Notes under the pieces: model-generated
What the model was told of the DNA's origin: nothing
Seen by the model: the letters and a program-made list of their open reading frames with translations, nothing else
Database searches by the model: none
Source: Candidatus Saccharimonadia bacterium
GTDB taxonomy: Bacteria; Patescibacteriota; Saccharimonadia; UBA4664
Assembly (NCBI GenBank): GCA_036488585.1
Contig: DASXHH010000008.1
Span: 3,069 to 67,068, forward strand
Reading direction: 5' to 3'
Length of the DNA: 64,000 bases
Part shown: positions 1 to 64,000 of the stretch, piece by piece
Position numbering within the stretch: the stretch's first letter is position 1
Layout of the letters: every line of letters begins with the position of its first letter
Made by a program: the position numbers and the translations under genes

Positions 1-293
1 GTCGTGCTTGCCCCAGCAGTCGAGGAGCCGAGTGTTGCCGACCTCGATGTAAGAATTGTGCTCGCCTGCGCAGGCACAGCAATAAACATGGTCGACATCA
101 GTGAGGCCAATCCGGCCCATACACCTATCCGTTTGAGTACCCCAGCATAGTGGGCTCGAAGGATCTCTCCTCTCGTCCTCATAATTACACTCTTTCCTTT
201 TTAAGCTATTGCACTAATTACCCTCAGCCTAGCATAAGCTTTATGTGACAGTCAATCACTTTTTACAACACCCTGAACAGAGGCTGAACCCAC

Positions 294-1175
294 CTAGTAG
301 GTCCCTGTAGCCACCAGTGTCATGCTACCCGAATACCCACCACTTGGAGTTAGCGTCGATATGTTAGCCAAAAAAGTCACTGTGTAATCGGTTTCCCCGG
401 AGCTCTTTGGTCCCGAAGCCACCGTCTCACCGGAAACATATCGATAGGCTGCCGATAGTCCACCCACTGTGTAGGGACGTGTGGAGCCGTAGGTCCCGGT
501 GATGCCATCACCTGCCACGCCATAACAAAAACCTGTAGCCTGACAAGCCGGATCTGCGGAACCCGGCACCGGGTCCACCGGGCTCCGATCGGCTACCAGG
601 TTTATACCAAACTGCTCAGTTCCTACAGCCGACCCGCAACCCCACGCATTACCACATGTAGCCGTCGTGATGGCAGTAAGATTATGACCACTGTACGAAG
701 GCGTGGAACCTATCGCTTGCACTACGTAACCCGACGATGTGTAATCACTCACTGAAAAGGAAGCAGTCTTAGTAGTCGCTACAGCCGTAGAGAGCACGCC
801 AAAGTTAATTGATGCGGTGTTAATAGAAAGCATAAGGCCCGGCTGTGCGGTGGTATCGAACCCCGCATTGCTCTGGTAGTTACTCGAAGCCGAGTTGCCT
901 ACCGTCGCCTCACCCAGACTCGAGCCGCCATCGTCGGTGGCCGGGTTTAGTGAGTAGTTCGACGATGCACCACAGGTATATACCCCAGACACCTGCGAGC
1001 AACCGTTGCCGCCCACCTCGGTCTCGGTAGCGCTGTAGTTACTGGAGGTCATGGTGGGATCCGACGCGCTAAACGCTCCGCCAGCCGTCGCCAGCACTAG
1101 GCAAGCACCAATTACAAGCTGTCGTCTCCATCCACGCATTACACCCATCTTGCCGCATTTTGACGCTCTGTGCAA
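294..1175 (-). CDS. Secreted surface protein with N-terminal signal peptide and a C-terminal tail (…SGSMTLVATGTY) related to the WxL-like paralog family at 17260-20945
   Basis: N-terminus MHRASKCGKMGVMRGWRRQLVIGACLVLATAGGAFSA reads as a signal peptide. The mature protein is Ser/Thr/Gly-rich with SSNY repeats like the 19887-20945 protein. Its C-terminal block TDYTVTF…YSGSMTLVATGTY resembles the DYTDTLTVVGAG[YN]F tails. Confidence 0.5.
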   Translation of the reverse strand: MHRASKCGKMGVMRGWRRQLVIGACLVLATAGGAFSASDPTMTSSNYSATETEVGGNGCSQVSGVYTCGASSNYSLNPATDDGGSSLGEATVGNSASSNYQSNAGFDTTAQPGLMLSINTASINFGVLSTAVATTKTASFSVSDYTSSGYVVQAIGSTPSYSGHNLTAITTATCGNAWGCGSAVGTEQFGINLVADRSPVDPVPGSADPACQATGFCYGVAGDGITGTYGSTRPYTVGGLSAAYRYVSGETVASGPKSSGETDYTVTFLANISTLTPSGGYSGSMTLVATGTY

Positions 1176-1243
1176 TCCGCTTGCGCTTGCGTGACAACTC
1201 GACCATAAGCGGTATAATAATGGCGTATTAATGTATCAACCCA

Positions 1244-2149
1244 ATGCCGCCCAGCCAGGCGCCCGATAATCAATCTCCCAAGCCACGAAAGAACAAGAGT
1301 TGGGACACCCTCAAAACCCGTGCCAACGCTGGCGCTAGTATCGCCGCGCTGTTTATTTTTCTGGCGGGCTGTGGTGCCGCTATCGGTTATTACTACGCAC
1401 AGTCAAAGAAATCCCCTGCTCAACCGCAATCGACCATCCAGACTCTCTCATCCCAGGACATCGAGAGGCTCAACGAAATCGGTGCCAATCTCGGCAGTGC
1501 CGGCCAGAAGCTAAACGTGGGCGCCGACGCGCTCTTCCGCGGCAAGGCCGATGTCACCGGCGATCTGACTGTAGGCGGCCGGCTCAACGCCAACGGACCG
1601 GTCACGCTCAGCCAGCTCAACATCACTGGCAACACTGCCGCCTCCGGCCTCAACGTTGGCTCCAACCTCAACGTTACGGGCAACACCACTTTCGGTGGCA
1701 CCCTCACCGTCAACAAGCTCACCACCGTCAACTCCAACCTTAACGTCTCTGGCAACGCCAGCGTCGGCGCGCTCAGCGCCACCTCCATTGCCGTCCGCAG
1801 CATCACCATCTCCGGCCCGCTCACCATTTCGCACCTGGTCAGCCAGGGCACCGTCCCGTCCGCCGCCGCCCTCAGCGTCGGCGGCGGCGGCACTGTCTCC
1901 ATCTCTGGTAATGACACCACGGGCCAGGTCGACGTTAACACCGGCTCCGGTCCTGGCTCCGCCCTAGCCCAAGTCACCTTCCGCGCTGCCTACAGCGGCA
2001 CCGTTCACGTGCAGCTCACTCCCCTCACTGCGGACGCGGCCACTTCCGGCTACTACGTCATACCCAACGGCGGTTCCGGTTTCCAGGTCCATGCCGTAAA
2101 TCCGCCACCGGGCAAGACCCTCCAGTTCGACTATCTTGTAATGCAATAA
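1244..2149 (+). CDS. Membrane-anchored (N-terminal TM) beta-helix/solenoid-repeat protein with a C-terminal H-type-lectin-like domain
   Basis: Basic N-terminus then a TM helix (SIAALFIFLAGCGAAIGYYYA). Short Gly/Asn/Thr repeats follow (LNVxGNxxxxGxLxV…). C-terminal VTFRAAYSGTVHVQLTPL…SGFQVHAV…FDYLVMQ parallels the Helix pomatia agglutinin pattern ITFxxP(Y/F)xxPVV…SxTGF…SW(I/V). It is a paralog of 23375-24439. Confidence 0.5.
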   Translation: MPPSQAPDNQSPKPRKNKSWDTLKTRANAGASIAALFIFLAGCGAAIGYYYAQSKKSPAQPQSTIQTLSSQDIERLNEIGANLGSAGQKLNVGADALFRGKADVTGDLTVGGRLNANGPVTLSQLNITGNTAASGLNVGSNLNVTGNTTFGGTLTVNKLTTVNSNLNVSGNASVGALSATSIAVRSITISGPLTISHLVSQGTVPSAAALSVGGGGTVSISGNDTTGQVDVNTGSGPGSALAQVTFRAAYSGTVHVQLTPLTADAATSGYYVIPNGGSGFQVHAVNPPPGKTLQFDYLVMQ

Positions 2150-2151
2150 CA

Positions 2152-2186
2152 AACGAAGAGCTGCACATGAAGTGTGGCTCTTCGTT
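2152..2186. terminator. Hairpin between the convergent genes 1244-2149(+) and 2185-2391(-), a possible bidirectional terminator
   Basis: 10-bp stem aacgaagagc (2152-2161) pairs with gctcttcgtt (2177-2186) around a 15-nt loop. There is only a weak T-run. Confidence 0.3.
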
Positions 2187-2391
2187 AAGCTTTATGAGTC
2201 TTCAGCTCAATAATCTCTTCGGCCCGACGGTTCTCCAACCGCTTCATGCCGTTCAGCTCTAGCTCGAGCTTAGCAATCCGCGTCTTGAGCGCCCGAAATT
2301 GCCGGTCGTTGGCCGCAAACCCCTGACGTATCTGCTCCCCCAACGCCGAAAACTCGTGCTTAATCTGCTCATCCATAGAAGTTGCCTGCAC
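2185..2391 (-). CDS. Small charged coiled-coil hypothetical protein (68 aa) at the distal end of the giant surface-protein operon
   Basis: ORF with heptad-like charged sequence (…RALKTRIAKLELELNGMKRLENRRAEEIIELK). No recognisable homology. Confidence 0.3.
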   Translation of the reverse strand: MQATSMDEQIKHEFSALGEQIRQGFAANDRQFRALKTRIAKLELELNGMKRLENRRAEEIIELKTHKA

Positions 2392-2459
2392 CCCCGCTTC
2401 TATTTCAGTATCCCCTCATCTCTAAAACTATGCTACCAACAAAAACCGTAAAAACAATA

Positions 2460-5400
2460 CTACTGCGCGGTATCAAGCAAGCAACCGTTCGCGATCACAC
2501 GGTTACAACCTGTGTTCGTAAACGACGCCCCGTGCCGCAGTCGCCGACCCGGGTTGGGGTGGTAGAAGATGTTAATGTCGGTAGCCACACTTCCGGTATC
2601 GGGGAATGTCCCCGTGTATTGGTCGTCAATTGTCAAAAAGATGTAGTAGTTAAACGCGATACCCACATCCGTACCAGAGCCATCTAGCGCCTTCAGGAAG
2701 TAAAACTTGTTCGCATAGTCCGGCACGATGTTCTGCGGCACGCCAAACGTCGTCGAACCAACCGCCGCCGTGCGCATCGTCACCACGTACTGACCGGTAC
2801 CGTTCACCTGCACCAGCGTCGGCGAGGTGTTCACCTCGGTGTTGAACATCTTCGAGTAGTGCCCCTTACGCGCCTCGGCCTTCTGGCCCACATAGTCCAC
2901 ATTCGTTATGGCCGACGAGCAGGTCCCGCTGCTCAACGTGCAGCCACCTACCAGATAGAAAAACCCATCGTTAAACGCTACCGCACCGTGGGCGTGAGCG
3001 TTGGGCATTCCCACACTTGACGCTCGGGACATCTGCCCCAACGTATTGTTAGCATTAATCGGCGCGAACTGCACCTCCGTAGCCGAGTTCTCATCGCCAA
3101 AGAAGTACATAAACCCATTCGCCCCTACCATCGGCCGTGCCCGCCCATTCAGATCCTGGTAGTTCGTATACTTGAAGGCGTGGAGCGAACCGTCCGTATT
3201 CAATGTGGCGTACTGGATATCACCGAGATTATTTGTGCCATCGTAGCCTCCTGAAACATACAAAGCAGACGCATAACCCATAGCGCTCAAATCAAATCTA
3301 GTAGTAGAAAAATTATTGCTGCTTGTGCACCAAGTGTTGGTAAGGGTACCGTCACTGCACACCGGCGACAACACAGGACCCGACTCGCTCATTTCCGTGT
3401 ATAGCACATCGCTCTTAGATGTTGTGCATACTCCACTGGTAGCCGCCGTGCAACCACCGGCCACATACATATAACCTCCGGATGTGGAGATACCAAACGC
3501 TCTCCTTCCTGTCGGCAGAAACCCGCTGGTGCTCTGAGCAGATGTATCGGTCCATCCCGTAATCACTCCAGTCGTGCTCAAAGTCGCATACAGCACCGAA
3601 TTATCAAACGGACTACTCGGAGTGGAGCCACCTACTATGTAGATCCTGCCCGAGTAGCCAATCGCACCGCCCAGCGCCCGGCCGGTGGCCAATTGTTGAT
3701 CTACTGTGTTATCCGTAGCTGTCCATGAACCTAAGGATCCGTCAGCGTTAATGGTGGCATGCTGGACCGCCGTCGACCAGGCCGAGCAGTTTCCCGATGT
3801 ATATGCCGTGCAACCGCCAATAATATACAAGTTACCGTTGTACGCCACGCTCATCAGGTCCGACCTCGCCGGGGATAGCGCTGTTCCGGTAGACCAGGCG
3901 TTCCCCGGCGATGTGGTCACCAGACTGGTCAGCCCTGTGCCGCCATTAATGGCACTGGCATACTCCGCCGAGGCCAAATAGGTCGTACACGGGTTGGTAA
4001 CTACCGAGCACCCTCCTACCGCGTATAATCTACCCCCCGAGCTCACCGCCCCCGCCCCCCACCGCGCCGTCGTCAATGTGCGTGCACTAGTATTCCAGGC
4101 CGTCACGTTGCCACTCGCATCCAAGGTGCCAAACGAAACCGCATTGCTCACGGCGGGTGTACCCGCAGTATTAATGCCACCAAACAGATAGATAACGCTT
4201 TTTAATACTGTCGCACCCACAAACTTATGGCCTACTGATGTAGACGATAATGAGGCCTGGCCCGTAGAGGAAAACGCTCCCACATACCCATCCGCACTGC
4301 TTATCGCGGCCCTTTGAGTATCGCTCAGTGCGTTGCCGCTCCCGTCCACACCGGCGACCAGATACAAATACCCATAGTAGGCCACTCCACCAAATCCATA
4401 TCTCGCCGTCGTGAACGTATTGCCGACCTTGCACCAGTTATTGGTGAGGGTCCCGCCGTTGGCCACACAGTTCGTCGGGCTGGCAAACGTCCCTGCCCCG
4501 GTAACCTGCGTATACTCCACGGTATTGAAAGGCCCACCCGTTCCGGTCCCACCCATAATGTAGATGTAATTCTGATATGTCACGGCCGAAAGCCAATACC
4601 TGGGCGACGAAAACGTATTGGTCTCGGTGGTCCAGGAAGTAATGCTGCCCGAGCTTGGCGTCGCAGAATAAACTGCTGTCGAGCCGGCTGTCGATCCAGA
4701 ACCGGTCCCGCCCAGGAAGTACACCTTGCCGCCAAATGCCGCCAGCGCACCGCCATACTTCACCGCCGGCAAGCCGGTCTGGGCTGTCCACGTCCCCACC
4801 GTACCGTCATCATTTATTGGCGCCGAATCGACATTAGTAAGCGCCGTGCCACAGTTCGTCCCATTGCAACCACCCGCAACGTACAGGTAGCCGTCATAAG
4901 CCAATGTTGCCGCACCATCGCGCGCGGTAGCCACACTACCTCCCGAAGCGGGGCTCTTCAGGTCACCGGGGTAGGTAACCGAACTGTTAATCGTGGCGTT
5001 GATAATTGCGTATTGCGAATCCCCTAGCGCCGCAAAGCAGTTGTTGTTGTTGTTTGGTTCGCTGGTGCACCCTCCGATCGAATACAACACACCATTATAA
5101 GCGGCCACACTATTGTAGAACCGCGCCGTAGTGATATTCGTGGACGTGTCCCACTGCCCTACGGTCCCGTCGGAGTTCACCACCGCAAAATAAGTTCCAT
5201 TCAACAGACTCGAGCACGGCACTGTAGAGGCACACCCACCCACGAGATAGATATACCCATCCTCCACATCCAATCCCCCACTCCGCCAACCAGTCGGAAG
5301 TACATTCGCAAATGCGGTAGTAGTAGCCCAGGTCGCAAGCGAGTTATCGTTCTGGATAGTCACGTACTGCACATCGGTGAGGACGGAACCACTGTAACCA

Positions 5401-7070
5401 CCGGCAATATACAGGTAGCCGTTGTACGAGACCATCGCGAACCGGTCGCGGCCGGTAGTGAAGCTACTAGCCGTACACCAGTTGGTCGCCGTCCCCGACA
5501 ATGTACAGCCGGCACTCGGCTTGGTCAGTGTCCCGTCCGAGTTGATCTGGGTGTATTCGCAGGTATTTGTGAGCGTACCATTGTTCTTGGCTAGCGCGCC
5601 ACCGCAGACATAAAAGTAACCGTTGTACTCGGCCGCTCCCATGTACGCCCGGGCAAAACCGATGGCATTACCCGAAATATCCGACCAGGCGTTGGGAATA
5701 TCACCGTTACTCCCCACCTGCGCGGATTCCACATCCTTGTACCGCGTACCACCGTTAGCGTTCTCACCTCCGATCACATACAGGTAACCGTTGAACCCCA
5801 ACAGCGCCGTGCCGGTGCGACCAAGAGTAAAGTGGTTAGTCGCCACATTCCAGGTGCCCAACGTTCCGTTGCTTTGAATCTGTGTGTAGCACACATAGGT
5901 TCCCGAACCGTCACCGCCTCCGGCCAAATAAAGGTAGCCGTTATAAGCAGTTAGACCGAAGTTGTAATCGGCGCCAGCCGAAGAGCAGCCGGTCGGCAGA
6001 CTGCCGCTCACCGCTGTGTTCCACGAGCTCACCAAACCGCCCGTAATTGGCGCGCGATTCAGCTGACCGTCGGTGCCGCTGGGGGTCGTTAGAGTCAGGT
6101 TATCCTCCACCTTGCCGAGCAAGAAGTCCGACGTGCTGGTGATCACGAACGACGGGTCTATGCTCAGCGGATATGCCGCCTTCGAGAACCCGGTCGCCAC
6201 CACGGTCAATGTGTTGCCGTTCAGCACGAAATGCGCCTTCACGCCGTGGGTACCACCATCCGCTTGATTCACCACGGGCGCCGGGATCTCGAACATCAGG
6301 TAGGTCTTATCGGCCTTCTTGCGCGCGTCCATCACCTTCGCGCGGTCCTTATCGGTCGAGAAACTAATGTTTCCAAACAGTGCCGGATCGCCCGAAAACA
6401 CCCCCACGGCCCCGTTAGCCAGTAGCCGCGCCTGCAGACCGTCGTCCAACTTCAACTGGTAATCGTACTTCACCCGATCACCCACTGTCCGGTCGAGCAC
6501 GATGTCTTCCTTCACCCCGTTGCCCTTAGGGGTAAGTGCCAGTACTCCGGGGTTGTCACTGAGCGGGTACAACACCCGGTTGCCCACCTTGCGTCCGTCC
6601 ATCAGCGAGTACTGCGGCGTCATCGTCGCCGACACCTGGTGCTGCGTATCGGTGAGCTTGATACCCGCGTCGGCTTTGGTCGGGAGCTTGGCCGAGTACG
6701 GCTCTTTCTTGCTATCGCTGCCCACGCGTACCATACCGTCGTCGCCCGCCGGCGACTGGCCATCCTTATTGAAGTACACCGCGTCGTCCTTCTGGTCGTA
6801 CTTGAGCTGCCCACCCAGTTGGTCGCTCGCGTGGGTCATCACCTTCGTCTCGTCGTCGAACAGATGGTACCGCGCCTCGCCCTGCATATACCCAAGCACC
6901 GGCGCCACCATGCCGCCGACCGTCACACCAATCACCAGGGCATGCAACGGTTTGCGCACGTCCACCTGTCGCACATTTTTCCTAACCCAACCCAGCCACC
7001 GGCCATTTTGAGGCCAGGTAGCAGGGAGCAAATGTGTCACAAATCCTTCAAGCCAAAGCTTAGGTGTCAC
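2460..7070 (-). CDS. Giant (1536 aa) membrane-anchored Kelch-repeat protein, with roughly 17 Kelch blades arranged as about three beta-propellers
   Basis: N-terminal hydrophobic anchor (ALVIGVTVGGMVAPVLGY). At least 17 repeats carry the Kelch signature hydrophobic-Y-x-x-GG with a W about 20-25 residues after, e.g. NGYLYVIGG, YNGYFYVCGG, YNGYLYIAGG, DGYIYLVGG, YDGYLYVAGG, SGRIYIVGG, DGFFYLVGG. Confidence 0.7.
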   Translation of the reverse strand: MTPKLWLEGFVTHLLPATWPQNGRWLGWVRKNVRQVDVRKPLHALVIGVTVGGMVAPVLGYMQGEARYHLFDDETKVMTHASDQLGGQLKYDQKDDAVYFNKDGQSPAGDDGMVRVGSDSKKEPYSAKLPTKADAGIKLTDTQHQVSATMTPQYSLMDGRKVGNRVLYPLSDNPGVLALTPKGNGVKEDIVLDRTVGDRVKYDYQLKLDDGLQARLLANGAVGVFSGDPALFGNISFSTDKDRAKVMDARKKADKTYLMFEIPAPVVNQADGGTHGVKAHFVLNGNTLTVVATGFSKAAYPLSIDPSFVITSTSDFLLGKVEDNLTLTTPSGTDGQLNRAPITGGLVSSWNTAVSGSLPTGCSSAGADYNFGLTAYNGYLYLAGGGDGSGTYVCYTQIQSNGTLGTWNVATNHFTLGRTGTALLGFNGYLYVIGGENANGGTRYKDVESAQVGSNGDIPNAWSDISGNAIGFARAYMGAAEYNGYFYVCGGALAKNNGTLTNTCEYTQINSDGTLTKPSAGCTLSGTATNWCTASSFTTGRDRFAMVSYNGYLYIAGGYSGSVLTDVQYVTIQNDNSLATWATTTAFANVLPTGWRSGGLDVEDGYIYLVGGCASTVPCSSLLNGTYFAVVNSDGTVGQWDTSTNITTARFYNSVAAYNGVLYSIGGCTSEPNNNNNCFAALGDSQYAIINATINSSVTYPGDLKSPASGGSVATARDGAATLAYDGYLYVAGGCNGTNCGTALTNVDSAPINDDGTVGTWTAQTGLPAVKYGGALAAFGGKVYFLGGTGSGSTAGSTAVYSATPSSGSITSWTTETNTFSSPRYWLSAVTYQNYIYIMGGTGTGGPFNTVEYTQVTGAGTFASPTNCVANGGTLTNNWCKVGNTFTTARYGFGGVAYYGYLYLVAGVDGSGNALSDTQRAAISSADGYVGAFSSTGQASLSSTSVGHKFVGATVLKSVIYLFGGINTAGTPAVSNAVSFGTLDASGNVTAWNTSARTLTTARWGAGAVSSGGRLYAVGGCSVVTNPCTTYLASAEYASAINGGTGLTSLVTTSPGNAWSTGTALSPARSDLMSVAYNGNLYIIGGCTAYTSGNCSAWSTAVQHATINADGSLGSWTATDNTVDQQLATGRALGGAIGYSGRIYIVGGSTPSSPFDNSVLYATLSTTGVITGWTDTSAQSTSGFLPTGRRAFGISTSGGYMYVAGGCTAATSGVCTTSKSDVLYTEMSESGPVLSPVCSDGTLTNTWCTSSNNFSTTRFDLSAMGYASALYVSGGYDGTNNLGDIQYATLNTDGSLHAFKYTNYQDLNGRARPMVGANGFMYFFGDENSATEVQFAPINANNTLGQMSRASSVGMPNAHAHGAVAFNDGFFYLVGGCTLSSGTCSSAITNVDYVGQKAEARKGHYSKMFNTEVNTSPTLVQVNGTGQYVVTMRTAAVGSTTFGVPQNIVPDYANKFYFLKALDGSGTDVGIAFNYYIFLTIDDQYTGTFPDTGSVATDINIFYHPNPGRRLRHGASFTNTGCNRVIANGCLLDTAQ

Positions 7071-7120
7071 TCACAACTCCTTACCATAAGCTTAATGGTT
7101 CAGAGTCTCAGAATCAAACG

Positions 7121-7726
7121 CTACTGGGCTTTGCTCACCGGCATCATAGCTGCCAGCAACTTGGCCCACTTGTCGTACGACAGGATCTCTCCTGCTTGCC
7201 CAAACATCAAAATGTCATCGTTCGCATAAATCACCGTGTCTGCACCATTCGCCGGCACTCCATTCGTTAGCGTAGTCCGGAAATACGCTTTTCCCTTCCC
7301 TGCCGGCTCACTCATAGTCACATTCGACTGGCTAATAAATTGATTAAACTTCGCCGACGTGTCCCACGGCTTGAGTTCATCCGGCATCACTTGCTGGCTA
7401 ATCGTCACTATCGTGCCACCCGTTAACTTCATCTGGTAGTCCACTACCCCCCTCGAAGCATCAAACACCGGCGATTTGGGATCAAAAGTCCAATCCGGGC
7501 TCGCGGCCGGCACCCAGAAAGTAAAGCTGGCTTTGCTCGCGTCCTTCACCACTGTCAACGTGCCCTGCTGCACCTTCTGATTATTTAGGGAGATGCTCGG
7601 CAGATGGATATGCAACAACGAGGCCACCTCCCCCACCAGGTTCACAAAACCCACCACCAGCAACAGCGCCAGGACTGCCCCGATCACTCGCCACTTTTTT
7701 GGAATCTCTTTCAACACATTCAACAC
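7121..7726 (-). CDS. Membrane-anchored hypothetical protein (201 aa) sitting between the two giant genes
   Basis: N-terminal TM (WRVIGAVLALLLVVGFVNLV) then a soluble domain. Same strand as both giants with short gaps to each. Confidence 0.5.
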   Translation of the reverse strand: MLNVLKEIPKKWRVIGAVLALLLVVGFVNLVGEVASLLHIHLPSISLNNQKVQQGTLTVVKDASKASFTFWVPAASPDWTFDPKSPVFDASRGVVDYQMKLTGGTIVTISQQVMPDELKPWDTSAKFNQFISQSNVTMSEPAGKGKAYFRTTLTNGVPANGADTVIYANDDILMFGQAGEILSYDKWAKLLAAMMPVSKAQ

Positions 7727-7738
7727 GTATCTAGTGTA

Positions 7739-10700
7739 CTACTTACCCTTCATGCTGAAGGTGATCCGCCCGGCGTATGAGAAGGCGTTGTTCTTGGACG
7801 ACATATCAACCCGGAAAATGATGATGTCTCCTGGTGAGAACCCGCAGGTGTTAGGATCGGTTGCATATGATACTGTCTGCCACGTGTTCGCGGAAGTCGT
7901 AACATTAGTGGATGTCCCACAAGCAGCACCGCTGTTCTCGAATACCGAGTACGCGACATCTGCATCGGTGGTCGACGAGACCCGGCCCACCATCTTCAGC
8001 GTAGTCGAGTTCAGGAACCCGCCGAAGGTCGGCGGCAACTGGTACTTCACATAAATGCTATAGGTCTGAGCAGACACCTGTGAAGTCGTCCACTGGTAGT
8101 AGTTGAACTCCTCACCACTGTTAGCGCATAAGGTCGCGTTGATGCCCTGGGCGTTCGAGCAGATGTTGGCGGTCATGGTACCGATGTGCGTGTCCGTACC
8201 CACACCCGGGTTCAACACAGCGCCGGCGTATTCGGGCTCGAGAATCAGGTTCGAGTCAGGTGCAGCACCACATGAACCCCAGCCGTCCTTCTCATAGCAC
8301 TGGATGCGGCCAAGCGTAGTGCTGTAGTACATGGAACCGAGCATGTTCTGGTTCACAGCACCCGCGACCGGATCGTTGGCAAAAGAGTCGAGCTGGAAGA
8401 TGGTGAGACCCTGGCTCAAGGGACCACCCACCTGGAGCTCACCAGTGTTTAACGAACCCGAAGTGCTTTGGGCGCCGACAAACAAGTTGTCGATGTACAG
8501 GTGGCGCGTAGTAGCATCAGCTGCACGTATGCGGATGTGGTTGGCTGTAGTCTTCGCGGTCGCAGAGGTTGTGAAGTAGCAGGTCCACTTGAAGAACCCA
8601 GTGGTGGTAATGGTGCCGTTGTCCGGGGTGGTGCAAGTGGCGTCTAGGTTAGTGGCGTCTCTGTAGTACTCCACGATCAGGTTAGCATTGGTCGGCGCCG
8701 AGGTCCCGGCCTTGATGTTGAACGATACGTTGTACAGCTGACTAGTGGACAAAGCAGTGCCACTCAGGTCGTTGTCAGCGCCGCCGGCCCCAGTAAGGCT
8801 AATGTCTAGAGATCCAGTACCCGATGCCAGATTAGTGGCAGATATATTTCGTAACAACGAAGCGCTTCCGGTCGCGGTCCAGCCGGTCGTACCCGTACCC
8901 TCAAGGCCGCTGTTGTCGGCCAGGTTGGCACCCGTAGCGGTGTTAGTGGTGTCAACGTGCAGTACCGGAGCAGCCAAGCTGTTACCAATCTGGAACAGGT
9001 TGGCGTTGTCGTAACCAACACCCGCCTGGAAAAGCAGGTTCTTGGTGGCAGAAGTGGTGATAATGCCGGCCGGCGCTGTTGAGGTGTTGTCGTAAACCTG
9101 CTGCAACGAGGACGCAGTAGTGGTACCACTCCAGTTAGTTCCGTTCCAGATCAAAGTCGAGGTGTTACCGGCTCCCATGTTCACGCTCGAGGTCATACCG
9201 AACGCAGACAATGTAAATGACCCTGATCCAGAAGCCGCTGAAACCAAAACGATATGGCCCGGTGTGGTATTGGTCGGCGCCGGCAGGCTAACGATAGCGC
9301 CCGTAAAGGCCCCAGTCGTTACATTCACGACGATCGTGCCGTAGGTATCTACATCGGACTGGCTGACGTTGAAGGTCTGGGGGCTGCTGGACTGAGTAAA
9401 GCTCTCGCTATTCGAATTGAAGACCGGCGAGCCTAGGCTCACGATACCAGGCGAACCCGTGCCATGCGCTGTCCCAGCCGTCAGCGAAATGCTTCCGCCA
9501 GCGTTGTTGTTGGCCAGGGCGTTACCGCCCTGCAGTGTAATACTACCGCCTGCGCCCTGGCTACTAGCAGCACCGGAGCCGCCGTTGGTCGCCGCGATAA
9601 CCACTAATCCGCCCGCACCGCTCGAGCCCGCCGCACCGCCGGTCACGTGGACCGTACCACCGTTGCCGGTCCCCGCTCCGGCACCACCCACGACGTTCGA
9701 GTCGCCACCGGCCGTGTTACCGCCACCACCGGCGCCACCGGTCAGAGATGCCACACCGCCCGCGCCAGTTGTACCGCCGGCTCCAGCCACCAACACCAGG
9801 TTACCACCCGCGCCAGTGCCATTGCCGGCCGCCGACCGCACCGTCAGCTTGTTGCCAGCCGTGTTGGTCGCCGTCTGGTCATCCACCGCCAACACCCGGT
9901 CGGCACCAACCCCAAACTGCAAATCTATCCCACTCTGTACCGCAGGGTTGGTCGCCGTCCCGCCCACATTTATGCCCAATCCATAGCTCGTCACCGTCAA
10001 GATCGAGGCCCCCAGCGTATCACCCGTCTGTGCCGCCCGTACTCCAAACAATTCCTGGCCCGCGCTCATGCCCGACGAGATCGCCGACTGCACCGTCACC
10101 GCCTTGTTGGTCAACGTTTCCAAAATACTTGGCTGCGCACCGGCCGAGTTGTTATAGGCATCCTGCAGCTTCACTACGCTACCGGCCGAATTGAACGTCG
10201 TCGTCCAGTTGGAGCCATCATAGATCAGCATGATGATGTTACCTACCGGCACCGACTGACCCACTACCGTTATCGCACTGGTGGAAGCCACCAGATTGCT
10301 GATGTAAATGATCGAACCCGCCCCCGCCGTTGGTGTACCAATAGATGCAGATGTAAGCGTGGTCGTCCCTGTATCGGTAATCGTAAACGTCGTACAATCA
10401 TTCACGCTCTTAGGGGAGGTGAAAGATAATGTACCGGACGCGCCCGTGTACGCGCACACTACATTCTGCGTGGCACCATTGTTCTTAAATAAGGTCGACG
10501 AGCCAGTCGATCCCACTGTCACGCTATTATTGGCGATCAAATTGCCGGTCACGCCGCTAATCGTCACAGCCGTCGACAACGAGTTGGCTGACGAGCCAGT
10601 AGAGCCAGGCTTCGCAATCTTAAAGTTAATGTCGCCACCGTTGCCAGTACCGGTGCCGATCCCGCCGGCTATCGTAAAGCTGGCCCCAGCGATATTACTT

Positions 10701-13411
10701 CCAGTACCTCCCGTCGCGTGCAGCGCAATGCTAGTCGGCGAAGCATCCGTCACACCCGATCCAAAATACGCATCCTGAACGTAAAAACCGGATGAAGTCG
10801 AACCTCCCACCACCAGCTCATTACTAGCCCCAGCCACCGCACTTGTACCAATGGCAATACTACTAGCGGCCGCGTTGGCGTGTACACCTATTGCCACGCC
10901 ATATGCAGCCGCTGCCGTGCCATACCCCAAAGCGACCCCACCCGGTCCAGTAGTATTGGCACCGTATCCAACAGCCGTACTGTACTGAGTCGCTATTGCC
11001 GAATAGCCGAAAGCCGCGCCCTGCGCCGCCGCTACTGCACTGTCGCCAGCCGCCACGGCCTGAGTCCCCGATAGTGACGCGTTTAAGCCAAACGACTCAC
11101 TATTGGTATAGCCCTGCGTATTAGTAATGTATGCATTTGGCCCCTGCAAATTCAAACCGGTGTTATACCCCAGGTCTACCGCATTTGAACTTGAATCGGA
11201 CGTCAATGCCGATCCAGATGCCGTATAAGTGGCATAAATAGACGCTTCATAGCTCGTATCGTAGAAGGTGCCCGCCCCGGTCACCGAACCAAACGACGCC
11301 GGCATGCTACCGCCAAACGCCCGGGTATTAAATACGAACGGCGACCCCGCGCCAGATGGGTTCACCAACGCCTCATCGCTCAGTGTCGAGTCGTTAGTCC
11401 AAAACGCCAGCCAATAGGTAGTGTTAGCCGCCAGCGTCACGCCGGAAATCGCCATCGCGTTCCAGGAATTACCTGTCAGTCCTGTCTGTGCAGTAGAGGA
11501 GATTAGCGTTGACGGACAATCTGGGTTCGGCGAACAACCCGAGCTGGTATCGGCGTAAATACCCATCTGGCCAAGGGCTCCACCGGTAACTCCCGAGTGT
11601 ATGTACACAGACATACTCCCGATTGAACCTGCCCCTGTCGGAGAGGTAGTAAACTTTTGAGCCGTCAGCAAACCATAGTCCGAAGCACCAGCCGTCCCAA
11701 TCGTGCCGTTTCCTAGCGTCCCAGTCGGCGCCTTACCCAACGTCACCTTATCAGCATCTGTAGCCTTCAGTAGCTCGAAACCTCCCGAATCTTGCACATC
11801 GAGCACCGTTGAGTTGGCACTGGCGTTTTGCACGCTTAATGTCGCACTCGGCGAAGCGCCGTCAATGCCCACCCGACCGCTCGCCGTATCCACTACCAGA
11901 TCCGCGGTGGTACCAGTGCCGTTCTTCACCTGAAAAGCCGTGGATGAATCATGACCACTGGTCGGTTGCACCAACGCCGTACCGTTGATGGTGGTCGCGA
12001 TGTTACTGGTAGTGTTGCCAAGATTGATGGCGTTGGCGTTTAGATTGCCTACGGTCAATGCACCAGCACTGGCAGTATCCAGCCGTGGGCCATAAAACGC
12101 CGTGGTCGCAGTGACGGTGCCGGTAAAGTTTGCTGCCGCCGAAATAGTTTGGCCGTTTACTGTATCGGTAGTGCTTGAGCCGCCATTTTGCGTTACATTG
12201 CCACTCGAATCCACCGCAAATTTACTAACACTCCCCGACTGCAGATCAATCAGGTTGCCACTTGGGCTACTGGCCGTGTTATTGGCCACGATCAGCGCGT
12301 TGCCCGATCCCGGGTTGCCGCTGGCTGTCACGTACAGCGCGTCGCCGGTGTTGGTCTGGTTGTCGAGCGACAGCACCCCGCTCGCCACCGCCGAGCTGGT
12401 GTTCTTAAAACCATACAGATAGTTCGTAGCCGTCACCGCAAACTGCGAGGTATCAGCCGCATTCTTGGCCAAGTAACTACCTGCCACCTGGTAAGTCGCA
12501 CTACAAGTGCTGGCCACCGTGGTGCACACCGTGCCACCCGCATCCGGGAACGTAATCGTATTGTTATGCGTTGGCGTGGTGAACCCAACTGTCGTCGTGT
12601 TGATACCGTTAGTCGCCGTCAGTGTCGAGGTCGAGTTGCCCTGAATCACAAACGGCGTGGTCGTGCGGCCGATCTTGATATTGCTGGCCATACCGGTACC
12701 GATGTCGAGCTCTACCCCGGTAGTCGTATCCACCAGCGGCGCTTGCAGGCTAGTATTTGCGATCACATTACCGGTCACCGCCAGCGAACCAGTCTGCGCG
12801 CTCTCCGAACCCACTGTCTGTAGCTGCCCAAACGCACTCGAGTCCAACCCGTCCAGCAGATTCGAGTTCATCGCATACGGTGCGGCCGTAAACCGGATCA
12901 TCGGCAGCATCTCACCATCGCCGCCAGCAGCTCCAAACGTCACCGCAGTCGAGGTGCCACCCAGATTGATCGATAGCCAGATGGTGTTGTTGTTAAAAAT
13001 CGCCGGTAGCGACGTAATCGAGCCCAGGTCCACCTGGAACACGCCATCCGTTACCGTCACCCGGTTATCCGGCGAACCGCTGCCGTACACGTGATCCTCG
13101 GTCCATTGCAACGTGCCACCACATGGAGAACTCCCGCCACTCACGCACCCGTTACCACCGGTATAAAGCTTGAATTCTACGTTGTAGGTGCCGTTCGGTA
13201 CATTGGTCCCATCGGTGTTTACCAGCTTGCCCTGGAAGTTAATCTGGTTGTTAATCGCCGCCACGGCCGTACCCGGCTGCATCACTGCCACCAGTCCGCT
13301 CAGTAAGACCCCAAAAACACCAGTCACCGCTAGGGCCCTGGTTACTGCGATCCGGCGGTCTGTACCGGCTACCCTGCCTATGCGCCTGATCAGACGATAG
13401 AGGTCGCTCAC
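7739..13411 (-). CDS. Giant (1890 aa) secreted/anchored fibrous surface protein, Gly/Thr/Ser/Asn/Ala-rich, with a GGAGG-type Gly-rich tract and a Cys-containing C-terminal globular domain
   Basis: N-terminal signal anchor (ALAVTGVFGVLLSGLVAVMQPGTAVAA). Very low-complexity G/T/S/A/N composition. Internal …GAGGTTGAGGVASLTGGAGGGGNTAGG… tract around nt 9450-9900. C-terminal ~230 aa hold 8 or more Cys. All plus-strand ORFs inside are Pro/Arg-rich antisense artefacts. Confidence 0.7.
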   Translation of the reverse strand: MSDLYRLIRRIGRVAGTDRRIAVTRALAVTGVFGVLLSGLVAVMQPGTAVAAINNQINFQGKLVNTDGTNVPNGTYNVEFKLYTGGNGCVSGGSSPCGGTLQWTEDHVYGSGSPDNRVTVTDGVFQVDLGSITSLPAIFNNNTIWLSINLGGTSTAVTFGAAGGDGEMLPMIRFTAAPYAMNSNLLDGLDSSAFGQLQTVGSESAQTGSLAVTGNVIANTSLQAPLVDTTTGVELDIGTGMASNIKIGRTTTPFVIQGNSTSTLTATNGINTTTVGFTTPTHNNTITFPDAGGTVCTTVASTCSATYQVAGSYLAKNAADTSQFAVTATNYLYGFKNTSSAVASGVLSLDNQTNTGDALYVTASGNPGSGNALIVANNTASSPSGNLIDLQSGSVSKFAVDSSGNVTQNGGSSTTDTVNGQTISAAANFTGTVTATTAFYGPRLDTASAGALTVGNLNANAINLGNTTSNIATTINGTALVQPTSGHDSSTAFQVKNGTGTTADLVVDTASGRVGIDGASPSATLSVQNASANSTVLDVQDSGGFELLKATDADKVTLGKAPTGTLGNGTIGTAGASDYGLLTAQKFTTSPTGAGSIGSMSVYIHSGVTGGALGQMGIYADTSSGCSPNPDCPSTLISSTAQTGLTGNSWNAMAISGVTLAANTTYWLAFWTNDSTLSDEALVNPSGAGSPFVFNTRAFGGSMPASFGSVTGAGTFYDTSYEASIYATYTASGSALTSDSSSNAVDLGYNTGLNLQGPNAYITNTQGYTNSESFGLNASLSGTQAVAAGDSAVAAAQGAAFGYSAIATQYSTAVGYGANTTGPGGVALGYGTAAAAYGVAIGVHANAAASSIAIGTSAVAGASNELVVGGSTSSGFYVQDAYFGSGVTDASPTSIALHATGGTGSNIAGASFTIAGGIGTGTGNGGDINFKIAKPGSTGSSANSLSTAVTISGVTGNLIANNSVTVGSTGSSTLFKNNGATQNVVCAYTGASGTLSFTSPKSVNDCTTFTITDTGTTTLTSASIGTPTAGAGSIIYISNLVASTSAITVVGQSVPVGNIIMLIYDGSNWTTTFNSAGSVVKLQDAYNNSAGAQPSILETLTNKAVTVQSAISSGMSAGQELFGVRAAQTGDTLGASILTVTSYGLGINVGGTATNPAVQSGIDLQFGVGADRVLAVDDQTATNTAGNKLTVRSAAGNGTGAGGNLVLVAGAGGTTGAGGVASLTGGAGGGGNTAGGDSNVVGGAGAGTGNGGTVHVTGGAAGSSGAGGLVVIAATNGGSGAASSQGAGGSITLQGGNALANNNAGGSISLTAGTAHGTGSPGIVSLGSPVFNSNSESFTQSSSPQTFNVSQSDVDTYGTIVVNVTTGAFTGAIVSLPAPTNTTPGHIVLVSAASGSGSFTLSAFGMTSSVNMGAGNTSTLIWNGTNWSGTTTASSLQQVYDNTSTAPAGIITTSATKNLLFQAGVGYDNANLFQIGNSLAAPVLHVDTTNTATGANLADNSGLEGTGTTGWTATGSASLLRNISATNLASGTGSLDISLTGAGGADNDLSGTALSTSQLYNVSFNIKAGTSAPTNANLIVEYYRDATNLDATCTTPDNGTITTTGFFKWTCYFTTSATAKTTANHIRIRAADATTRHLYIDNLFVGAQSTSGSLNTGELQVGGPLSQGLTIFQLDSFANDPVAGAVNQNMLGSMYYSTTLGRIQCYEKDGWGSCGAAPDSNLILEPEYAGAVLNPGVGTDTHIGTMTANICSNAQGINATLCANSGEEFNYYQWTTSQVSAQTYSIYVKYQLPPTFGGFLNSTTLKMVGRVSSTTDADVAYSVFENSGAACGTSTNVTTSANTWQTVSYATDPNTCGFSPGDIIIFRVDMSSKNNAFSYAGRITFSMKGK

Positions 13412-13781
13412 ACCTTCACAACAGTTATGCTTAAATTCTAGCTCAAATCAGGTATAAACACAAGTAGTTTGAGTAAGGTAAAATCCACAACATGCCCGTT
13501 GAGATTGGCACCACCACCTCTTAGCACAACTCACAAATGTCCCGTGCAATTACCTATTGCAGTTCTCCGACAATCGAAACGGGCGACTATTCTTACGCTG
13601 TAAATTCAAACAGGGACCGCTCTCCCCTTTTCCATGCCAATTTCTGGCCTTTAACAAACATTTAACCTCCGTATACCTGGGGCTTGCCGCGCCAATTTTC
13701 TTGGCAATCGCCAATGCACCGTATCTGCCCACTGACTATTATTCCGGGTGTTCCTTATCAGAGAAGAAAGGAGGTAAGGAT

Positions 13782-13961
13782 ATGCCCGACACCAACAAAG
13801 AACCATCTAAGTCCAAGGACATGACTGTCCAAGAAGCCGGACGCCTGGGCGGACAACGCGAACGGGAGCTGGTTGAAGAAGGTCACCAGCGCGAGCACGC
13901 GGAAGGTCAGGACTTCGGCGAGAAGGTTGAACGCAAGTCCAAAGGCCGCCAGGAGGCCTAG
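13782..13961 (+). CDS. KGG-repeat general stress protein (YciG/GsiB-like), copy 1
   Basis: Strong SD aaggagg at 13768-13774 before the ATG at 13782. Protein MPDTNKEPSKSKDMTVQEAGRLGGQRE… has the same QEAG(R)xGG core as the two downstream copies. Confidence 0.6.
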   Translation: MPDTNKEPSKSKDMTVQEAGRLGGQRERELVEEGHQREHAEGQDFGEKVERKSKGRQEA

Positions 13962-13963
13962 TA

Positions 13964-14176
13964 ATGACCCGCGGAGTGGGAGGTAAAGGACCCGCCAATA
14001 TCATGAAGCACATGAAGGGCATCCACTTCCCCGCCAACAAGAACCAGGTGGTATCCCACGCCCGGCAGGGCGAAGGCCCGGATACTCAGGCCGTCGTGGC
14101 CGTGCTGGACCGCATCGAAGACCGCGAGTACGACAACCCCGCGGAGATACTAAAGCAAGTAGGGAGGATCGAATAA
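13964..14176 (+). CDS. DUF2795-family small protein
   Basis: MTRGVGGKGPANIMKHMKGIHFPANKNQVVSHA…DREYDNPAEILKQVG matches the DUF2795 pattern GGxGPANVxKYLKGIDFPAsKqdLi…dreYdsPadv as I recall it. Tightly packed with the KGG genes. Confidence 0.55.
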   Translation: MTRGVGGKGPANIMKHMKGIHFPANKNQVVSHARQGEGPDTQAVVAVLDRIEDREYDNPAEILKQVGRIE

Positions 14177-14364
14177 TGGCAAAGGACAAGACCAACAAGC
14201 AGATGACCGTACAGGAAGCCGGCCAGAGGGGTGGTGAAGCCACCAGTCAGAGCCACGGCCGCGAGTTTTACGAGGAGATCGGCCACAAGGGTGGCCAAAA
14301 GGGCGGGCAGCGCGTCCGCGAGCTGATCGAAGAGGGCAAAGAGGCCGAGAACGAGAAGAAATAA
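14176..14364 (+). CDS. KGG-repeat general stress protein, copy 2
   Basis: MAKDKTNKQMTVQEAGQRGGEATSQSHGREFYEEIGHKGGQKGGQRVRELIEEGKE shows stress-induced acidophilic (KGG) repeats. Near-identical to copy 3. Confidence 0.7.
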   Translation: MAKDKTNKQMTVQEAGQRGGEATSQSHGREFYEEIGHKGGQKGGQRVRELIEEGKEAENEKK

Positions 14365-14401
14365 CTATAGCTAACTTTCAACCACTAAGGAGGAAAAGAT
14401 T

Positions 14402-14608
14402 ATGGCAACTAGCAAGCGCAACCAGAACCAAGAGGGCACGATGAGCGTAAATGAGGCCGGCCGCCGCGGCGGTGAAGCCACCAGTCAAAGCCACGGCCGC
14501 GAATTTTACGAGGAGATTGGACAGAAGGGCGGCCAGCGCGTCCGCGAGCTGATCGAAGAGGGCAAAGAGGCCGAAGGCAACTCCGACAACCAGCGCTCTT
14601 CGCGCTAA
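14402..14608 (+). CDS. KGG-repeat general stress protein, copy 3
   Basis: SD aaggagg 8 nt upstream of the ATG. Protein …VNEAGRRGGEATSQSHGREFYEEIGQKGGQRVRELIEEGKEAEG. Confidence 0.7.
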   Translation: MATSKRNQNQEGTMSVNEAGRRGGEATSQSHGREFYEEIGQKGGQRVRELIEEGKEAEGNSDNQRSSR

Positions 14609-14650
14609 GCAGCCACGCCCAGCTGTACTAACACAAACACCCTACCCCTC

Positions 14651-14679
14651 GAGCGGCGCCGTAGCGCCGCTCTCTTTTT
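14651..14679 (+). terminator. Rho-independent terminator of the KGG/DUF2795 operon
   Basis: gagcggcgc(cgta)gcgccgctc hairpin at 14651-14672 followed by tctttttg. Confidence 0.6.
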
Positions 14680-14711
14680 GCTGTCCGCTTAACCTGTTAT
14701 GCTAAAAATCG

Positions 14712-15161
14712 ATGATACTATCTGGCAAACAACTCACGCTGTGCGTGGTTCTCGGAGTCCTCCTCGGCACTGGCATGATCGCCACTCACACCGGGCCCGG
14801 CCTCGCCGCTGACGTTGCCAACACGCCGCACAGCCGCAATACCGTGCGTCAAAACGACTTGAACACGCTGGCCCAAGCGCTGGCCCAATACAAAACCGAC
14901 CACACCGCTTTTCCTGTAAAACTCCCTGCCACCGACACACCCATTTGCACCAGCGCCGGCCAGGATTGCACCTCCAAGCACTACGCCGACCTCAGCTTCC
15001 TCATTACCGGCGGCGATTACCTCACCGCCATCCCGGTGGATCCAGGCCAGGCAGTTGGCCTCTGGGCCAGCGGCTACAACATCTCGCAGCTACCAGACGG
15101 CACCATCCGTCTTACCGCCCCCCAAGCCGAAGCTGGGGCCACCATCTCGGTCGTCCGCTAA
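14712..15161 (+). CDS. Secreted small protein with a pilin/pseudopilin-like segment (RQNDLNTLAQALAQYKTDHTAFP) and a Cys pair, possibly pilin-like
   Basis: N-terminal hydrophobic signal (LTLCVVLGVLLGTGMIA). The segment resembles the post-helix region of type IV pilins/GspG. No canonical G|FTLIE prepilin site. Its 3' end overlaps the convergent gene at 15112 by 50 nt. Confidence 0.35.
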   Translation: MILSGKQLTLCVVLGVLLGTGMIATHTGPGLAADVANTPHSRNTVRQNDLNTLAQALAQYKTDHTAFPVKLPATDTPICTSAGQDCTSKHYADLSFLITGGDYLTAIPVDPGQAVGLWASGYNISQLPDGTIRLTAPQAEAGATISVVR

Positions 15162-16080
15162 CGAGCCACCACACTCCGAGTCCCAGCATTGCCAATAACA
15201 GCACCGCCACCGCCCACAGCCACCAGGCGCCGGCGTACCAGAAGCTCACCCGCGCCGATTGCGTTGTGGTCGTGCCGTCGTACCGGTATACCGTGGTCGC
15301 CGTGTACCGGCCCGGCAGCCAGGCGTTGGCCAGCTGGACCAAGGGCGTCTGGTACCGCCGAAAACTTCCCGGCAAAATAATTCCTGAATCTTCATTGAGC
15401 GCGCCTCGCATCACCTGCCGGCCCAACGGGTCCTGGATCGTCACCGTCCCCCGCGGCACCACGTGCACTGCCCCGTCGTCCAAGAACCGTTCATTGACAT
15501 TAACTGGCAGACTCAGGGCTCCCCTGCCCCCCAGGGTTTGATCCACCAGCCTCAAATTTGGCGGAGCGCTACCATCCTTCAGCAAAAACAGAAGCGAGGA
15601 CAACACCTGCGTAATACCCACTCGCGAATTCTTGGCCGCATCCGTCGGGGCGGTCTGCGCTTCTGCCTCTAGTGCTGCGTAGTGGCCGCCCGACGCCAAC
15701 GACTGCGCATTATCAATCGTCATCCCAATCTGCACCGTGGCGCCGGCCGGCACCGTGGCATCGTGCTTGTCCAACGATACCCAGTTAGTAAGTCCGTGAG
15801 CTTTCTCGAAATCGCTCGTCGCATCGTTTAAAAATGCCACTCCTCCCGATTCGTCCAACGAACCAAAATCCTTAACCTCAAACCTGAACGTCTGGCTCAC
15901 CGCCGAATTGTTCGTCAACATCACCGTGTATTGCGCGCTCGCCTGGTTCTGGCCCAGACTCACCTCTTGGTACACTGGTGAGATTGTCAGCCCGGAGCCG
16001 CCACCAACCGCCAAACCAACTTGTGGCCAAGCCGCCCCCACCAGGGCCAGCGCCAGCCCCCTACTTACACGGCGCTTCAT
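15112..16080 (-). CDS. DUF916/CscA-like cell-surface protein (signal peptide, Ig-like body, C-terminal TM helix and basic tail), copy 2
   Basis: The ORF track starts at 16197, but the signal peptide begins at the in-frame ATG 16080 (MKRRVSRGLALALVGAAWPQVGLA). This ATG overlaps the upstream gene's TGA in an ATGA arrangement at 16077-16080. C-terminal WWLWAVAVLLLAMLGLGVWWLV plus an R-rich tail. Architecture matches DUF916 proteins of Gram-positive Csc/WxL loci. Confidence 0.5.
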   Translation of the reverse strand: MKRRVSRGLALALVGAAWPQVGLAVGGGSGLTISPVYQEVSLGQNQASAQYTVMLTNNSAVSQTFRFEVKDFGSLDESGGVAFLNDATSDFEKAHGLTNWVSLDKHDATVPAGATVQIGMTIDNAQSLASGGHYAALEAEAQTAPTDAAKNSRVGITQVLSSLLFLLKDGSAPPNLRLVDQTLGGRGALSLPVNVNERFLDDGAVHVVPRGTVTIQDPLGRQVMRGALNEDSGIILPGSFRRYQTPLVQLANAWLPGRYTATTVYRYDGTTTTQSARVSFWYAGAWWLWAVAVLLLAMLGLGVWWLVSGRPRWWPQLRLGGR

Positions 16081-17243
16081 CTGCGCTTGCCGAACTTGCG
16101 CACCACCTTTGTCCAGCCCATCGCCCGCCGCGCGCTCGAGTACAGTCCGAATCCGACCACCAACAGTATCGCCAGCACCACCAGCAGCATCCGCCACGGT
16201 ATCACCCAGAATGTCAGCGTACTCTCCATCGGCACATCATGCCCAAAATTATCAGGATAGGTAATTAACAGGTGCGCCGTGTACTCACCAAATCGGAAGT
16301 TAGTTAAGGGATTACGGCTTTGCTTTGCAATAAAATCATCCTCACCTGATGAAATTGCCGATGTCTTATCGGGCTCTGGCAGACCCCAATTTAGCACTCG
16401 CACCGGATTACCCTTTTTATCTATCTTGTTTTTACCGTCAATTTTTACGTCGTTGAAATATGGGAATCCATAATTCCACTCAGCACTAAAGGCCCGCGTG
16501 CTACCGCTTAGCACCATCCCCAGCTCTGAGTTTACAGTCACCAACCCAACCTGCTTATTACCCTGGGAAATGAATATGTTGCCACCGGGACGCACAAAGA
16601 CGTTGCCGTTATTTTTTAACCGCACCGTAAAATCAGTCGGCAGGAATTCCATCACTCGGTGTGCCACGCTGAATGTTGCCAGCTGAAGTGACCGGCTAGC
16701 GCCAGGACTGTCCACGCTCATCATCACCAGTACCGCCGTGCCACCGGCAATTCCGCTCTGTCCATTTCCCACCTTTATTGTGTCACCCACCCGGCTAAAC
16801 ACCACCGCGTAATAATAGGAGAAAGCCGCGGATTTAGGCACGTTTACGGTCATCTTCACCGTCTGCCAAACATCATTTGGCGCCGTAAATGTCGGCCGAT
16901 CAAACGTCACCCAATCAAAGTAATCGTCTCCCGGCCCCCGATCACTAAGTTTTGGCTGGCCCGTCTCCCCTGTGGCACTAAACTTCATCAAGCTTACCTG
17001 CAGCTGCTCGGTATCACCACCCGACTGCTTGATCTTGATGTCGGTGCTCGCACTCTGGCCGGGTTTCGTGTTGAGAACAATCGGCAAGGGCGAGGTAGTT
17101 AGCCTGAGCGGTGCGGTTGGCCGTGTCAGCGGTGTTGCGGTAGCCTTCGCCGCCTCAGCCACCCCGGTCCAAATCGGCGTTACCGGCCCCACTACCATCG
17201 CCACCGCCAAAAATAAAGCACCTAACATTTTTATATTGCCCAT
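16077..17243 (-). CDS. DUF916/CscA-like cell-surface protein (signal peptide, Ig-like body, C-terminal TM helix and K/R tail), copy 1
   Basis: N-terminal MGNIKMLGALFLAVAMVVGPVTPIWTGVAEA and C-terminal WRMLLVVLAILLVVGFGLYSSARR…KFGKRR. Body …IKIKQSGGDTEQLQVSLMKFSATGE… looks like the DUF916 N-domain. Confidence 0.55.
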   Translation of the reverse strand: MGNIKMLGALFLAVAMVVGPVTPIWTGVAEAAKATATPLTRPTAPLRLTTSPLPIVLNTKPGQSASTDIKIKQSGGDTEQLQVSLMKFSATGETGQPKLSDRGPGDDYFDWVTFDRPTFTAPNDVWQTVKMTVNVPKSAAFSYYYAVVFSRVGDTIKVGNGQSGIAGGTAVLVMMSVDSPGASRSLQLATFSVAHRVMEFLPTDFTVRLKNNGNVFVRPGGNIFISQGNKQVGLVTVNSELGMVLSGSTRAFSAEWNYGFPYFNDVKIDGKNKIDKKGNPVRVLNWGLPEPDKTSAISSGEDDFIAKQSRNPLTNFRFGEYTAHLLITYPDNFGHDVPMESTLTFWVIPWRMLLVVLAILLVVGFGLYSSARRAMGWTKVVRKFGKRR

Positions 17244-17259
17244 AACTGTAATTCTCCTT

Positions 17260-18381
17260 CTAGAAATAACCTGCCCCGACCACTGTTAGCGTATCAGTAT
17301 AGTCGGTGGCGGCTGGTGTAACGGATGTAATCGCAACACGCTCCTTTAGTAGCAAGGCGTCTCCATTTGAAGTGCCGCCCGCACATTGCCCTATCTGTTG
17401 GAAGTTAGCCGTGGCCGCTCCAGAATACCGGTCTGTGCCCAGCGGCGAACCATCAACCGAAGCGGTATTGTACTCCGGCGCCACCCCCATTGTGCAGGTA
17501 CTGGTACCGGAAGCAGCGATCGTCACTGCGAGTCCATACTTGCTCGAAACATTCGGCTGCAAATGCGTTGGTGCTGCCGCATTCCACCCCACGGATCCTA
17601 TCAATCCGGTGGAACCTCCAATACTCGTCGACTGCAAGCCTTGGTTGGCCGACTTCGCCCACGCCACCCACCCCTGCTTGGCGTTGGTGTGCACCGTCAC
17701 GGAAATACCTTGCGATTCGTTCACCGCTGTGTAATCCAAGTTGCCGGTATGAGGTACGGGATCGGTAGTGCCTCCCAGATCAAATTGGAAGATTGGCGGT
17801 ACCACCGCCGATACGTTAATTTGGTCCTGGCCGGTATCGACTACTGCAAATGCGATGTTGGCGCTATCGAGGTTCGTCGCTACATTTCCCCCCAGACTAC
17901 CAGACACGGTCGACCCGGTAACCAGCACCGACGAGTCCGTTAAGTTGAAGTTAAAGCAATACAGAGTACCAACAGTCAGTGTCATGGCCGGAGATACCGC
18001 AAAAGTGGCTGTCTTCGCCGAGTTATCCCCATCACCGTTTTGCACGTTTGTGAGTGCTGACGCCCCGCTCGGCCAGTACAGGTTACCAGAACCTACGCTG
18101 TCAGGGTCGGCAGTCGTGTTAGCTACAAAGTTTCCAGTTCCGGTAGCGAGCGTAAACGATGTCGGGAACTTGATTACCACGCTCGATGTCGAACCCGCGC
18201 TCGCCGGCTTAAAGCACACCGTGCCCCCGGTGTTCGTGCTCTTAGCCATTCGGTCCAACCGAACTAGAGCTACTTGAAGTTGACCGGCCTGAGCCCCACC
18301 CACCCACACTAAAGGGGTCAAAATGGTAGCCACAACCAACCAAACTCGCAGTCCTACTGACCGGCGCTGCCGCATGCACAC
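17260..18381 (-). CDS. Secreted protein with WxL-like C-terminal region (GWVAW…ATDYTDTLTVVGAGYF), paralog A
   Basis: Signal peptide (LRVWLVVATILTPLVWVGGAQA). Clear paralog of 18473-19756 (LVRLDRMAKSTNTGGTVCFK vs LVRLNRLHKNSVTGGTVCVK; NAKQGWVAWAKSAN vs NAKNGWVIWSKSAN). The tail YTDTLTVV resembles the WxL second motif YTGTLTWTL as I recall it. Confidence 0.5.
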   Translation of the reverse strand: MCMRQRRSVGLRVWLVVATILTPLVWVGGAQAGQLQVALVRLDRMAKSTNTGGTVCFKPASAGSTSSVVIKFPTSFTLATGTGNFVANTTADPDSVGSGNLYWPSGASALTNVQNGDGDNSAKTATFAVSPAMTLTVGTLYCFNFNLTDSSVLVTGSTVSGSLGGNVATNLDSANIAFAVVDTGQDQINVSAVVPPIFQFDLGGTTDPVPHTGNLDYTAVNESQGISVTVHTNAKQGWVAWAKSANQGLQSTSIGGSTGLIGSVGWNAAAPTHLQPNVSSKYGLAVTIAASGTSTCTMGVAPEYNTASVDGSPLGTDRYSGAATANFQQIGQCAGGTSNGDALLLKERVAITSVTPAATDYTDTLTVVGAGYF

Positions 18382-18472
18382 TCCATCACAAGTATGGAGG
18401 AATTATCTCAAAAGCATAAGCAGCTATCAAGCCCCTTATGCTTTATTTTGAGATTTGGCCCAGTCTATTGAC

Positions 18473-19756
18473 CTAGAAGTTACCTGCTCCCACAACTGTG
18501 AGGGTGTCGGTGTAGTCCGTAGCGGCTGGCACGTCCACCGTGATGGCTGCGCGTTCCTTGATGCTGATGGCACCACCGTTCGATGTTCCGCCAGGACAGC
18601 TCGCAATTTGCTGGAAGTTAGCGGTCATGGCGCCGGCATACTGGTCGTGCGCTGCTGGAGTGCCATCCAGGGTGCCGGTATTGTATTCCGGTGCCACCGC
18701 GATGGTACAGTGACCACCAGCTGAGGCTTGTGAAACTGACATGCCGTACAGTGGTGCAGTTGGAAAGTTCGGAGATGTAGCGTTGCTGTCGAGGTCCGTC
18801 GGCGCTCCGGTGTTCCAGGGGACCGAGGGTATGTTGGCGTTTGCGGCTACACCACCTGCCGAAGCCGATATCAAGCCATTGGTATTGTTAGCGCTCTTCG
18901 ACCATATCACCCAACCATTCTTGGCGTTGGTGTGGACCGTGGCGTTAACACCGCCCGAAGTGTTCACTACCTGGTAGTTCAAGTTACCAGCCGCCGGAAT
19001 GCTATCAGTGGTCGCACTCAGGTCGAATTGGAACAGCGGGGGCACGATGGCGTTTACAACGATCTGGTCTTTGCTCAAGGGGGTAGCCCCACCGGTGTCA
19101 TCCGAGATCTGCGTGGCCCAGTTGGTGCGCATTATGACGTTACCAGAGCCGGGAGTACCAGCAGTACCGGTGTTGTCGTAGGTGGCAATGTAGCCCGGGG
19201 TCGACTCGTCAAATCCAGCCGTGTCAGGCAGGGTCAGCGCCGCGCCAAAATCGAAGCAGTAAACTTTGTTGGCTGCCAGAGCGGTTGAATCGAACCGCAC
19301 GATTTTGTTCGTCGCATCCACACTATGGGCGTGCGCTGCAATCGAGGTCACACCGGGCCAGTCAGCCGCACCCGACGTGTAGTATAAAGACGTAGTTCCA
19401 TTCGGGGCATCCAAAGCGTCCGGGTCGGCAAAGGTCGTAGTACCGTTAGCGCTATGGGTCGTCACCGTCCAGTTGGTCGTCGTGGCGTTCAGGGTAAAGT
19501 TAGTGGTGGTCACGGTTGCCTGAACGGGGAAACCGATATCGACATAGGTTTCACCGCCTACGCCACTCGCTGGAGTCTTCACGCACACCGTACCGCCAGT
19601 CACCGAGTTCTTGTGTAGCCGGTTTAACCTCACAAGACCTGATGCAAACTGCGGCGTAGCAGCAAAGGCTGGAATTGCAGGCATTGAGGCCGAGACTATC
19701 AGCGACGCTATGGCCGAGATGATCAGTTGTCTTGATGTTGGCTTGAGTATTTTCAT
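18473..19756 (-). CDS. Secreted protein with WxL-like C-terminal region (…ATDYTDTLTVVGAGNF), paralog B
   Basis: Signal peptide (LIISAIASLIVSASMPAIPAFA). Same domain order and C-terminal tail as paralog A. Confidence 0.5.
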   Translation of the reverse strand: MKILKPTSRQLIISAIASLIVSASMPAIPAFAATPQFASGLVRLNRLHKNSVTGGTVCVKTPASGVGGETYVDIGFPVQATVTTTNFTLNATTTNWTVTTHSANGTTTFADPDALDAPNGTTSLYYTSGAADWPGVTSIAAHAHSVDATNKIVRFDSTALAANKVYCFDFGAALTLPDTAGFDESTPGYIATYDNTGTAGTPGSGNVIMRTNWATQISDDTGGATPLSKDQIVVNAIVPPLFQFDLSATTDSIPAAGNLNYQVVNTSGGVNATVHTNAKNGWVIWSKSANNTNGLISASAGGVAANANIPSVPWNTGAPTDLDSNATSPNFPTAPLYGMSVSQASAGGHCTIAVAPEYNTGTLDGTPAAHDQYAGAMTANFQQIASCPGGTSNGGAISIKERAAITVDVPAATDYTDTLTVVGAGNF

Positions 19757-19886
19757 TCTTTTCTGTGTGTTGATAACTTTTTGGTTTTGTTAACTCTTAA
19801 GCTTAAGTCTAACCAGCACCATCATAAGTGTCAACAACTTTTACAACAGTTTTTTCCACAACACCAGAAGAAACGCGAGCTTAAGC

Positions 19887-20945
19887 TCAATATGCGCCCG
19901 CCGCCACCACCGTCATCAAATCTGTATAGTCAGCTGAGGCCGGCGTGAGTGAGTTGCTCTTGGCCAACATATCCACCGATCCGCGCCCACCATGAATCGG
20001 GCCGGGCGTAATAAAGAGTTCCTGCAAATGCTGGTACACCGCGCCAATATTGGTTCCGCTCAGTCCGTACAAGCTGGCGACCGACAGTGGACCGCCCGAA
20101 GTCTGGGTCGCCGACACACCCTGCTGGCCGTAGCCTTCAGTCTGACTCGCCAGATCGCCCGCTACCGATGCGATCATATGCCCGGTAGAGCCGCTCAACA
20201 GGCCACCATTTTGGCCACCATCATAAACCATGGCACCGTTGTCGGCATTGGTCGCCAAACTCACCCAGAGCTTGTTGGTAGCTGTGATTACCGAACCCGC
20301 CAGCAAATCTCCAAAGTTTATCTGATACGGCGGGCTTGTAGAGGTATCTGTCGCCGCGGTATCGATATCAAAGGTTAAATATGGATCGACGGTCGATGCC
20401 GAAGACAGCGGTCCATAATCCGTCTCCGTAAACGACCCATGAATCGCCTTAGCCTTCACACTGTAAACCGTACTCCGGTTTAGCCCCCTCAGCATTGCGC
20501 CAGTGGCACCACCCCAAGCCGCGTAGGTCAGATAATCCGCCCCCGTCAGTGTCGACCCCACGGTGAAATCACTCTTCACATACTGGGTGGTGGTAAAGTT
20601 ATCGGTCGAAATAGCCACCGCAAACTTTGCATCCGACGGGTTATTTTGAGGATCAATTATGACTTTAAGCTTGTCATACCACTCAGCATCATTCGAAATC
20701 GTAATTATTGGCACGTTGGCTTGTTTCACGTAATTCTCACCTGCTCCCACCTTGTAATGCGCGCTACTGCCAGATCCTGCCTGCTCGCCGGTTAACCCGT
20801 TCACTCGATAATTCGCCGAGGCCGAGTTGCTTGTGCCGCCACCCCCAAACCCATAAGAATTAAGTTTGAAATTACTACTTGCCGGCAACGACGCTAACAG
20901 CAACAAGCTAACGTTTATCAGTGCCCCTTTCATCCCTGCCACCAC
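19887..20945 (-). CDS. Secreted protein with WxL-like C-terminal region (NKLWVSL…ADYTDLMTVVAAGAY), paralog C
   Basis: Signal peptide (LINVSLLLLASLPASS). N-terminal Gly/Ser-rich SANY/SSNY repeats like the 294-1175 protein. Related C-terminal tail. 5' end overlaps the upstream gene by 16 nt. Confidence 0.45.
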   Translation of the reverse strand: MVAGMKGALINVSLLLLASLPASSNFKLNSYGFGGGGTSNSASANYRVNGLTGEQAGSGSSAHYKVGAGENYVKQANVPIITISNDAEWYDKLKVIIDPQNNPSDAKFAVAISTDNFTTTQYVKSDFTVGSTLTGADYLTYAAWGGATGAMLRGLNRSTVYSVKAKAIHGSFTETDYGPLSSASTVDPYLTFDIDTAATDTSTSPPYQINFGDLLAGSVITATNKLWVSLATNADNGAMVYDGGQNGGLLSGSTGHMIASVAGDLASQTEGYGQQGVSATQTSGGPLSVASLYGLSGTNIGAVYQHLQELFITPGPIHGGRGSVDMLAKSNSLTPASADYTDLMTVVAAGAY

Positions 20946-21670
20946 AGACTATCCTGTACCGTCCTGAGGTAGCCCGCCAAGTCACCACCCGAGGTACTTG
21001 TCACTGCCACGGTCACTAGCATCCCAGCATGCGCCCAATACAGAGTGTGCTCCGAGCCATCCTTCTTCACCATTATCTCGGCTGGCTCACCCAGTACCTT
21101 GGTCGGACTCGCGGGTTCATAATCCTTGCTCACAGCTGTCCGCCACAGGTACCCCGAATCATCCTGCAACTGACCACTGGGCAATTTCGACACCGTCACC
21201 GCGATCTGTGCACCCGACCCATCATGTTGAAGCAGAACGTAGCCCTCGAGGCCGGCCTTAATATCCCGCACCGGCCGCGAATCGCTAAACGTCTGCGGAT
21301 ACGAAAACGAGATGTGCAAGCCTTTAATCGACGGCAGTACCGACGATGACGGCGCAATACTGGCCTTAGCCTCACCCAACACTTTGCTTTGATCCGGCCC
21401 AGCTGATACCGCACCGTTCACAAAATTTAGTAGAAACACGATGCAAAACCCAAACACCGCCCCCACCACCCCCAGCGTCACCCACACTCCTGGCCGCCAC
21501 AGCCGCCGCCGGCGGCCCTCACCCTCCTCGACTTCAGCCTCAGCCACTTCCCGATTATGGCCATCCTCCGGCTCCTTACCCTCCGCCACCGTCTTCACGA
21601 AATGCTCGGGAGTCACACCGTGCAACTCCGCCAGATGGTGCACCATCTTCCGCATCTCATCATCGGTCAT
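20930..21670 (-). CDS. Single-pass membrane protein with an acidic cytoplasmic N-domain and an extracellular C-domain (anti-sigma-factor-like topology); hypothetical
   Basis: MTDDEMRKMVHHLAELHGVTPEHF…EVEEGEGRRRR, then a TM (WVTLGVVGAVFGFCIVFLL), then a ~150-aa outside domain. Function not recognisable. Confidence 0.45.
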   Translation of the reverse strand: MTDDEMRKMVHHLAELHGVTPEHFVKTVAEGKEPEDGHNREVAEAEVEEGEGRRRRLWRPGVWVTLGVVGAVFGFCIVFLLNFVNGAVSAGPDQSKVLGEAKASIAPSSSVLPSIKGLHISFSYPQTFSDSRPVRDIKAGLEGYVLLQHDGSGAQIAVTVSKLPSGQLQDDSGYLWRTAVSKDYEPASPTKVLGEPAEIMVKKDGSEHTLYWAHAGMLVTVAVTSTSGGDLAGYLRTVQDSLWWQG

Positions 21671-22680
21671 GCCAGCGCCGCCAATCGTTTCTCCATAATG
21701 TGCTTCTCACGCCGCTCGCCCAGCCAGAATGAAATAATCATCAGAAGCAACACGATCCAAATCGGCCAGATTACAATCAGCTTATTAAGCGCGCTGTTAT
21801 TGTTGCTCGCGCCACTGCCCGAGGTGGTCGCCCCCTTAGCTGGATTCACAATCGTGGTCAGCTGTAGGTACGCCGTATGACCAGCCCCATCGGTCGCCCG
21901 AATAATCAGCGGAAACGTGTTCAAATATCCGGTCCCAACCTTCTGATACGTATGCTTCACCGTAAACGGCCCCGGCGCCAGGCGCGTAATAAGATCGGTC
22001 GTGCCATCACCCCAATCAACGCTCACCGCGTACGGCGCCTGTCCGCCCACGATCTCTATCGGCCACGTAATTTCCTGCCCCGGCGTCGTCCCCCGGTAGT
22101 AGTTCTCAGACTGCAGCAACAGCTCCGTCGAAAATCCTGGACCACCCGGTGGCTCATTCAGCGTCACGGTAACAGTGTTACCTGTTGGTCCCTGTTGATC
22201 GATAGTGTTAAACGGCAGCGCCGTCAGATCATTGCGCCCAATCACCAAGTCCACCGGCACCGTAAAGTGTCCGCTCGCACTACAAATCACACTGCCCACC
22301 AGAATCCCGTTGGTGAACACCTTAATCAGAGCTCCTGCCGGACAGGTTCCCGTCACCGTCACTGGGTTCGTGCTAAAGCTCTGCCCACCCGTCGGTGACG
22401 TAATAATCGCTGGCTTGCTCGGCCGCGGCGGTGGTACCACCGCATTAACGTTAATGTTATTGTCCGCGCAGGCGTTGTGGACCCCCGGGTTGATCGGCGA
22501 ATTCTGGTTGTCTTGTTCGCTACATAGTACGGACGGATCCACCGCCAGCGCCGACCGGGTAATGCTGCCCAAAAACAACCCCGCCACCAGCAACATAAAC
22601 ACTAGTAACGCATACGACGTGTCGCGATGATCCGACAACCGCCCACTTAATTTGTGGTTCAACCTCGGAAACACAAGCAT
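21667..22680 (-). CDS. Membrane-anchored PKD-domain protein (N-terminal anchor, PKD-like domain, C-terminal TM)
   Basis: VDWGDGTTDLITRLAPGPFTVKHTYQKVGTGY fits the PKD signature (WDFGDG…HTY). N-terminal TM (ALLVFMLLVAGLFLGSI) and C-terminal TM (LIVIWPIWIVLLLMIISFWL). 4-nt overlap with the downstream gene. Confidence 0.55.
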   Translation of the reverse strand: MLVFPRLNHKLSGRLSDHRDTSYALLVFMLLVAGLFLGSITRSALAVDPSVLCSEQDNQNSPINPGVHNACADNNINVNAVVPPPRPSKPAIITSPTGGQSFSTNPVTVTGTCPAGALIKVFTNGILVGSVICSASGHFTVPVDLVIGRNDLTALPFNTIDQQGPTGNTVTVTLNEPPGGPGFSTELLLQSENYYRGTTPGQEITWPIEIVGGQAPYAVSVDWGDGTTDLITRLAPGPFTVKHTYQKVGTGYLNTFPLIIRATDGAGHTAYLQLTTIVNPAKGATTSGSGASNNNSALNKLIVIWPIWIVLLLMIISFWLGERREKHIMEKRLAALA

Positions 22681-22713
22681 TATCTGGATACTAACACAAT
22701 TAGATCACGCCCA

Positions 22714-23256
22714 CTACTCGCTCGAAAGCGTACCGTAACCCTCGATAATCATCACTTCTTGCACTGCCATATCAGCCGCCTGATCCACCCCCGCACAAGC
22801 ACTCGCAGGAGTTTCGTACACATAGTCATAACCGCCAAACGAGCCTTTCAGTATCCCCTGCCGTTCTGCCAACTTAGCGCCGGCACTACCCGTAGCTAGT
22901 CTCACCAACGCCCCTGCCGCGTTCTGTCCAGCAGAGCACTTTGAACCGTAATGTTCGAGCGCCGCCGTTGAAAGTCCTATGCTATCCGACCCTTCTACCG
23001 CGTACTCCAGCAAGGATGAGCCTGTTCCCAGTGGCAGCGATAGCTGTACACCCCAATCCTTAATGTCCACCCGTTGCATCGCGTTTCCCACCACCATCGC
23101 CGAAGCCTCGCGCGCATTCAGCTCCTCCGCCGCCACTTGATGAAATTGATCAAACACAGACGCTGCCACCGTAAACACCAGTGCCACCCCCAATGACAGC
23201 GCCAACGCCGAACCCAAACTCTGCACAGCCGCCAAAGATTTACCCGACGATTCCAT
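22714..23256 (-). CDS. Secreted/anchored hypothetical protein (180 aa), first gene of the minus-strand surface run
   Basis: Signal anchor (LGSALALSLGVALVFTVAASV). No recognisable domain. Confidence 0.4.
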   Translation of the reverse strand: MESSGKSLAAVQSLGSALALSLGVALVFTVAASVFDQFHQVAAEELNAREASAMVVGNAMQRVDIKDWGVQLSLPLGTGSSLLEYAVEGSDSIGLSTAALEHYGSKCSAGQNAAGALVRLATGSAGAKLAERQGILKGSFGGYDYVYETPASACAGVDQAADMAVQEVMIIEGYGTLSSE

Positions 23257-23374
23257 CTATCGGACCTCACATACCTATATATCAAGCTTATGCTTCACAG
23301 TGGTTCGAGTCAATTGCTCCAGCCAACCACAAGCGGTATGATACAAAAGACTAATTGTGTGAGCGCAGTTTCTG

Positions 23375-24439
23375 ATGGCCGACGAGCCCAAACCCAAAGA
23401 AAACGCCAAAAACGGCCAAACCGAGGCCCCATCTTCGGCCGCCCTGTCCCCCGCGCCCACCGTCGTGGCCGGCGACAGCACCAAACCGGCCGCCGACCCC
23501 AACAGCCGCATCCAGGCCGAGCCGCTGTCCGACGGCACCGTCCCTACCGTGCTCACGCCTGGCCAAACCCACCACTCGGTAGCCAAGAGCAAAGCTTCGC
23601 TCACCACCATCTACCGCAAGGCCGACATCATGACCACCCTACTCACTTTTGGCGGCGCCGTGGTGGCCGGAGCCATCATCATTGGCGGCTACATCTACTT
23701 CACCAAGAGTAGAGCCCCAACCCCAACGGCTACTCCCAAGGTCACCAACCTTAGCCAGTCCGACCTCTCCAAGCTCCAGACCTTCTTCCAGGGCAACTCC
23801 GCCGGCAGCTCAGCTGAGGTCCTCACCATTAGTTCATCCTCGCTTTTCAAAAACCGCGTCGCCGTCAGCTCCGACCTCAAAGTCACCGGCGGAGTCTCAG
23901 TCGACGGCACCACCAATCTTGGCGACCTCAATGTCGACAAAACCTCCACGCTTGGCGTAGTTAACACTCGTGGCCAACTCACCGTAGGCGGCCCGCTCAC
24001 CGTCCAATCCCCCGCTCTCTTCAACGCCGGCGCTTCGTATAAAGGCAGCATCTCGGCCACCGGCAACGGTTCCTTCGGCGGCTCACTTTCGGCCGGCAGC
24101 ATTAGTGTCGGCACCCTGTCCGTTACACAGCTCAACATCAACGGCCACTTCAGTCTTGGCGGTCAGGCCCCTTCGGCCTCAAACGGCCAAATCGGCGTCG
24201 AGAGCAACGACTCGGCCGGCTCTGTCACCGGCGTCACCGGCTCTGCCCCCGGAGACCTCGTTACCATCACCTTCCACACCGCCTTCCCGGTTGTGCCCAC
24301 CATTATCATCACGCCCGTCGGCGCCAACAGCGCCAAGGCCATGCCTTACCTTACAAACCTCACTGCCTCCAGTTTCACCATTGGGGCAGCCGGCACCGCC
24401 ACCGGTCCCTTCAGCTTCAATTATTGGGTCATCCAGTAG
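23375..24439 (+). CDS. Membrane-anchored beta-helix-repeat protein with a C-terminal H-type-lectin-like domain (paralog of 1244-2149)
   Basis: TM (TLLTFGGAVVAGAIIIGGYIYF). Repeats LKVTGGVSVDGTTNLGDLNVDKTSTLGVVNTRGQLTVGGPLTV. C-terminal VTITFHTAFPVVPTIIITPVG…LTASSFTIG…FSFNYWVIQ aligns by eye to the HPA H-type lectin core ([22 protein letters not shown]…SPTGFKAS…SISWISIE). Confidence 0.55.
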   Translation: MADEPKPKENAKNGQTEAPSSAALSPAPTVVAGDSTKPAADPNSRIQAEPLSDGTVPTVLTPGQTHHSVAKSKASLTTIYRKADIMTTLLTFGGAVVAGAIIIGGYIYFTKSRAPTPTATPKVTNLSQSDLSKLQTFFQGNSAGSSAEVLTISSSSLFKNRVAVSSDLKVTGGVSVDGTTNLGDLNVDKTSTLGVVNTRGQLTVGGPLTVQSPALFNAGASYKGSISATGNGSFGGSLSAGSISVGTLSVTQLNINGHFSLGGQAPSASNGQIGVESNDSAGSVTGVTGSAPGDLVTITFHTAFPVVPTIIITPVGANSAKAMPYLTNLTASSFTIGAAGTATGPFSFNYWVIQ

Positions 24440-24694
24440 TAATTAGCGCGAAACTGATTCGACTTGAGCAGCCGGCTGGTGCGCATTCGCATGCGCCGCA
24501 CCGCTAAGAGCCGGGCCAAACAACTCTGCCGCCAGGGCTGCCAGCACGACCACAACATATTTCAGTTTTGATTTCTGCATTTGCATTTTTATGTTAGTCA
24601 CTGTCTTCCCGTAGCCTAACGGAATATACTTTCGGCTGTCAAATAATGACGGCGCCAGTTCAGGCCCCCGGTCTCTTCACTCCACCATCAAAAA

Positions 24695-24719
24695 AATAGG
24701 CCCGGAGGCCTATTTTTTT
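24695..24719. terminator. Bidirectional rho-independent terminator; overlaps the rplU stop codon and lies downstream of 23375-24439
   Basis: aataggcc(cgga)ggcctatt hairpin flanked by A6 on one side and T7 on the other. Confidence 0.65.
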
Positions 24720-25017
24720 AACCGATCTTGGTGATCGTCACTTGAGCGTAGTGCTGACGATGGCCGGTAAGTCGCTTAATGCGCTTCTTGGGCTTGAACT
24801 TCAGTACTTTAATCTTCTCGCCCTTCACCTCTTCCACCAACTCAGCGGTCACCTTCAGATCCTTCACGAATGGCGCGCCCACCTGCACCTTATCGCCGTC
24901 AATCAAGAGCAGCACATCAAACTCAACCTTCTTGACATCGCCCAGCAACTCGAGCTCGAGCGTCTGGTCTTTCTCTACCATGTACTGCTTCCCGCCGGAA
25001 GCGATCACTGCTTGCAT
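24718..25017 (-). CDS. rplU: 50S ribosomal protein L21 (bL21)
   Basis: MQAVIASGGKQYMVEKDQTLELE…KKRIKRLTGHRQHYAQVTITKI is a canonical L21 sequence. Confidence 0.85.
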   Translation of the reverse strand: MQAVIASGGKQYMVEKDQTLELELLGDVKKVEFDVLLLIDGDKVQVGAPFVKDLKVTAELVEEVKGEKIKVLKFKPKKRIKRLTGHRQHYAQVTITKIG

Positions 25018-25169
25018 TATTCAAAGCCCCTTTCGTGCCCGTACGTTCTTTGCGCCCGGGCGTGCTTTCATTAAAAACTTGCGTAACCACGAGATAATAA
25101 CAGATTCGGGGTCCGAATGCAACCAATCAGGCTGCACTCGGACCCACTTCGTTCACGCCATAGGCGTCC

Positions 25170-25787
25170 TTACACCACCCCACGCTGCCTGAGGCGAACC
25201 GCCAGCTCACGCATGAGTTGAATCTTCTTGAGACCGACATTGCGAGCATCTAGGCAGTCGTGCCAGAATGCCCCGGCTCGAGCAGATTCCGCCAGTTCCA
25301 CGAACGCGGTCAGGTCAAAGGCGCCGCCTTCGGTCCATACCTGGTACTTTCCGCTAACGTTGGCGTCCTTCTTCACGTGATCGAGCCCCGAGGCTGTCAC
25401 CGGCGCATTTTCGTCGCCCAAGGCCTCCAGGAACGCTGTGAGGGCACCCCGTTCCTCGAACTCCGGGAATAGCGCATGCCCGTCCTCTGGTCGCCGGACC
25501 ACCGCTGTGCTAAGATCGGCCTTCTCGCCGGGCCCGGCAGCGCTGCCCGTAGTAGCCGGCACCACCAGCCTAATATTGCGTCCGGCGGTCATTGCCTCCC
25601 AGAACGTCTGGTAGAGACCATCTCCGAACGAAACTTTGACACCCGTCACGGTGATGGTCGCGTGCTCCCGCACGGCCGCCATCATCGCGGCCACCGCTGG
25701 ATCATTGGGGTCACCCTCGATCACCAGCTCGGCGTCGAGTCGAACACTAGCCTCCATGCTATACCACCCCTCGTTGCCGGCAGGCAA
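25170..25787 (-). CDS. Hypothetical protein, tandem paralog 2 (C-terminus …LRQRGVV)
   Basis: Shares N-terminal (…AAVREHATITVTG vs …AAAEHQAILTA) and C-terminal (RQRGVV) features with the overlapping upstream ORF. Confidence 0.45.
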   Translation of the reverse strand: MPAGNEGWYSMEASVRLDAELVIEGDPNDPAVAAMMAAVREHATITVTGVKVSFGDGLYQTFWEAMTAGRNIRLVVPATTGSAAGPGEKADLSTAVVRRPEDGHALFPEFEERGALTAFLEALGDENAPVTASGLDHVKKDANVSGKYQVWTEGGAFDLTAFVELAESARAGAFWHDCLDARNVGLKKIQLMRELAVRLRQRGVV

Positions 25788-26349
25788 TTACGAAATGACG
25801 CAGACACTGCGCTCGTAGCTCGCCCATGTCATGTATGCGGTAGATCGCCGCCAGAATGAGCGAGTTATCAGGTTCCGTGAGCAGGTCGTAGAGCAGGGTC
25901 AAGTTCAGTCCCCGCTCGTTGTCCCAGAGCTGCGATTGGTACGGCTCGCCAATGAATGCGAGTTTCCGCAGCGCCACTGAGGTCTGCTGGACGTTCCGGT
26001 TTGTCACCGCCCGAATCAGGCGCTGCAGCCGATCTGCCCGCTTTACCTCCAGGTACACCTTGTCCTCGTGTGTCGTGACGTACTCGGCGATCACCTGGCG
26101 ATCTTGGGCTTCCAGCTCGCCCAGCATACGGTCGAAGTCCAACCTCATCCGAAGGCCAGCCGTGGCGACATACTGGTCCCACCGTTCCTGCATCTCAGGA
26201 TTATCGGGAAACAGCAGTGCCAATATCGGCGCCGTGAGTATTGCCTGGTGTTCGGCTGCAGCCCGCAGCATCTCCTCCATTGTCGGATCTGCGCCCTCGT
26301 GCACCGAGATATTCAGTATCCCGGTGACCTGTATTTGCGTACTACCCAT
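25759..26349 (-). CDS. Hypothetical protein, tandem paralog 1 (C-terminus …CRQRGVV)
   Basis: 196-aa ORF overlapping paralog 2 by 29 nt. No recognisable domain. Confidence 0.45.
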   Translation of the reverse strand: MGSTQIQVTGILNISVHEGADPTMEEMLRAAAEHQAILTAPILALLFPDNPEMQERWDQYVATAGLRMRLDFDRMLGELEAQDRQVIAEYVTTHEDKVYLEVKRADRLQRLIRAVTNRNVQQTSVALRKLAFIGEPYQSQLWDNERGLNLTLLYDLLTEPDNSLILAAIYRIHDMGELRAQCLRHFVIACRQRGVV

Positions 26350-26402
26350 TCGTTTCTCCTCGCTAGATCGTAGCGAATGGATCGTGCCAAATTGTACCTC
26401 TT

Positions 26403-27518
26403 TTAGCCCTCGAACTGTAGTTTTTTGCGACGCACAGCCACACTCTCGAGCAAACCCAGCGCTGCCATGCCCACAATCAGGCTTGTGCCGCCATAGCTCA
26501 CAAACGGCAGCGGGATTCCTGTAACCGGTGCGATCCCCATATTCATACCGGCGTTAATAAATACATGGAACATCAGCATGGCCGAAATCCCAGTCGCCAA
26601 GAACATACCAAACCGGTCCTGCGAAGTGTATGCAATGCGCACTCCACGAAACAACAGCACTCCAAATAGCAGCAACAGTAGCGCACCCCCCACGAATCCC
26701 ATCTTTTCGTTAAGCACCGCGAAAATAAAATCGGTGTGCTGGGCCAATGATGGCAAAAAGTTGAGCTGACTTTGCGAACCAGCCGCCAAACCTCGCCCAA
26801 AAATTTGCCCCGACCCTACTGTGATCGTCGACTGCACCGCATTGTAACCAGTGTGCAGAGGATCGGAAGTCGGGTTAATGAACGTCTCAAGCCGCGCCCG
26901 CTGAAACGGTTGTAGCATCTTGATACCCACCGGCAGCAGCGCCGCGGCCACACCGGCCAAAATCAACAGATGCAGCTTCCGCACCCGACTCACTAACACC
27001 ATCGCCAGCCAAATCGCCACCAATACCAGCGCCGTTCCCAAGTCCGGCTGCTTCATCACCAGCGCCATTGGCACCGCCAAATACACCAACGACAGCGCCA
27101 GGTACTTCGGCCGTTCCAGCTGCTCATAATGTTGCGCGAAAAATTTTGCTAACACCACAATCAGTATCAGCTTGGCAAACTCTGACGGCTGAAATTGGAA
27201 GAACCCCAGCGAAACCCACCGCTGGGCGCCCAATACCGCGTGCGAGGTCACGAGCACCAGCACCAGCAACGCCACCATCGCGCCGTACAACCACCACACC
27301 ACTTTTGACCAGGCCCTGTAATCGCTACGAGCCACTGCAAAAAACGCTCCCAAACCCATTAGTGCGAACACGATCTGGTGCACCACGTCGGTATAACCGG
27401 TAATTTTGGTAGCCTTAAACGACGTCGCCCAGATTACCAGTAGGCCCAACGCCACCAGCAACATCATCACGCCAAACACTATCCAATCGAAATTCTTCCA
27501 AAAACGCGATCTAAACAT
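26403..27518 (-). CDS. SEDS-family peptidoglycan glycosyltransferase (FtsW/RodA/SpoVE)
   Basis: 10-TM topology. C-terminal …NPTSDPLHTGYNAVQSTITVGSGQIFGRGL…IPLPFVSYGGTSLIV is typical of FtsW/RodA. The two cannot be told apart from sequence alone. Confidence 0.8.
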   Translation of the reverse strand: MFRSRFWKNFDWIVFGVMMLLVALGLLVIWATSFKATKITGYTDVVHQIVFALMGLGAFFAVARSDYRAWSKVVWWLYGAMVALLVLVLVTSHAVLGAQRWVSLGFFQFQPSEFAKLILIVVLAKFFAQHYEQLERPKYLALSLVYLAVPMALVMKQPDLGTALVLVAIWLAMVLVSRVRKLHLLILAGVAAALLPVGIKMLQPFQRARLETFINPTSDPLHTGYNAVQSTITVGSGQIFGRGLAAGSQSQLNFLPSLAQHTDFIFAVLNEKMGFVGGALLLLLFGVLLFRGVRIAYTSQDRFGMFLATGISAMLMFHVFINAGMNMGIAPVTGIPLPFVSYGGTSLIVGMAALGLLESVAVRRKKLQFEG

Positions 27519-27588
27519 GCCGCCGACCGGGCCTCAGTTACCCCCCTATCTTATCCTACGAGCCCACCATTTTGTACGCCTATCATAC

Positions 27589-27617
27589 TTGACCTTACAA
27601 GGTCAGTGTGGTATAAC
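27589..27617 (+). promoter_or_regulatory. Near-consensus sigma70-type promoter (TTGACC-17 nt-TGgTATAAC) with an embedded perfect palindrome GACCTTacAAGGTC, firing antisense to the ftsW leader
   Basis: -35 TTGACC at 27589-27594. Extended -10 TGGTATAAC at 27609-27617. Palindrome at 27591-27604 overlaps the -35 and spacer. Confidence 0.35.
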
Positions 27618-27712
27618 CTTTATGGCAAAGGACGCCAGGTTACCGGCCGCCGGCCTGTTATCGACCGCCGGCCCCGTAACCGCCGTAGTCACTCAACCCC
27701 GAGGAGCGGTTG

Positions 27713-27928
27713 ATGCTCACACTACTCGGCAGTATCCGCAGAAGGCTCACCATCCACGACACCTCGAGCACCCGCTTCCATGCGGCACTGAAGGCACTAC
27801 CGACCAGGACTGACGACAGGTCGTCGGCCTGGCGCCAGGCCGCCCTTATGCAGCCTGAGCTGCATCCGTGTCTCGACAGCGGCCCGCTCCACGGGTCAGC
27901 CCTCCGCACCACCACCCGCCACCTCTAG
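27713..27928 (+). CDS. Possible small basic protein (71 aa) downstream of the orphan promoter; could instead be a non-coding transcript
   Basis: SD GAGGAG at 27701-27706 sits 6 nt before the ATG at 27713. The protein is Arg-rich with no homology signal, so coding status is uncertain. Confidence 0.25.
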   Translation: MLTLLGSIRRRLTIHDTSSTRFHAALKALPTRTDDRSSAWRQAALMQPELHPCLDSGPLHGSALRTTTRHL

Positions 27929-27980
27929 TCCACTAGACCCCCGCGGCCAAGTAGCGCACCTCGCGCCACCTGACCACCAA

Positions 27981-28016
27981 GCGGCCCTCGGTTCCACTCC
28001 CGGAACCAAGGGCCGC
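27981..28016. terminator. 15-bp hairpin (gcggccctcggttcc / ggaaccaagggccgc) just downstream of the ileS stop; probable terminator for ileS and/or the plus-strand small transcript
   Basis: Near-perfect 15-bp inverted repeat with a 6-nt loop. U-tracts are weak in both directions. Confidence 0.35.
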
Positions 28017-28044
28017 TGCTCATTTAGGTACCGGCTCCCCAGGA

Positions 28045-30927
28045 CTAATCGCCGTGTTTATTTACTCCCACAAACAGCTCGGCGCCGTTCACCCTCACCG
28101 GCACCTGGTCGTCCGCACCCTCGGTCTCAAGCTTCACCGCCAACGTCTCAGCCTTAATCGTCTCGGCATGCGCCTGCACCGCCTCCGCCAGCTCCCGGTC
28201 GGCGGTCTGGAGAGTCAACACAATCCGGTCATTCACCTCCAACCCTACCTGTTTTCGCGCGTTCTGCACGTGTCGCACAACGTCGCGCATCATGCCCTCA
28301 GCCCGCAGCTCCGGCGTAATCACCACGTCCAACGTCACTTTGATGCCTTTTCCAGTTACCACCTCTTTCACATTCACCTCTTCTGCCACAATGCTCATCA
28401 GATCTTTAGGCAGAGCCGGAATGGTCACTTTGCGCAAAGGCTGCCGCACCTTAATCTTGTGCTCGCCACGCTGAGCCAGCGCCTCTGTGATGTACTCGCG
28501 GGCTCGAGCCATGTCATCCAGCAGCTTCTCGTCCACCTCGCCCACCTCCGGCCAATCGCTCAAATGCACCGACTTGGCCTCGTCCATGCCTCCGGTCAGA
28601 CCGCGCCATAACTTATCAGCCACAAACGGGCTCCATGGCGCCAGCAGTTGTGCAATCTTACAAAGCACGTAGTGCAAAGTCACATAGGCCTGCTGCTTGT
28701 CGCCATCGTCCTCGCTCTTCCAAAACCGCCGGCGGCTCCTGCGTACATACCAGTTCGATAAATCGTCCACCAGCTCCCGCACCGGCCGCAGCGCCCGCGC
28801 CAGCTGGTAAGCATCAGCCGCTTCGGTCACCTCGGCCACCGTCTGGTTGAGCCGCGCCACGATCCACTGGTCTAGCAAATTATCGCTTCTCGGTGCTACC
28901 AGTTTGCCCTTCGGTTGCCAGCCATCAATTTCCGCGTACATGCTCAAAAACGAATACGAGTTCCATAATGTACCAAACACATTGCGCTGAATGTCCCGCA
29001 TAGCATCGCGGTTAAACCGCATATAATCGGCACCTACCGCCTGATCGTTACCGAGCAGATAGAATCGCAGCGTGTCGGCCCCTTCGGCTGCAAACACCTC
29101 CTCCACCGGCGGATAATTTCGCAGCCGCTTCGAGAGTTTCTGGCCATCCGCCGCCATCACCATGCCGTTCACCAGCACGTTCTTGTACGCCGGCTTGCCA
29201 AACGCAATCGTCGACAGCACGTGCAGTACGTAAAACCACAGCCGGGTCTGGTCCAAGCCTTCGCCGATGTAATCCGCCGGGAAGCTGTCCTCAAACACGG
29301 CCTCGTTTTCAAACGGGTAGTGTTGCTGGGCCACCGGCATCGAGCCACTCTCAAACCAGCAGTCAAACACCTCTTCCACCCGTCGATAAACTTTGCCATC
29401 CTTCTCGATCACCACGTCGTCGATACCCGGCCGGTGCAGATCCTCTGGCTTACCCTCAAGGCCCGCCAGCTCCACCAGCTCGTCCAGGCTCTTTACCACC
29501 AGGTAATCGTTGGCATCGGCCACATTTACCCAAATCGGCAACGGCGCGCCCCAGTACCTGTTGCGCGAAATTGCCCAGTCGCGCGCACCCTCCAGCCACT
29601 TTCCAAACCGCCCGCGCTTAATGTGCTCCGGCTGCCAGTTAATATCGGCCGCCGTCCGCAACAACTCATCCCGAATCTTTGACACAGCCACAAACCAGGT
29701 GTTAATCGCGTAATACAATAGCGGCCCATCGCACCGGTAGCAAAACGGATAGGTGTGCGCAAAAGTCAGCGCCTCGTAGACCGCCCCGACCTCGGTCAGG
29801 TGCTCAATAATCTTCTCGTCGGCCTCCTTGAAAAACACGTCGCGCACGTCCTTGAGCGGTACATTGTCAGTGAGCTTCCCATCCGGCTTCACTGTCGTGA
29901 GTACCGGAATATGGTGCTCCTCGGCCAGGCTCAAGTCCGCCTCGCCAAACGCCGGCGCCACATGCAGCACACCCGAGCCGTCCTCCACCGACACCTCGTC
30001 AAATGCCCACACCTTAAACAAATTGTCGTTTTCTTTCAGGTCGGTTAACTTAAACAACGGCTCGTACCGCTTGCCCACAAGCTCCTCGGCCTCAAGCTCC
30101 CGCACCACCTCGTACTGGTCGTCCTTCAACGCCCCCAGCCGTTCCTTGGCCAACACCAGCGTCTCGGTCGCACCGTCGTAGCGCGTCACCTTCACGTACA
30201 CGTATTTGGCACCCGGCTTCACCGCGATGGCCGCGTTGCCCGGCAAACTCCACGGCGTGGTTGTCCAACCCAGCAACGACGCGTCCTCCCCCACCAGCTT
30301 AAACTTCACGTACAGGCTCGGATCCGGCACATTATCCCGGTACCCCTCGTTCACCTCGAAGTTGCTCAATGGCGTCTCGCACCGCGGGCAGTACGGCATG
30401 CTTTTGTAGCCTCGGTACAGCAAGCCCTTCTCGTTCACTTTCCCGAGCATCCACCACACGCTCTCCGTATAGCTCGTGTCGATGGTTTGATACGAATGCT
30501 CCGTATCTGTCCAACGCCCAATCCGCCGGAAAAACTCCTCCCACTCACCCTTATACTTGAATACGCTCGCCCGGCAGGCGTCGTTAAATTTTTGCAGTCC
30601 CAGCTCCAGAATCTGCTTCTTGCCGCTCACGCCAAACTCTTTCTCGATCGCGAATTCCACTGGTAGTCCATGGCAATCCCAACCGTTGCGCCGCTCCACG
30701 TACTCACCCCGCATGGTGTGATACCGGCCGAGCGCGTCCTTAATGCTCGTCACCAGCGAGTGCCCAAAGTGCGGCAACCCATTAGCAAACGGCGGTCCAT
30801 CATAAAACGAGTACCGCTTGGCGCCCTTACGCTGCTCAAAGCTCTGCTCAAACGTCTTTTCGCTCTCCCAAGCCTTAAGCATTTCGGCTTCAAAGGCAGG
30901 AAAATCGGCTACTGGGGCTTTCTTCAT
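28045..30927 (-). CDS. ileS: Isoleucine--tRNA ligase, type 2 (eukaryote-like) form
   Basis: YDGPPFANGLPHFGHSL (type-2 HIGH region), KLSKRL (KMSKS), Zn-less class I editing architecture, 960 aa. Confidence 0.85.
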   Translation of the reverse strand: MKKAPVADFPAFEAEMLKAWESEKTFEQSFEQRKGAKRYSFYDGPPFANGLPHFGHSLVTSIKDALGRYHTMRGEYVERRNGWDCHGLPVEFAIEKEFGVSGKKQILELGLQKFNDACRASVFKYKGEWEEFFRRIGRWTDTEHSYQTIDTSYTESVWWMLGKVNEKGLLYRGYKSMPYCPRCETPLSNFEVNEGYRDNVPDPSLYVKFKLVGEDASLLGWTTTPWSLPGNAAIAVKPGAKYVYVKVTRYDGATETLVLAKERLGALKDDQYEVVRELEAEELVGKRYEPLFKLTDLKENDNLFKVWAFDEVSVEDGSGVLHVAPAFGEADLSLAEEHHIPVLTTVKPDGKLTDNVPLKDVRDVFFKEADEKIIEHLTEVGAVYEALTFAHTYPFCYRCDGPLLYYAINTWFVAVSKIRDELLRTAADINWQPEHIKRGRFGKWLEGARDWAISRNRYWGAPLPIWVNVADANDYLVVKSLDELVELAGLEGKPEDLHRPGIDDVVIEKDGKVYRRVEEVFDCWFESGSMPVAQQHYPFENEAVFEDSFPADYIGEGLDQTRLWFYVLHVLSTIAFGKPAYKNVLVNGMVMAADGQKLSKRLRNYPPVEEVFAAEGADTLRFYLLGNDQAVGADYMRFNRDAMRDIQRNVFGTLWNSYSFLSMYAEIDGWQPKGKLVAPRSDNLLDQWIVARLNQTVAEVTEAADAYQLARALRPVRELVDDLSNWYVRRSRRRFWKSEDDGDKQQAYVTLHYVLCKIAQLLAPWSPFVADKLWRGLTGGMDEAKSVHLSDWPEVGEVDEKLLDDMARAREYITEALAQRGEHKIKVRQPLRKVTIPALPKDLMSIVAEEVNVKEVVTGKGIKVTLDVVITPELRAEGMMRDVVRHVQNARKQVGLEVNDRIVLTLQTADRELAEAVQAHAETIKAETLAVKLETEGADDQVPVRVNGAELFVGVNKHGD

Positions 30928-31207
30928 AACTGCTCCTCATAAAACAAAAACCATCCGGACTTGCGCAGGGACCTTTTCAGGCGGTACCACCCTGCTTTCC
31001 AGATGGACACTTCATTCTTCTCGCTTAACGTCCGAGACTATTACGTCGGGTTCTACTTGCCTGCCCTTCAGCTGGCGTTCTTCCTGCAGCTTTCGCGGTT
31101 GATAGCCGCTCACTCTTTCGAGACGCTTTTAGCTTGTTGTAGGTATACAATACCACATTTATTGGAAGGCGCCTAGCGTTTCAAGTGGGTAAATAATCCG
31201 CTTATGC
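30928..31207 (-). promoter_or_regulatory. T-box riboswitch leader of ileS
   Basis: On the minus strand AGGGTGGTACCGCC (plus 30981-30994) matches the conserved T-box AGGGUGGNACCGCG. A long hairpin (CCATCTGGA…GCAGGG / CCCTGC…TCCGGATGG) and TTTTTGTTTT follow, then SD GAGGAG and the ileS ATG. The 280-nt leader fills the whole intergenic gap. Confidence 0.55.
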
Positions 31208-31810
31208 TTAGGGCTTCACCCCGTACCGCACGTGCGTAACAACCGGGGTTGAGTGGACATCCAGCACCTTCAGCTTCTGCGTCGAAACATCCTCAAATAA
31301 CCGCTTGCCATCACCAAAAATTACCGGCGCTATGTGGAGCCACAGTTCGTCGATCAGACCAGCCGCCAGATATTGGTTGACGGTATCGGCACCGCCCATG
31401 ATCGCCACGTCACGGTCGCCAGCGGCTTCTCGAGCCTGGCGCAGCGCCGACTCGATGCCATCGGTCACAAAGTAGAATGTGGTGCCGCCTTCCATCTCTA
31501 TAGGCTCGCGCTCGCGATGCGTAAGCACGAAGACCGGCGCATGATATGGCGGGTTGTCGCCCCACCACCCGCGCCAGGTTTTATCGTAGGTGGCGCCGAT
31601 GGGACCGTACATGTTGCGGCCGATTATAAAGGCACCGGCATCGGTCAGCGATTTGAGCTCAGCGGTGTGCTTGCCCTGCTCGGCTTCATCAAACTGCCAA
31701 TTATGTAGCAGTTCCGGCTGCATATCGCCAAACGGGTGCTCTTCGGTCATACGATGCCCGGCCACGCAATTATCAACCGAGACCGAGATACTACATTTTA
31801 CTTTAGCCAT
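31208..31810 (-). CDS. Dihydrofolate-reductase-family protein (RibD C-terminal domain / YwjB-like reductase)
   Basis: …AFIIGRNMYGPIG…PVFVLTHRE…FVTDGIESALRQAREAAGDRDVAIMGGADTVNQYLAAGLIDELWLHIAPVIFGDGKRLFE fits the RibD_C/DHFR fold family pattern. Confidence 0.6.
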   Translation of the reverse strand: MAKVKCSISVSVDNCVAGHRMTEEHPFGDMQPELLHNWQFDEAEQGKHTAELKSLTDAGAFIIGRNMYGPIGATYDKTWRGWWGDNPPYHAPVFVLTHREREPIEMEGGTTFYFVTDGIESALRQAREAAGDRDVAIMGGADTVNQYLAAGLIDELWLHIAPVIFGDGKRLFEDVSTQKLKVLDVHSTPVVTHVRYGVKP

Positions 31811-32071
31811 TTAACCTCCCAATAATGCATGCACGCCGTACTGCAGGCCCTGCAATACGAAAAACGCCACCAGCGGCGCCCAATCCACCATGCCGCTCTG
31901 CGGCAACGCTCGCCGGATCGGCACCAACAGCGGCTCCGTTAGGTTAATCAATGCCGCATACAGCGGGTTCTGCGGGCTGAGCAGATAGCTCGACACCACT
32001 CGCGCGATCAACAAAATGTTGAACACCGACACAAATATGTCGACGAATTTCAGTGCCACGAGCCAGATCAT
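31811..32071 (-). CDS. YggT/Ycf19-family small membrane protein
   Basis: Two TM helices with …LIARVVSSYL…, typical of YggT in ftsZ-proximal clusters of Gram-positives. Confidence 0.5.
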   Translation of the reverse strand: MIWLVALKFVDIFVSVFNILLIARVVSSYLLSPQNPLYAALINLTEPLLVPIRRALPQSGMVDWAPLVAFFVLQGLQYGVHALLGG

Positions 32072-32093
32072 TGCCTTATGCTACCATTCCGGC

Positions 32094-32363
32094 TCACCCG
32101 TGAGCCAAATAATCGACCTCGGTCGGGGTGGGCAAACCCTCCTCGCCCTGCCAAATCTGTACCGGACTGCCGTCCTCGCGGATCAGCGCTACCGCCGGCC
32201 GACCCATAATATCGTAATTTTCGACCAGCTGAATCCCACGCGCGCTATCAGCGTCCAGCAGCTCAACTTCCAGCTGAGCCTCCTCCAACCGTTTGGCCAT
32301 GTCTTCGGCTTGGCGCTGGGCGGGCGTATCGCGGTTATAAATGACGTAGACAACCATTAGCAC
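32094..32363 (-). CDS. Hypothetical small protein (89 aa)
   Basis: ORF in an operon-like position between ftsZ and yggT. No recognisable motif (no CxxC). Confidence 0.35.
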   Translation of the reverse strand: MLMVVYVIYNRDTPAQRQAEDMAKRLEEAQLEVELLDADSARGIQLVENYDIMGRPAVALIREDGSPVQIWQGEEGLPTPTEVDYLAHG

Positions 32364-32440
32364 TAATTATAGCACCCGGCCAAGCCAGGATGGCTGGTCC
32401 AGACAGTACTCTGCCCGGACCAGCCATTTCGCCCCAGTAG

Positions 32441-33283
32441 TCAAGCCGCCACTCGTTGTGGCTCGGAGATCGTACACGACCAGACGGGCCAACAGGTAGC
32501 CGGCGACTCGTTGTCGATAATTCCAAGAGCCATCGCGGACAATGCCCGCCAGGTCGGAATATGTGGAGGCTCGAACGGTTTGAACCAGGCAGGTGGCCCA
32601 TCGGGGTAGCACATGAGGATGTCGAGCGCCTCGATGTCGCCGTCGAGCAATTCTCTGAACTGCCCGTCGGGTGTACCCTGCCGCGACCAACCCGCATGCA
32701 CCAGTCTGGCAAACGCCACCTCCGACGGATCCACGGCTACTGCTAGCTCCTTTTCGGCAGCCCGCAACAGCGAGCGGGCTGCCAGATCCACTAGGCCCTG
32801 GGCCGCATCAAGAGTAACCGACGTACCGGTCATCTCCTCCGCGACGCCAGATTTGACGCCCCTCGACAGCAAGCCGTAGCGGTAGCCTCGCCCTCGAATC
32901 TGCCTGATCTCAAGCAGTATCCGGGAGAAAGCTACCACCGCCTCGTAGTCGGAGGCCTGCGGCATGCTCAGGAATTCCCTCAGCTCGCCCACGACTTCAT
33001 CGAAGTTGGACCCATGCACTCGCAAGATCGGAGCGCCTCGGAATTTGAGCGGCCAACCCCAGTTATCGAGCAGCGGGCCCAGACTGCTCCATTCCTGGGC
33101 ACTTTCCCGGGGCCACTGGATAGGCAGCCAAGCTGAGGCAAACTCGGCTATGGCACCCTCCAATTCGCTAATCTGAGCGTCGAATATCGGACGCACCCAG
33201 CGACGACGCCAAGTTTCTACGGACCGTTCCGCGGCCATCAGAAACTTGTCCAATGACACTGCCAAGACCATCACCTTCCTCAA
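32441..33283 (-). CDS. Hypothetical protein (280 aa) directly downstream of ftsZ
   Basis: ORF with coding-like composition. No domain recognised. Confidence 0.4.
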   Translation of the reverse strand: MRKVMVLAVSLDKFLMAAERSVETWRRRWVRPIFDAQISELEGAIAEFASAWLPIQWPRESAQEWSSLGPLLDNWGWPLKFRGAPILRVHGSNFDEVVGELREFLSMPQASDYEAVVAFSRILLEIRQIRGRGYRYGLLSRGVKSGVAEEMTGTSVTLDAAQGLVDLAARSLLRAAEKELAVAVDPSEVAFARLVHAGWSRQGTPDGQFRELLDGDIEALDILMCYPDGPPAWFKPFEPPHIPTWRALSAMALGIIDNESPATCWPVWSCTISEPQRVAA

Positions 33284-33324
33284 AGTCCAAGCGTAACTAC
33301 TGAAAGCTCAAAAGCAATATATCA

Positions 33325-34722
33325 TTAATCGACTTTGCGACGAATAAAAGCTGGTACGTCCAGGTCATCGTCTTCAAGCGGCAAGCCCAGCTCGGCATCC
33401 GACGCCACCGGCGCACTGCGGGGTTGCTGTGTCGGTGGCTCCATCCGTGTCTCGTAAACTGGCTCCACCTGCTCCTCTTCCATCGAATTGTCCTCCGGCT
33501 CAATCGAGGCCAGTGGCGCAAATCGGCGCGGCGGCGCGGGCTGCGGTTGCGGCATCTGGATCGGCACCACATCTGGCTCTGGCTCCACCTGCGGCCGCTC
33601 GTTAATAAACGGCTGGCGTGGCGCGGGCATTACAGGCGGGTAATACGGCTCTGGCTCCGGTTCCGGCTCTGGCTCCATCATCACCGGCTGCGGCACCGGC
33701 TCAGCCACCACGGTACGCACAGGCACCTCGCGTTCAACTGTAGTCTCAGTGCGTCTCACCGCCTGCTGATGAGCGTCAAAACCGGTAGCCACCACCGTAA
33801 TCTGTAGATCATCATCCATATTCTCATCGAGCACGGCGCCAAAGATAATGTTGGCGTCTGGATCCACGGCGTCCGTAATGGTCTTAGCCGCCTCGTCGAT
33901 CTCATGCATAGTCATGTTCTTGCCGCCGGTGATATTAAACAGCACGCCCCGTGCACCTTCTACGCTGGTCTCGAGCAACGGCGAATCAATCGCCTGCCGA
34001 GCCGCCTGCGTAGCGCGGTTATCGCCCGACGCCCGCCCGATGCCCATTAGCGCCGACCCAGCGTTTGCCATAATGGCCTTCACATCGGCAAAGTCCAGGT
34101 TAATCAAACCGTGGATCGTAATCAGGTTCGAAATACCCTGGACGCCCTGCTGTAGCACCTCATCCACTATTCCAAACGCATCCACCAGCGACGTCTTGCG
34201 GTCAATCATCTGGAGTAACCGGTCATTCGGAATCGTAATCAGAGTATCAACGTTATCTTTGAGCTCAACAATGCCCGTGTCCGCACTTCGACGCCGTCGC
34301 TCACCTTCAAATGTAAACGGCTTCGTCACGATGGCCACCACTAATGCACCAGCTTCCCGGGCTGCTGAGGCGATTAGTGGTGCTGCCCCAGTACCGGTAC
34401 CGCCGCCTTCACCTAGGGTCAGGAATACCATATCTGCGCCCTTTACGGCTTCATAAACCTCTTTCTCGCTCTCTTCGGCTGCTTTACGGCCAACATCGGG
34501 GTCAGCCCCCGCACCAAGGCCACGCGTGGTCTCGCGACCAATATGAATTTTATGCCGAGCCTTGGAATGCAGTAATGCCTGGGCATCGGTATTAATGACC
34601 ACAAACTCCACGCCCTGCAGCTTGGCTTCGATCATGCGATTCACCGCCGACCCTCCACCACCGCCACATCCTATTACTTTTATCCGGGCTGAAGTATCAA
34701 CCTCGGGCAGAATCTCGGCCAT
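33325..34722 (-). CDS. ftsZ: Cell division GTPase FtsZ with a long Pro/Glu-rich C-terminal linker
   Basis: [16 protein letters not shown] (tubulin GGGTG(S/T)G signature) and T7 loop. Linker holds [10 protein letters not shown] and PQPQPAPP repeats. C-terminal [12 protein letters not shown] is the conserved FtsA/ZipA-binding tail. Confidence 0.9.
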
Positions 34723-34977
34723 GTTTGACGCTCCTTACCACCTGAACCCGCGCATAATGCTCTTGCGAGTACATGCCGAATATACAACAGGCCCCAAAAA
34801 CAATGCAAATTTCTTATTCAACATTTTTTTGGCTTTGCATTGTACAATTTCTTTATACGAAACTCGACTTTTTGACCGCTAGCAAAGCCTTGCCTCATAG
34901 CACAAAACCAAGCCCTCGTTGCACAAATAAAAAACTCAGGCTACCAACCTGAGTAAAAGTTTTCCACAGCTTCAAAA

Positions 34978-36213
34978 TTACGGCAACAAATTTCGCAGCG
35001 TGCGCTTAATTTTATCCACTGTCTGTCCAATGCCGTCTCCCGGCATCGTTTCGATTTGCGAGTTACTCATATTCTCGAGCATCAAACCAATCGGCGCGGC
35101 AAACGCCGGATCATTAATCCGGTCTACAATCCCCGAAAATCCTTCGGGCTTACCCACTACTGCCGGCAATTGGAGCGCCTCTTTAGCCATCTCCTCGATC
35201 CCCGGCATCTTCGCGCCACCACCAGTCAGCACTACGCCACCGGGCAGCATCACATCCTTACCGACCTTACGCAGTTCCGCGCGTACCAGCTGGAATATCT
35301 CGTCCAGCCGCGCCCCAGCAATCTTCTGCAGCTCCTTGCGCGTAATAATGCTCTCATCCTCGTCGAGCTCATCAATCTTCAACTTCTCTGCCAGCGCAGC
35401 CTTGGAGTTATGTGCCCGCACATACTTCAGCTTAATCTTCTCAGCCGTATCAATGCTGGTCTTGAGTCCAATCGCCAGATCATTAGTAATGTGGCCTGCA
35501 CCCACTGGAATCACGCTCGAATATAGGATATCGCCCTCCTCGTACACCGCCACGCCCGTGGTACCGCCGCCGATATCAACCAACGCCACGCCCAACTCCT
35601 TCTGGCGCTTCGTCAGCACCGCTCGCGCTGCCGCCAGCGGCACCAGCACCTGACCCTGAATCGCGATTCCTGCCTGATGAATACTCCGGTCAAGGTTCTT
35701 TATCGCCGGCACCGATCCGGTAATAATGTGCGATTCCACCTCCAGTCGCACGCCGTGCATGCCCACCGGATCCTTAATATTCTCCTGCCCATCTACCGAG
35801 TACGAACGCGGAAAAATCTGGATGATCTCGCGATTTGGCGCCAGCTGAATCGCCGCTGCCGCCTCCTCCACCCGCATTACATCGTCCACCATGATCTCCT
35901 GGTCAGCCCGACCAACAGCGATCACTCCCTTGGAGTTCTGGCTGGCCACATGCGCCCCATCAATCGAGATGGTGGCGCGATCGATCGCCACGCCGGAGAT
36001 CCGCTCGGCCTCATCCACTGCCGCCGTAATCGACGACACCGTCTCCTCAACGTCGACCACTACTCCTTTGCGCATGCCGCTAGTTGGAGCCGTGCCCACG
36101 CCAATCACACTCGGCAAGGCGGCCCCTTCCTCATGCAAGCCCACAATGCAGCACACCTTAGTACTGCCGACATCCAATCCGATATAAATTTCTTCTTGTT
36201 GTCTCGCGGCCAC
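34978..36213 (-). CDS. ftsA: Cell division protein FtsA
   Basis: Actin-like ATPase motifs (IGLDVGSTKVCCIVG; VDIGGGTTGVAVY). Position immediately upstream of ftsZ. Confidence 0.85.
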   Translation of the reverse strand: MAARQQEEIYIGLDVGSTKVCCIVGLHEEGAALPSVIGVGTAPTSGMRKGVVVDVEETVSSITAAVDEAERISGVAIDRATISIDGAHVASQNSKGVIAVGRADQEIMVDDVMRVEEAAAAIQLAPNREIIQIFPRSYSVDGQENIKDPVGMHGVRLEVESHIITGSVPAIKNLDRSIHQAGIAIQGQVLVPLAAARAVLTKRQKELGVALVDIGGGTTGVAVYEEGDILYSSVIPVGAGHITNDLAIGLKTSIDTAEKIKLKYVRAHNSKAALAEKLKIDELDEDESIITRKELQKIAGARLDEIFQLVRAELRKVGKDVMLPGGVVLTGGGAKMPGIEEMAKEALQLPAVVGKPEGFSGIVDRINDPAFAAPIGLMLENMSNSQIETMPGDGIGQTVDKIKRTLRNLLP

Positions 36214-36351
36214 GCGCCTTAGTGCTCCCTATTGCATCATATTATAGTTCTTGTGTCAGAGGTTGCGCAATCTTTGAACACCGTTAGTATATACCCTCTG
36301 CCATGCTTGTCACAGGCAACATTCTTGAGTACATTTTTTATTCAGACAGAC

Positions 36352-37119
36352 CTAGCGAGTAACTACTTCGGCTCCGCCTTCGGTCACAATCACCGTGTGT
36401 TCAAACTGTGCGCCCAGGCTACCATCGGCCGTCCGGATAGTCCAGCCGTCTCTATCCACGTAAATTTCGCGCGAGCCCAACGTGGCCATGGGCTCAATCG
36501 CAATCGACATGCCAGCCTCCAGCCGCGGCCCCTTCCCGGCCCGACCAACGTTCAAAATCAGCGGGTCCTCGTGCACTTCGTTGCCAACTCCGTGACCACT
36601 CAACTCTTCAATTATGCCCAGCTTGTCGCGCCGCAACCGAGCCTCGATGGCATGTGAAATGTCCCCGACCCGCCCACCGGCCCGTACCTGAGCAATACCC
36701 GCATCTAAGGCCTCCCGGGTTGCCCGCAATAACCGCTCTTGGGCAGGAGTCGACTGCCCACCGGCCACCACCGTCACCGCCCCGTCAGTGAACATACCCT
36801 CGTAATTAACCCCAAAATCGAGCCCCACCAAGTCGCCCTCACTAATCACACGTGAACCCGGAATGCCATGCACCACCTCATCATTCACCGAGATGCAAAT
36901 TGTAGACGGATACGGTGGCGCACTGGGATCGGGCTGGTAACCCAAAAAGGTGGGCTTACCCCCCAGAGCTTTCAGCTCCCTAGCCGCCATTTCGCCCAAA
37001 TAGCCAGTGGTCTGGCCCGGCTCGAGAGCCGCCGCCAGTCGTCGCAACACCTCGGCCAGAATACCCCCACTCACCCTGAGCCGCTCCATCTCGATCGCAG
37101 TCTTCACTCGGTTCATCAT
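36352..37119 (-). CDS. map: Methionine aminopeptidase, type I
   Basis: Metal-binding residues in context (…GLDFGVNYEGMFTD…GHGVGNEVHEDP…SIAIEPM). 4-nt overlap with adk upstream. Confidence 0.85.
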   Translation of the reverse strand: MMNRVKTAIEMERLRVSGGILAEVLRRLAAALEPGQTTGYLGEMAARELKALGGKPTFLGYQPDPSAPPYPSTICISVNDEVVHGIPGSRVISEGDLVGLDFGVNYEGMFTDGAVTVVAGGQSTPAQERLLRATREALDAGIAQVRAGGRVGDISHAIEARLRRDKLGIIEELSGHGVGNEVHEDPLILNVGRAGKGPRLEAGMSIAIEPMATLGSREIYVDRDGWTIRTADGSLGAQFEHTVIVTEGGAEVVTR

Positions 37120-37661
37120 ACCGAGACAACCTTCGACACCGCCGTCTTCATCAACTTATGCACCTCTTCAATACTGCCTCGACCGTCCACCCTCACCAGC
37201 AATCCTAGCTGGCGATAATGTTCCACCACCGGTCCCGTCACATCCTCAAACAACTGCCATTTTTCTCGCACGGCCTCCGGAGCATCGTCCTCCCGACCTC
37301 GCAACCCCAACCGCTTCATGCTCGTCTCGATATCAAGTTCAATCAACACCACGCAACTCAGTTCCCGTCCCAGCTTCGGCAGATTCTCGTCCAGCCAGTG
37401 AACGTCGCTGTCGGTACGCGGCGTGCCATCGAGCACCACTAGCCGGTCCTGGGGTATCTTGGCCATAGCCTCACCCACCACGCGCTGCACCTCATCCGCC
37501 GGCGCCAACCGACCATCCACCAATTTGGCCGCCGCGTGCGCGTCCGCCCGGAGCAATTTACCACTCGATAAATGAGCGCCGCCTAGATCTGCAGACAGTA
37601 AATCGCCCTGTACCGATTTGCCGGCACCGGTAGGTCCCATCAAGACAATTAACGCGCCCAT
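37116..37661 (-). CDS. adk: Adenylate kinase (short form)
   Basis: P-loop GPTGAGKSVQG, NMP-binding region, conserved adk-map order. Confidence 0.7.
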   Translation of the reverse strand: MGALIVLMGPTGAGKSVQGDLLSADLGGAHLSSGKLLRADAHAAAKLVDGRLAPADEVQRVVGEAMAKIPQDRLVVLDGTPRTDSDVHWLDENLPKLGRELSCVVLIELDIETSMKRLGLRGREDDAPEAVREKWQLFEDVTGPVVEHYRQLGLLVRVDGRGSIEEVHKLMKTAVSKVVSV

Positions 37662-38083
37662 AGCTTCTCCACCAGCAACGGTCCAAAAATAGCCACGCCT
37701 ATAATTACTGCCGCCACGGCCGCCATCAATACCCCGCCCGCCGACATGTCTTTGATCATTTTCACCTGGGCGTTCTCGTTTGGATCAATCAAGTCTAGCG
37801 TACGCTCAATCGCGGTGTTAAATATTTCCGCCAAGAACACCAATATCACTGCAAAGAACACCGCCGCCAATTCGGCGTCGCTCACCCCCAGCCACAACCC
37901 TATTAACAATGCCAGAAGCGCAAACATCAAGTGAAGTCGCGCATTATGCTCGTGCCGAAACACGTGCATTACTCCATGCCAGGCGTGCATCATGCCCTTA
38001 AGTAAGCCTGACTGCGCATAGGGATGGACTCGCTCAGTGTGGTCGTCAGCGTGAGAATTGGCGACTGTTTCAACCTGCTTCAT
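37649..38083 (-). CDS. dgkA: Diacylglycerol/undecaprenol kinase (DgkA family)
   Basis: Three TM helices and the …AEIFNTAIERTLDLI… catalytic motif (E-x-x-NTAIE). Confidence 0.7.
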   Translation of the reverse strand: MKQVETVANSHADDHTERVHPYAQSGLLKGMMHAWHGVMHVFRHEHNARLHLMFALLALLIGLWLGVSDAELAAVFFAVILVFLAEIFNTAIERTLDLIDPNENAQVKMIKDMSAGGVLMAAVAAVIIGVAIFGPLLVEKLWAR

Positions 38084-38526
38084 GATGCCAGCTTCTCCCG
38101 CACCAACCTCGACACCGCTGCGCCATCCGCCCGCGCACCCACTCGCTTCATTACCGCTCCAATCACAGCACCCATCTGTTTAGCGTCGGTGGCACCAATC
38201 TCGGCCATCGCCTCGTCAACCACCTTGCCTAGTTCGTCCTCGCCTATCACCTCGGGCAGGTATTCCGAAATCACCGTTAGCTCAGCCTCCTCGTGTTCCT
38301 CCAAATCGGTCCGACCAGCTCTCCGGTATGCGTCAATGGAATCACGCCTCTGCTTAGCCTCCCGCTGCAGCACCTTCAGTGCCTCGTCATCGCCGATCTC
38401 GTGCCCTACCTTGATTTGCTCGTTCTTGAGCGCACCCCGCAGCAACCGCAGCACTCCGGTGCGGTCGGCATCGCCAGCCTTCATGCTGGCCTTCATGTCC
38501 TCTGTCAACTGTTCGACAATTGTCAC
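38080..38526 (-). CDS. GatB/YqeY-domain protein
   Basis: MTIVEQLTEDMKASMKAGD…VLRLLRGALKN…EL…ISEYLPE is the YqeY pattern. Commonly co-transcribed with rpsU. Confidence 0.7.
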   Translation of the reverse strand: MTIVEQLTEDMKASMKAGDADRTGVLRLLRGALKNEQIKVGHEIGDDEALKVLQREAKQRRDSIDAYRRAGRTDLEEHEEAELTVISEYLPEVIGEDELGKVVDEAMAEIGATDAKQMGAVIGAVMKRVGARADGAAVSRLVREKLAS

Positions 38527-38595
38527 CGTAAATCCCTGTTTTCACCCGTATTGTAACGGTTAATTCGCTTATCTAACAAATCCAGTTTGGTTCCA

Positions 38596-38620
38596 ACGAA
38601 AAAGCCCCGGAATACCGGGG
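38596..38620 (-). terminator. Rho-independent (probably partial) terminator after rpsU
   Basis: Minus-strand hairpin ccccgg(tatt)ccgggg followed by cuuuuucguu, 20 nt after the S21 stop. Confidence 0.45.
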
Positions 38621-38641
38621 ACTCTTTCGAGCGGGCCGTCA

Positions 38642-38851
38642 TTAACGACCCAGATACGCCTTAGCCTTGGCGGCCTTGCGAGCCGATTTGCGGATGGCGA
38701 TCTCACGCTGAGCCCGTTTGGTCAGCGGCTTCTCGAAGTATTTGCCCCGGCGGGCAATACCCAGTACCCCCGACTGCTGCACTTTCTTATTGAAGCGACG
38801 GATCAGGTTTTCCAACGACTCTTTGTCGTCTTTGCGGGTTACTTGAAGCAT
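38642..38851 (-). CDS. rpsU: 30S ribosomal protein S21 (bS21)
   Basis: MLQVTRKDDKESLENLIRRFNKKVQQSGVL…RKSARKAAKAKA is a canonical S21 sequence. Confidence 0.8.
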   Translation of the reverse strand: MLQVTRKDDKESLENLIRRFNKKVQQSGVLGIARRGKYFEKPLTKRAQREIAIRKSARKAAKAKAYLGR

Positions 38852-38935
38852 ACGATATCACCTCCTTTCCTAAGGCATTGGAACATTAATTAAAGCCTAG
38901 CTAGATTACCAGATATGTCGCCGTTAAGCAAGCTA

Positions 38936-39259
38936 TTAGGCTAGCTGCTTGCCGCCCATCACATGGAAATGCAGGTGCTCCACCACCTGGCCTGCTGGTC
39001 GCCCGTTGTTCACCTGCAAGCGCCAACCACCCCTGATCCCAGCCTTCTCGGCCACTTCCCGCGCGGCCATCAGCAGCTGGCCGGCCAGTTCCTGGTCATC
39101 CAATTCGTCCAAATTCAGAACGTGCCGCTTCGGCACCACCAAGATATGCACCGGTGTTTTAGGATGGATATCCTGAAACGCCGCCACCACCTCGTTCTCC
39201 CAAAATAATTTGGACTTGTCACCATTTGCGATCCCGCAAAACAAGCATTCGTCATTCAT
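38936..39259 (-). CDS. HIT-family (histidine triad) nucleotide hydrolase
   Basis: CLFCGIA…HILVVPKRH…HLHFHVMGG carries the HxHxHxx triad. Confidence 0.8.
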   Translation of the reverse strand: MNDECLFCGIANGDKSKLFWENEVVAAFQDIHPKTPVHILVVPKRHVLNLDELDDQELAGQLLMAAREVAEKAGIRGGWRLQVNNGRPAGQVVEHLHFHVMGGKQLA

Positions 39260-39359
39260 GTCGTCCAGTATACCAAATCCTTTGCCAACCCCCTTTTGCT
39301 TGACAAATAAGCGCTTTTAGCGCAGAATGCTCGATTCGCTCCGGAGGTGGATTTTTCGC

Positions 39360-40004
39360 ATGACCGTCAATCTAAAAACAACCATTCTCTATTCTTCGCT
39401 TCTCGCCGTTACACTTAACGTCGCGCAGTTCTTCAGTGGTTTCGTTCAGCACAGTAACGCCTTTGCGCCATCCTGGGCCTACGCCTCCTCGGCCACCCCA
39501 GTGCCAACGGCCGCACCCCCAGCCCTGCCCCTGTTGCAGCCGGCCGATCCCGCCACTGTCACCACCGCCTCCGTCACCTCGCCCACCGAGCAGCCGGCTG
39601 ACACCGCCGCTGTAGCCGCCCGCCTCAGCGCAGCCGGCCTCAAGCCCGATTACGCCGCCTTATACTTGGGCGTACAGCGCGCCACTGGCACCCCATGGCA
39701 ACTACTCGCCGCGGTACACAAAGTTGAAACCGGCCAGAGCGGCAGTACCTCTCGCACCTCGTCCGCCGGTGCCGAAGGCCCAATGCAGTTCATGCCCGGC
39801 ACCTTTAACCACTACGCCGTCGATGGTGATGGCAACGGCACCAAAGACATCACCAACGTCACCGACGCCGTGTACACGGCCGGCCGTTACCTAGCAGCCG
39901 GCGGTGCCACTCGCGGCCAGTACTCCAGCGCCCTCTACAACTACAATCACTCCTGGTCGTACGTATCGACCGTTACCGGCATCTACTCCCGTCTCGGTCT
40001 CTAA
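39360..40004 (+). CDS. Secreted lytic-transglycosylase-like protein (Ala/Pro-rich linker plus SLT_2/MltB-like C-domain)
   Basis: SD ggaggtgg 9 nt before the ATG at 39360 (the ORF track starts earlier at 39327). Signal peptide. C-domain …AEGPMQFMPGTFNHYAVDGDGNGTKDITNVTDAVYTAGRYLAAGG… matches the GPMQFMPxT…D…YL signature. Confidence 0.6.
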   Translation: MTVNLKTTILYSSLLAVTLNVAQFFSGFVQHSNAFAPSWAYASSATPVPTAAPPALPLLQPADPATVTTASVTSPTEQPADTAAVAARLSAAGLKPDYAALYLGVQRATGTPWQLLAAVHKVETGQSGSTSRTSSAGAEGPMQFMPGTFNHYAVDGDGNGTKDITNVTDAVYTAGRYLAAGGATRGQYSSALYNYNHSWSYVSTVTGIYSRLGL

Positions 40005-40008
40005 GCCA

Positions 40009-40275
40009 TTACTGAGCAGGCGCCCGCACTCCTACTTGCACCAGCAGGTATAGCAAAAAGTGCCAAATTCCCAAAAACACCGACCACACCAGCGGAAACA
40101 ACACCGGCAGCAATAACACCAGTAGCAGCACAAACAGCCAGCTACTACGTATTAGATGCACGAATAGCACCACCACGCCTACCAACAATGCCACCGTCAA
40201 CAGCCACTGCAGTACCGGCGGGAAGACCGAAATTATCTGGTTGTAGGCGCTCACCAAAATCTGATAAATGCCCAT
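40009..40275 (-). CDS. Small polytopic membrane protein (88 aa), possibly an NfeD-like partner of the SPFH gene
   Basis: Three hydrophobic helices, immediately downstream of the SPFH gene. Confidence 0.3.
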   Translation of the reverse strand: MGIYQILVSAYNQIISVFPPVLQWLLTVALLVGVVVLFVHLIRSSWLFVLLLVLLLPVLFPLVWSVFLGIWHFLLYLLVQVGVRAPAQ

Positions 40276-40293
40276 GCCCTGCCTCCGCCTAAA

Positions 40294-41049
40294 CTACTTG
40301 CTCTCTTTTGCCAGAAAGTCCTTCACACTACTAACAGTGTCCATAAATTGAGCCGGAAATACGATTGTAGAGTTTTTGTCGCTGGCAATCTCTGTCAGCA
40401 CTTGCAAATTACGCAGCTGCAGCGCAATCGGATGAGCGTTAATAATGTCGGCCGCCTGCCCCAGCTTCTCTGCGCTCTGGAACTCACCATCCGCCGCAAT
40501 GATCTTAGCCCGCTTCTCGCGCTCCGCCTCAGCTTGCCGCGCCATCGCCCGCTGCATGCTGTCTGGCAACTGAATGTCCTTGAGCTCCACTTTACTCACG
40601 TCCACACCCCACTGACCGGTCACGTCATCCAGCGTCTGCTTCACCAATTCGTTGAGCTTGTTCGTGTTCGACAACACTTCGTCCATCGGATGCTGCCCCA
40701 CAATGTTACGCACCGTGGTCTGGGCGATCTGATTTATAGCCATAATCACGTTATCGATCGCCACCAGCGATTTGGTCGCGTCCACCACCCGGTAGTACGA
40801 CACCGCCGCCACATCAATCGACACGTTATCTTTTGTAATCACATTCTGCGACGGGATCGGCATGGTAATAATGCGCATATTCACTTTGCGCATTACATCA
40901 ATCAACGGAATAATCAGTCTAAGTCCCGGCCCCTTCTCATTCGGTAGCACCCTACCAAGTCTAAACACCACGCCCTTCTCATACTGCTGCACAACTCGTA
41001 GCCCAAACAGGAGCAGTACCAGAATAATAATTATAATCGCGGTCATCAT
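40294..41049 (-). CDS. SPFH/band-7 (stomatin/prohibitin-like) membrane protein
   Basis: N-terminal TM. …[15 protein letters not shown]…[24 protein letters not shown]… SPFH domain. C-terminal coiled coil. Confidence 0.75.
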
Positions 41050-41130
41050 CGTCTCCAGCTATCTAGCATTAATATTGCGCCTTACTAGCGCTATTCGCAA
41101 TGGAAGCCTCTTGGTTAACCACATCTAAAC

Positions 41131-41168
41131 GGACCGGGAGCCCCTGCACACGCAAAAGCTCCCGGTCC
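41131..41168. terminator. Hairpin between hisS and the SPFH gene, a possible weak hisS terminator
   Basis: 11-bp stem ggaccgggagc / gctcccggtcc around a 16-nt loop. Weak U-tract on the minus strand, stronger T-run on plus. Confidence 0.3.
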
Positions 41169-41184
41169 GCAACCGTTTTTATAA

Positions 41185-42465
41185 TTATTTTGCTAAACCA
41201 AACCGACTTCTAAGCTCGGCCACAATACTGCCTACCGGCAGCACCTCCTGCGCACCGGAGGCCATGTCGCGTAATATCACTGTCTCCTCGCGCACCTCTT
41301 TTTGCCCAATAATGATCGCGTACGGCACACCCAGTTTGTCGGCCCGCGCCAGTTGCGAACCTATGCCGTCACGATCCACCGCACCCACCGCCGCCACATC
41401 ACCGTCCAGCAATTGCTCGATCAACCGAAATGCCGCCAGCCGCGCCGGCTCACCCAAGCTCGCTACGTACACGCGCTTGGCCACCGCTGGCTGCGGCAAT
41501 GCACCAGCTGCTTCCAGCTCTATGAGCATCCGCTCAAGCCCCAACCCGAAGCCCACCGCCGGCGTAGGCTGGCCGCCCAGTTGCTCCACCAGCAGATCGT
41601 ATCTACCCCCGCCACCTACCGCCGACTGTGCGCCTTCTCGTTCACCAAAAAATTCAAACACCGTCCGAGTGTAGTAATCCAAGCCTCGCACCAGGAGTGG
41701 GTTCAGTTCGTACGCCACCCCCAAGTCATCCAGGTATTCCAACACCCCCGCAAAGTGCTTCTGACAAGCCTCACACAGGTAATTCAGCGTCTGCGGCGCA
41801 TCCGCTAGCACCACTTGAGTTGCCGTCTCCTTAGAGTCAAGCACCCGCAGCGGATTGCTCTTCACCCGCTCCCGGTCCACTTCGGCCAACTTCTTGATGT
41901 TAGCCTCGAGGTACTCCACCAAGGCTTTGCGATACTTAGGCCGGCATTCCTTGTCACCGATACTGTTTAGTTGCAGCGTCAGATTGCTCAGCCGAATCCT
42001 CTTAAAGAACCGCTGGGCCAACATAATCACCTGCGCATCCACACTAGGCGAAGCATCCCCCAACACTTCCACATCAAACTGGTTAAACTGCCGCTGCCGC
42101 CCAGCCTGCGGACGGTCATAGCGAAATAGCGGTCCGTAAAAATACAACTTCACTGGCTGCGGCCACGATGACATGCCGTTCTCAACATAGGCCCGCACAA
42201 TGCCGGCCGTCGGCTCAGGCCGCAATGACACATCGTGTTCAGACCGATCCTTAAATGAGTACATTTCCTTCGATACCGCGTCTGTATCCGTCCCCACGCC
42301 GCGCTCAAACAGAGCCGTGTCCTCAAGCAAGGGCGTGTCGACACGTCCATACCCTGCCGCCTCCGCTATCGCCCGAAATTGACCGGTTAGGTAATCAATT
42401 TGGGCAGCACGTTCCGGCAGAATGTCATACATACCGCGTAGAGTCTGGAACTGTTGCTTTGCCAC
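41185..42465 (-). CDS. hisS: Histidine--tRNA ligase
   Basis: Class II motifs: …MYSFKDRSEHDVSLRPEPTAGIVRAY…FRYDRPQAGRQRQFNQFDVEVLG… and …GGGRYD…. Confidence 0.85.
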   Translation of the reverse strand: MAKQQFQTLRGMYDILPERAAQIDYLTGQFRAIAEAAGYGRVDTPLLEDTALFERGVGTDTDAVSKEMYSFKDRSEHDVSLRPEPTAGIVRAYVENGMSSWPQPVKLYFYGPLFRYDRPQAGRQRQFNQFDVEVLGDASPSVDAQVIMLAQRFFKRIRLSNLTLQLNSIGDKECRPKYRKALVEYLEANIKKLAEVDRERVKSNPLRVLDSKETATQVVLADAPQTLNYLCEACQKHFAGVLEYLDDLGVAYELNPLLVRGLDYYTRTVFEFFGEREGAQSAVGGGGRYDLLVEQLGGQPTPAVGFGLGLERMLIELEAAGALPQPAVAKRVYVASLGEPARLAAFRLIEQLLDGDVAAVGAVDRDGIGSQLARADKLGVPYAIIIGQKEVREETVILRDMASGAQEVLPVGSIVAELRSRFGLAK

Positions 42466-42550
42466 TCTTTCTCCTTTGCTTTTCGAGACCCTAAGCTACA
42501 AGCTTCTAGCTCACCAGAATGTAGCATGATGACCTACACCAGGGCAAATC

Positions 42551-44710
42551 TTACTGCACCCGCTGCACCTGCATTACACCCTGTACCCGCTCTAGTTGGC
42601 GTATTAGATCGGCCAACACAAACAAATCCGGCACCTCTACCCCAAAGCTCACCGTGCTAGTACCTTGGTCGGGATCTGGACGCGTAGTCATGCCTGCCAA
42701 ATTTAACTTCCGGTCGGCAATCGTCCGGCTTACATCCGAAATCAGTCCAATGCGATCAGCCACCTTTACCTCCACTCGGCACACGATCCACTCGTCGGTC
42801 CGGTCGGTCGTTTCCCAGCGACACGACGCATATCGCTCAACGTCATGCGGCACATTGCGACAACCCAGCGCGTGCACCGTCACCCCTTTCCCGCGCGTCA
42901 CATAACCGATCAGTGGCTGCGGGAATACCGGCCCACAGCACTGAGCCATCGTGTAGGGCAGCTGCTCGCCCTCCACCAGCACCCGGCCGGTCGGCTCGGT
43001 GCGCTTCACCACCGCCACGTCACGCGGCTTGGCAGCATCCGGAATGAGTCGGCGGATCACCTGATTTACGCTCACCGCTCCCTCACCAATCAGCGCAAAC
43101 AAATCCTCCGCGGTCCGGGCATGCAGTGCGTCTACCGCCTCCAGCAGCGCCTTTTTGGGCAAATCCTCGAGCCGCCGCACACTCCATGCCGCCGATAGTT
43201 CCGCCTCCAGTACCGCCCGACCTTGCGCCACATTTGCGTCATGACTCTCCGCTCTAAACCACGCTCGAATCCGGTTTTTAGCTTGAGCCGTCACCACAAA
43301 CCCCAGCCAATCCCGGTTTGGCGCCGGCTCGCGGCGGGTCACTACCTCCACCACATCGCGGTTTTCAAGCTTGGAATCAAGCGGAACCATGCGGCCGTTC
43401 ACCTTCGCACCCTGTGCCCGAAGCCCAATCCCCGAGTGCACCGAGAACGCGAAGTCTAGCGGTGTGGCACCATCGGGCAGATCGTACAGGTCACCTTTAG
43501 GCGAAAACGCGAAGATCCGATTGTTAAATAACTCAAGCTTTACCCCATCTAAAAACTCCTGCCCCGAGGCCGTCGACTGCTGAATATCAACCAGCTTGTT
43601 TACCCACCGCAGCTTCTCCGGCACCGCCTGCGATACCCGATTGGCATGATCCTTACTGGTCTTGCGCAGATCGTAGAAGAAATGCGCTGCCAAACCATGC
43701 TCCGCTTCCTCGTGCATCAGTGGCGTGCGAATCTGGATCTCCGTAATGCGTCCCTCATCCGCAAACACCGTGGTGTGCAGGCTCTGGTAGCCATTGGTTT
43801 TTGGCACCGCAATGTAGTCCTTAATACGGTAAATCAGCGGTTTATATTGCTGATGCAAAATACCCAGCGTCTGATAGCACGCCGCCACATCCTGAACAAT
43901 GATCCGCACCGCAATCAGATCGTAAATCTTATCCAGGTCGCCGCCCACCTTCGCCAGTTTTTTGTAGATACTGTAGTAATGCTTCTGCCGCCCCTCAATA
44001 TGCAGCATCTTCACTCCCCCGTCCTCCAGGTGCTGTGCAATCGCCCGCTTCAAAATTGCCAGATACCGCTCCGCTTTCTTAGCCGTCACCCGCACCTGAC
44101 GCTCCAGGTCGGCGTACTCTTCGGGCCTCGAGTACTTAAAGCCCAGGTCCTCCAATTCACCTTTCAGCTGGCCCATTCCCAAACGGTCGGCCAGTGGTGC
44201 GTACACCTCCAGGCTCTCACGCGCTATCACCATTCTTTTCTCCGGAGGCAAGTATCCAAGCGTGCGCATGTTGTGCAGTCGGTCAGCCAGCTTCATCAAT
44301 ATTACCCGCGGATCTTTGGCCGTCGCCAACAACAGCTTGCGTAGGTTCTCGTTGCTAGCCTCAAGCCGGGCACTACCCGCCGCCGGCCGTGGCGTCGCAG
44401 ACAACCGCATTTTGGTCACCCCATCCACCAGCTCTGCTACCTTCGGCCCAAACTCGTCCTTCACTTGATCTAGTGTGGCGTCAGTGTCCTCCACCACGTC
44501 ATGCAAGAGCGCCGCCATTACCGCCTCGTAATCGAGCCCCCACTCCGCCAGCGTTTCCGCCACCGCAATCGGGTGAATAATGTATGGCTCGCCGCTCGCT
44601 CGCCGCTGTCCATTATGAGCCGTGTTGGCATATTCCAACGCTCGCGCTATGGCTTCATTCTGCTCATCCGTGTAACGTTGGTGTTCATATTGCATAACTA
44701 AATTATTCAT
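42551..44710 (-). CDS. relA: Bifunctional (p)ppGpp synthetase/hydrolase (RelA/SpoT/Rsh family)
   Basis: N-terminal HD domain (…HPIAVAETLAEWGLDYEAVMAALLHDVVEDT), synthetase domain (…YQSLHTTV…), TGS and C-terminal ACT-like region. 719 aa. Confidence 0.85.
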   Translation of the reverse strand: MNNLVMQYEHQRYTDEQNEAIARALEYANTAHNGQRRASGEPYIIHPIAVAETLAEWGLDYEAVMAALLHDVVEDTDATLDQVKDEFGPKVAELVDGVTKMRLSATPRPAAGSARLEASNENLRKLLLATAKDPRVILMKLADRLHNMRTLGYLPPEKRMVIARESLEVYAPLADRLGMGQLKGELEDLGFKYSRPEEYADLERQVRVTAKKAERYLAILKRAIAQHLEDGGVKMLHIEGRQKHYYSIYKKLAKVGGDLDKIYDLIAVRIIVQDVAACYQTLGILHQQYKPLIYRIKDYIAVPKTNGYQSLHTTVFADEGRITEIQIRTPLMHEEAEHGLAAHFFYDLRKTSKDHANRVSQAVPEKLRWVNKLVDIQQSTASGQEFLDGVKLELFNNRIFAFSPKGDLYDLPDGATPLDFAFSVHSGIGLRAQGAKVNGRMVPLDSKLENRDVVEVVTRREPAPNRDWLGFVVTAQAKNRIRAWFRAESHDANVAQGRAVLEAELSAAWSVRRLEDLPKKALLEAVDALHARTAEDLFALIGEGAVSVNQVIRRLIPDAAKPRDVAVVKRTEPTGRVLVEGEQLPYTMAQCCGPVFPQPLIGYVTRGKGVTVHALGCRNVPHDVERYASCRWETTDRTDEWIVCRVEVKVADRIGLISDVSRTIADRKLNLAGMTTRPDPDQGTSTVSFGVEVPDLFVLADLIRQLERVQGVMQVQRVQ

Positions 44711-46371
44711 AATATCAGGTCACTAATTTGCACTTGCAAGCTTGCACTACCAAGGTATTCATTTTTGCTCAAGCCACCCCGAACGGTCAATAACTGTCCG
44801 GCTCTTAGGTCTAAGAATTGCTCTGATAAGCCAAAACCAATCCCGGCTAAATGCCCACCTTTATTGTCGCTAAATTTTATTCGCAGGTGTTTACCGTCCA
44901 CACCGATACGTGAACACTCACTCACTGACAAGCCACCAAGCTCCAGTATTGGCCGTGGATTACTGTTCCCAAACGGCTCCAGTAGATCCAGTTCCTCAAG
45001 CAGCGGCCAGCCCACGCCATCCAAGCCTTCGAGCTGTATGTCCGCCGCCATTTCCGGCACCTCGTAATCCCCTGCCCGGCTGTCCTCGAAATACCGACAC
45101 ATTCCCGCCCGAAAATCATCTAATCGCTCAGTCGGCAATGTAAACCCGGCCGCGTAAAAGTGTCCACCAAACTTAGTCAAAAGCTCCGCGTTAGCCCGTA
45201 ATGCCTCTACCATATTGAACCCACCAACACTCCGAGCAGAACCCTTGGCCTGCTCGCCCAACACCTGGCCCACCAACACCGGCTTGTGCCATTTCTCCAC
45301 CAACTTGCTAGCCACAATCCCCACCACGCCATGCGACCAGTCAGGATCCGCTAACACCAACACTGGCTGGTCGGCATATTGCTCCGCCAGCGTATGCGCC
45401 GCCTTAAAAATCGCATCCTGCTCCGACCGGCGCCGGCGGTTCATAGCGTCGAGTTCCTGGGCAATCTCGAGCGCCCGCCCACCATCAGCCGTCTGCATTA
45501 GCTCCAGGCTGCGAGCGGCGTGCTCCAGCCGGCCAGCCGCGTTCATACGTGGGCCCAGCACGAACCCCAGATGATGCGCTGTAATTTTAGTGATATCCGC
45601 ACCACCCACCGCCGCCAACGACCTCAGCCCCAGGCGCCGCGTCTTGCGCATCACCTTTAGCCCAAATGCCGCCAACGCCCGGTTCTCACCCACCAGTGGC
45701 ACTACATCGCACACTGTACCCAGCGCCACTAAATCCAGTAGCCACTTCTCCTGGCCGAGTTCCGGCCTACCCAGCCGACGCTGCAAAGCCTGCACCAGCT
45801 TAAAGGCCACCCCCACACCCGCCAATTCCTTAAACGGGTAGTGGTCTCCCGGTCGCTTGGGGTTCACGACTGCCACCGCCCCTGGGATCACCTCTGGCAC
45901 TGAATGGTGATCGGTAATCACCAGATCCAAGCCGTGTTCGCGCGCCCACTTGGCCTCATTCACGCTGGTTATGCCACAATCCACGCTTACTACCAGCTGC
46001 ACGCCCTCGCCCTTCAGCTTCTCCAGCGCCTGCTGATTTATGCCATAACCCTCCTCAAATCGATCCGGAATATAACTACGCGCTGGCAGTCCGATAGCCG
46101 CGAACGCCTCCAGCACCACCGCGCTCGCCGTAATGCCATCAATGTCGTAATCACCGTACACTACCGTAGACTCGCCCCGCTGGGCTGCCAGCACAATTCG
46201 CTCCACAGCCGCCGCCATGTCGGTCATCAACATCGGATCATGGGTATCTCGCTCGTAATCCGGATACAAAAAAGTCGCCATGTCTTCCGGCGCCATCCCT
46301 CGGCCTGCCAGAATTTTGGCGACAATCTCCGGCACTACCCGCGTCTTCGTTGTTCCAACCTCAGGCGTCAT
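44707..46371 (-). CDS. recJ: Single-stranded-DNA-specific exonuclease RecJ
   Basis: DHH motifs (VVYGDYDIDGITASAV; VITDHH) and DHHA1 domain. 4-nt overlap with the upstream rsh gene. Confidence 0.85.
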   Translation of the reverse strand: MTPEVGTTKTRVVPEIVAKILAGRGMAPEDMATFLYPDYERDTHDPMLMTDMAAAVERIVLAAQRGESTVVYGDYDIDGITASAVVLEAFAAIGLPARSYIPDRFEEGYGINQQALEKLKGEGVQLVVSVDCGITSVNEAKWAREHGLDLVITDHHSVPEVIPGAVAVVNPKRPGDHYPFKELAGVGVAFKLVQALQRRLGRPELGQEKWLLDLVALGTVCDVVPLVGENRALAAFGLKVMRKTRRLGLRSLAAVGGADITKITAHHLGFVLGPRMNAAGRLEHAARSLELMQTADGGRALEIAQELDAMNRRRRSEQDAIFKAAHTLAEQYADQPVLVLADPDWSHGVVGIVASKLVEKWHKPVLVGQVLGEQAKGSARSVGGFNMVEALRANAELLTKFGGHFYAAGFTLPTERLDDFRAGMCRYFEDSRAGDYEVPEMAADIQLEGLDGVGWPLLEELDLLEPFGNSNPRPILELGGLSVSECSRIGVDGKHLRIKFSDNKGGHLAGIGFGLSEQFLDLRAGQLLTVRGGLSKNEYLGSASLQVQISDLIL

Positions 46372-46599
46372 ACCTGATACTATAGCACCAAGCCCATCAG
46401 TCTACCGTCCGCAGGCGGTCAGCGCTTTCAACCCGTCCAACAATCCAGACCTAAAATTTACGGCTCAAAAAATAGAAGTTCGGATCACTGCGTGGCACAA
46501 AGCCAATCGGCAGCTCCGGCACCCGGCTCAATGCGCGCGGGCGGTAAATCGGCCGGCGCTGGCGAGCCAAAATCGTATCTAAGGTTTCCATAATCCGTC

Positions 46600-46914
46600 T
46601 CACAGGTTTTTGTTTCCCCTCCGCGCCTGGCTCTTCAACACCAAACCTTGCAGCTCGCGGTACAACGCAAATTTTGGATTCGCGGCATACACCTTAGAGT
46701 TGCCTTCGATCTTCACAGTCACAAAACCGACATCCGCGAGCCGTTTTAGCTCTCTCTGCACATTGCCTGGGTCCTCTTTGATCATTTTAGCGAGGCCCCG
46801 GACGTGCATCCGGAAGTCGGGATATTTGGTATATATGACTATGATTTTGCGCCGGGTTTTCGACGTTATGAAAAGCTCAAGCATTGGTTTTTGTTTAACA
46901 CTATTCTTTAACAA
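46600..46914 (-). CDS. Small winged-helix-like putative transcriptional regulator
   Basis: 104-aa basic protein …MHVRGLAKMIKEDPGNVQRELKRLADVGFVTVKIEGNSKVY… reads as HTH followed by a wing. Confidence 0.4.
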   Translation of the reverse strand: MLKNSVKQKPMLELFITSKTRRKIIVIYTKYPDFRMHVRGLAKMIKEDPGNVQRELKRLADVGFVTVKIEGNSKVYAANPKFALYRELQGLVLKSQARRGNKNL

Positions 46915-47040
46915 CGACCCGCGGGGCTGTTGTTAATTTGACTCTACCCCGACCGCAAGCGGAATGCAAGTCTTTTTTACAACAGGACTCATATTTGACA
47001 ACGGGACATTCCGCTCCCGCCCAGTCAGATCATGCAATTA

Positions 47041-47958
47041 TTAGGCTTTTTTGGGCGCCAGACGCGCCTTTTCCATGCGCTTCAACTTGTAGTTGTGCCA
47101 AGTTACAAGCAGCGGCGAGGCGTTGAAGATTGACGAGTAGGTTCCCGACGCAATACCAATCAATAGGGCCAGCACAAACAACTTGATGCTTTGGCCACCA
47201 AACAGCAGCAGCGCCAGCAAGGTCAGCAGCACTGTCAGCGAGGTGTTAATCGACCGCGCGATGGTCTCAAGAATAGAATTGTTCACGATCTGCTCAAAAC
47301 TGCCCTTGTCCCTGCGCAAGTTCTCACGGATCCGGTCGAAAACCACAATCGTATCATGGACCGAGAAGCCGATGACGGTCAAAATAGCAGTCACGAATAA
47401 CGCATCAATCTCGACTCCCAGAAAATGCCCAAGTAGCGAGAACACACCTAGCACAAAGAACGCGTCGTGTAGCAAAGCCGCGATGGCCATAAAACCAAAG
47501 CTCCAGGGCGACACCGGTGGCGGAGCGTTACGGAACGCAAACGCTACATACAACACGATGGCGAGCGACACCAAAAACAGGCTGGCGACAGCGTTACGGG
47601 CGATCGAGCTCGACACTGTCGGACCAACCGAATCAAATGACAGCTCCTCGATATGCTGACTGCCGAGCGCCGCCTTTAGCTTCTGATGATCGGCCTCATG
47701 CTGACCTTGTGGCGCAGGGTCGCGGTACCTGATTTCAGTGTCGCCACCGCTTGGGACCACCTGAATGTCCTGCAGCCCCAAACCGGTAGCCGCCTTCTGC
47801 ACCTGGCCTATGGTCACGGCGCCTCGGGCAGTCAAAAGCTGCCCTGAACTAAAGTCGATTCCCAGCCGCAATCCATACAGAATGAGCGAAATAACCCCCG
47901 GCACGATCATAACTAGCGAAATTGTGTACCAGATTTTGCGCTTACCAATCAAGTTCAT
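47041..47958 (-). CDS. secF: Protein translocase subunit SecF
   Basis: 6-TM SecF topology and conserved SecDF C-domain. 4-nt overlap with secD. Confidence 0.85.
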   Translation of the reverse strand: MNLIGKRKIWYTISLVMIVPGVISLILYGLRLGIDFSSGQLLTARGAVTIGQVQKAATGLGLQDIQVVPSGGDTEIRYRDPAPQGQHEADHQKLKAALGSQHIEELSFDSVGPTVSSSIARNAVASLFLVSLAIVLYVAFAFRNAPPPVSPWSFGFMAIAALLHDAFFVLGVFSLLGHFLGVEIDALFVTAILTVIGFSVHDTIVVFDRIRENLRRDKGSFEQIVNNSILETIARSINTSLTVLLTLLALLLFGGQSIKLFVLALLIGIASGTYSSIFNASPLLVTWHNYKLKRMEKARLAPKKA

Positions 47959-49289
47959 GAGTTAACCTCCTCCGGCACTCGCACCCCATACCACTTAGGG
48001 TTGCGCCCCCACCGCTGCCGGATCGTCACGCGCAGCAATGTACGTGTAATCACCACCGCGGTGAACATACTGATAAGCACTCCTATGCCCAGCGTTACCG
48101 CAAAGCCACGAATAATCGGCGTGGCACTCGAGGTCACATACAAGATTATGCAGGTGATCAGCGTAGACACGTTCGAATCCCGAATACTAGTCCAAGCCCG
48201 GTCAAACGCCGTCTCCACTGCCGCCACAAAGCTCTTACCGGCTCGCAGCTCTTCTTTCATCCGCTCAAAAATTAGGATGTTGGCGTCCACTGCCATACCA
48301 ATACTCAAGATAAAGCCCGCAATTCCGGCCAGCGTCAGCACAATCGTGTAACCCGGTACAAACACACTTAGTTTATACAGCGTCAGTGTTATCGCCGTGT
48401 AGATAAACAGAGCTAGCACGGCCAGCAAGCCCGCTAAACGGTAGTAGAACAGCATGAACAGCGCCACTACACTCAGACCAATAATGCCAGCCACCAACGA
48501 ATGCTGCACGCTCTCCTTACCTAACGTCGGCCCCACTGTCCGTTGTTCCACCAACGTCACCGGCACCGGCAATGCCCCAGCCGTGATCTCGTCAGCGATC
48601 TTCTTGGCTGTATTCACATCCATATTGCCGGACAATATCGCGTTACCATCCGTGATCGACTCCGTCCGGGCCGGCCCAAACGTCGGCTGGCCATCCAATA
48701 GTGCTAAAAGCAAGTTGCCGCTTTGGCTCAGCTTGGTAGTCAAATCCCCAAACTTCTTAGTTGAATCTCCAGATTTCAATTGCAAATGCACCACCGGCTG
48801 AGCCCGAGTCGGGTCGTAGTCGGCGTAGGCTGAATCAACGTCTTTGCCGTCGATACCGGTCGGAATCTGTTGACCGGTGCTTTGGTCTACTTCCACAAAC
48901 GTCAAATTGGCAGTTTTGCCGATCCGATCAATCGCGTCCTTCACGTCGCGCTCACCCGGCAGGCTTATGCTCACCTTGTCACTACCCAGCTGACGCACTT
49001 CAATTTCGCTAGTGCCGTTCGGGTTAGCCCGCTTTGTCATCACCGCCAATAGTGAGTTAAGCGCCGTCTGGCGCTGCGATGCCGGGGTTTTACTGAAATC
49101 CGCTTGGAACACCAATTGCGCGCCGCCCTGCAAGTCCAAGCCCTGTCGTACACCAAACACATGCGAGTTCTTCTTCTCCAAATGCAACGCTTGAAAAATC
49201 TCGTCCTCACGTGGGTATGCCAGCGTCACCGCCACGACCGCCAACACCAAAATCAGGATAAACTTCAGTCGTAAACTCATATCTGCCAA
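47955..49289 (-). CDS. secD: Protein translocase subunit SecD
   Basis: N-terminal TM, large periplasmic-type P1 domain, C-terminal 5 TM with the …GLDLQGG… and …AGIAGFILSIGMAVDANILIFERMKEE… motifs. Confidence 0.85.
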   Translation of the reverse strand: MADMSLRLKFILILVLAVVAVTLAYPREDEIFQALHLEKKNSHVFGVRQGLDLQGGAQLVFQADFSKTPASQRQTALNSLLAVMTKRANPNGTSEIEVRQLGSDKVSISLPGERDVKDAIDRIGKTANLTFVEVDQSTGQQIPTGIDGKDVDSAYADYDPTRAQPVVHLQLKSGDSTKKFGDLTTKLSQSGNLLLALLDGQPTFGPARTESITDGNAILSGNMDVNTAKKIADEITAGALPVPVTLVEQRTVGPTLGKESVQHSLVAGIIGLSVVALFMLFYYRLAGLLAVLALFIYTAITLTLYKLSVFVPGYTIVLTLAGIAGFILSIGMAVDANILIFERMKEELRAGKSFVAAVETAFDRAWTSIRDSNVSTLITCIILYVTSSATPIIRGFAVTLGIGVLISMFTAVVITRTLLRVTIRQRWGRNPKWYGVRVPEEVNS

Positions 49290-49327
49290 GCACTATATCG
49301 GATAGCGCCTCAAGCCGTCAATTCAGG

Positions 49328-49990
49328 TCACACCCAGCGGCTTACGATATTATCAATTCGATCAATTACAGTGTCCGGATCGATCCTATCCTCGTCGGTA
49401 TAATAGTGGCTCACTGTAAAGAAGCTCTCGGGAATGTACAGGTAGTGCAACTCATCAACCATGCCATGAATGCGTTCAATTACATCGGCTGGCCCCACCG
49501 GTATCGCCGCGATCTTCTTCTCCACCTGCACCTTATCCAGATAATTTATAGCGGCATCAAACGACAGCCCATTCTTTACACCATCGGTCGCGATAATCAC
49601 GTTACGCCCAATCAACTGTGCCGGATCCGCCAAACCACCCGCACCCACCACGGTTGTCATTTCGTACATGCGCCGCAACTTTTGCTCTTCCACATAGCTG
49701 CGCATATCCTCCATATATTCCTCCATTTCACCAGCGGAAATCATCGAGTTGTAAGTAAACATGCCGGTCTGGTCCATAGTACCAAGCACGAGGCTATCTT
49801 CACCGGGCGCCGTTATACGAGCCGTCAGCAGCATCGACAATGTGCAATGAAGCCGCCGCGCGATCTGCTCCCCTACTGCTGCGCCACCGGGCGATAAGGC
49901 TAGCACCGCAGTGTTTTCCCACCTGTACTTTATTAGTTCGTCCGCCAACTTATCGCCCGCCTGGGCGCGATCATGGAAATACATAAGCAT
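49328..49990 (-). CDS. Phosphoribosyltransferase-fold protein (type I PRTase-like), function unassigned
   Basis: …RNVIIATDGVKNGLSFDAAINYL… resembles the PRPP-binding loop (hydrophobic4-D-D/G-x-x-T/S-G). The true start may be at the third Met. Confidence 0.45.
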   Translation of the reverse strand: MLMYFHDRAQAGDKLADELIKYRWENTAVLALSPGGAAVGEQIARRLHCTLSMLLTARITAPGEDSLVLGTMDQTGMFTYNSMISAGEMEEYMEDMRSYVEEQKLRRMYEMTTVVGAGGLADPAQLIGRNVIIATDGVKNGLSFDAAINYLDKVQVEKKIAAIPVGPADVIERIHGMVDELHYLYIPESFFTVSHYYTDEDRIDPDTVIDRIDNIVSRWV

Positions 49991-50023
49991 ATTGTAGCAT
50001 CAGACACCCCCTATAATAGGTCC

Positions 50024-51973
50024 ATGGACACGCCCAATTTCTATCTTATAACCCCCCTAGCCTACACCGGCTCCACTACTGCCTTTACGTATCATTTCGA
50101 GACTATGCTCGAGCCAGGCAGCATCGTCGAGGTACCAGTCGGCCGCCGCCAGCTCGTGGGCGTAATCTTGGAGTGCGTCACCAAACCAGACTTCGCCACC
50201 AAACCAATTACTCGAGTGCTCGAACTACCGCCGATCCCAGCCGACCTACGTGACCTCGCCACCTGGATGTCAGGCTACTACGCCGCGAGCCCCGGCATGG
50301 TTTGGAGCACCATGCTACCAGCCGGCCTCACCCGCACTCGCCGCGCCACCGCTACACCGGCCACCAAATCCGCTGCCGGCCTACCGCCGCTCACCCTCAC
50401 GACCGAGCAATCCAACGCCCTCCGCACCATCCGAGGCTCTTCCAAATCGTCGTTTTTGCTCCAGGGCATCACGGGCTCAGGTAAGACCCGGGTTTATCTG
50501 GAACTAACCGCTGAAGCCCTGGCCGCCGGACGCTCAGTTATCGTATTGGTTCCAGAAATTACTCTTACACCCCAAACCGTCGACCAATTCCAGGCCTCCT
50601 TCGGCGACCAAGTGCTAGCGAGCCACTCCAAACTCACCGAGGCCAAACGCCATCAGATCTGGCTGGCCGCCCTCGGCGCCACCGCCGCCGGCCAGCCCCG
50701 CGTGATTATCGGCCCGCGCTCCTGCCTCTTTATGCCACTTCACAATCTTGGTCTCATCGTGATCGACGAATCCCACGAGAGCACTTATAAACAAGAGCAG
50801 CACCCGCGCTACCAGGCGGCCACCGTGGCAGCCAAACGCGCCCGCTACACCGGCGCGCGGATCATTTTGGGGTCCGCCACTCCCGGCCTGCAAGAACTTT
50901 TTCTGGCCCAGGAGGGCCTCATTGAACACATTAAGTTAACACAACGAGCAAACGATATTCCCTTATCCCAAGCCCGGATACTCGACCTGCGTGATAAGCA
51001 ATTATTCCGATTGAGCAAATTTATTACTCAACCGTTAGTTGACGCCATCGCCGCCACCTTGGCCCAAAACCGCCAGTCGTTGTTGTACGTCAACCGCCGC
51101 GGCAGCGCCTCCAGCCAAGTCTGCGGTGACTGTGGCCACGTCATCATTTGTCCGCACTGTCGCCTGCCCCTCACCTTCCACGCCGACCTCATGCGCCTCA
51201 TCTGTCACCATTGCAATTTCCGCCGCCCCAGCCCAGCCGTCTGTCCCGAATGCAACGGCGCCAACCTCAAACTACTCGGCGGCGGCACCAAACGCATCGA
51301 GGCCGAAGCCGAGCGACTGTTCTCTGGCGCCCGTATCGCCCGCCTAGACCGTGATTCCGCCACCCTCAGCCACATTCAAACCGTTTATAAACAGCTCCGC
51401 GCCGGCGAGCTAGACATCGTAGTGGGAACCCAAATGATCGCCAAGGGCCTCGATCTACCCGCCATCGATACCGTCGGCGTCGTCTCGGCCGACACCATGC
51501 TCAACCTCCCCGACTTCACCGCCGCCGAACGCACTTTCCAGCTGCTCAGCCAGGTGTCGGGCCGGGCTGGCCGCGGCGACCGGCCAGGGCAAATCTACAT
51601 CCAAACGTACTCCCCCAGCCACCCAGCCATCGTTTCCGCTGCTACGGGCTCCTACGACGCCTTCGCCACCGCCGAGCTTGCCGAGCGCAAAGCCCTATCC
51701 TACCCTCCTTACGTTTATCTGCTCAAGCTCGATCTCGCTGCACCCTCGCGCGAGCGTGCCCTGGCCGGTGCCACCCAGCTGGCAGTCAGCCTGCGCTCCC
51801 GTCCCGGCCTGGCCGTTATCGGCCCCGCCCCCGCCTTCATCGAACTCCAGAGTGGCAAGTTTCACTGGACCATCACTATCAAATCCAAACAGCGCTCGCC
51901 CCTGGTAGACATCGCCGCCCACCTGCCCAGCTCTGATTGGTCCGCCGATCTCGACCCCGCCAACCTGCTATAA
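50024..51973 (+). CDS. priA: Primosomal protein N' (replication restart helicase PriA)
   Basis: Walker A (GITGSGKT), DExH (VIDESHESTYKQ), Cys4-Cys4 zinc-binding insert (CGDCGHVIICPHCRLPLTFH…CHHCNF…CPECNG). Start moved to ATG 50024, because the ORF-track start 49973 would overlap the divergent upstream gene. Confidence 0.85.
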   Translation: MDTPNFYLITPLAYTGSTTAFTYHFETMLEPGSIVEVPVGRRQLVGVILECVTKPDFATKPITRVLELPPIPADLRDLATWMSGYYAASPGMVWSTMLPAGLTRTRRATATPATKSAAGLPPLTLTTEQSNALRTIRGSSKSSFLLQGITGSGKTRVYLELTAEALAAGRSVIVLVPEITLTPQTVDQFQASFGDQVLASHSKLTEAKRHQIWLAALGATAAGQPRVIIGPRSCLFMPLHNLGLIVIDESHESTYKQEQHPRYQAATVAAKRARYTGARIILGSATPGLQELFLAQEGLIEHIKLTQRANDIPLSQARILDLRDKQLFRLSKFITQPLVDAIAATLAQNRQSLLYVNRRGSASSQVCGDCGHVIICPHCRLPLTFHADLMRLICHHCNFRRPSPAVCPECNGANLKLLGGGTKRIEAEAERLFSGARIARLDRDSATLSHIQTVYKQLRAGELDIVVGTQMIAKGLDLPAIDTVGVVSADTMLNLPDFTAAERTFQLLSQVSGRAGRGDRPGQIYIQTYSPSHPAIVSAATGSYDAFATAELAERKALSYPPYVYLLKLDLAAPSRERALAGATQLAVSLRSRPGLAVIGPAPAFIELQSGKFHWTITIKSKQRSPLVDIAAHLPSSDWSADLDPANLL

Positions 51974-52033
51974 GCAAGCCATGGAGGCACACATTTTAGA
52001 CAGTTTCGGTTCAAACAGATAAAATAGGCAACA

Positions 52034-52588
52034 ATGACCGCAAACGACATCATTACCCTGCCCAACCCCAAGCTTCACGAACGCTCTCAGCGCATCGGCC
52101 ATATTGACGCCGAGGTGCGTAAGCTCGCCGAAGACATGATTGCCGCCACGCTCGATTGGGAAGCCGGCCGCGAACACGAATTCGGCGCCGCACTAGCTGC
52201 CGTGCAAGTGGCCAAACTCTACCGCATCATCGTCGTCCGCAATGATTTCGATAACAAAGAAGACAAATCCTTCAGCATCTTTATTAATCCCGAAATCGCC
52301 AAAGCCGAAGGCGAGCCCACCGAAGAGCTCGAGGGCTGCCTCAGCGTTAAAGATATTTACGGCTCGGTTGCCCGCTACCCCAAGGTAAAGGTAAAGGCTC
52401 TCAATCTCGACGGGCGACCCGTCCGACTCACCGCCACCGGCTTCCTCGCCCGCGTGTTCCAACACGAAATCGACCACACCAACGGCGTCGTCTTCACCGA
52501 CCGCGTTGAAGATCCGCGCAAACTCTACCGCTTACAGGCCAACGGCAAGTTCTTGCCGGTTAACCCTTCGGAGGCACCCACTTCATGA
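52034..52588 (+). CDS. def: Peptide deformylase
   Basis: Motifs GxGxAAxQ (FGAALAAVQV), EGCLS and HEIDH. Confidence 0.85.
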   Translation: MTANDIITLPNPKLHERSQRIGHIDAEVRKLAEDMIAATLDWEAGREHEFGAALAAVQVAKLYRIIVVRNDFDNKEDKSFSIFINPEIAKAEGEPTEELEGCLSVKDIYGSVARYPKVKVKALNLDGRPVRLTATGFLARVFQHEIDHTNGVVFTDRVEDPRKLYRLQANGKFLPVNPSEAPTS

Positions 52589-53499
52589 CCCGCGATCGTA
52601 TAGTATTCTTCGGCACCGACGCCTTTAGTGTACCCTCGCTGGTGCACCTACTCGCCGCCGAATGGAACGTGGTCGCAGTAGTCACCAAACCCGACAGCCA
52701 CACCGGCCGTGGCCAAGAACTCACCAGCCCAGCCGTCAAACGCCTAGCCGAAGCTCGCCATATCCCCGTGTTTCAACCCCGTAAGCTATCCGACATCGAA
52801 GATCAGCTGAGCGACCTCAGCCCCACCGCGGGCATCGTCGTCGCCTACGGTCGCATCATTCCCGCCTCCATCCTGCGCCTCTTCCCAAAAGGTGTTATCA
52901 ATGTACACGCTTCGCTGCTGCCCAAATACCGTGGTGCCTCCCCCATTGAAGCCGCCATTTTAAACGGTGACCCGGCCACCGGCGTCACGCTCATGCAGCT
53001 CGACACTGGCCTCGACACGGGTCCCACCTACGACAATTCCACCCTCCAGCTCGCCGGCACCGAAAACCGGCTTAGCCTCTATGAGCAGCTGGCCGAGCTT
53101 GGCGCCGACCTCCTCGAGACCAAGCTAACCGCCATTCTCGGCGGCACCATCGTCCCGATCCCTCAAGACAGCCCTCAGGCCACCACCACCCGTCTCATCA
53201 CCAAAGACGACGGCCGCATCAATTGGTCCCAGCCCGCCGAAACCCTCGAGCGCCAAATTCGCGCCTACCTCGGTTGGCCGGGCAGTCGCGCCGAGCTCGC
53301 CGGCACCGAAATCACCATTACGCAGGCCCATGTGTTTCCCAAGGATGGACCTGCGGGCACCGCCTACAAAACGCCCGCCAGCGAACTCGCCGTCTACGCC
53401 GCCAAGGGCAGCCTCATCATCGACTACCTCAAGCCCGCCGGCAAACGCGAAATGACCGGCCCCGAATTCTTGGCCGGCCACCCACTTCCCGTTGAATAG
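52585..53499 (+). CDS. fmt: Methionyl-tRNA formyltransferase
   Basis: N-terminal formyltransferase domain (IVFFGTDAFSVPSL…; …INVHASLLPKYRGASPI…) plus C-terminal domain. 4-nt overlap with def. Confidence 0.85.
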   Translation: MTRDRIVFFGTDAFSVPSLVHLLAAEWNVVAVVTKPDSHTGRGQELTSPAVKRLAEARHIPVFQPRKLSDIEDQLSDLSPTAGIVVAYGRIIPASILRLFPKGVINVHASLLPKYRGASPIEAAILNGDPATGVTLMQLDTGLDTGPTYDNSTLQLAGTENRLSLYEQLAELGADLLETKLTAILGGTIVPIPQDSPQATTTRLITKDDGRINWSQPAETLERQIRAYLGWPGSRAELAGTEITITQAHVFPKDGPAGTAYKTPASELAVYAAKGSLIIDYLKPAGKREMTGPEFLAGHPLPVE

Positions 53500-53505
53500 A
53501 CGCTA

Positions 53506-55593
53506 CTAGCGGTTCCAGAACCAGTAAAAGAATCCGCCATGCCGACCTTCTCGACCGCGCATAGCTCTACGCCGTATCGGGTCAATTCCTCTTTGAGCAT
53601 ATGGTCCGTTATCGCCCTCTACCACACCAGTCGTGGTACCAAAACCCGTTCCTGCAGCGATCCCCGCGTAATCCCTAGTCGCTCTCAGAGCCCGCCGGAT
53701 ACCCGTACCTTCCTGTGCCTTCCGGATGGCCTCATCTCTGCCTCGCACTTCTCCAACCTCTTTGCTAACCTCGCGTGGCGGTATCGGGAAATTCCCCAGC
53801 CGGCTCAATCGAATCGGATCATGGGTTGTCATAATCGTCTGGCTAACAAGCTCGCCGTTCCTCCGGTTATAGCGCTCAAACACAATCACATTATCGTTAC
53901 CTGGAATCCGGTAATAAGCCTCCCGCACCCGGCCATGATTCATCTCCACAAATGGCCGGCCGTCCTGTGTTATCCGCCTAGTCACAGGATCACGCACCTC
54001 CTGTATACCAAGTGCCTGTAGACGTGCCGATGCCCTCTCCATTGCCCGCGGGTCGTAAGTACCATCCTCGCTGTAACCTTGCAAAGTTTCGCCCACCCAG
54101 TGCACGCGATCCTGTGCCCGCGTCAAAATGTCCGGCGCCATGTTCATGGCCTCAGCCCTAATCTGCCCGATCTCCGCCGTCCTAGTCTCCTGCCGCGTCA
54201 CTTCGGCCTTCACCGCCGCTTCCTGGGCCTCGCGCAGCTGCTTTTTGATCGTCATATCTGGCTCGGCATCAATCATCCGCTGGTAGCGCTCACGGACCTC
54301 CCGTTGACCCTGTGCCTCACGATCAGCCGCGTACGCTTCTTCCCTCGCTACATCCGGATCAACCTCTCGTCGCTGACCGTTGGACCCAAAATCACTCAGC
54401 TTCGGTTCACTCTGCTCCCATAAATCGTGCGCCAATGTCCGAAGGGCAGGTTCACGACCTTGCCAGCCTAGATGCGCCGCATCCAGCGCTCTCTGAGCTC
54501 GTGACAAATTCATTCCCGACTCTCGCTCTCGCTGGGTCATTATTTGCGTCGCCCGGTCACGGCCATACTGCCGCTCCAGATCAAGTCGCTCGTTCTCACG
54601 CAATGCATCTGCATGAATCTGCGAGTCTACCCCTTCCTGATCACGCAACAACCGCCCGCTCGCATCAACCTGAGCTCGCACCAGCTTCCGCTTACCAGAA
54701 GATGTCTTCTCGTAATGATCACGCTGCATCTTGGGATCAAAATTCTCAACCAGCGTTCCCGCCTTAAATTCCACTCGGTTCTCGCCGAGGCGGGCAGTCT
54801 GCTCACGGCCGCGTTCCTGGTCTTCTTTTTGCTTGTCCGCCGCCTCAATCCTACGCCTGGCGTCCTCAACCATACGTTTCTGATGCTGCTCGTACAGAAC
54901 TTTAGCCTTGGATTGTTGCTCTCTCGCCTGCTTGTCTAGCTCTCCCAGATGTTGACCAGCCTCTTTCGGAAATTCCTTATAGGCATCCTGCTCTGGGCCG
55001 ACTGCGAGGTTGGTGGTGGCAGCCTGGTCAAACGCCAGCTTAATGGCCTCCTCCCGCCGGTTTTTAGGTCGCCAAGCATACTCCGCCGGCGTCCCCGGAG
55101 TCGCTGGCGCAGTGCCCTTCGCCGGCTTGCCCGGTATCGCCGCCTTAGTTACAACTAGCGTAACATCGCCCTGGAGGTAGGCCTGCTCGAACCACGTCTT
55201 CATCGCATCAACCTTGTCGGAGCCAGGTGTCAGTTTAGTGAAATTATCATTTAGTGCATCTTCGGTATCTTGAAGTGTCACAGCAAACTTACGATCCTTG
55301 AGTTCCCTCAAAACCTCTTGGACTCCTGCATCTGGTATAGTCGCTTCTAGCTCCGGCTGGTCAGTGAAGGTGTCATCAACAGTGCGAGCCTCGCCACCAA
55401 CTTTCTTGGGCCGCAGTAATCCGTCTTTCAGAGCTTCCTGGAGCTTATGCTCTAGCTCAGCCGAATCCATCGCTCGGATGTCTGCTGGTAGGTAATCCTT
55501 TAGTATTTCACCTAGCTTTGTTGGATCACGCAACTCGTCGACCGAATACCTCGGCGCACCTTCTATTTCTGTTGCTTCCGGCGATGTTGCCAC
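53506..55593 (-). CDS. Large (695 aa) hyper-charged (E/R/D/K/Q-rich) cytoplasmic hypothetical protein; GTG start
   Basis: No TM or signal. Long coiled-coil-prone charged tracts. C-terminal ~150 aa more globular (…NVIVFERYNRRNGELV…GFFYWFWNR). The start codon reads GTG (plus cac at 55591-55593). Confidence 0.5.
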   Translation of the reverse strand: MATSPEATEIEGAPRYSVDELRDPTKLGEILKDYLPADIRAMDSAELEHKLQEALKDGLLRPKKVGGEARTVDDTFTDQPELEATIPDAGVQEVLRELKDRKFAVTLQDTEDALNDNFTKLTPGSDKVDAMKTWFEQAYLQGDVTLVVTKAAIPGKPAKGTAPATPGTPAEYAWRPKNRREEAIKLAFDQAATTNLAVGPEQDAYKEFPKEAGQHLGELDKQAREQQSKAKVLYEQHQKRMVEDARRRIEAADKQKEDQERGREQTARLGENRVEFKAGTLVENFDPKMQRDHYEKTSSGKRKLVRAQVDASGRLLRDQEGVDSQIHADALRENERLDLERQYGRDRATQIMTQRERESGMNLSRAQRALDAAHLGWQGREPALRTLAHDLWEQSEPKLSDFGSNGQRREVDPDVAREEAYAADREAQGQREVRERYQRMIDAEPDMTIKKQLREAQEAAVKAEVTRQETRTAEIGQIRAEAMNMAPDILTRAQDRVHWVGETLQGYSEDGTYDPRAMERASARLQALGIQEVRDPVTRRITQDGRPFVEMNHGRVREAYYRIPGNDNVIVFERYNRRNGELVSQTIMTTHDPIRLSRLGNFPIPPREVSKEVGEVRGRDEAIRKAQEGTGIRRALRATRDYAGIAAGTGFGTTTGVVEGDNGPYAQRGIDPIRRRAMRGREGRHGGFFYWFWNR

Positions 55594-55619
55594 TACTCAA
55601 TTACCCCTAATTTAAAGCC

Positions 55620-55639
55620 ATTGTAACATAACAGATATG
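55620..55639 (-). promoter_or_regulatory. Predicted promoter/operator of 53506-55593 containing the shared motif CATATCTGTTATGTTA and an extended -10 (TGT-TACAAT)
   Basis: Minus strand reads …CCATATCTGTTATGTTACAATGG… 27-46 nt upstream of the GTG start. The same 16-mer recurs upstream of 55659-57305. Confidence 0.3.
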
Positions 55640-55658
55640 GAGCAACTTGATCCGCAAG

Positions 55659-57305
55659 CTACCATCTCGGTCGTCGACCCTCCTTGGCCCGCCTCTCATT
55701 TTCCAGAATTTTTTCCATTTTTCGTCGCTCATTTTGCATTAGGTCTCGTTGCCGCCCTCTCATAATTTCCCGCTTCTGCTCGTCGGGCTCCTTGTCGATT
55801 TCTTTTTGTTCTTGCCTCCGCACCTTCTCCACTGCCCAGGCCACTGGATCACGCCTGTACGCCTGCGCCATCTGTTTCTCGAGATCGGGATTGTACTCCC
55901 CTTGAACTTGTTCAGAAATATCCCCTGCTTGCGGCGGCTCTTGTTCCGCCGTAATCGGTGGTTCTACTTGTCGGATCTTAGGTTTGGGGTAATACCTGTC
56001 GAATAATCTCCGAATCAATCGGCCGCGACCTCCGGCGGCCTCCCTTATCAGACCATCCGGATCCCTAAACTCGTCTCTCCCTGCCTCATCAACCATCAGC
56101 CCCTCAGCATAATCATCACTGTCGTAGGCATTCTCCACCTCCCAGGCCTGAACCCTGGGATCACCCGAATTCCCTTTTGGTCTCGGTCGCAACTGCGACT
56201 TCCCACTAACCAGTGGCACCAAAGTTCTCTCCCATCCCTCCGCGCTCGCCTGAGTAGGTTCACTGGCAGCCGGCTCCGAACTTGGCTCAGCGGCATCCGT
56301 GGCAATCTTCTTCCTGGGTGCGGTCCGAGTACGATCATGATTGTGCTCCCGGCGGGCTTCATTTAATAATGCCCAAGCCTTCTCCCTCAGTTCCCGATTC
56401 TGAGTAGTTGAAACCAAGCCCCGATCACCATATTCGAACAATCCCTCATAGATAAAGTCATCTAGAATCTGTTTCCAATCCTCACGCGTAGCAGAATCGC
56501 TCTCCTTCAAATCGCTTATCCGCTCCTCAAACGCACCGACCAAACCCTGCAATTCCTCAAGCTTTCCCCCTGAATGCTCAACTTGCCCAGACGCACGTAC
56601 CGCTCGTTCTGCTGTCCTTAGCTCTTGTAAACGCTCTTCAGCCCTACCAAGATCTTCGGTACCTTCACCGAATAAGTCCGCAACCCGGCTCCTCTGCTGT
56701 TCATCGCGCACAAGGATCGTTCTCTCACCCGTATCTTTGTCGCGCCTATACAGACCTTGGGACCGCGCATCAATGATCAAACCCAAAGCTTGTTCTGCTG
56801 TTAGGTCCGGGTGGTCAATCAAATCGGAATACCATTTCAGGAGCTGATCTATTTCTTCACGATCTCCAGGCCGCAAACGAGCCACCATGCGATCAGGATC
56901 AAATTTACTCTTGTATAACCGACGACCTTTCTCGTCCCGCGCTGGTCTCTCCTGTGTCTGGGCTGCAGCTTCTGCCGTGTGGGATTCGGGGTCTCCAGCT
57001 CCGGCTATCGCCGCTCTCGCCTGCTCTGCCTGCTCCGCTTGATTAGCAGCGAGCCTCCGACGTGCCTCTTCAGGCGTAATTATCTCATCACGAGATACCA
57101 ACCCAAGTGCTTGCACCAATCCCATTATCCGAGCATTATCCTCTTCCCGCTCTGCATCCTCTTGTGCGTCGGTTTCTCCCGCCGCGTTCGCCGTGGCCAT
57201 TGCCCGAAGCTTGTCTTCTAAATCGTCAGGAATATTTAGCTGGTGCGTTAAGTGCTCCTGGTCCCCACTATCATTCACTTCTCCAGGATTACGGTTCGAC
57301 ACCAC
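55659..57305 (-). CDS. Large (548 aa) hyper-charged cytoplasmic hypothetical protein; GTG start
   Basis: Composition and style match 53506-55593 (E/R/D-rich, coiled-coil-prone). Start codon GTG at 57303-57305, with SD TGGAGTGG adjacent. Confidence 0.5.
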   Translation of the reverse strand: MVSNRNPGEVNDSGDQEHLTHQLNIPDDLEDKLRAMATANAAGETDAQEDAEREEDNARIMGLVQALGLVSRDEIITPEEARRRLAANQAEQAEQARAAIAGAGDPESHTAEAAAQTQERPARDEKGRRLYKSKFDPDRMVARLRPGDREEIDQLLKWYSDLIDHPDLTAEQALGLIIDARSQGLYRRDKDTGERTILVRDEQQRSRVADLFGEGTEDLGRAEERLQELRTAERAVRASGQVEHSGGKLEELQGLVGAFEERISDLKESDSATREDWKQILDDFIYEGLFEYGDRGLVSTTQNRELREKAWALLNEARREHNHDRTRTAPRKKIATDAAEPSSEPAASEPTQASAEGWERTLVPLVSGKSQLRPRPKGNSGDPRVQAWEVENAYDSDDYAEGLMVDEAGRDEFRDPDGLIREAAGGRGRLIRRLFDRYYPKPKIRQVEPPITAEQEPPQAGDISEQVQGEYNPDLEKQMAQAYRRDPVAWAVEKVRRQEQKEIDKEPDEQKREIMRGRQRDLMQNERRKMEKILENERRAKEGRRPRW

Positions 57306-57326
57306 ACCACTCCAATAATTATTTGG

Positions 57327-57346
57327 AGTATAACATAACAGATATG
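57327..57346 (-). promoter_or_regulatory. Predicted promoter/operator of 55659-57305 containing the shared motif CATATCTGTTATGTTA and -10 TATACT
   Basis: Minus strand reads …CATATCTGTTATGTTATACTCC… 22-41 nt upstream of the start. Confidence 0.3.
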
Positions 57347-57353
57347 AGCAGAC

Positions 57354-57683
57354 TTATATTTTCTTGAGTAGCCGGTCAATTTCGGCTGCGTACTCGCCGC
57401 CGGTGTCACGCTTAAAGTTCAGTCGCGGCACAAACTTGGTGGTCATATTAGCAGCCACCGCCTCCTGCAGCTCACGACGCTCGCGCTCAATATGAGCCCA
57501 CAACGCGTCTTGAGCCGCACTGTCGCCCAGCATCCCAATCCACACCACCGCCGACCGCAAGTCCGGCGCCGCATCCACCCGCGTCACCGTCACCGCCGCC
57601 GCATCACGATCCAGCAGCTGTACCAGCGCCGTCGCCACCACCTGTTGGATCAGGCTCTCAACCTTTGCAACCCGTTGTGTCAT
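57354..57683 (-). CDS. rbfA: Ribosome-binding factor A
   Basis: 109-aa KH-like protein, [24 protein letters not shown]…. Conserved position immediately downstream of infB (1-nt overlap). Confidence 0.8.
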   Translation of the reverse strand: MTQRVAKVESLIQQVVATALVQLLDRDAAAVTVTRVDAAPDLRSAVVWIGMLGDSAAQDALWAHIERERRELQEAVAANMTTKFVPRLNFKRDTGGEYAAEIDRLLKKI

Positions 57684-59455
57684 TACAGTCTCCGGGCTTT
57701 GGTCTCAACGGTGTAAAATTCTATGTTATCGCCCAGCTCAATCGCAGTCCCTGTGGCCACGTTCATGCCGCAGGTCTCACCTTCAAAGGCTTCCTTGGCC
57801 ACCTGCTTGTCCTTCTGCAGGCTGTCGAGCGTGCCCTCGCCAATCACTTCGCCACCCCGTTTCATGCGCAGCTTCAGTTTCGGCTCAATCCGGCCCATTG
57901 TCACAGTGCCACCACAAACCACATGCGTCTTGGTGATCTTAAACACACCCTTAATCTCGAGCTCACCCACCACTGTCTCAATCACTTCAGGTTCCAACAT
58001 CTGGCTCAAAGCATCGCGCAGGTCATCTGTCAGCTCGTAAATCACCTTATACAATCGCACATGTACGCCCTCGCGGTTGGCCAGAGCTTTCAGGTTCGAG
58101 TTTAGACTCACGTTAAAACCAATCATGAGCGCACCTGCCGTCTTGGCAAACGCAATATCCGACTCCGCAATGTCACCCACCGCCGAGCTCACCACCTTTA
58201 CCGCCACCTCATCGTTGCGCAACTGTTCGCAAGCCTCAAGCAGCGACTCCAGCGAGCCCTGAGTGTCAGCCTTAAGTACCACGTTTAGTTCCTTCACGTT
58301 GCCGGCTGAAATTGCCGCTGACAACTGCGAAGCATCAATTTTCTTAATACCCAGCGACTTGGCCTGCTCTCGGCGCACCACCGCCGCAGCTGCATCACGT
58401 GCCTCTTTCTCGCTGCTTACCGCCCTAAATAGGTCGCCAAACGACGGCACGGCCTTGAAGCCCATCACCACTGCCGGCATACCCGGATCGGCCTTCTGGA
58501 TTCGCTTGCCGCGGAAGTCGCCCAGGCTGCGCACCTTGGCATAGGTAGAACCCGCCACCAAGTAGTCGCCCACCCCGAGTTGGCCGTTTTGCATTAGCAG
58601 TGTCGCCACCGGTCCCTTGCCCGGATCGAGATGGCTCTCAATGATCTGCCCCTCGGCTGGACCATCCGGACGTGCGCGCAGGTCCTCAATGTCGGCCACC
58701 AGCAGTACTACGTCCACCAACTTATCAATATTCTCGCCACTCCGTGCCGACACGTCCACCATCGGCACGTCGCCGCCCCATTCCTCGGGCACCAGCTGCA
58801 GCTCCGAGAGCTCCTGGCGCACGCGGTTTGGATCGGCCCCTTCCTTATCAATCTTGTTCACCGCCACCACAATCTGCACACCCGCCTCCTGTGCGTGCCG
58901 AATGGCTTCTTTGGTTTGCGGCTTCACGCCGTCGTCGGCGGCCACTACGATAATCGCCACGTCGGTCATTCGGGCACCATGCTGCCGCAGTGCCGAAAAC
59001 GCCTCGTGACCCGGCGTGTCGATAAACGTAATCCAGCGGTCGCCACGCTTAATCTGGTAGGCGCCGATGTGCTGGGTAATACCGCCAGCCTCCTTCTCGG
59101 CCACGTGGCTGGAACGAATCGCATCCAAGAGCGAGGTCTTGCCGTGGTCTACGTGGCCCATCACCGCCACAATCGGCGGCCGCGATGCACCTTCACCTTC
59201 GGCCAGCTTAGTCTTGGCAGCCGGCCGCTCGGGCTCCTCCCGTTTCTCTTCCTCGATCTCAAAACCTAACTCCGAACCAATAATCGCAGCGGTATCATAA
59301 TCGATCCGCTCATTAATAGTGGCCATCACGCCATTTTTCATCAGTTCACCAATCACCCGCGTTACCGGCAGGCCCAATTTCTCGGCAAACTCGCCCACCC
59401 CGATTACCTCGGGGATGGCAATTAACTGTGCTTGTTTTAACGTCTTTTCGGCCAT
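57683..59455 (-). CDS. infB: Translation initiation factor IF-2
   Basis: G-domain motifs ([17 protein letters not shown]; DTPGHEAF; NKID), then the beta-barrel and C-terminal domains. Short N-terminal region, 590 aa. Confidence 0.9.
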
Positions 59456-59678
59456 CTCTACGCTCTCTTCTTGCTCTTTACTGTCTTCACTATCAATTCA
59501 CTACATTTATCGCTGCAACTATAGTACCCCCGGCCGCCAGCCGTCCGTGTCGGGTCCAAAATGAGGACTCCGTCACGGACGGTCCAGCGATGCAGCTGTA
59601 CCTTTGGTAACTGCCGGCGGCAAATCCGACAGCGTCTCAGTGGTATGTGCGGCCCAGGATTACTGTCGTTGTGGGGTA

Positions 59679-60782
59679 CTATTTCGCGTCAGCCTCGTCA
59701 TCGTCCTTGGCGGACTTTTTGCGGCTCTTTAGGGACAGGCTCAACTTGTGGGCCTCCGGGTCGATCGCGATAATCCGGAACTTCTTGGCTTCACCCAGCT
59801 TCACCAACGTGCTTGGGTCCTCCACATGGGTGTCGGACAGCTCGCTAATGTGTACCAGTGCCTCAATGGCGGGCGTTACCTGCACAAACGCACCAAACGG
59901 AGTGATGCGGGTAATCTTACCTTCCACCTCGTCGCCCACTTTGTACTGAGCGGCATCTTTAAGCCACGGGTCGGGCATCAGCTGCTTCATGCTCAAGCTA
60001 AGCTTATCGCGATCGATCGAGATAATCTTAGCCTGCACCTTGTCACCAACCTTAACGTAGCTGGCGGGGTTGTCGACGCGGTCCCAGGCAATCTCGGAGA
60101 TGTGCACCAGACCCTCCACGCCGTTGACGTTCACGAAGATGCCGAAGTCAACCACGCCGGTCGCCACGCCTTCCACAACGTCACCCACCTTCATCTTGCT
60201 AACCTTACTCTCGGTGTCTTCACGTTTGGCAGCCTTCTCGCTCAAAATGAGCTTGTTGTCGCGACGGTTGACGTCCAATACTCGAACTTCAAGCTGCTTG
60301 CCAACCAAACCGTTCAAGCGATGCAGAATCTCGTCCTTGTCGGCACCGCTCACACGCGGGTAATTCTCAGCCGATAGCTGCGATACTGGCAGGAAGCCGC
60401 GAATACCATCTACCTCAATCAGGAGGCCACCCTTATTGGCATCGAATGCCGATACGCCAAAGACTTCGCCCTTGTTGAAGCGCTCTTCCAAACTCTCCCA
60501 GCCCTTCTCCTTCGCCACTTTCTTGAGGCTCAAGATCGCGTAACCACGGTCGTCCTCAGGATCGAGCACCGAAGCCGAAATCACGTCGCCGGGTTTGATG
60601 TCCTGGCTGTGCTCGATCTCGCGGCCCACTACCAAACCGGTGCCGCGCGCGCCCAAATCCAGCCATACTTCGTGCTTTTCAGCCGCAATCACGGTGCCTT
60701 CCACCACATCGCCAGCCTGCATTGCAGCTACTGGAGCCTCGGCGAGCAAGTCCTCCATCGTTATTTCTTTAGTTGTTGCCAT
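59679..60782 (-). CDS. rpsA: 30S ribosomal protein S1 (four S1 domains)
   Basis: Four tandem S1/OB repeats (…GDVVEGTVIA…, …GEVFGVSAFDANKGGLLIEVDG…, …GDVVEGVATGVVDFGIFVNV…, …GDEVEGKITRITPFGAFVQV…). Confidence 0.8.
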   Translation of the reverse strand: MATTKEITMEDLLAEAPVAAMQAGDVVEGTVIAAEKHEVWLDLGARGTGLVVGREIEHSQDIKPGDVISASVLDPEDDRGYAILSLKKVAKEKGWESLEERFNKGEVFGVSAFDANKGGLLIEVDGIRGFLPVSQLSAENYPRVSGADKDEILHRLNGLVGKQLEVRVLDVNRRDNKLILSEKAAKREDTESKVSKMKVGDVVEGVATGVVDFGIFVNVNGVEGLVHISEIAWDRVDNPASYVKVGDKVQAKIISIDRDKLSLSMKQLMPDPWLKDAAQYKVGDEVEGKITRITPFGAFVQVTPAIEALVHISELSDTHVEDPSTLVKLGEAKKFRIIAIDPEAHKLSLSLKSRKKSAKDDDEADAK

Positions 60783-61051
60783 AGTTTAAGTTTCCGCGCC
60801 CACGCCAATCAGGCGTCCCAAGCGGCGCGTACTTCTCCTTTCAAAAAAAGATTTCACTCTCAATTGGCACTTAAGAGTGATTACTTATATTTTACCTTAA
60901 TTTAAGCTCGCCGTAAACACACGCAGCCCCACCGCACTAATGCGTCTTACACCCTGAAGATGGCATTTTTTGAAGCAATAAATTCGAAGCGCAGTGAGTG
61001 TTGATTCTGATACCGGCTCCCGTGAGAGAGGGATAGCGTTCGCGAACCCTT

Positions 61052-61513
61052 TTAGCGGCGAGCGGCAGCAAACAACGCGCGCTTGGACCGGCGCAGCGCC
61101 AGCGCAGAACCAATCACGGCCGTCACGCCAAGGACCCCACCTACCGGAGCCCCCGTATCAGGCAGCGGAGCGCTCGCCCCAGTTCCACCAGTCTGCGGAA
61201 TATTCGACTGAGCATTGGCCACCTGGCCGCTGGTCGAACCGGACTGCTGCTGGCTACCCTGGATCGAGTTAGCAGTCGGCGACTTCACCGGCGCAGTGTT
61301 AGCAGACGCAGAGCTAGAAGGCGCGGTCGATGTGCTCGACTTTGGCGTGTTCGAGGCCGACGGCAACGTGGTCGCCTTCGCCTGCTGATTCTTCACGTCC
61401 TGGTCATGCTTGAGCTGGTTCTGGCGCTGGGCGTTACCATACGCAAACGTTGCCACTACAATCCCGGCAATCACTACCAAACCGGCAAAAGTTTTAACAG
61501 TATCGCGCTTCAT
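61052..61513 (-). CDS. LPXTG-motif cell-wall-anchored surface protein (sortase substrate), Ser/Thr/Ala-rich
   Basis: N-terminal signal/anchor (FAGLVVIAGIVVATFAYG). Low-complexity S/T/A/Q body. C-terminal LPDTG, then a hydrophobic stretch (APVGGVLGVTAVIGSALAL), then RRSKR. This is the canonical tripartite sorting signal. Confidence 0.6.
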   Translation of the reverse strand: MKRDTVKTFAGLVVIAGIVVATFAYGNAQRQNQLKHDQDVKNQQAKATTLPSASNTPKSSTSTAPSSSASANTAPVKSPTANSIQGSQQQSGSTSGQVANAQSNIPQTGGTGASAPLPDTGAPVGGVLGVTAVIGSALALRRSKRALFAAARR

Positions 61514-61864
61514 ACGCTCTCCTTAATGTATCACTTTTACGCTATTAAACTGTGTTATGCAAGCGTAAGCACAAAATAGCAAGCACGAAAATAGCCTAGC
61601 GTTGCCGAGGAATGGACACCTTGGAGGGAGCCGAGACCCAAGCAACGCCAGGCTATGTTCGCCTGCACTCGATACGAGCGCTGGTTGGGGCTTTGGCCAA
61701 ACACCAAATTGCAAGGAGGTGAGCACTCGCATCTGGAAAGGCAAAACCCCAACACCACTCATCACCCTCACGATCGTGTTCTAATTTAACACATCCATCT
61801 CCAAAAGTCAAATACCAACCACCTTCACTGCTTCAAATCGCTTACGCTATGCCATAATGCAAGC

Positions 61865-62797
61865 ATGACCAAAAAACGCCCAGCTACCACCAAGCGCGGC
61901 CGCCAGGCGCCCCGTTTCGCCGCGCCCCAGCTCACCAAGCCCCGCCTCATCGGCCTAGTCGCAGCCGTGGTCTTGCTACTGATCGGCGTGTATGCGCTAG
62001 CAGCTGTGACCGCCGTTTCGACCTACCAACATCGCCTCGCCTCCGGCTCCTTTATCTTCACAGGCAGCCTCATATTTACCGGCCAAGACTTCCTGTCACC
62101 CATGAACACCAACATGAACTTCAGCGGCACCTACACTCAATCGGACGGCCAGCCCGCCATCAGCACCGAGTTTCTCGGCAGCTGGGCCACTCGCGAATAC
62201 TCCGGCAGCGCCCGCGTTCTCGCCGGCAAGCTCTACTTCGCCCTCAGCAGCCCCGACATGCCAACCGTGCGTTACCGCCAGGGATCATACCTCTATCAGC
62301 TCGAAGCGGGCCGCTGGTACACCGCTAGCCTCGATAACTCCATCTACAACAACGTTTGCGCCAACACCCAGCCGCCAACCGTCGCCTCCAAACTGGAGCT
62401 CTACCGCACCATCAAGCAGCTCAAAATCACACCCTCGCCGTGGGTTAACCTCTGGGCCTCAGTAGGCAATGAGCGCGCCACCCATGTGAGCGGTTCAATA
62501 AGCGGCAGCCAGCTCGCCTCCCTCTGGGACGCTGCTCAAAAGGCCACCCCAGCCGGCTGCACCGATAATACTATTGGGCTCTCGTCCGACGACCTCAAAC
62601 ATTTCACTACCCATCTCGACCTTTACTCTGGCCAGGACGGCACCGATCAGCTCAAAATCACCCTCACCGATAAGACCCTCGGCGCCACTGCCACCCTCAC
62701 CCTCACCACCTCGCACTATGGCCAAGCACCCGGAATTCCAGCCCCAACCGACGCCACCGATCTAGCTAGCCTGTTCGCTCAGTTAGGCTTACACTAA
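61865..62797 (+). CDS. Membrane-anchored extracellular hypothetical protein (310 aa)
   Basis: Basic N-terminus then a TM (LIGLVAAVVLLLIGVYALAAV). The remainder is predicted outside. No domain recognised. Confidence 0.45.
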   Translation: MTKKRPATTKRGRQAPRFAAPQLTKPRLIGLVAAVVLLLIGVYALAAVTAVSTYQHRLASGSFIFTGSLIFTGQDFLSPMNTNMNFSGTYTQSDGQPAISTEFLGSWATREYSGSARVLAGKLYFALSSPDMPTVRYRQGSYLYQLEAGRWYTASLDNSIYNNVCANTQPPTVASKLELYRTIKQLKITPSPWVNLWASVGNERATHVSGSISGSQLASLWDAAQKATPAGCTDNTIGLSSDDLKHFTTHLDLYSGQDGTDQLKITLTDKTLGATATLTLTTSHYGQAPGIPAPTDATDLASLFAQLGLH

Positions 62798-62868
62798 GCC
62801 ATTCCGCTTATGCTCGACACGCAATTTACCACCGAGCTATATTAACTACTAAGCAAATCTACAGGAGG

Positions 62869-63357
62869 GTGAGCTTGGATTTTCTTCGACATTTCTCAGA
62901 TCAAACGTTCGTACCTGGCCGGTATTTTATGTGGTCTCCCAACACTCGTACAATCACATTCGATACTCGCCGCATTAATACCAACAACGGTCGGCTGGCC
63001 TTACTACACGAACTCGGCCACGCCCGTCTCAACCACCGCATTTATAAGTACGACATGGAGCTCCTCCGCATGGAGATGGAGGCCTGGGATATAGCCCGTG
63101 ACCTCGCCCCTGCCGTGGGCGTCAGGATCAACGAAGACCACATCGCCTCCACCATCGCCTCCTACGACGACTGGCTCACCAAGCGCGCCACCTGCCCCGA
63201 TTGCAACAACTTCTCACTCCAACGTGGCCGTGACTCCTACGGCTGCTTCGCCTGCGGTGCCAAATGGGTTGTTAACTGGCGCAAAGATCGCCGCGTAAAG
63301 CGCACCATCGTCTCCCGCTTTGCCGCCGGCATCCCTGACACCACCGCCACCGCCTAA
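62869..63357 (+). CDS. Putative zinc metallopeptidase (HExxH, ImmA/IrrE-like core) fused to a C-terminal Cys4 zinc ribbon
   Basis: LALLHELGHARLNH contains HExxH plus a downstream H. C-terminal CPDCNNF…CFACG is a zinc ribbon. Confidence 0.5.
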   Translation: MSLDFLRHFSDQTFVPGRYFMWSPNTRTITFDTRRINTNNGRLALLHELGHARLNHRIYKYDMELLRMEMEAWDIARDLAPAVGVRINEDHIASTIASYDDWLTKRATCPDCNNFSLQRGRDSYGCFACGAKWVVNWRKDRRVKRTIVSRFAAGIPDTTATA

Positions 63358-63382
63358 TCCTACCAAGCGTTTTCGGCACTAA

Positions 63383-63406
63383 AAAAGACCCCATTGGGTC
63401 TTTTTT
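63383..63406. terminator. Bidirectional rho-independent terminator between convergent genes
   Basis: aaaagaccc(catt)gggtctttt hairpin flanked by A-run and T-run. Confidence 0.65.
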
Positions 63407-63426
63407 AGATCACGGATAAATCCGGA

Positions 63427-63642
63427 TTAAGCAGCCAAATCCATGTCGGCATTGGTCTTGGTGCGGCGCGAAGCCTTACCACCCTTGCGACCAGCCTCAA
63501 CGGCCAGCTCGCGGTTCATTGCGAAGCCACCGCCACGAGAAATCTTACCGCCTTTGCGGCCAATCTGCTCGTAGAAATTGAGACCGTAGCGCTGCTTGTT
63601 AGTTGCGGCGGCCTTCCGGCCACCAGCCTGGGTTCCTGCCAT
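63427..63642 (-). CDS. KGG-repeat stress protein (YciG-like), a fourth family member remote from the tandem array
   Basis: MAGTQAGGRKAAATNKQRYGLNFYEQIGRKGGKISRGGGFAMNRELAVEAGRKGGKAS… carries the (E/Q)AGRKGG repeats. SD GAGGAG 7 nt upstream of ATG 63642. The ORF track extends further 5' to 63714. Confidence 0.6.
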   Translation of the reverse strand: MAGTQAGGRKAAATNKQRYGLNFYEQIGRKGGKISRGGGFAMNRELAVEAGRKGGKASRRTKTNADMDLAA

Positions 63643-63843
63643 AGCTACACTCCTCGTTAAGTTATCCAGATTGTATTCAAATCCGGGTCGTGTCAGCTTT
63701 AGCCTTTCTGCCAAAAAGCTTGTATTAGGGACAAAAACCGTTGGCAGAACTGCTAAACTACTGCTTACGGACGTCAGATTATCACAAATGGCTTATGCTG
63801 TCAATAGTTATTATGCTTCGCGTTGTCTGTTAGAGTTGTTTGC

Positions 63844-64000
63844 ATGAACAACTATCCCCTCCGGCTCATCCTGGCCGACATCCGTAGTACCTACAACGTC
63901 GGCGCCATCCTCCGCACCGCCGACGCTTGCAGCATCGAGCTTGTCTACGCCTGTGGCTATACGCCCTTCCCCGCCATCCCCGGCGACCACCGACCGGCTC
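63844..64000 (+). CDS. SpoU/TrmH-family RNA 2'-O-methyltransferase (5' partial, runs off the window edge)
   Basis: MNNYPLRLILADIRSTYNVGAILRTADACSIELVYACGYTP matches the SpoU methylase N-terminal motif. Confidence 0.5.
   Translation, partial: MNNYPLRLILADIRSTYNVGAILRTADACSIELVYACGYTPFPAIPGDHRPA

Follow-up and report, generated by a model that had tools for sequence, protein, structure and literature searches.

The first description of Pam-type pili dates from as late as 2026 (Troman et al. 2026, bioRxiv 10.64898/2026.03.03.709456), with models in which PamR serves as the anchor and PamC and PamD carry out assembly; no dedicated trans-envelope machinery was found for these pili and the mode of host binding was explicitly left open. 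The same study noted that a 'tail fibre-like protein' is regularly encoded near the pam operon; its neighbourhood network gives no role, accession or architecture for this protein, the supplement likewise listing no accession. H-type lectins, in turn, are described as GalNAc-binding (PMC8878817), and the preliminary description of the gene studied here had proposed that its product bears a domain of this kind on a membrane-tethered stalk and is a candidate host-glycan adhesin. Here we compare this gene, its product and its genomic setting with these systems and with phage tail-fibre-type proteins, bactofilins and fibrillar adhesins.

A conserved gene divergently paired with Pam pilus operons

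The window analysed here is a stretch of 64,000 nucleotides, in which an open reading frame on the forward strand (1244..2149; copy 1 below) runs from ATG to TAA and encodes a protein of 301 aa, just as previously described. It is a real, conserved gene: an identical protein from a Candidatus Saccharimonadia MAG is annotated as hypothetical in NCBI, and there are over 287 homologues of about 300 aa with 49-84% identity. The start MPP… is conserved, and relatives occur in Saccharimonadia/Patescibacteria MAGs. Just past the stop codon, between convergent genes, a 10-bp inverted repeat can be read from the sequence (AACGAAGAGC…GCTCTTCGTT; 2152..2186), which is a possible terminator hairpin with no T-run after it and drew no call in a terminator scan.

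The preliminary description missed what proves to be the decisive context, namely that both copies of this gene lie divergent to an operon for donor-strand pili of the Pam type. The NCBIfam models NF058578/79/81 confirmed PamT, PamR and Pam pilins in the window as well as in a pair of long contigs. The divergent neighbor of copy 1 (294..1175, reverse strand) encodes a PamT-like tip pilin, which scores 107.6 bits with NF058581 Pam_pilin_C (cut-off 55) and 178 bits with the PamT model (cut-off 240), and is the first gene of a Pam operon that runs past the left edge of the window; contig L080 contains additional Pam pilins upstream. This arrangement is widespread: of 62 species-representative genomes whose contigs extend far enough upstream, 61 show a divergent Pam pilin ORF upstream of the gene, at a median distance of 123 nt and with 1-4 more pilins beyond it, the identity across the homologues of these 62 genomes being 31-57%. 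PDB sequence searches with the neighboring pilin-like and chaperone-like proteins returned no match, and hence PamA and PamB were not matched. Copy 1 is thus encoded head-to-head with PamT beside a pam operon, but its product is neither a pilin, a chaperone nor PamR: the Pam pilin and donor-strand models NF058581 and NF058579 gave no match to the 301-aa protein at E<=1, and with the pilin domain absent a Pam pilin or tip adhesin was ruled out.

The divergent intergenic region of about 70-95 nt that copy 1 has in common with pamT contains a sigma-70-like site on the forward strand (1191..1218; GTGACA-16 nt-TATAAT), which lies 25 nt upstream of the ATG, agrees with the consensus at 11 of 12 positions and is the only such site within 1000..2500. 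By its match to the consensus it is a candidate promoter for the gene.

The claim that two copies bracket this region holds, as a paralogue of 354 aa (copy 2; 23375..24439, forward strand) shows the same architecture together with a conserved N-terminal tail of 85 aa, and is 28% identical to copy 1 (E 2e-21). Copies 1 and 2 are the only ORFs of the window that carry the head domain discussed below, and they lie about 22-23 kb apart both here and in a 1.09-Mb contig. The orthologues of copy 2 form a separate group, which occurs in the genomes that also have copy 1, and the two paralogues are ancient. Head-to-head with copy 2 is a second divergent Pam-like operon (15112..22680, reverse strand), which is led by a PamR gene (286 bits, cut-off 300); the same 7-gene operon adjoins copy-2 orthologues in two other genomes.

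Both this family and the 'tail fibre-like protein' of Troman et al. 2026 occur beside the Pam operon in Saccharimonadia and both are tail-fibre-like. As no accession is given there, their identity is our inference. Added here are a transmembrane (TM) anchor and a head resembling H_lectin, a head-to-head promoter arrangement, and two paralogues that are each paired with an operon of their own.

Membrane anchor, linker and repeat stalk

The previously proposed layout of an N-terminal anchor, a repeat stalk and a C-terminal beta-sandwich head is borne out by the AF2 model and by sequence periodicity. Residues 1-28 (1244..1327) form a basic tail, predicted to be cytoplasmic, with a nearly invariant W20. 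They are followed by a single TM helix or signal anchor (residues 29-51; 1328..1396), the only hydrophobic segment of the protein (A29-Y51), which is retained as a 23-residue hydrophobic segment in all 110 orthologues and modeled as part of a helix spanning residues 19-54 (pLDDT 91-93). The charge bias across this segment is modest, with a mean of 3.8 K+R in the 15 residues before it versus 2.8 after it among the 110 orthologues; the count is higher before it in 73 and lower in 8. Given the basic tail and this excess of K+R before the TM segment, a type II (N-in, C-out) orientation is a reasonable reading; of the type II anchor previously claimed, the single N-terminal TM segment is present and the orientation we infer from the positive-inside bias. 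An anti-sigma-type regulator was ruled out, as the cytoplasmic tail comprises only about 28 aa with no recognizable domain. The linker (residues 52-88; 1397..1507) includes a conserved amphipathic helix at residues 70-85 and invariant leucines at L68, L76 and L83.

The stalk (residues 89-196; 1508..1831) is rich in Gly, Asn, Thr and Val and consists of about 17 LxVxG/N units of about 6 residues. Its hydrophobic 'L.V' pattern recurs about every 6 residues over some 108 residues, and its autocorrelation is highest at 6, 12, 18 and 30. A PDB profile search linked it to the tail fibre 9cuy_g with an E-value of 0.008, a weak and repeat-driven match; it further shows similarity to long tail fibre subunits of jumbo phages (E 2e-4 to 3e-3), and the 301-aa protein also matches PHROG tail families weakly. 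Together with the bactofilin matches described below, these point to a faint resemblance of the stalk to both bactofilins and phage tail fibres. The beta-solenoid suggested in the preliminary description stands as far as the short repeats are concerned, which are real; however, DSSP finds zero beta bridges across residues 86-205 of the AF2 monomer, which thus gives no support to a single-chain solenoid. If the stalk were a compact single-chain helix of about 3 nm, the head might not extend past the cell wall and S-layer.

Among Pfam models, Bactofilin (PF04519) matches the family most often, appearing in 77 of 110 orthologues, mostly below threshold, and in 63 of 141 diverse relatives (best E 2.6e-6), and several homologues bear the JGI name 'cytoskeletal protein CcmA (bactofilin family)'. 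This would allow for a membrane-tethered, cytoplasmic, bactofilin-like cytoskeletal protein with its N-terminus out and C-terminus in, as some of the JGI annotations imply, and the stalk does have a hexapeptide-like repeat pattern in common with bactofilins. We nevertheless regard such a protein as highly improbable: residues 92-179 of the 301-aa protein attain 17.1 bits (E 0.0066) against a gathering score of 27.9, the charge bias favors an N-in topology and thus a predicted extracytoplasmic location, the model has no bactofilin-type beta-helix, and the head domain is common with phage and CBM-containing proteins. Bactofilins are not known to carry a TM helix, and the presence of one here, along with the sub-threshold score and a model with no helical solenoid, rules out a true bactofilin. 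The names 'bactofilin' and 'autotransporter adhesin' under which some members are deposited are thus misleading, and the present analysis corrects them.

The C-terminal head and its relatives

The head (residues 197-301; 1832..2146) is modeled with high confidence as an 8-strand beta-sandwich (pLDDT values of 93-98, and of 93.3 at a pTM of 0.83), and H197, G202, P205, G222, D224, G227 and F280, together with the motif ISGNDTxG, are invariant in the family. It is one of a large family of 'tip' domains found at C-termini: 3757 clusters contain it, and in all 150 listed relatives it is C-terminal within larger fibre-like proteins. It also ends long proteins with Peptidase_S74 (a tail-fibre chaperone; E 4e-13) or CBM_4_9 domains. 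In Foldseek searches of BFVD the head matched C-terminal parts of uncultured Caudovirales proteins at E 4.5e-8 (TM 0.85, rmsd 2.6 A) and E 1.6e-7, and with E 1e-3 a 'putative tail fiber protein'; BFVD names targets with no alignment coordinates, and the C-terminal placement is that seen in the 150 sequence relatives listed above. The head has its predicted fold in common with the phage proteins A0A6J5N1S0, A0A6J5T5J5 and A0A481YZS4 (TM 0.85, 0.79 and 0.64, respectively, at 21-28% identity). Judging by these best matches between models, the closest structural relatives of the head would be the C-terminal domains of phage tail-fibre-type proteins. In PDB sequence-profile searches with full-length and head profiles no lectin was matched; besides the above-mentioned 9cuy_g, the one other hit was to a tube protein of a phage (E 0.026).

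As both the head and the stalk resemble phage fibre proteins, the gene could in principle be a prophage remnant or cargo, that is, a true tail fibre gene lying beside pilus genes by chance. This appears extremely improbable, since its surroundings contain pilus, giant surface and housekeeping genes rather than phage genes, its place beside pamT is fixed in 61 of the 62 genomes, two ancient paralogues keep their spacing of about 22-23 kb in the window and in the 1.09-Mb contig, and an N-terminal TM anchor occupies the position where a baseplate-attachment domain would be. The fixed chromosomal synteny rules out a prophage tail fibre as such.

The proposal of an H-type lectin was checked with PF09458 (H_lectin; gathering score 24 bits). 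Even at E<=10 the 301-aa protein itself and copy 2 gave no match. None of the 118 copy-2 orthologues matched the model, whereas matches, largely sub-threshold, recur in 3 of 110 copy-1 orthologues and, among 141 diverse relatives, in 7. One of these, the orthologue P0101 (51% identity), attains 24.5 bits over residues 244-296, corresponding to model positions 3-61 of 67, and the equivalent residues 244-296 of copy 1 (VTFRAAY…FDYLV; 1973..2131) define its H_lectin-like core. Comparison of the family profile with snail and coral H-lectins by hhalign, with an alignment of 5 sequences (Neff 1.9), gave a probability of 65% and a score of 29.7 over 61 columns, the highest score among 200 shuffled controls being 21.3; against the Helix pomatia agglutinin (HPA) alone the probability was 7%. 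The H-lectin profile is thin because a homology search from HPA gave only 3 snail proteins. In HPA (2CCV), SLL-2 (3WMP) and the Dictyostelium discoidins (2W94, 2VM9) a core of the form ITFxxxF/YxxxPxV … GF … is collinear with that of the family, and both the lectins and the head are small all-beta domains. These similarities are weakly suggestive of a distant relationship between the head and H_lectin at the level of the family.

Other features set the two apart. At its N-terminal side the head includes an additional sub-structure, which contains the invariant ISGNDTxG, and the most conserved motif between HPA and coral SLL-2, LDV..S.NLRV, which is identical in both, has no counterpart in the family, where the aligned positions are a variable T/S/G/A. 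The sugar-contacting residues Asn61 and Arg63 of the HPA structure reportedly lie inside this block, and Trp83, His84 and Tyr89 of HPA align to Pro, Pro and Gln in the family. The solved H-lectins 2ccv, 4q56, 3wmp, 2w94 and 2vm9 are absent from the best 50 Foldseek matches listed for the head, and a literature search provided nothing usable that links Saccharibacteria with H-type lectins. Hence a bona fide H-type lectin, trimeric, displayed on a stalk and specific for GalNAc or another host glycan, appears distinctly unlikely in spite of the P0101 and hhalign results. Nothing tested here supports GalNAc or host-glycan binding, as the 301-aa protein is not matched by PF09458, the check named in the preliminary description, the LDV…NLRV motif has no counterpart, no copy-2 orthologue is matched and the solved lectins are missing among the 50 Foldseek matches listed. 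The earlier placement of a lectin-like region at the C-terminus survives to the extent that the same residues are matched in P0101, though the best matches of the fold are phage proteins.

A possible role beside the Pam pilus

Because it is head-to-head with a Pam operon in nearly every genome, the gene is a good candidate to encode a host-binding partner of Pam pili. We propose that its product is a receptor-binding fibre of the cell surface, most likely a trimer, whose expression accompanies that of these pili, a reading to which we give roughly an even chance. Such a fibre would be held in the cell envelope by its basic cytoplasmic tail and single TM segment, with the helical linker, the hexapeptide-repeat stalk and the head directed outward. 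Transcription from its own putative promoter in the short divergent region common with pamT could ensure that its synthesis coincides with that of the pili, and by analogy with phage fibres and H-type lectins it may assemble as a trimer. The long Pam pili, chaperone-usher-like filaments of CPR bacteria built by donor-strand exchange, would contact the host first, and the membrane-anchored fibre would then bind a ligand on the host surface at close range.

A possible if rather doubtful alternative is that the protein is not an adhesin but an envelope-internal part of the Pam machinery at the base of the pilus. It might organize or anchor assembly in an usher-less system that needs a platform, or its lectin-like head might bind the glycan of the cell's own wall and so guide the pilus through peptidoglycan and S-layer. 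Such a function would be in keeping with the class-wide head-to-head pairing, in which the partner is the leading gene of either of two distinct Pam-type operons, with the short ectodomain of about 250 aa and with the failure of Troman et al. 2026 to find trans-envelope machinery; moreover, the conserved juxtamembrane W20 of copy 1 and the 85-aa tail of copy 2 suggest that the cytoplasmic region is more than a passive anchor. Against this, anchoring and assembly are already assigned to PamR and PamC/PamD in the published models, Pam pilin and donor-strand features are absent from the protein, and the relatives of the head are the distal tips of phage fibre-like and CBM-containing proteins, which argues for outward-facing ligand binding.

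More speculatively, and as a fairly unlikely outcome, the family may represent an unrecognized core component of the Pam-type pili of CPR bacteria, either as a host-specificity module of phage tail fibres that was domesticated and re-anchored or as the missing envelope-spanning platform, with each paralogue serving one operon. If true, this would mean that phage fibre modules have been reused as cellular surface organelles. How the ultrasmall epibionts of the CPR/Saccharimonadia recognize and hold their hosts is largely unsolved, and the head-to-head pairing, together with a head of the phage-receptor-binding type, distantly lectin-like, on an anchored stalk, makes the family a concrete and testable candidate for the close-range binding or specificity step.

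The receptor-binding fibre proposed above would differ from phage tail-fibre-type proteins in being short, in being inserted by an N-terminal TM segment into the cell's own membrane and in being encoded next to pilus rather than phage genes. As a matter of functional analogy, its stalk-plus-head organization would be similar to that of fibrillar and trimeric surface adhesins, which hold a binding domain off the membrane, though it lacks an autotransporter, LPXTG or S-layer anchor and would use a type II TM helix instead. In the same sense it recalls the two-step binding of phages with long and short fibres, in that the short fibre is likewise paired with a filament of longer reach.

Copy 1 and its divergent Pam pilus operon

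The plus-strand open reading frame at 1244..2149 recorded in the preliminary description is present, running from ATG to TAA and encoding 301 aa (copy 1). An identical NCBI protein, annotated as hypothetical, comes from a Candidatus Saccharimonadia MAG. Searches recovered more than 287 homologues of ~300 aa each, with 49-84% identity and no precomputed Pfam domains; JGI names some of these 'cytoskeletal protein CcmA (bactofilin family)' or 'fibronectin-binding autotransporter adhesin'. In an alignment of 110 orthologues (A1) the conserved features are the MPP… start, W20 and a hydrophobic segment of 23 residues in the N-terminal region, L68/L76/L83 and then a long Gly/Asn/Leu/Val repeat region in the middle of the protein, and a block at the C-terminus in which H197, G202, P205, G222, D224, G227 and F280 are invariant. 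This conservation indicates that copy 1 is a real gene under selection. A strong predicted sigma-70-like promoter site lies upstream (1191-1218; GTGACA-16-TATAAT, 11/12 consensus matches) and downstream of the stop codon is an inverted repeat of 10 bp (2152-2186); hence the gene looks monocistronic. Convergent with it is a small ORF (2185..2391, minus strand) for a helical, charged protein of 68 aa that carries no family assignment; two independent contigs have a gene of 63 aa called at that position.

Divergent from copy 1 is a minus-strand gene (294..1175) that matches the NCBIfam model 'Pam pilus system pilin subunit' with 107.6 bits (cut-off 55) and 'CPR-type pilus protein PamT' with 178 bits, under that model's cut-off of 240. 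A Logan contig with the identical copy 1 gene carries three further Pam pilins past the left edge of the window. The Pam families originate in Troman et al. 2026 (bioRxiv 10.64898/2026.03.03.709456), where the PamA and PamB filaments of Ca. Mycosynbacter amalyticus were solved, PamT was proposed to form the tip, PamC/D to be chaperones anchored in the membrane and PamR to serve as the anchor, and a protein described as 'tail fibre-like', left unanalysed there, was noted as consistently co-localised with the pam operon. That preprint is the one earlier mention of this co-localisation; in the literature searched we found no earlier description of the copy 1 architecture, of its lectin-like or phage-tip head, of the divergent-promoter arrangement or of one paralogue per operon.

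The head-to-head pairing of the fibre gene with Pam-type operons is near-universal. In two long contigs the copy 1 orthologue stands head-to-head with pamT, behind which come three pilins, an unassigned gene and pamR. Scanning species-representative genomes yielded 75 copy 1 loci, nearly all of them Saccharimonadia, Saccharibacteria or Patescibacteria by title, or unclassified. Among the 62 loci with at least 1.3 kb upstream, an HMM built from nine sequences passing NF058581 detected a divergent Pam pilin ORF at 61, at a median distance of 123 nt, with one to four more pilins coming after it.

A paralogue with its own Pam-like operon

Copy 2 (23375..24439, plus strand) shares 28% identity with copy 1, and its orthologues form a separate group present in the same genomes. 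The head-to-head partner of copy 2, in the window as in two other genomes, is a different operon of seven genes (15112..22680, minus strand). The first gene of this operon is PamR-like (21667..22680; 276-287 bits in the window and the other genomes, cut-off 300). The operon further encodes a small TM protein of 246 aa, three pilin-like proteins ending in …DYTDxxTVVxAGxF/Y (19887..20945, 18473..19756 and 17260..18381), in which NCBIfam Pam_pilin_C was undetected, and two proteins of ~360-390 aa with C-terminal TM helices, which could be PamC/D-type chaperones, all on the minus strand. The arrangement follows one rule, a single fibre gene per pilus operon with a short divergent control region common to both. 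The distance between the two copies is ~22 kb in the window and, in a 1.09-Mb contig, 23 kb; hence the 'bracketing' by two copies proposed earlier is real and conserved.

In copy 2 the tail ahead of the TM segment (residues 1-85; window 23375..23630, plus strand) contains a part that 118 orthologues conserve well (…QAEPLSDGTVPTVL…ASLTxIYRRADIxTTL). This hints at a cytoplasmic motif for interactions and not at a mere spacer. A 180-aa ORF (22714..23256, minus strand) separates the PamR-like gene from copy 2; the two other genomes examined lack a counterpart there, and in them those two genes are ~90 nt apart. Just outside the second operon, a 149-aa ORF (14712..15161, plus strand) has a hydrophobic N-terminus with a 'RQNDLNTLAQALAQY' stretch that recalls the N-terminal regions of type IV pilins and pseudopilins.

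Between the two fibre genes are giant minus-strand ORFs of 1536 aa (2460..7070), whose orthologues have Kelch/beta-propeller Pfam matches, and 1890 aa (7739..13411), which gave no match in a Pfam search; other genomes have giant ORFs of 4651 aa and 2971 aa at the equivalent position. The minus strand carries most long ORFs of the window, and the two fibre genes belong to the few genes on the plus strand. Of the 32 2-kb bins, 31 have a negative GC skew, as low as -0.28, and the remaining one has +0.001.

Membrane anchor, stalk and head of copy 1

The AlphaFold2 model of copy 1, run with alignment A1 (mean pLDDT 83.7), has a helix at 19-54 that includes the TM segment A29-Y51, bearing out the N-terminal anchor described earlier, a second helix at 70-85 and a beta-sandwich at ~200-301 (pLDDT 95-98). 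The type II orientation also claimed fits the charge bias across the 110 orthologues, in which K+R within 15 residues of the TM segment average 3.8 before it and 2.8 after it (higher before in 73/110, lower in 8/110); an N-in/C-out topology is thus likely.

The repeats attributed to the stalk are evident as a hydrophobic 'L.V' pair that recurs at intervals of about six residues (peaks of the autocorrelation at 6, 12, 18 and 30). The single-chain beta-helix does not emerge: despite moderate to good pLDDT (64-88) and the clean repeat, DSSP assigns no strands or bridges to residues 86-205 (window 1508..1858) of the monomer model, which is unexpected for a single-chain solenoid. The lack of bridges hints that the stalk may fold only as an obligate oligomer, like phage fibres. 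Similarities of the stalk to known families are all weak. The Pfam Bactofilin model gives 17.1 bits, under its gathering score of 27.9, and membership was rejected; sub-threshold matches occur in 77/110 orthologues and 63/141 diverse relatives, and a cytoplasmic bactofilin seems very improbable. The family profile matches 9cuy_g, a solved structure named 'putative tail fiber protein', at E 0.008, tblastn yields jumbo-phage genes for a 'long tail fiber proximal subunit' (E 2e-4 to 3e-3), and PHROG tail families match at E 0.002-0.1; that copy 1 is itself a prophage remnant we consider hardly credible.

A separate model of the head (residues 186-301, alignment A2) has eight strands and one short helix (pLDDT 93.3, pTM 0.83). 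The head had been described as an H-type-lectin-like domain, but copy 1 fails the check proposed with that description: the Pfam H_lectin profile PF09458 matches neither copy 1 nor copy 2 even at E<=10. The profile does match 3/110 copy 1 orthologues (best E 2.9e-5) and 7/141 diverse relatives; one 301-aa orthologue with 51% identity (P0101) scores 24.5 bits, the curated cut-off being 24, over residues 244-296 (positions 3-61 of the 67 in the profile), which is exactly the stretch named in the preliminary description. With hhalign, a head profile of 141 diverse sequences aligned to five snail and coral H-lectins with Prob 65% and a score of 29.7 over 61 collinear columns, whereas 200 column- or block-shuffled controls reached at most 21.3 (means 10-13, sd 2.5); this makes a distant evolutionary relationship to H_lectin plausible. 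The sequence of Helix pomatia agglutinin (HPA) was checked against PDB 4q56 and 2ccv, further solved H-lectins being 3wmp, 2w94 and 2vm9.

Against reading the head as a functional lectin stand four results. The block best conserved between HPA and the coral lectin SLL-2 (LDV..S.NLRV), which we take to hold the HPA sugar contacts Asn61 and Arg63, faces variable T/S/G/A positions in the head family, and HPA Trp83/His84/Tyr89 stand opposite Pro/Pro/Gln. None of the 118 copy 2 orthologues matches H_lectin. Foldseek searches of PDB with the head (best E 0.19, TM 0.42) return no H-lectin among the best 50 matches listed, and those with the full model likewise none among the matches listed. The head-family invariants ISGNDTxG, H197 and P205 fall outside the H_lectin core. 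On its own sequence copy 1 is not assignable to H_lectin and is probably a distant relative, a strict GalNAc-type H-lectin being unlikely.

Among predicted viral structures, Foldseek clearly matches the head with A0A6J5N1S0 of an uncultured Caudovirales (884 aa; E 4.5e-8, TM 0.85, rmsd 2.6 A, 26% identity), with A0A6J5T5J5 (604 aa; E 1.6e-7, TM 0.79) and with two proteins of a metagenomic 'Marseillevirus' bin (E 1e-3, TM 0.64), one of them named putative tail fiber protein. An exhaustive profile search detected the domain in 3757 clusters at the 50% identity level (E<=1e-3), C-terminal in 150/150 of the matches listed. The proteins listed are mostly of 280-380 aa with a copy-1-like architecture, and some have 557-2832 aa. 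Outside the window the domain ends very long proteins (P0159, P0206, P0241, P0261, P0264 and P0265, up to 2832 aa), among them P0241, with the tail-fibre chaperone domain Peptidase_S74 (E 4e-13), and P0261 and P0264, with CBM_4_9. Taken together, this makes the head a widespread 'tip' module at the distal end of fibre-like proteins.

Proposed role

Phage fibres and H-lectins are trimers. Because of this, and because the stalk is unpaired in the monomer model, we infer that copy 1 would trimerise. Its ectodomain would face outward and its expression would be co-regulated with the pili; the long pili would make first contact, after which the head could bind a host-surface ligand at short range. 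We give about an even chance to copy 1 being such a host-binding fibre. The main rival, an envelope-internal platform or wall-binding scaffold at the pilus base, has the conserved cytoplasmic tails and the short ectodomain in its favour, and we regard it as a distinctly less probable reading. Copy 1 is not strange in itself; as a putative host-binding fibre it offers a well-supported, testable lead on host binding by CPR epibionts. It is not a Pam pilin, and most closely resembles a phage receptor-binding fibre, from which it differs in being re-anchored in the cell membrane.

Follow-up and report, generated by a model that had tools for sequence, protein, structure and literature searches.

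A modular giant fibre gene and a Kelch-propeller gene at the accessory end of a Pam-type pilus cluster in a Saccharimonadia bacterium

The window, a 64,000-nucleotide stretch of contig DASXHH010000008.1, belongs to an ultrasmall, reduced-genome CPR bacterium of the Saccharimonadia, in agreement with the small streamlined genome supposed in an initial annotation made from the sequence alone. Near its start lies a block of four ORFs, all on the minus strand, encoding a 1890-aa fibre protein, a 201-aa protein, a 1536-aa Kelch protein and a small helical protein (Table 1). Intergenic gaps of 12, 50 and 68 nt separate them, and the ORF check reproduced exactly the coordinates and the first two gaps reported initially. 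The ORFs are not artefacts, and the length of the fibre does not stem from a frameshift or an assembly error, since its gene is 100% identical in a JGI assembly (the same gene in two assemblies), the same 1890-aa product is annotated in an NCBI MAG (HEY2003906.1, VGH44_02215), 174 homologues were found at E ≤ 1e-5, and the giant-gene region contains no DNA tandem repeats. Promoter and terminator scans of the block gave chance-level signals only; co-transcription of the predicted block is plausible.

Table 1. Features of the giant-gene block and of the neighbouring Pam-type genes (window coordinates)
Feature	Coordinates	Strand	Basis or characteristics
Further pilin fragment	3..200		
PamT-like pilin	294..1175	-	NCBIfam PamT, E 1.9e-52
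Small helical ORF	2185..2391	-	68 aa from GTG; annotated as 63 aa from ATG at 2376
Kelch protein, 1536 aa	2460..7070	-	Pfam Kelch families, blade counts
Kelch protein, conserved C-domain, aa 1396-1536	2463..2885	-	
Kelch protein, 18 blades, aa 341-1395	2886..6050	-	Blade counts
Kelch protein, N-domain, aa 63-340	6051..6884	-	
Kelch protein, basic cytoplasmic tail, then signal-anchor TM at aa ~42-62		-	Sequence
201-aa protein, HEY2003905.1	7121..7726	-	N-terminal TM anchor and conserved 150-aa ectodomain
Fibre gene, 1890 aa, HEY2003906.1	7739..13411	-	ORF, 174 homologues, exact-sequence look-up, synteny
Fibre, C-terminal beta-sandwich, aa ~1684-1890	7742..8362	-	Three Cys pairs; CBM-like by fold
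Fibre, CBM_4_9-type jelly roll, aa ~1496-1649	8465..8926	-	Pfam PF02018, AF2, Foldseek
Fibre, variable central cassette region, aa 561-1469	9005..11731	-	Covered by only 5-20 of 119 homologues
Fibre, Gly-rich GGx[ILV]x[ILVF] tract, aa ~1195-1335	9407..9829	-	GG motifs
Fibre, YadA-head-like segment, aa 774-873	10793..11092	-	1p9h match, E 4.9e-5
Fibre, proximal shaft, aa 198-560	11732..12820	-	Conserved in ~40 of 120 listed homologues (coverage map)
Fibre, N-domain, aa 52-197	12821..13258	-	Ig-like beta-sandwich; INFQGK and DGEMxP motifs; family hallmark
Fibre, probable signal peptide, aa 1-51	13259..13411	-	Arg-rich n-region, hydrophobic core ending A-V-A|A
Two chaperone-candidate paralogues, 361 and 388 aa	15112..17243	-	Signal peptide and C-terminal TM
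Three pilin paralogues, 373, 427 and 352 aa	17260..20945	-	C-termini DYTDxxTVVxAGxF
Conserved 246-aa TM protein	20930..21670	-	Family recurs across loci
PamR, RbmA-like membrane tether	21667..22680	-	NCBIfam NF058578

The fibre, 59% of whose residues are G, T, A, S or N, had been described as an almost wholly low-complexity, flexible protein. This description does not hold: the fibre is not a low-complexity thread, since BLAST detected no internal repeats, both ends fold confidently and its modules are conserved in homologues. Built from modules and probably secreted, it resembles a fibrous adhesin and is the product of the last conserved gene of a Pam-type cluster. Both giants had also been credited with N-terminal membrane anchors, which probably holds for the Kelch protein only. 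The N-terminus of the fibre is probably a cleaved Sec signal peptide rather than an anchor, because an AxA motif is conserved just ahead of INFQG, where the mature N-domain begins, in all homologues compared in the alignment. All 16 cysteines of the fibre lie in close pairs (8 pairs), as do all 26 of the Kelch protein (13 pairs); given these pairs and the signal peptide or signal anchor, both giants are predicted to be extracytoplasmic.

The mature fibre opens with the conserved beta-strand INFQGK of the N-domain, which AF2 models with a pLDDT of 82-93 and for which a fold search returned only generic Ig/FnIII matches (best E 0.08). This domain stands at the N-terminus of 102 of the 120 listed homologues, and its family numbers 19,524 cluster representatives at E ≤ 1e-3; the C-terminal domain of the fibre is found at the C-terminus of 51 of the same 120.

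At the other end, the Cys-rich terminal knob proposed initially was recovered, with six cysteines in the last 190 residues, as part of a pair of well-folded domains. The first reaches 27.8 bits against PF02018 (CBM_4_9; cutoff 25.9) when the segment is scanned alone, is modelled with a pLDDT of 72-92, and has CBM22, CBM4 and CBM16 structures as Foldseek matches; the second, a beta-sandwich, reaches a pLDDT of up to 95. The AF2 model of the C-terminus gave 184 PDB matches at E ≤ 1e-3, headed by tandem CBM22, CBM4, CBM16 and the CBM-like domains of GH101 and Vip3, and the tandem CBM22 structure 4xup aligns across both domains (E 5.6e-9). Because enzymes and toxins contain CBM folds as well, the prediction of glycan binding by the fibre extends to the fold class and not to the ligand. 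Tandem CBMs are indeed typical appendages of glycoside hydrolases, some relatives of the fibre carry Beta_helix, NosD or Pectate_lyase_3 domains (P0038, P0043, P0060, P0087, P0114), and Tn-seq in Southlakia points to a possibly degradative action of glycan-targeting surface proteins (PMC10633639), so that the fibre could be imagined as a tailspike-like depolymerase whose beta-solenoid shaft cleaves capsule or cell-wall polysaccharide of the host while the CBM-like domains only target it. We consider this improbable: neither whole-protein nor segment-wise Pfam scans of the window fibre matched a catalytic family, no catalytic motif was identified in it, and the central region is the least conserved part.

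Between the two ends, the proximal shaft is modelled by AF2 as a monomer with low confidence, and the central region consists of exchangeable cassettes. Residues 469-957 of the window fibre are missing from its closest relatives, and even relatives sharing 63% identity at both ends differ by an exchanged middle region. This suggests a modular, host-range-like evolution with an exchangeable middle. Such a pattern would be unexpected if the giants were structural components of the envelope or of an S-layer, placed next to pilus genes only because surface structures are regulated together. In favour of that role, S-layer and envelope proteins are commonly large, T/S/N/G-rich and equipped with secretion signals, M. 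amalyticus possesses an outer layer, and a family as wide as that of the N-domain could be a general wall-anchoring module. Lattice-forming proteins, unlike the fibre, do not swap cassettes between close relatives, and neither the spread of family lengths, from 1100 to 3200 aa, nor the CBM-like binding modules at the C-terminus fit a lattice. No giant protein is found among the 40 most abundant M. amalyticus proteins listed, a set in which the fibre homologue of that species was not pinned down; this result also weighs against the adhesion reading favoured below. A structural envelope role is, in our view, quite improbable.

The segment resembling the YadA head (22.6 bits against Pfam YadA_head, under the cutoff of 25) recalls the trimeric autotransporters, which are likewise long fibrous adhesins of exchangeable beta-rich cassettes. 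The window fibre differs from them in having no C-terminal beta-barrel anchor and no detected coiled-coil stalk, in belonging to an organism without an outer membrane, and in its reversed polarity, with the conserved module at the N-terminus and the binding modules at the C-terminus. This order, a conserved attachment module at the N-terminus, then a shaft of variable cassettes and, at the C-terminus, a receptor-binding domain, as well as the mosaic evolution, is shared with phage tail fibres and tailspikes. A prophage remnant or a captured tail fibre, rather than a cellular adhesin, is nevertheless highly improbable. The family has been named 'tail fibre-like', the best BFVD matches, none of them significant, are tail fibre or Peptidase_S74 proteins, and one homologue (P0102) contains Peptidase_S74; against this, tblastn searches of 50,697 phage genomes found nothing, PHROGs gave no match and BFVD none at E ≤ 0.001. 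Sequence and significant fold matches to phage proteins are thus both missing, as is an intramolecular chaperone domain. The fibre moreover bears a probable Sec signal peptide, absent from virion proteins, and its gene is chromosomal, in a pilus locus among pilus and housekeeping genes, none of them phage genes.

The Kelch protein scored 98.5 bits against Kelch_1 (cutoff 20.1) and 102 bits against PF24681 (cutoff 50), and its gene start is preceded by AGGAG at 7 nt. The initial estimate of about three propellers fits the blade count: the 18 blades, spaced by 50-69 aa, are consistent with three six-bladed propellers, and the same number was counted in three of the four orthologues. The protein is predicted to be membrane-anchored with its ectodomain outside the cell. 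It shares with known Kelch proteins (galactose oxidase, KLHDC2-type) the GG and Y/W signatures, Pfam scores above threshold and the six-blade propeller unit. It departs from them by uniting three propellers in one membrane-anchored bacterial ectodomain with predicted disulfide pairs in the blade loops and with N- and C-domains outside assigned families, and by having no catalytic or BTB partner domain. Since nine proteins of the fibre family each carry exactly one 6-blade Kelch module, the propeller appears to be an interchangeable binding module within this protein class.

The 201-aa protein, which has 12 homologues and matched nothing in Pfam, NCBIfam or PDB, so that no fold or family was assigned, is predicted to be a lineage-restricted membrane-anchored accessory protein; the part in assembly or anchoring suggested for it initially is putative. 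Orthologues of the Kelch gene lie downstream of fibre genes in loci L001, L002/3, L004, L007/L025, L041 and L078, and the 201-aa gene does so in L001, L002/3, L004 and L048. Among the 29 metagenome loci having downstream sequence, only two carry the Kelch gene behind the fibre gene and only one the 201-aa gene. Judged by this distribution, the two genes are lineage-restricted add-ons of close relatives and not core or universal partners of the fibre. The small ORF, initially counted as a coiled-coil member of the block, is a doubtful member of the module: its relatives in the protein collection form a single 4-member cluster at 90% identity, and it was absent from all 88 related loci fetched.

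By gene content and synteny, the giant-gene block is the downstream, accessory end of a Pam-type pilus cluster, whose PamR, pilin and chaperone-candidate genes occupy 15112..22680. The Pam pilus is the donor-strand-exchange pilus of Candidatus Mycosynbacter amalyticus (Troman et al. 2026, bioRxiv 10.64898/2026.03.03.709456), and the same preprint mentions, without analysing it, a 'tail fibre-like protein' consistently co-localised with the pam operon. PamR of the window matches NF058578 with an E-value of 1.9e-85 and 286 bits, under the cutoff of 300. The three pilin paralogues align with NCBIfam-verified Pam pilins (hhalign probability 88.7%, E 2.6e-6, 328 columns), which identifies them as a distantly homologous, divergent Pam pilin subfamily that the NCBIfam models miss. 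The 361- and 388-aa paralogues have no NCBIfam match and are therefore assigned by position and topology as candidate PamC/PamD-type membrane-anchored chaperones; BLAST groups them in one family with the gene at the chaperone position of the L008 Pam operon. On the other side of the block, the PamT-like pilin (CPR_Pam_pilin_C, 107.6 bits; cutoff 55) opens a second Pam cluster, of M. amalyticus type, which lies downstream and runs off the window start. The locus thus resembles the M. amalyticus system in its PamR, in its PamT-like and Pam_pilin_C pilins, in its chaperone candidates with C-terminal TM, in the adjacent giant fibre gene and in its occurrence in Saccharimonadia; it differs in the divergent pilin subfamily used upstream of the fibre, which is likened to the M. 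amalyticus gene by its place beside the cluster.

In this genome, the fibre unit and the pilin and chaperone genes do not form one operon, because 1.7 kb containing a KGG stress gene on the opposite strand intervenes. The coupling is nonetheless recurrent: in each of the five independent long loci that were examined, the fibre gene comes straight after the pilin and chaperone genes, and one of these loci, L008, qualifies as a canonical Pam operon under the NCBIfam cutoffs. Of the 65 metagenome loci with at least 1.5 kb of upstream sequence, 59 show a Pam gene no more than 3.5 kb ahead of the fibre gene, co-directional with it in 49.

This coupling raises a sharper form of the interpretation given below. 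The fibre would itself be a component of the Pam pilus, an adhesin placed at its tip or on its side and joined to it by donor-strand complementation through the N-domain or the N-terminal strand; the pilus would serve as stalk and the fibre as host-recognition head. In most loci the fibre gene comes right after chaperone or PamR genes, no other region of the family is as conserved as the N-domain, as expected of a docking module, the INFQGK strand opens the mature N-terminus, and the authors of the Pam study left open how the pilus binds the host (bioRxiv 10.64898/2026.03.03.709456). In the published model, however, PamT forms the tip and PamR fills the free groove at the base (bioRxiv 10.64898/2026.03.03.709456), and AF2 places the INFQGK strand within a complete-looking sandwich (pLDDT ~90). 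The N-domain tree does not sort by pilin cluster type, and the number of N-domain representatives may far exceed the spread of Pam pilins, reported in hundreds of genomes (bioRxiv 10.64898/2026.03.03.709456). The chaperone-usher tip adhesins FimH and PapG, whose genes likewise end donor-strand-exchange pilus operons and whose carbohydrate binding is here predicted for the fibre, have ~300 aa and combine a lectin domain with an incomplete Ig pilin domain accepting a donor strand; the fibre is larger by a factor of 4-10. The searches detected in it no acceptor domain of the Pam_pilin_C kind, its C-domain showing no similarity to that of Pam pilins (hhalign probability <3%), and for this reason the usual entry of a tip adhesin into such a pilus is not evident. 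We regard a physical part of the pilus as possible but rather unlikely.

The reading that we favour, with moderate confidence, is that the block is the accessory, host-binding end of the Pam-type pilus locus, a module for extracellular adhesion through glycan binding that is inherited together with Pam pili. Attachment or host interaction, as proposed initially, thus remains the best reading, backed by the CBM folds and the YadA-like segment; the dedicated apparatus is not a stand-alone one and forms the terminal part of a Pam cluster. The analysis shows the gene content, the folds at the two ends of the fibre, the number of blades, the modular build of the family and its genomic coupling to Pam genes; secretion with cleavage, a glycan as ligand, N-domain docking and a part in host attachment belong to an inferred mechanism. 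In this mechanism, Sec would export the fibre and its signal peptide would probably be removed. The N-domain of the mature protein would then dock to a conserved partner, which could be a component of the Pam pilus, a chaperone or the envelope, and so keep the fibre at the cell surface. A long beta-rich shaft of exchangeable cassettes, including the YadA-head-like and the Gly-rich, solenoid-like tracts, would present the two C-terminal CBM-like jelly rolls, which may bind a glycan on the host surface. The Kelch protein, as a putative type II membrane protein, would offer with its three six-bladed propellers a second surface for ligand binding, close to the membrane.

Patescibacteria typically have giant surface proteins that carry adhesion domains (PMC13059738), and epibiotic growth of a Saccharibacterium depends on essential glycan-binding adhesins (PMC10633639). 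The window proteins resemble these giants (Absconditicoccaceae proteins above 1500 aa, the essential adhesins of Southlakia), proposed as host-recognition factors, in their great size, in being secreted or anchored, in having glycan-binding or adhesion domains and in being encoded in reduced epibiont genomes. Among the published examples the domains are FnIII, VCBS, Ca-tandemer, ConA or integrin, whereas neither the N-domain, the CBM-tandem fibre and the 18-blade Kelch architecture nor a link to Pam is reported for them. The Pam preprint covers neither the domain anatomy of the fibre nor the size of its family nor the Kelch and 201-aa partners. As the tail end of a Pam cluster, the fibre and Kelch genes are good, still putative, candidates for how CPR parasites recognise their host cells.

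The four ORFs in which the initial annotation had seen an operon of giant surface proteins were found on the minus strand at exactly the positions it had given, with intergenic gaps of 12, 50 and 68 nt. The fibre protein, the largest of the four products, has the same length of 1890 aa in the NCBI MAG annotation (HEY2003906.1, VGH44_02215), and a JGI assembly contains the gene with 100% identity and a start codon called later. It has 174 homologues at E <= 1e-5, and no DNA tandem repeats were found in the region. The artefactual ORF length that had been named as the alternative is thus not seen, and the long ORFs are genuine. The remaining genes of the window encode FtsZ, FtsA, FtsW, IleRS, HisRS, RelA, RecJ, SecDF, PriA, IF-2 and S1. 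Since such housekeeping genes fill the remainder, the window is CPR chromosomal DNA and not a mobile element or phage. Promoter and terminator scans gave chance level only, and neither tRNA genes nor Rfam families were detected in the window. GC skew is negative over nearly all 64 kb (cumulative -5.9), and the long ORFs lie mostly on the minus strand. Two large ORFs of 695 and 548 aa without a Pfam match stand among the housekeeping genes, and two adjacent, overlapping paralogues of 205 and 196 aa, both ending in ...RQRGVV, have neither a signal peptide nor a family match.

The initial annotation did not notice the setting of the block in a Pam cluster, with PamR upstream and a PamT-like pilin downstream; the block does not stand alone. 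Pam pili were described in 2026 in Candidatus Mycosynbacter amalyticus: their pilins have two domains and are polymerised by donor-strand exchange, the chaperones PamC and PamD are PapD-like and membrane-anchored, PamT is the tip and the RbmA-like PamR the membrane tether (bioRxiv 10.64898/2026.03.03.709456). Pfam matched none of ten neighbouring ORFs except for a sub-threshold Big_6 on one. The Pam genes were identified with NCBIfam release 20, which matched two neighbours, a probable PamR (NF058578, E 1.9e-85, 286.3 bits, just below the equivalog cutoff of 300) and the PamT-like pilin, through its Pam pilin C-domain (NF058581, 107.6 bits versus a cutoff of 55).

Features of the giant-gene block, of the surrounding Pam clusters and of other ORFs in the window; the first column gives the order along transcription
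Order	Feature	Position	Strand	Length (aa)	Remarks
1	Transmembrane protein			180	
2	PamR	21667..22680			
3	Conserved transmembrane protein			246	
4	Three pilin paralogues	17260..20945		352, 427, 373	Ending DYTDxxTVVxAGxF
5	Two paralogous chaperone candidates	16077..17243, 15112..16197	-	388, 361	Signal peptide and C-terminal transmembrane helix
6	1.7-kb stretch with KGG stress gene on opposite strand	13412..15111			
	149-aa ORF	14712..15161	+	149	Pseudopilin-like N-terminus (GspG, E 1.7e-4); overlaps 3' end of chaperone gene
	Strong hairpin with T-run	14651..14672	+		After KGG gene
	KGG stress-protein gene	14402..14608	+		Pfam KGG, 30.9 bits
	Possible second small KGG-like ORF	ends 13961	+		
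7	Fibre	7739..13411	-	1890	
7	201-aa protein	7121..7726	-	201	
7	Kelch protein	2460..7070	-	1536	
7	Small ORF	2185..2391	-	68	
8	Gene on opposite strand	1244..2149	+	301	Paralogue of the 354-aa product
9	PamT-like pilin of second Pam cluster	294..1175	-		Cluster runs off the window
	Second Pam cluster, other part	3..200	-		
	Gene on opposite strand	23375..24439	+	354	Paralogue of the 301-aa product
	Overlapping paralogues	25170..25787, 25759..26349	-	205, 196	
	Large ORFs	53506..55593, 55659..57305	-	695, 548	

The three pilin paralogues were not matched by the NCBIfam Pam models. Because their profile aligns with that of verified Pam pilins (hhalign, 88.7% probability, E 2.6e-6, 328 columns), we assign them to a divergent Pam pilin subfamily. 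The 388- and 361-aa genes, also without an NCBIfam match, are candidate Pam chaperones on the basis of position, topology and BLAST grouping, as they cluster with the chaperone-position gene of locus L008. As listed, their ORFs share 121 nt, with a similar overlap in L002 and L007, and the downstream gene probably starts at a later codon. Directly after the four-gene block, the second Pam cluster is of the M. amalyticus type by NCBIfam; type-1 and type-2 clusters also stand in tandem in L002, L006 and L007. One of the two opposite-strand paralogues of 301 and 354 aa flanks each Pam cluster. Both have an N-terminal transmembrane helix, beta-solenoid-like repeats (LNVTGNTTFGGTLTV) and a conserved C-terminus, F[ND]Y[WL]V[IM]Q. 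Their family (10 members forming one BLAST cluster, with no Pfam or NCBIfam match) also flanks the Pam clusters of L001, L002, L006, L007 and L008, and could represent a so far unrecognised component associated with Pam.

The proximity of fibre and Pam genes recurs outside this genome. A fibre-homologue gene lies directly downstream of pilin and chaperone genes in all five independent long loci examined (L001, L002/3, L006, L007 and L008). By NCBIfam cutoffs L008 is a canonical Pam operon (PamT 262 bits versus 240, Pam_pilin_C 140-155 versus 55, PamR 340 versus 300), and a 3039-aa fibre-family gene follows it immediately. When metagenomes were scanned with the N-domain of the fibre (aa 52-197), 246 relatives were found; 80 loci were returned, and these were annotated with HMMs built from the above families. 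A Pam chaperone, pilin, PamR or 246-aa gene was located within 3.5 kb upstream of the fibre gene in 59 of the 65 metagenome loci with at least 1.5 kb of upstream sequence, co-directionally in 49 and divergently in 10. The chaperone candidates of the window lie 1.7 kb from the fibre gene, against only ~90-240 nt in related loci. No informative pattern emerged when the N-domain tree was compared with pilin cluster type. In one sentence, with no further analysis, the preprint on Pam pili names a "tail fibre-like protein" as a node central to the gene neighbourhood conserved around pam. The top 40 rows of its proteomics table list no giant protein, but the table is abridged and thus not informative on the fibre (bioRxiv 10.64898/2026.03.03.709456).

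The fibre had been described as almost entirely low-complexity. Its composition is indeed biased, with G, T, A, S and N making up 59% of residues, but internal BLAST repeats were not found, so the protein is compositionally biased without being repetitive. Residues 1-51 comprise an Arg-rich n-region and a hydrophobic core ending in A-V-A|A, and an AxA motif stands just ahead of the mature INFQG motif in every aligned homologue, which suggests cleavage by signal peptidase I. The fibre is thus predicted to be secreted and not anchored at its N-terminus. The N-domain that follows is N-terminal in 102 of 120 homologues among the matches listed. It is predicted to fold as a beta-sandwich (pLDDT 82-93) with generic Ig/FnIII fold matches only (best E 0.08), and no Pfam or NCBIfam model covers it. 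An exhaustive profile search with this domain retrieved 19,524 cluster representatives at E <= 1e-3 and 5,867 at E <= 1e-10; it was N-terminal in all 150 representatives among the matches listed.

Beyond the N-domain, the proximal shaft (aa 198-560) is common to about 40 homologues among the matches listed, and the central region (aa 561 to ~1470), which includes a Gly-rich tract where GGx[ILV]x[ILVF] motifs recur, is conserved least of all. The closest relatives share 63% identity at both ends and lack aa 469-957 entirely. The segment at aa 774-873 resembles a YadA head (1p9h, E 4.9e-5; Pfam YadA_head 22.6 bits against a required 25) and gave the one match in sequence searches of the PDB; the N and C regions of the fibre, the 201-aa family and the pilins, searched there as profile or sequence, yielded nothing usable. 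In contrast to trimeric autotransporter adhesins, the fibre has no Pfam match to YadA_anchor and ends in two CBM-like jelly rolls. These two beta-sandwiches, at aa 1496-1890, were obtained in a confident structure prediction. The first matched Pfam CBM_4_9 when the segment was scanned alone (PF02018, 27.8 bits versus 25.9), the pair matched the tandem CBM22 structure 4xup (E 5.6e-9), and the fold aligned to 2zew with a TM score of 0.73 normalised to the target. In total, 184 PDB matches were obtained for the pair at E <= 1e-3, including CBM22, CBM4, CBM16 and the CBM-like domains of GH101 and Vip3. The segment with the Pfam match is of CBM type by both score and fold, and sugar binding is predicted. 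Structure prediction, which the initial annotation had proposed for both fibre ends, thus gave a confident fold at each, an Ig/FnIII-like N-domain and a CBM-like C-terminal pair. All 16 Cys residues occur in 8 close pairs, which fits an extracytoplasmic location.

Other members of the family bear Beta_helix, YadA_head, LVIVD, Peptidase_S74 or Kelch modules instead. Overall, the base of the fibre would be conserved, its shaft made of cassettes and its tip a putative carbohydrate binder. The pectate-lyase-like beta-helices of some relatives would suit a depolymerase, a less likely function for the window fibre, which has no such helix. Giant S-layer or envelope components are likewise a less likely reading, given the swapping of cassettes between relatives and the length range of the family. 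A phage origin was rejected: the fibre had no tblastn match in phage genomes, none in PHROGs and nothing significant in BFVD (best E 0.019), and its neighbours are pilus and housekeeping genes. With no significant phage match whatever, a prophage tail fibre is also among the less likely explanations. The predicted signal peptide and the N-terminal position of the N-domain are traits that the window fibre shares with the Pam-associated fibre family.

The Kelch gene has an AGGAG motif 7 nt upstream of its start codon. Its product begins with a long basic segment and one transmembrane helix, without an AxA site, an arrangement found in three orthologues as well that points to a type II signal anchor. 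The N-terminal anchors ascribed to both giant proteins are therefore retained as a prediction for the Kelch protein, but not for the fibre, whose AxA motif indicates cleavage. Pfam thresholds were passed for Kelch_1 (98.5 bits versus 20.1) and PF24681 (102.1 bits versus 50). The blade count that had been suggested as a check gave 18 blades at a spacing of 50-69 aa, with Cys-bracketed loop insertions of the GTLTNxWC type at every sixth blade, and a blade HMM run on four Kelch orthologues counted 18, 18, 18 and 19. This period of six agrees with the three propellers initially proposed, a 3 x 6 reading drawn from the sequence. The six-blade unit is supported by nine fibre-family proteins, the L001 fibre among them, each of which carries exactly one isolated 6-blade Kelch module; with such a unit, 18 blades would be three propellers. 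These modules show the Kelch propeller as an apparently interchangeable cargo module of the fibres, which would link the two giant genes functionally.

The 26 Cys residues of the Kelch protein fall into 13 close pairs. No Pfam family matched its N-domain (aa 63-340) or its C-domain, the latter strongly conserved and ending RHGASFTNTGCN..NGC.LDTAQ. In L001, a 101-aa ORF at 27270..27575 (+), which stands two genes downstream from Kelch, carries an exact copy of the final 25 Kelch residues (RHGASFSNVGCNIVPANGCILDTAP) and also matches the profile of the Kelch C-domain, which suggests a duplicated fragment or else a spare cassette for the C-terminus. Giant beta-propeller proteins were also noted at or near Pam cluster ends in L006 (27623.., +), L008 (21597..24623, -, and 27962.., +) and L001 (25412..27049, +). 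Such neighbours in relatives include a 2069-aa LVIVD protein bearing the fibre N-domain, PLL-type propellers and a Tricorn/PD40-like protein, and they point to propellers as a cargo that recurs in the Pam neighbourhood.

The 201-aa protein has an N-terminal transmembrane helix and a well-conserved ectodomain of ~150 aa, with no match in Pfam, NCBIfam, PHROGs or PDB sequences. Homology to the 246-aa transmembrane protein was considered and rejected, larger alignments having confined the likeness to the transmembrane helix. A profile search of genome contigs with the 201-aa alignment, run with a single strict pattern, found 2 loci. A 201-aa or Kelch gene after the fibre gene is confined to close relatives (L001, L002/3, L004, L007/L025, L041, L048 and L078), and in L007 and L078 the Kelch gene comes directly after the fibre gene, without a 201-aa gene. 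Among the 29 metagenome loci with downstream sequence, the next gene encodes a Kelch protein in 2 and a 201-aa protein in 1. Both genes are additions of this lineage and do not belong to the core. The small ORF, annotated as 63 aa (HEY2003903.1) and belonging to a 90%-identity cluster of only 4 members, is missing from all 88 loci fetched; the small coiled-coil protein that had been placed in the operon is consequently not counted in the module.

On these data, the block is probably an adhesion module that acts outside the cell, is directed at glycans and is co-inherited with Pam pili. The fibre would be secreted, then held at the cell surface via its conserved N-domain, and would display its CBM-like domains, and the membrane-anchored, putatively triple Kelch propeller may offer a second binding surface. 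This reading fits published work, since Patescibacteria typically have giant surface proteins that bear adhesion domains (PMC13059738) and epibiotic growth of Southlakia needs glycan-binding adhesins, which are essential (PMC10633639). The dedicated attachment or host-interaction apparatus first proposed accordingly survives as the best-supported reading, but tied to Pam pili instead of standing alone.

Mounting of the fibre on the Pam pilus itself we consider rather unlikely. It would agree with the gene neighbourhood, but no pilin acceptor domain was detected in the fibre, NCBIfam gave no match for it, the N-domain looks like a complete sandwich, and in this genome an opposite-strand gene separates the fibre unit from the pilin genes. 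The C-domain, which has similar C-terminal beta-strand motifs, was rejected as a Pam pilin acceptor (hhalign versus pilin C-domains, <3%). Also rather unlikely is a broader scheme, in which the N-domain would dock swappable giant receptor-binding fibres onto Pam pili or a membrane-anchored platform, with CBM tandems, single Kelch propellers, LVIVD or PLL propellers and beta-helices as the fibre cassettes, and with the 18-blade Kelch and 201-aa proteins as lineage-specific co-receptor and assembly parts. If true, CPR epibionts would own a phage-like cassette-swapping host-range system on a donor-strand-exchange pilus.

Modular adhesins of fibrous type were already known, as were very large surface proteins of CPR bacteria and pilus operons that end in an adhesin gene, and the Pam link had appeared in one preprint sentence. 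No new principle is involved, since both the giant adhesins of reduced symbionts and the location of adhesin genes at the ends of pilus operons are familiar. The new elements are how the fibre is composed of domains, how large its family is and by what modular logic it is built, the coupling of fibre and Pam genes in numbers, the divergent subfamily of pilins, and two partners, the 201-aa protein and the Kelch protein with its 18 blades. Family models would be worth building for the domains that lack annotation, namely the N-domain of the fibre, both the N- and the C-domain of the Kelch protein, and the 201-aa family.

Cultivated Patescibacteria live attached to particular host bacteria, and to our knowledge how they recognise these hosts is largely unknown. 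For the Pam pilus, its authors state that how it contacts the host is not known to them (bioRxiv 10.64898/2026.03.03.709456). A very large family (~19,500 cluster representatives) of modular fibres, CBM-tipped by prediction, adjoins Pam genes in most of the loci examined. The middle and distal parts of these fibres, which are swapped between relatives, are concrete candidates for host-range determinants, testable in tractable or cultivated Saccharibacteria such as Southlakia, TM7x and M. amalyticus.

Follow-up and report, generated by a model that had tools for sequence, protein, structure and literature searches.

A strictly C-terminal strand motif on four secreted proteins of a Saccharimonadia bacterium is largely explained by their likely identity as Pam pilus subunits

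The Pam pilus of the CPR bacterium Ca. Mycosynbacter amalyticus is a chaperone-assisted donor-strand-exchange filament with the components PamA, PamB, PamE, PamT, PamC/D and PamR (bioRxiv 10.64898/2026.03.03.709456). Its pilins were shown by cryo-EM to have two domains with a nine-stranded N-terminal domain (NTD), the linker between the domains serving as donor strand for a C-terminal domain (CTD) whose open barrel resembles truncated chaperone-usher Ig domains; the Pam chaperones have TM helices at the C-terminus, and the N-terminal strand of PamR is predicted to enter the last pilin (bioRxiv 10.64898/2026.03.03.709456). The word "C-terminus" has zero occurrences in the main text of this preprint, where a tail motif is not spelled out. 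In chaperone-usher pili, the subunit closes with strand F, and Arg/Tyr residues of the chaperone anchor the C-terminal Phe through its carboxylate (PMC4654587). For the WxL proteins of Firmicutes, AF2 predicted that a hairpin strand of DUF916 inserts into the WxL domain (PMC10599100).

The window, the whole 64,000-nucleotide stretch of DNA that was analysed, encodes four proteins with a shared C-terminal tail, listed below with their neighbours under the assignments argued for in the following paragraphs.

294-1175, minus strand: P4, 293 aa, C-terminal end TPSGGYSGSMTLVATGTY (tail at 297-350, minus strand); putative PamT-like short pilin without the N-terminal sandwich domain
15112-16197, minus strand: C2, second chaperone-like protein, with a C-terminal TM helix
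16077-17243, minus strand: C1, PamC/D analogue, a membrane-anchored chaperone-like protein that has two Ig-like domains and ends in a TM helix
17260-18381, minus strand: P1, 373 aa, C-terminal end TPAATDYTDTLTVVGAGYF (tail at 17263-17319, minus strand); putative two-domain PamA/B-type pilin, laid out as signal peptide, nine-strand N-terminal beta-sandwich, linker and C-terminal pilin domain
18473-19756, minus strand: P2, 427 aa, C-terminal end VPAATDYTDTLTVVGAGNF (tail at 18476-18532, minus strand); P1 paralogue with a larger NTD
19887-20945, minus strand: P3, 352 aa, C-terminal end TPASADYTDLMTVVAAGAY (tail at 19890-19946, minus strand); putative pilin, laid out as PamT-like N-terminal S-x-N-Y repeat segment, weakly FN3-like middle domain, linker and the same CTD as P1/P2
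20930-21670, minus strand: conserved single-pass membrane protein, encoded between the PamR-like gene and P3, its stop overlapping the P3 start region
21667-22680, minus strand: PamR-like membrane anchor, RbmA-like, with a C-terminal TM helix, without pilin CTD and without tail

The sequence-only reading of this DNA had described a conserved block at the C-terminus of four secreted proteins, and the presence of this block was confirmed. The pattern TP..(D)Y(T/S)..(L/M)T(V/L)V..G.(Y/F)-stop was present in all four minus-strand ORFs, with exactly 5 residues (G/A-A/T-G-x-Y/F) between the core block and the protein end in every one. With a loose regex, six-frame translation of the window returned these four ORFs, each match 5 residues from the stop, and one out-of-frame match. 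Across 78 related Saccharimonadia loci (1.28 Mb), 142 of the 152 regex matches were located 4-6 residues from a C-terminus, and an HMM covering the terminal 45 residues gave 180 significant matches among 4953 ORFs, 179 of which ended no more than 2 residues from the C-terminus. A profile built from the four tails matched 211 of 1.84 billion representative proteins at E<=0.001, and the match reached the last residue in 150/150 among the matches listed. Chance origin of the tail motif is excluded by these four tests.

The tail was also the most conserved 15-residue window of the P1 family (mean 0.88), followed by the linker (0.81) and the segment TNAKGGW (0.80). It was predicted by AF2 as a strand in P1 (residues 365-371, pLDDT >90) and in P4 (residues 285-291, in a model of mediocre confidence, pLDDT 64). 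The tail is thus strictly C-terminal (179/180 and 150/150), strand-forming by prediction and under strong constraint. The term "invariant" was too strong, since only 17/19, 12/19 and 6/18 tail residues of P2, P3 and P4, respectively, were identical to those of P1. Signal-peptide-like N-termini were recognised by eye on P1, P2, P3 and P4, in line with the earlier description of secreted proteins whose N-terminal parts differ.

That the tail is conserved on otherwise divergent proteins holds for the N-terminal parts, but the likeness extends over the whole CTD of about 140-170 aa, which is common to the three tandem proteins P1, P2 and P3. P2 matched P1 at E 6e-67 (phmmer), and the P3 family aligned with the P1 family over CTD residues 212-352 (hhalign probability 98.2%, E 3e-14), while the P1 and P4 families aligned over the last 43 columns only (67%). 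In the all-beta P1 model (pLDDT 86.8), residues 37 to 181 contain nine strands, residues 182-197 are coil, and the CTD occupies 198-373, opening with a strand at 198-202. Since P1 and P2 are neighbours and 48% identical overall, the tail likeness could merely reflect a recent tandem duplication, the tail itself being under no particular constraint. This is hardly credible, because identity rises from NTD over CTD to tail (33%, 59% including the linker and 89% between P1 and P2; 22%, 25% and 63% between P1 and P3), and the tail is near-invariant in homologues from hundreds of genomes that are only about 40% identical. The sequence-only reading had itself named uniform identity as the sign of simple duplication, and the gradient already refutes that explanation.

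The four proteins are probably subunits (pilins) of a Pam pilus, and the tail is most likely the closing strand of the domain into which a neighbouring subunit inserts its donor strand. NCBIfam holds the Pam models NF058578, NF058579 and NF058581, and P4 matched NF058581 (CPR_Pam_pilin_C) with 107.6 bits, above its cutoff of 55, the model ending on the last residue, as well as the PamT model at E 1.9e-52. The PamR-like ORF matched NF058578 (E 1.9e-85, 286 bits, the cutoff being 300), the PamR and PamT matches both being just under their equivalog cutoffs; it also matched Pfam Big_6 and has a hydrophobic segment at its C-terminus. No NCBIfam Pam model was matched at E<=1 by P1 or P2, or by any of 39 P1-family members (0/39), P1 had no Pfam match either, and the Pam match of P3 was limited to PamT at the N-terminus, without NF058581. 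What ties P1-P3 to the experimentally defined PamA/B is therefore gene context, architecture and profile-profile comparison. The N-terminus of P3 (residues 22-77) aligned with the P4 family (hhalign probability 90%); in the P3 family the PamT model matched the N-terminus only (19/35 members), and Pfam fn3 was weakly matched in 4/35 members (best E 0.013). The three tandem pilins, unrecognised by the NCBIfam pilin-domain models, would be additions to the Pam pilins already described. P1 has at least 495 homologues of about 350 aa in Saccharimonadia, and the 285 relatives found in GTDB species genomes bear Saccharimonadia-type titles, some MAG titles being mislabelled; this taxonomic spread fits a system restricted to CPR bacteria. 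The tail is a real feature, for which the reading as Pam pilus subunits already accounts in large part.

The likeness to the system of M. amalyticus comprises the class Saccharimonadia (CPR), the fit of P4 to the Pam CTD model and PamT and of a neighbour to PamR, pilins with nine-strand NTD, linker and CTD (P1, by the AF2 model), a pair of chaperone-like proteins that end in TM helices, a 'tail-fibre-like' neighbour, and linker and CTD as the most conserved parts. The differences are that the tandem pilins and both chaperone-like proteins are outside the NCBIfam Pam models (P3 fitting PamT at the N-terminus only), that the order there is PamC-B-R-D-E-A-T (inferred from accession order) and here R, x, P3, P2, P1, C1, C2 ... 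T, and that the PamT-like repeat of P3 with its weakly FN3-like domain is an architecture absent from the preprint.

In the 78 related loci, the recurrent gene order was PamR, TM protein, P3, P1(/P2), C1, C2, and the window has the order R, TM protein, P3, P2, P1, C1, C2 ... T. Besides the window, P3 homologues were present in 70/78 related loci; homologues of the 20930-21670 protein, which had no family match in Pfam or NCBIfam, occupied the corresponding place in 28 loci, and C1 was downstream of the pilins in 64 loci. C2 is related to C1 (hhalign 99.7%), and its true start is probably Met40 (16078-16080), in an ATGA overlap with the C1 stop. No NCBIfam model was matched by C1 or C2, and the Pfam matches of their family were fn3_5, WxLIP_PGBD and Cep192 PapD-like domains. 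The earlier suggestion that the members are dispersed and form a genome-wide family found no support, since the P4 gene (294-1175) closes one same-strand array running from PamR over the chaperones, a 1890-aa protein, a 201-aa protein and a Kelch protein to the PamT-like gene. The plus-strand ORFs 14712-15161 and 1244-2149 break up this minus-strand array, much of which is syntenic across Saccharimonadia.

A second conserved motif (VxAVVPP in PamR) is common to P1, P2 and PamR, and the segments concerned are the following.

17794-17826, minus strand: candidate donor (linker) strand of P1, DQINVSAVVPP
19037-19069, minus strand: candidate donor (linker) strand of P2, DQIVVNAIVPP
20364-20399, minus strand: P3 linker, ASTVDPYLTFDI, variant donor/first-CTD-strand segment, its equivalence to the P1 linker judged by eye
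22429-22461, minus strand: donor-type motif of PamR, NNINVNAVVPP, at the mature N-terminus

The consensus of the P3-family linker is AATVxPxLxFDIDV, and that of the PamR family, directly after the signal peptide, is sYxVxAVVPgPrP (27 homologues). In terms of donor and acceptor, PamR has the linker motif but not the tail, whereas P4 has the tail. The donated strand is most likely the internal linker DQIxVSAVVPP and the tail the last strand of the acceptor domain. Donation of a C-terminal strand is known in other pilus classes, and a strictly terminal, amphipathic and highly conserved strand such as the tail might itself enter the next subunit as in the type V pili of Bacteroidetes. For the proteins studied here this is quite unlikely, as the donor in the Pam cryo-EM structure is the inter-domain linker (bioRxiv 10.64898/2026.03.03.709456), the linker motif comes close to the tail in conservation and is found again in the tail-less PamR, and AF2 packs the tail inside the CTD of the monomer at very high confidence while leaving the linker unpaired. 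The "strand-complementation element" of the sequence-only reading was therefore correct in kind, but the tail is most likely the acceptor strand and the internal linker the donor.

With the linker as donor, the shared C-terminal pilin domain would be an incomplete Ig-like open barrel, and the tail, TP-x3-Y-x3-(L/M)-T-(V/L)-V-x2-G-x-(Y/F)-COOH, its final beta-strand, equivalent to strand F of chaperone-usher subunits. Judging from topology descriptions, the tail strand would line the groove and pair directly with the donor strand. The membrane-anchored chaperone-like proteins (16077-17243 and 15112-16197) may first fill the groove with one of their strands, after which the linker DQIxVSAVVPP of the next subunit would occupy it permanently, as would the same motif at the PamR N-terminus at the filament base; this order of subunits in the filament is a proposal. 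The need for every subunit to fit the same donor strand and chaperones would account for the tail being better conserved than any other part of the diverging paralogues. By analogy with chaperone-usher systems, the protein may end on an aromatic residue directly behind the strand so that the chaperone can grip the free C-terminal carboxylate. Assembly of these proteins into filaments by donor-strand exchange is suggested at the sequence level by the donor motif common to P1, P2 and PamR.

As is predicted for the proteins here, chaperone-usher pilins (archaic CsuA/B and CupE; classical PapA, FimA and PapE) have an incomplete Ig-like domain completed by a foreign strand and are closed by the C-terminal strand F, often on an aromatic residue, the carboxylate of CsuA/B Phe152 being anchored by the chaperone. 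In contrast, the Pam-type cluster has no usher and no outer membrane, its chaperones are membrane-tethered, the donor is an internal linker instead of an N-terminal extension, the pilins have an extra N-terminal domain, and sequence homology is not detectable; no usher family was matched among the cluster proteins scanned. TasA-like and archaeal donor-strand fibres (TLP 9ikk, cannulae CanX) have another donor position, lack dedicated chaperone genes and have no sequence similarity to the proteins here.

The strict C-terminal position on secreted proteins would also suit a sorting or secretion tag for a dedicated transpeptidase or secretion system, perhaps cleaved in the style of LPXTG, PEP-CTERM or T9SS-CTD signals. 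This option, raised in the earlier reading, gained no support and is very unlikely: the proteins end only 5 residues past the core block, where neither a hydrophobic helix nor a basic tail follows, the AF2 prediction makes the block one of the strands that build the fold (pLDDT >90), the NCBIfam pilin-domain model extends to the last residue (P4), and no sortase-type family was matched among the cluster proteins scanned.

Similar in layout are the WxL/Csc clusters of Firmicutes (small WxL, large WxL, LPXTG protein and WxLIP, that is DUF916+DUF3324+TM). In both systems, two to three secreted proteins share a domain that is always C-terminal and ends in Y-x-x-T-L-T-(W/V)-x-(L/V). The gene downstream encodes a protein with a TM helix and two Ig-like domains, probably remotely homologous between the systems, and in each an anchor (the LPXTG protein in Firmicutes, PamR here) has nothing but the N-terminal strand motif in common with the 'pilins'. 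WxL proteins end in YTTTLTWVLSDTPGTEG or GSYAGELTWTLEDAP and the proteins here in DYTDTLTVVGAGYF or GGYSGSMTLVATGTY, so the tail could be a divergent distal WxL motif on a domain that binds peptidoglycan or the cell surface non-covalently without polymerising, a mode of binding proposed for the WxL proteins of Firmicutes. However, this is unlikely. Pfam WxL (PF13731) was not matched by the four proteins or by 69 family members, and hhalign of 11-15 plasmid-borne WxL sequences against all three pilin families gave probabilities of at most 7%. The tail lacks Trp-x-Leu, having LTVVG or MTLVA where WxL proteins have LTWxL, and the upstream GGW(I/V)AW is only loosely like G-W-x-L, so that the two Trp-x-Leu motifs that WxL domains have on adjacent strands, the second near the C-terminus, are not found. 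Homologous Pam proteins form filaments in cryo-EM (bioRxiv 10.64898/2026.03.03.709456), and WxL proteins are not known to polymerise; their binding to peptidoglycan is itself an inference, and their candidate donor strand is N-terminal, with a Pro-rich spacer behind it. The cell-wall binding earlier considered thus has no support, and the WxL analogy retains substance for the neighbouring chaperone-like genes only, with no detectable homology between pilins and WxL domains.

As a separate observation, the chaperone-like proteins C1 and C2 are probably remote homologues of the Firmicute WxL-interacting proteins (DUF916/DUF3324). WxLIP_PGBD was matched in 19/60 members of the C1/C2 family (best E 2.7e-5), the window proteins being below gathering (C2 weak, E 0.15), and the best PDB match was EfmWxLIP1 (E 0.044). 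In hhalign against WxLIP, probabilities were 98.3-98.4% at full length and, without signal peptide and TM, 85.1% for C2 and 43% for C1, compared to 0.2% for the controls.

The conserved C-terminal tail shared by the four putative pilins P1 to P4 is best explained as the final strand of the domain that accepts the donor strand in Pam pilins, an ordinary explanation now that this pilus system has, very recently, been described. The four open reading frames were confirmed on the minus strand where the sequence-only reading had placed them. That reading had taken P4 for a dispersed family member, but P4 ends the same gene array that contains P1 to P3, so its 16-kb distance does not represent dispersal.

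Gene array in transcription order, with the C-terminal ends of the four putative pilins
minus strand: 180-aa protein
21667-22680, minus strand: PamR-like anchor protein
20930-21670, minus strand: conserved single-pass membrane protein
19887-20945, minus strand: P3, putative pilin, ending in ...TPASADYTDLMTVVAAGAY
18473-19756, minus strand: P2, putative pilin, ending in ...VPAATDYTDTLTVVGAGNF
17260-18381, minus strand: P1, putative pilin, ending in ...TPAATDYTDTLTVVGAGYF
16077-17243, minus strand: C1, chaperone-like protein
15112-16197, minus strand: C2, chaperone-like protein
13412-15111: 1.7-kb stretch between C2 and the big protein, without a long minus-strand ORF
7739-13411, minus strand: 1890-aa secreted protein (big protein)
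minus strand: 201-aa protein
2460-7070, minus strand: 1536-aa Kelch-repeat protein
294-1175, minus strand: P4, putative pilin, ending in ...TPSGGYSGSMTLVATGTY

The core order PamR, transmembrane protein, P3, P1(/P2), C1, C2 and big protein is kept in most of the 78 related Saccharimonadia loci.

When a loose tail pattern, [YF][STA]..[LMIV]T[VLIW][VLIT], was run on the six-frame translation of the window, it matched P1 to P4, always exactly 5 residues before the stop, and the sole other match fell in a non-coding frame. In the 1.28 Mb of related loci, 142 of the 152 pattern matches lay 4-6 residues from a C-terminus. The restriction of the tail to C-termini, as proposed from the sequence, also held in related genomes with an HMM of the last 45 residues, for which 179 of 180 significant matches among 4953 ORFs were C-terminal. 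A profile of the four window tails recovered 211 proteins at E<=0.001 from 1.84 billion representative proteins, and the match reached the last residue in all 150 of the 211 that were listed. The C-terminal placement of the tail is not due to chance, and the feature is real with very strong statistical support. The lone exception among the 180 HMM matches (locus L032, 9989-11173) stops 35 residues short of the stop codon and may reflect read-through, a frameshift or a mis-extended ORF. Three of the 150 listed proteins, P0280 (784 aa), P0372 (936 aa) and P0355 (1272 aa), are long and carry the tail at the exact C-terminus; they may combine a Pam pilin domain with a large adhesin-like N-terminal region, reminiscent of 'large WxL' proteins. 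The tail is a simple and highly specific signature by which CPR metagenomes could be searched for Pam-type pilins, such adhesin-like forms of 784-1272 aa among them.

Describing the tail as invariant was an overstatement, with identities to the P1 tail of 17/19 in P2, 12/19 in P3 and 6/18 in P4, and the likeness extends beyond it. P1 and P2 are paralogues with identities of 33% in the N-terminal domain (NTD), 59% in the linker plus C-terminal domain (CTD) and 89% in the tail, and the P3 family aligned with the P1 family over the whole CTD, 140 columns to the last residue (hhalign probability 98.2%, E 3e-14). The direct link between the P1 and P4 families covered only the last 43 columns, that is, the final hairpin (67%, E 5e-5), while the N-terminal S-x-N-Y repeat segment of the P3 family matched the N-terminus of the P4 family with a probability of 90%. 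Three S-x-N-Y-x-L/V...G-G repeats following the signal peptide are common to P3 (residues ~22-77) and P4 (~43-113), and this segment of P4 had an AF2 pLDDT below 50.

The Pam names come from a 2026 preprint on Ca. Mycosynbacter amalyticus, in whose filaments the two pilins PamA and PamB were identified by cryo-EM, assembled by donation of a subunit linker into the C-terminal domain of the next subunit (bioRxiv 10.64898/2026.03.03.709456). Further products of the M. amalyticus operon are PamE, PamT (a single-domain protein proposed to form the tip), PamC and PamD (chaperones resembling PapD/FimC, each with a transmembrane helix at the C-terminus), and PamR, the proposed terminator and membrane anchor (bioRxiv 10.64898/2026.03.03.709456). 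No Pfam match was found for any of P1 to P4. With NCBIfam release 20, P4 matched NF058581 ('Pam pilus system pilin subunit' C-terminal domain; 107.6 bits against a cutoff of 55) in an alignment extending to its last residue, and also NF058579 ('CPR-type pilus protein PamT'; E 1.9e-52, under the equivalog cutoff). The PamT of the preprint is a bare single domain, whereas the PamT-like P4 carries the additional N-terminal repeat segment. The protein at 21667-22680 matched NF058578 ('pilus system RbmA-like protein PamR'; E 1.9e-85, 286 bits against 300). The window, whose source is a Candidatus Saccharimonadia MAG (protein 100% identical), is thereby placed within a pilus system first described in 2026.

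P1, P2 and 39 members of the P1 family matched no NCBIfam Pam model, P3 matched only the PamT model at its N-terminus, and the scan with these models yielded no PamA, PamB or PamE name for the P1 or P3 family. The three tandem genes therefore represent divergent pilin families outside the curated models. At least 495 clusters in the protein collection belong to the P1 family, and GTDB species genomes contain 285 relatives, with Saccharimonadia-type sources for essentially all of them, indicating that the current models miss the commonest pilin family of the system, with all 285 GTDB relatives unannotated. Four points go beyond what has been published: the tail signature is made explicit, together with its strictly C-terminal position; curated models miss three families of pilins and two of chaperones; a putative donor motif is common to the pilins and PamR; and the Pam chaperone-like proteins are remotely linked to WxL-interacting proteins.

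AF2 modelling of the P1 alignment gave a confident all-beta model (pLDDT 86.8), with nine strands within residues 37-181, an unstructured stretch at 182-197, and a CTD that closes with strands 338-350 and 365-371, the second of which is the tail. The P4 model was weaker (pLDDT 64 overall), yet it showed the same terminal hairpin. In the P1 family, conservation over 15-residue windows was highest at the tail (0.88), followed by the linker DQINVSAVVPPIFQF (0.81) and TNAKQGW... (0.80), in agreement with the statement in the preprint (bioRxiv 10.64898/2026.03.03.709456). PDB sequence searches with P1, P4 and profiles A2 and A3 returned nothing informative from a PDB copy that lacks the Pam structures 25PZ/25QA, the sole match of profile A2 being a collagen-binding adhesin domain over the NTD (E 0.0023). 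A Foldseek search of the PDB with the P1 model was likewise uninformative, retrieving just generic two-Ig adhesins (SdrG, ClfB) at TM ~0.2.

The linker motif [DN]-x-I-x-V-x-A-V-V-P-P occurs at residues 186-196 of P1 and 230-240 of P2, and again in PamR right behind the signal peptide (NNINVNAVVPP, residues 74-84; PamR-family consensus sYxVxAVVPgPrP). PamR has neither a pilin domain nor a tail, while P4 has the domain and the tail without the N-terminal sandwich, as would be expected if the linker donates the strand and the tail-bearing domain accepts it. PamR would then plug the last acceptor domain at the membrane, and the motif common to pilin linkers and the PamR N-terminus gives independent sequence-level support to the AlphaFold-based assembly model of the preprint. 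On this donor and acceptor pattern, the tail is predicted to be the equivalent of strand F, running along the acceptor groove. A single donor motif and a common set of chaperones would have to suit every subunit, which would keep the tail constant while the NTDs diverge. Subunits of chaperone-usher systems end with strand F, whose terminal carboxylate (in CsuA/B, the one on Phe152) is clamped by conserved residues of the chaperone (PMC4654587); by analogy, this may be why the proteins here invariably stop after G-x-(F/Y).

Both C1 and C2 combine a signal peptide, a stretch of ~300 residues for which many homologues match Ig-like Pfam families, and a transmembrane helix at the C-terminus, a layout that corresponds to the PamC/PamD architecture. 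The stop codon of C1 overlaps the probable true start of C2 (Met40 of the listed ORF) as ATGA at 16077-16080, which suggests translational coupling of both genes; the first 39 codons of the C2 ORF as listed are probably untranslated.

The analogy with WxL proteins was evaluated for both pilins and chaperones. Neither the four pilins nor the P3- and P4-family alignments matched Pfam PF13731 (WxL), and hhalign of the Pam pilin families against 11-15 genuine WxL proteins from Enterococcus, Listeria, Bacillus, Lactococcus, Melissococcus and Lactobacillaceae plasmids gave probabilities <=7%, on which the pilins were rejected as WxL proteins. No WxL-domain structure was detectable among the PDB entries searched. 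For the C1/C2 family, 19 of 60 members matched WxLIP_PGBD (DUF916; best E 2.7e-5), and the best PDB sequence match of the family profile was EfmWxLIP1 (E 0.044 over 154 positions). The chaperone families aligned with seven WxL-interacting proteins (WxLIP) at a full-length hhalign probability of 98.4%, a value partly inflated by the signal peptide and transmembrane helix; with these removed, the ectodomain of C2 retained 85.1% (215 columns) and that of C1 43%, against 0.2% for two other Ig-like families of the same cluster used as controls. The conserved chaperone Arg and Tyr (C1 R250 and Y321) were considered as carboxylate anchors and set aside as speculation, the Arg not being conserved in WxLIP in the hhalign alignment.

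WxL loci have a layout parallel to that of the pam cluster, in which the genes of two or three secreted proteins, each with a strictly C-terminal domain that closes with ...Y-x-x-T-L-T-W-x-L-x-D-x-P, precede that of a WxLIP with two Ig-like domains and a transmembrane helix. Their small LPXTG protein shares only an N-terminal strand motif with the WxL proteins, which parallels PamR and the pilin linkers. This sharing was seen at the mature N-termini in Firmicute plasmid loci (L079 4173-7936, L080 5596-7885, L085 3371-6876), where the strand motif AYDSNGVTSF of the LPXTG protein stands against EYTSNGAITF, SYTSNGAVDF and EYNSNGQITF of adjacent WxL proteins, ATSKAGVIF against KDSKGIVKF, and ATSTAGIRF against ATSGAHVKL and AESKNHIIF. 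By analogy, such sharing would be consistent with donor-strand exchange in WxL loci. Hassan et al. reported an AF2 prediction in which a strand of a DUF916 hairpin is inserted into WxL (PMC10599100). In the literature searched, including the Pam preprint, WxL was not linked with donor-strand exchange; one 2013 review has each term once.

Tentatively, and with the odds somewhat against it, the Pam pili of CPR and the WxL/Csc clusters of Firmicutes could be two branches of one ancient usher-less, monoderm-type system, in which membrane-tethered chaperones serve donor-strand-exchange fibres or complexes; common ancestry is plausible but unproven. If this is true, the tail Y-x-x-x-L-T-V-V would correspond to Y-x-x-T-L-T-W-x-L, the distal WxL motif, WxLIP (DUF916/DUF3324) would be a PapD-like chaperone and not a peptidoglycan/host-binding protein, and the small LPXTG protein would be a PamR-like anchor giving the last strand. 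A testable mechanism would thus be available for the WxL loci of Enterococcus, Listeria and Lactobacillus, which have long been uncharacterised, and the remote homology of Pam chaperones and WxLIP, if it holds, would tie CPR pili to widespread, mechanistically unexplained Gram-positive surface loci.

Several other genes lie within or beside the array. The 1890-aa secreted protein that follows the chaperone genes (7739-13411, N-terminus ...INNQINFQGKLVNTDGTNVPNGTYNVEFKLY) has no Pfam or NCBIfam match, has homologues at the same position in 22 loci, and may be a pilus-associated adhesin. The 1536-aa protein between it and the PamT-like gene contains many Kelch repeats (Pfam E 1e-28) and had no homologue in the other 78 loci. 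The 1.7-kb stretch between the big protein and C2 includes a plus-strand ORF of 149 aa (14712-15161) with a type IV pilin/GspG-like N-terminus (NCBIfam E 1.7e-4), and in 3 other loci similar ORFs adjoin the pam cluster. The plus strand, opposite to the array, also encodes two membrane-anchored proteins that are paralogues (mutual phmmer E ~1e-17), one between P4 and the Kelch protein (1244-2149) and the other just past the PamR end (23375-24439); both are rich in repeats such as LNVxG..TVGG and end in ...FDYLVMQ and ...FNYWVIQ. Homologues lie upstream of PamR in ~17 loci, and the pair probably corresponds to the 'tail fibre-like protein' that the preprint describes as central to pam neighbourhoods (bioRxiv 10.64898/2026.03.03.709456).
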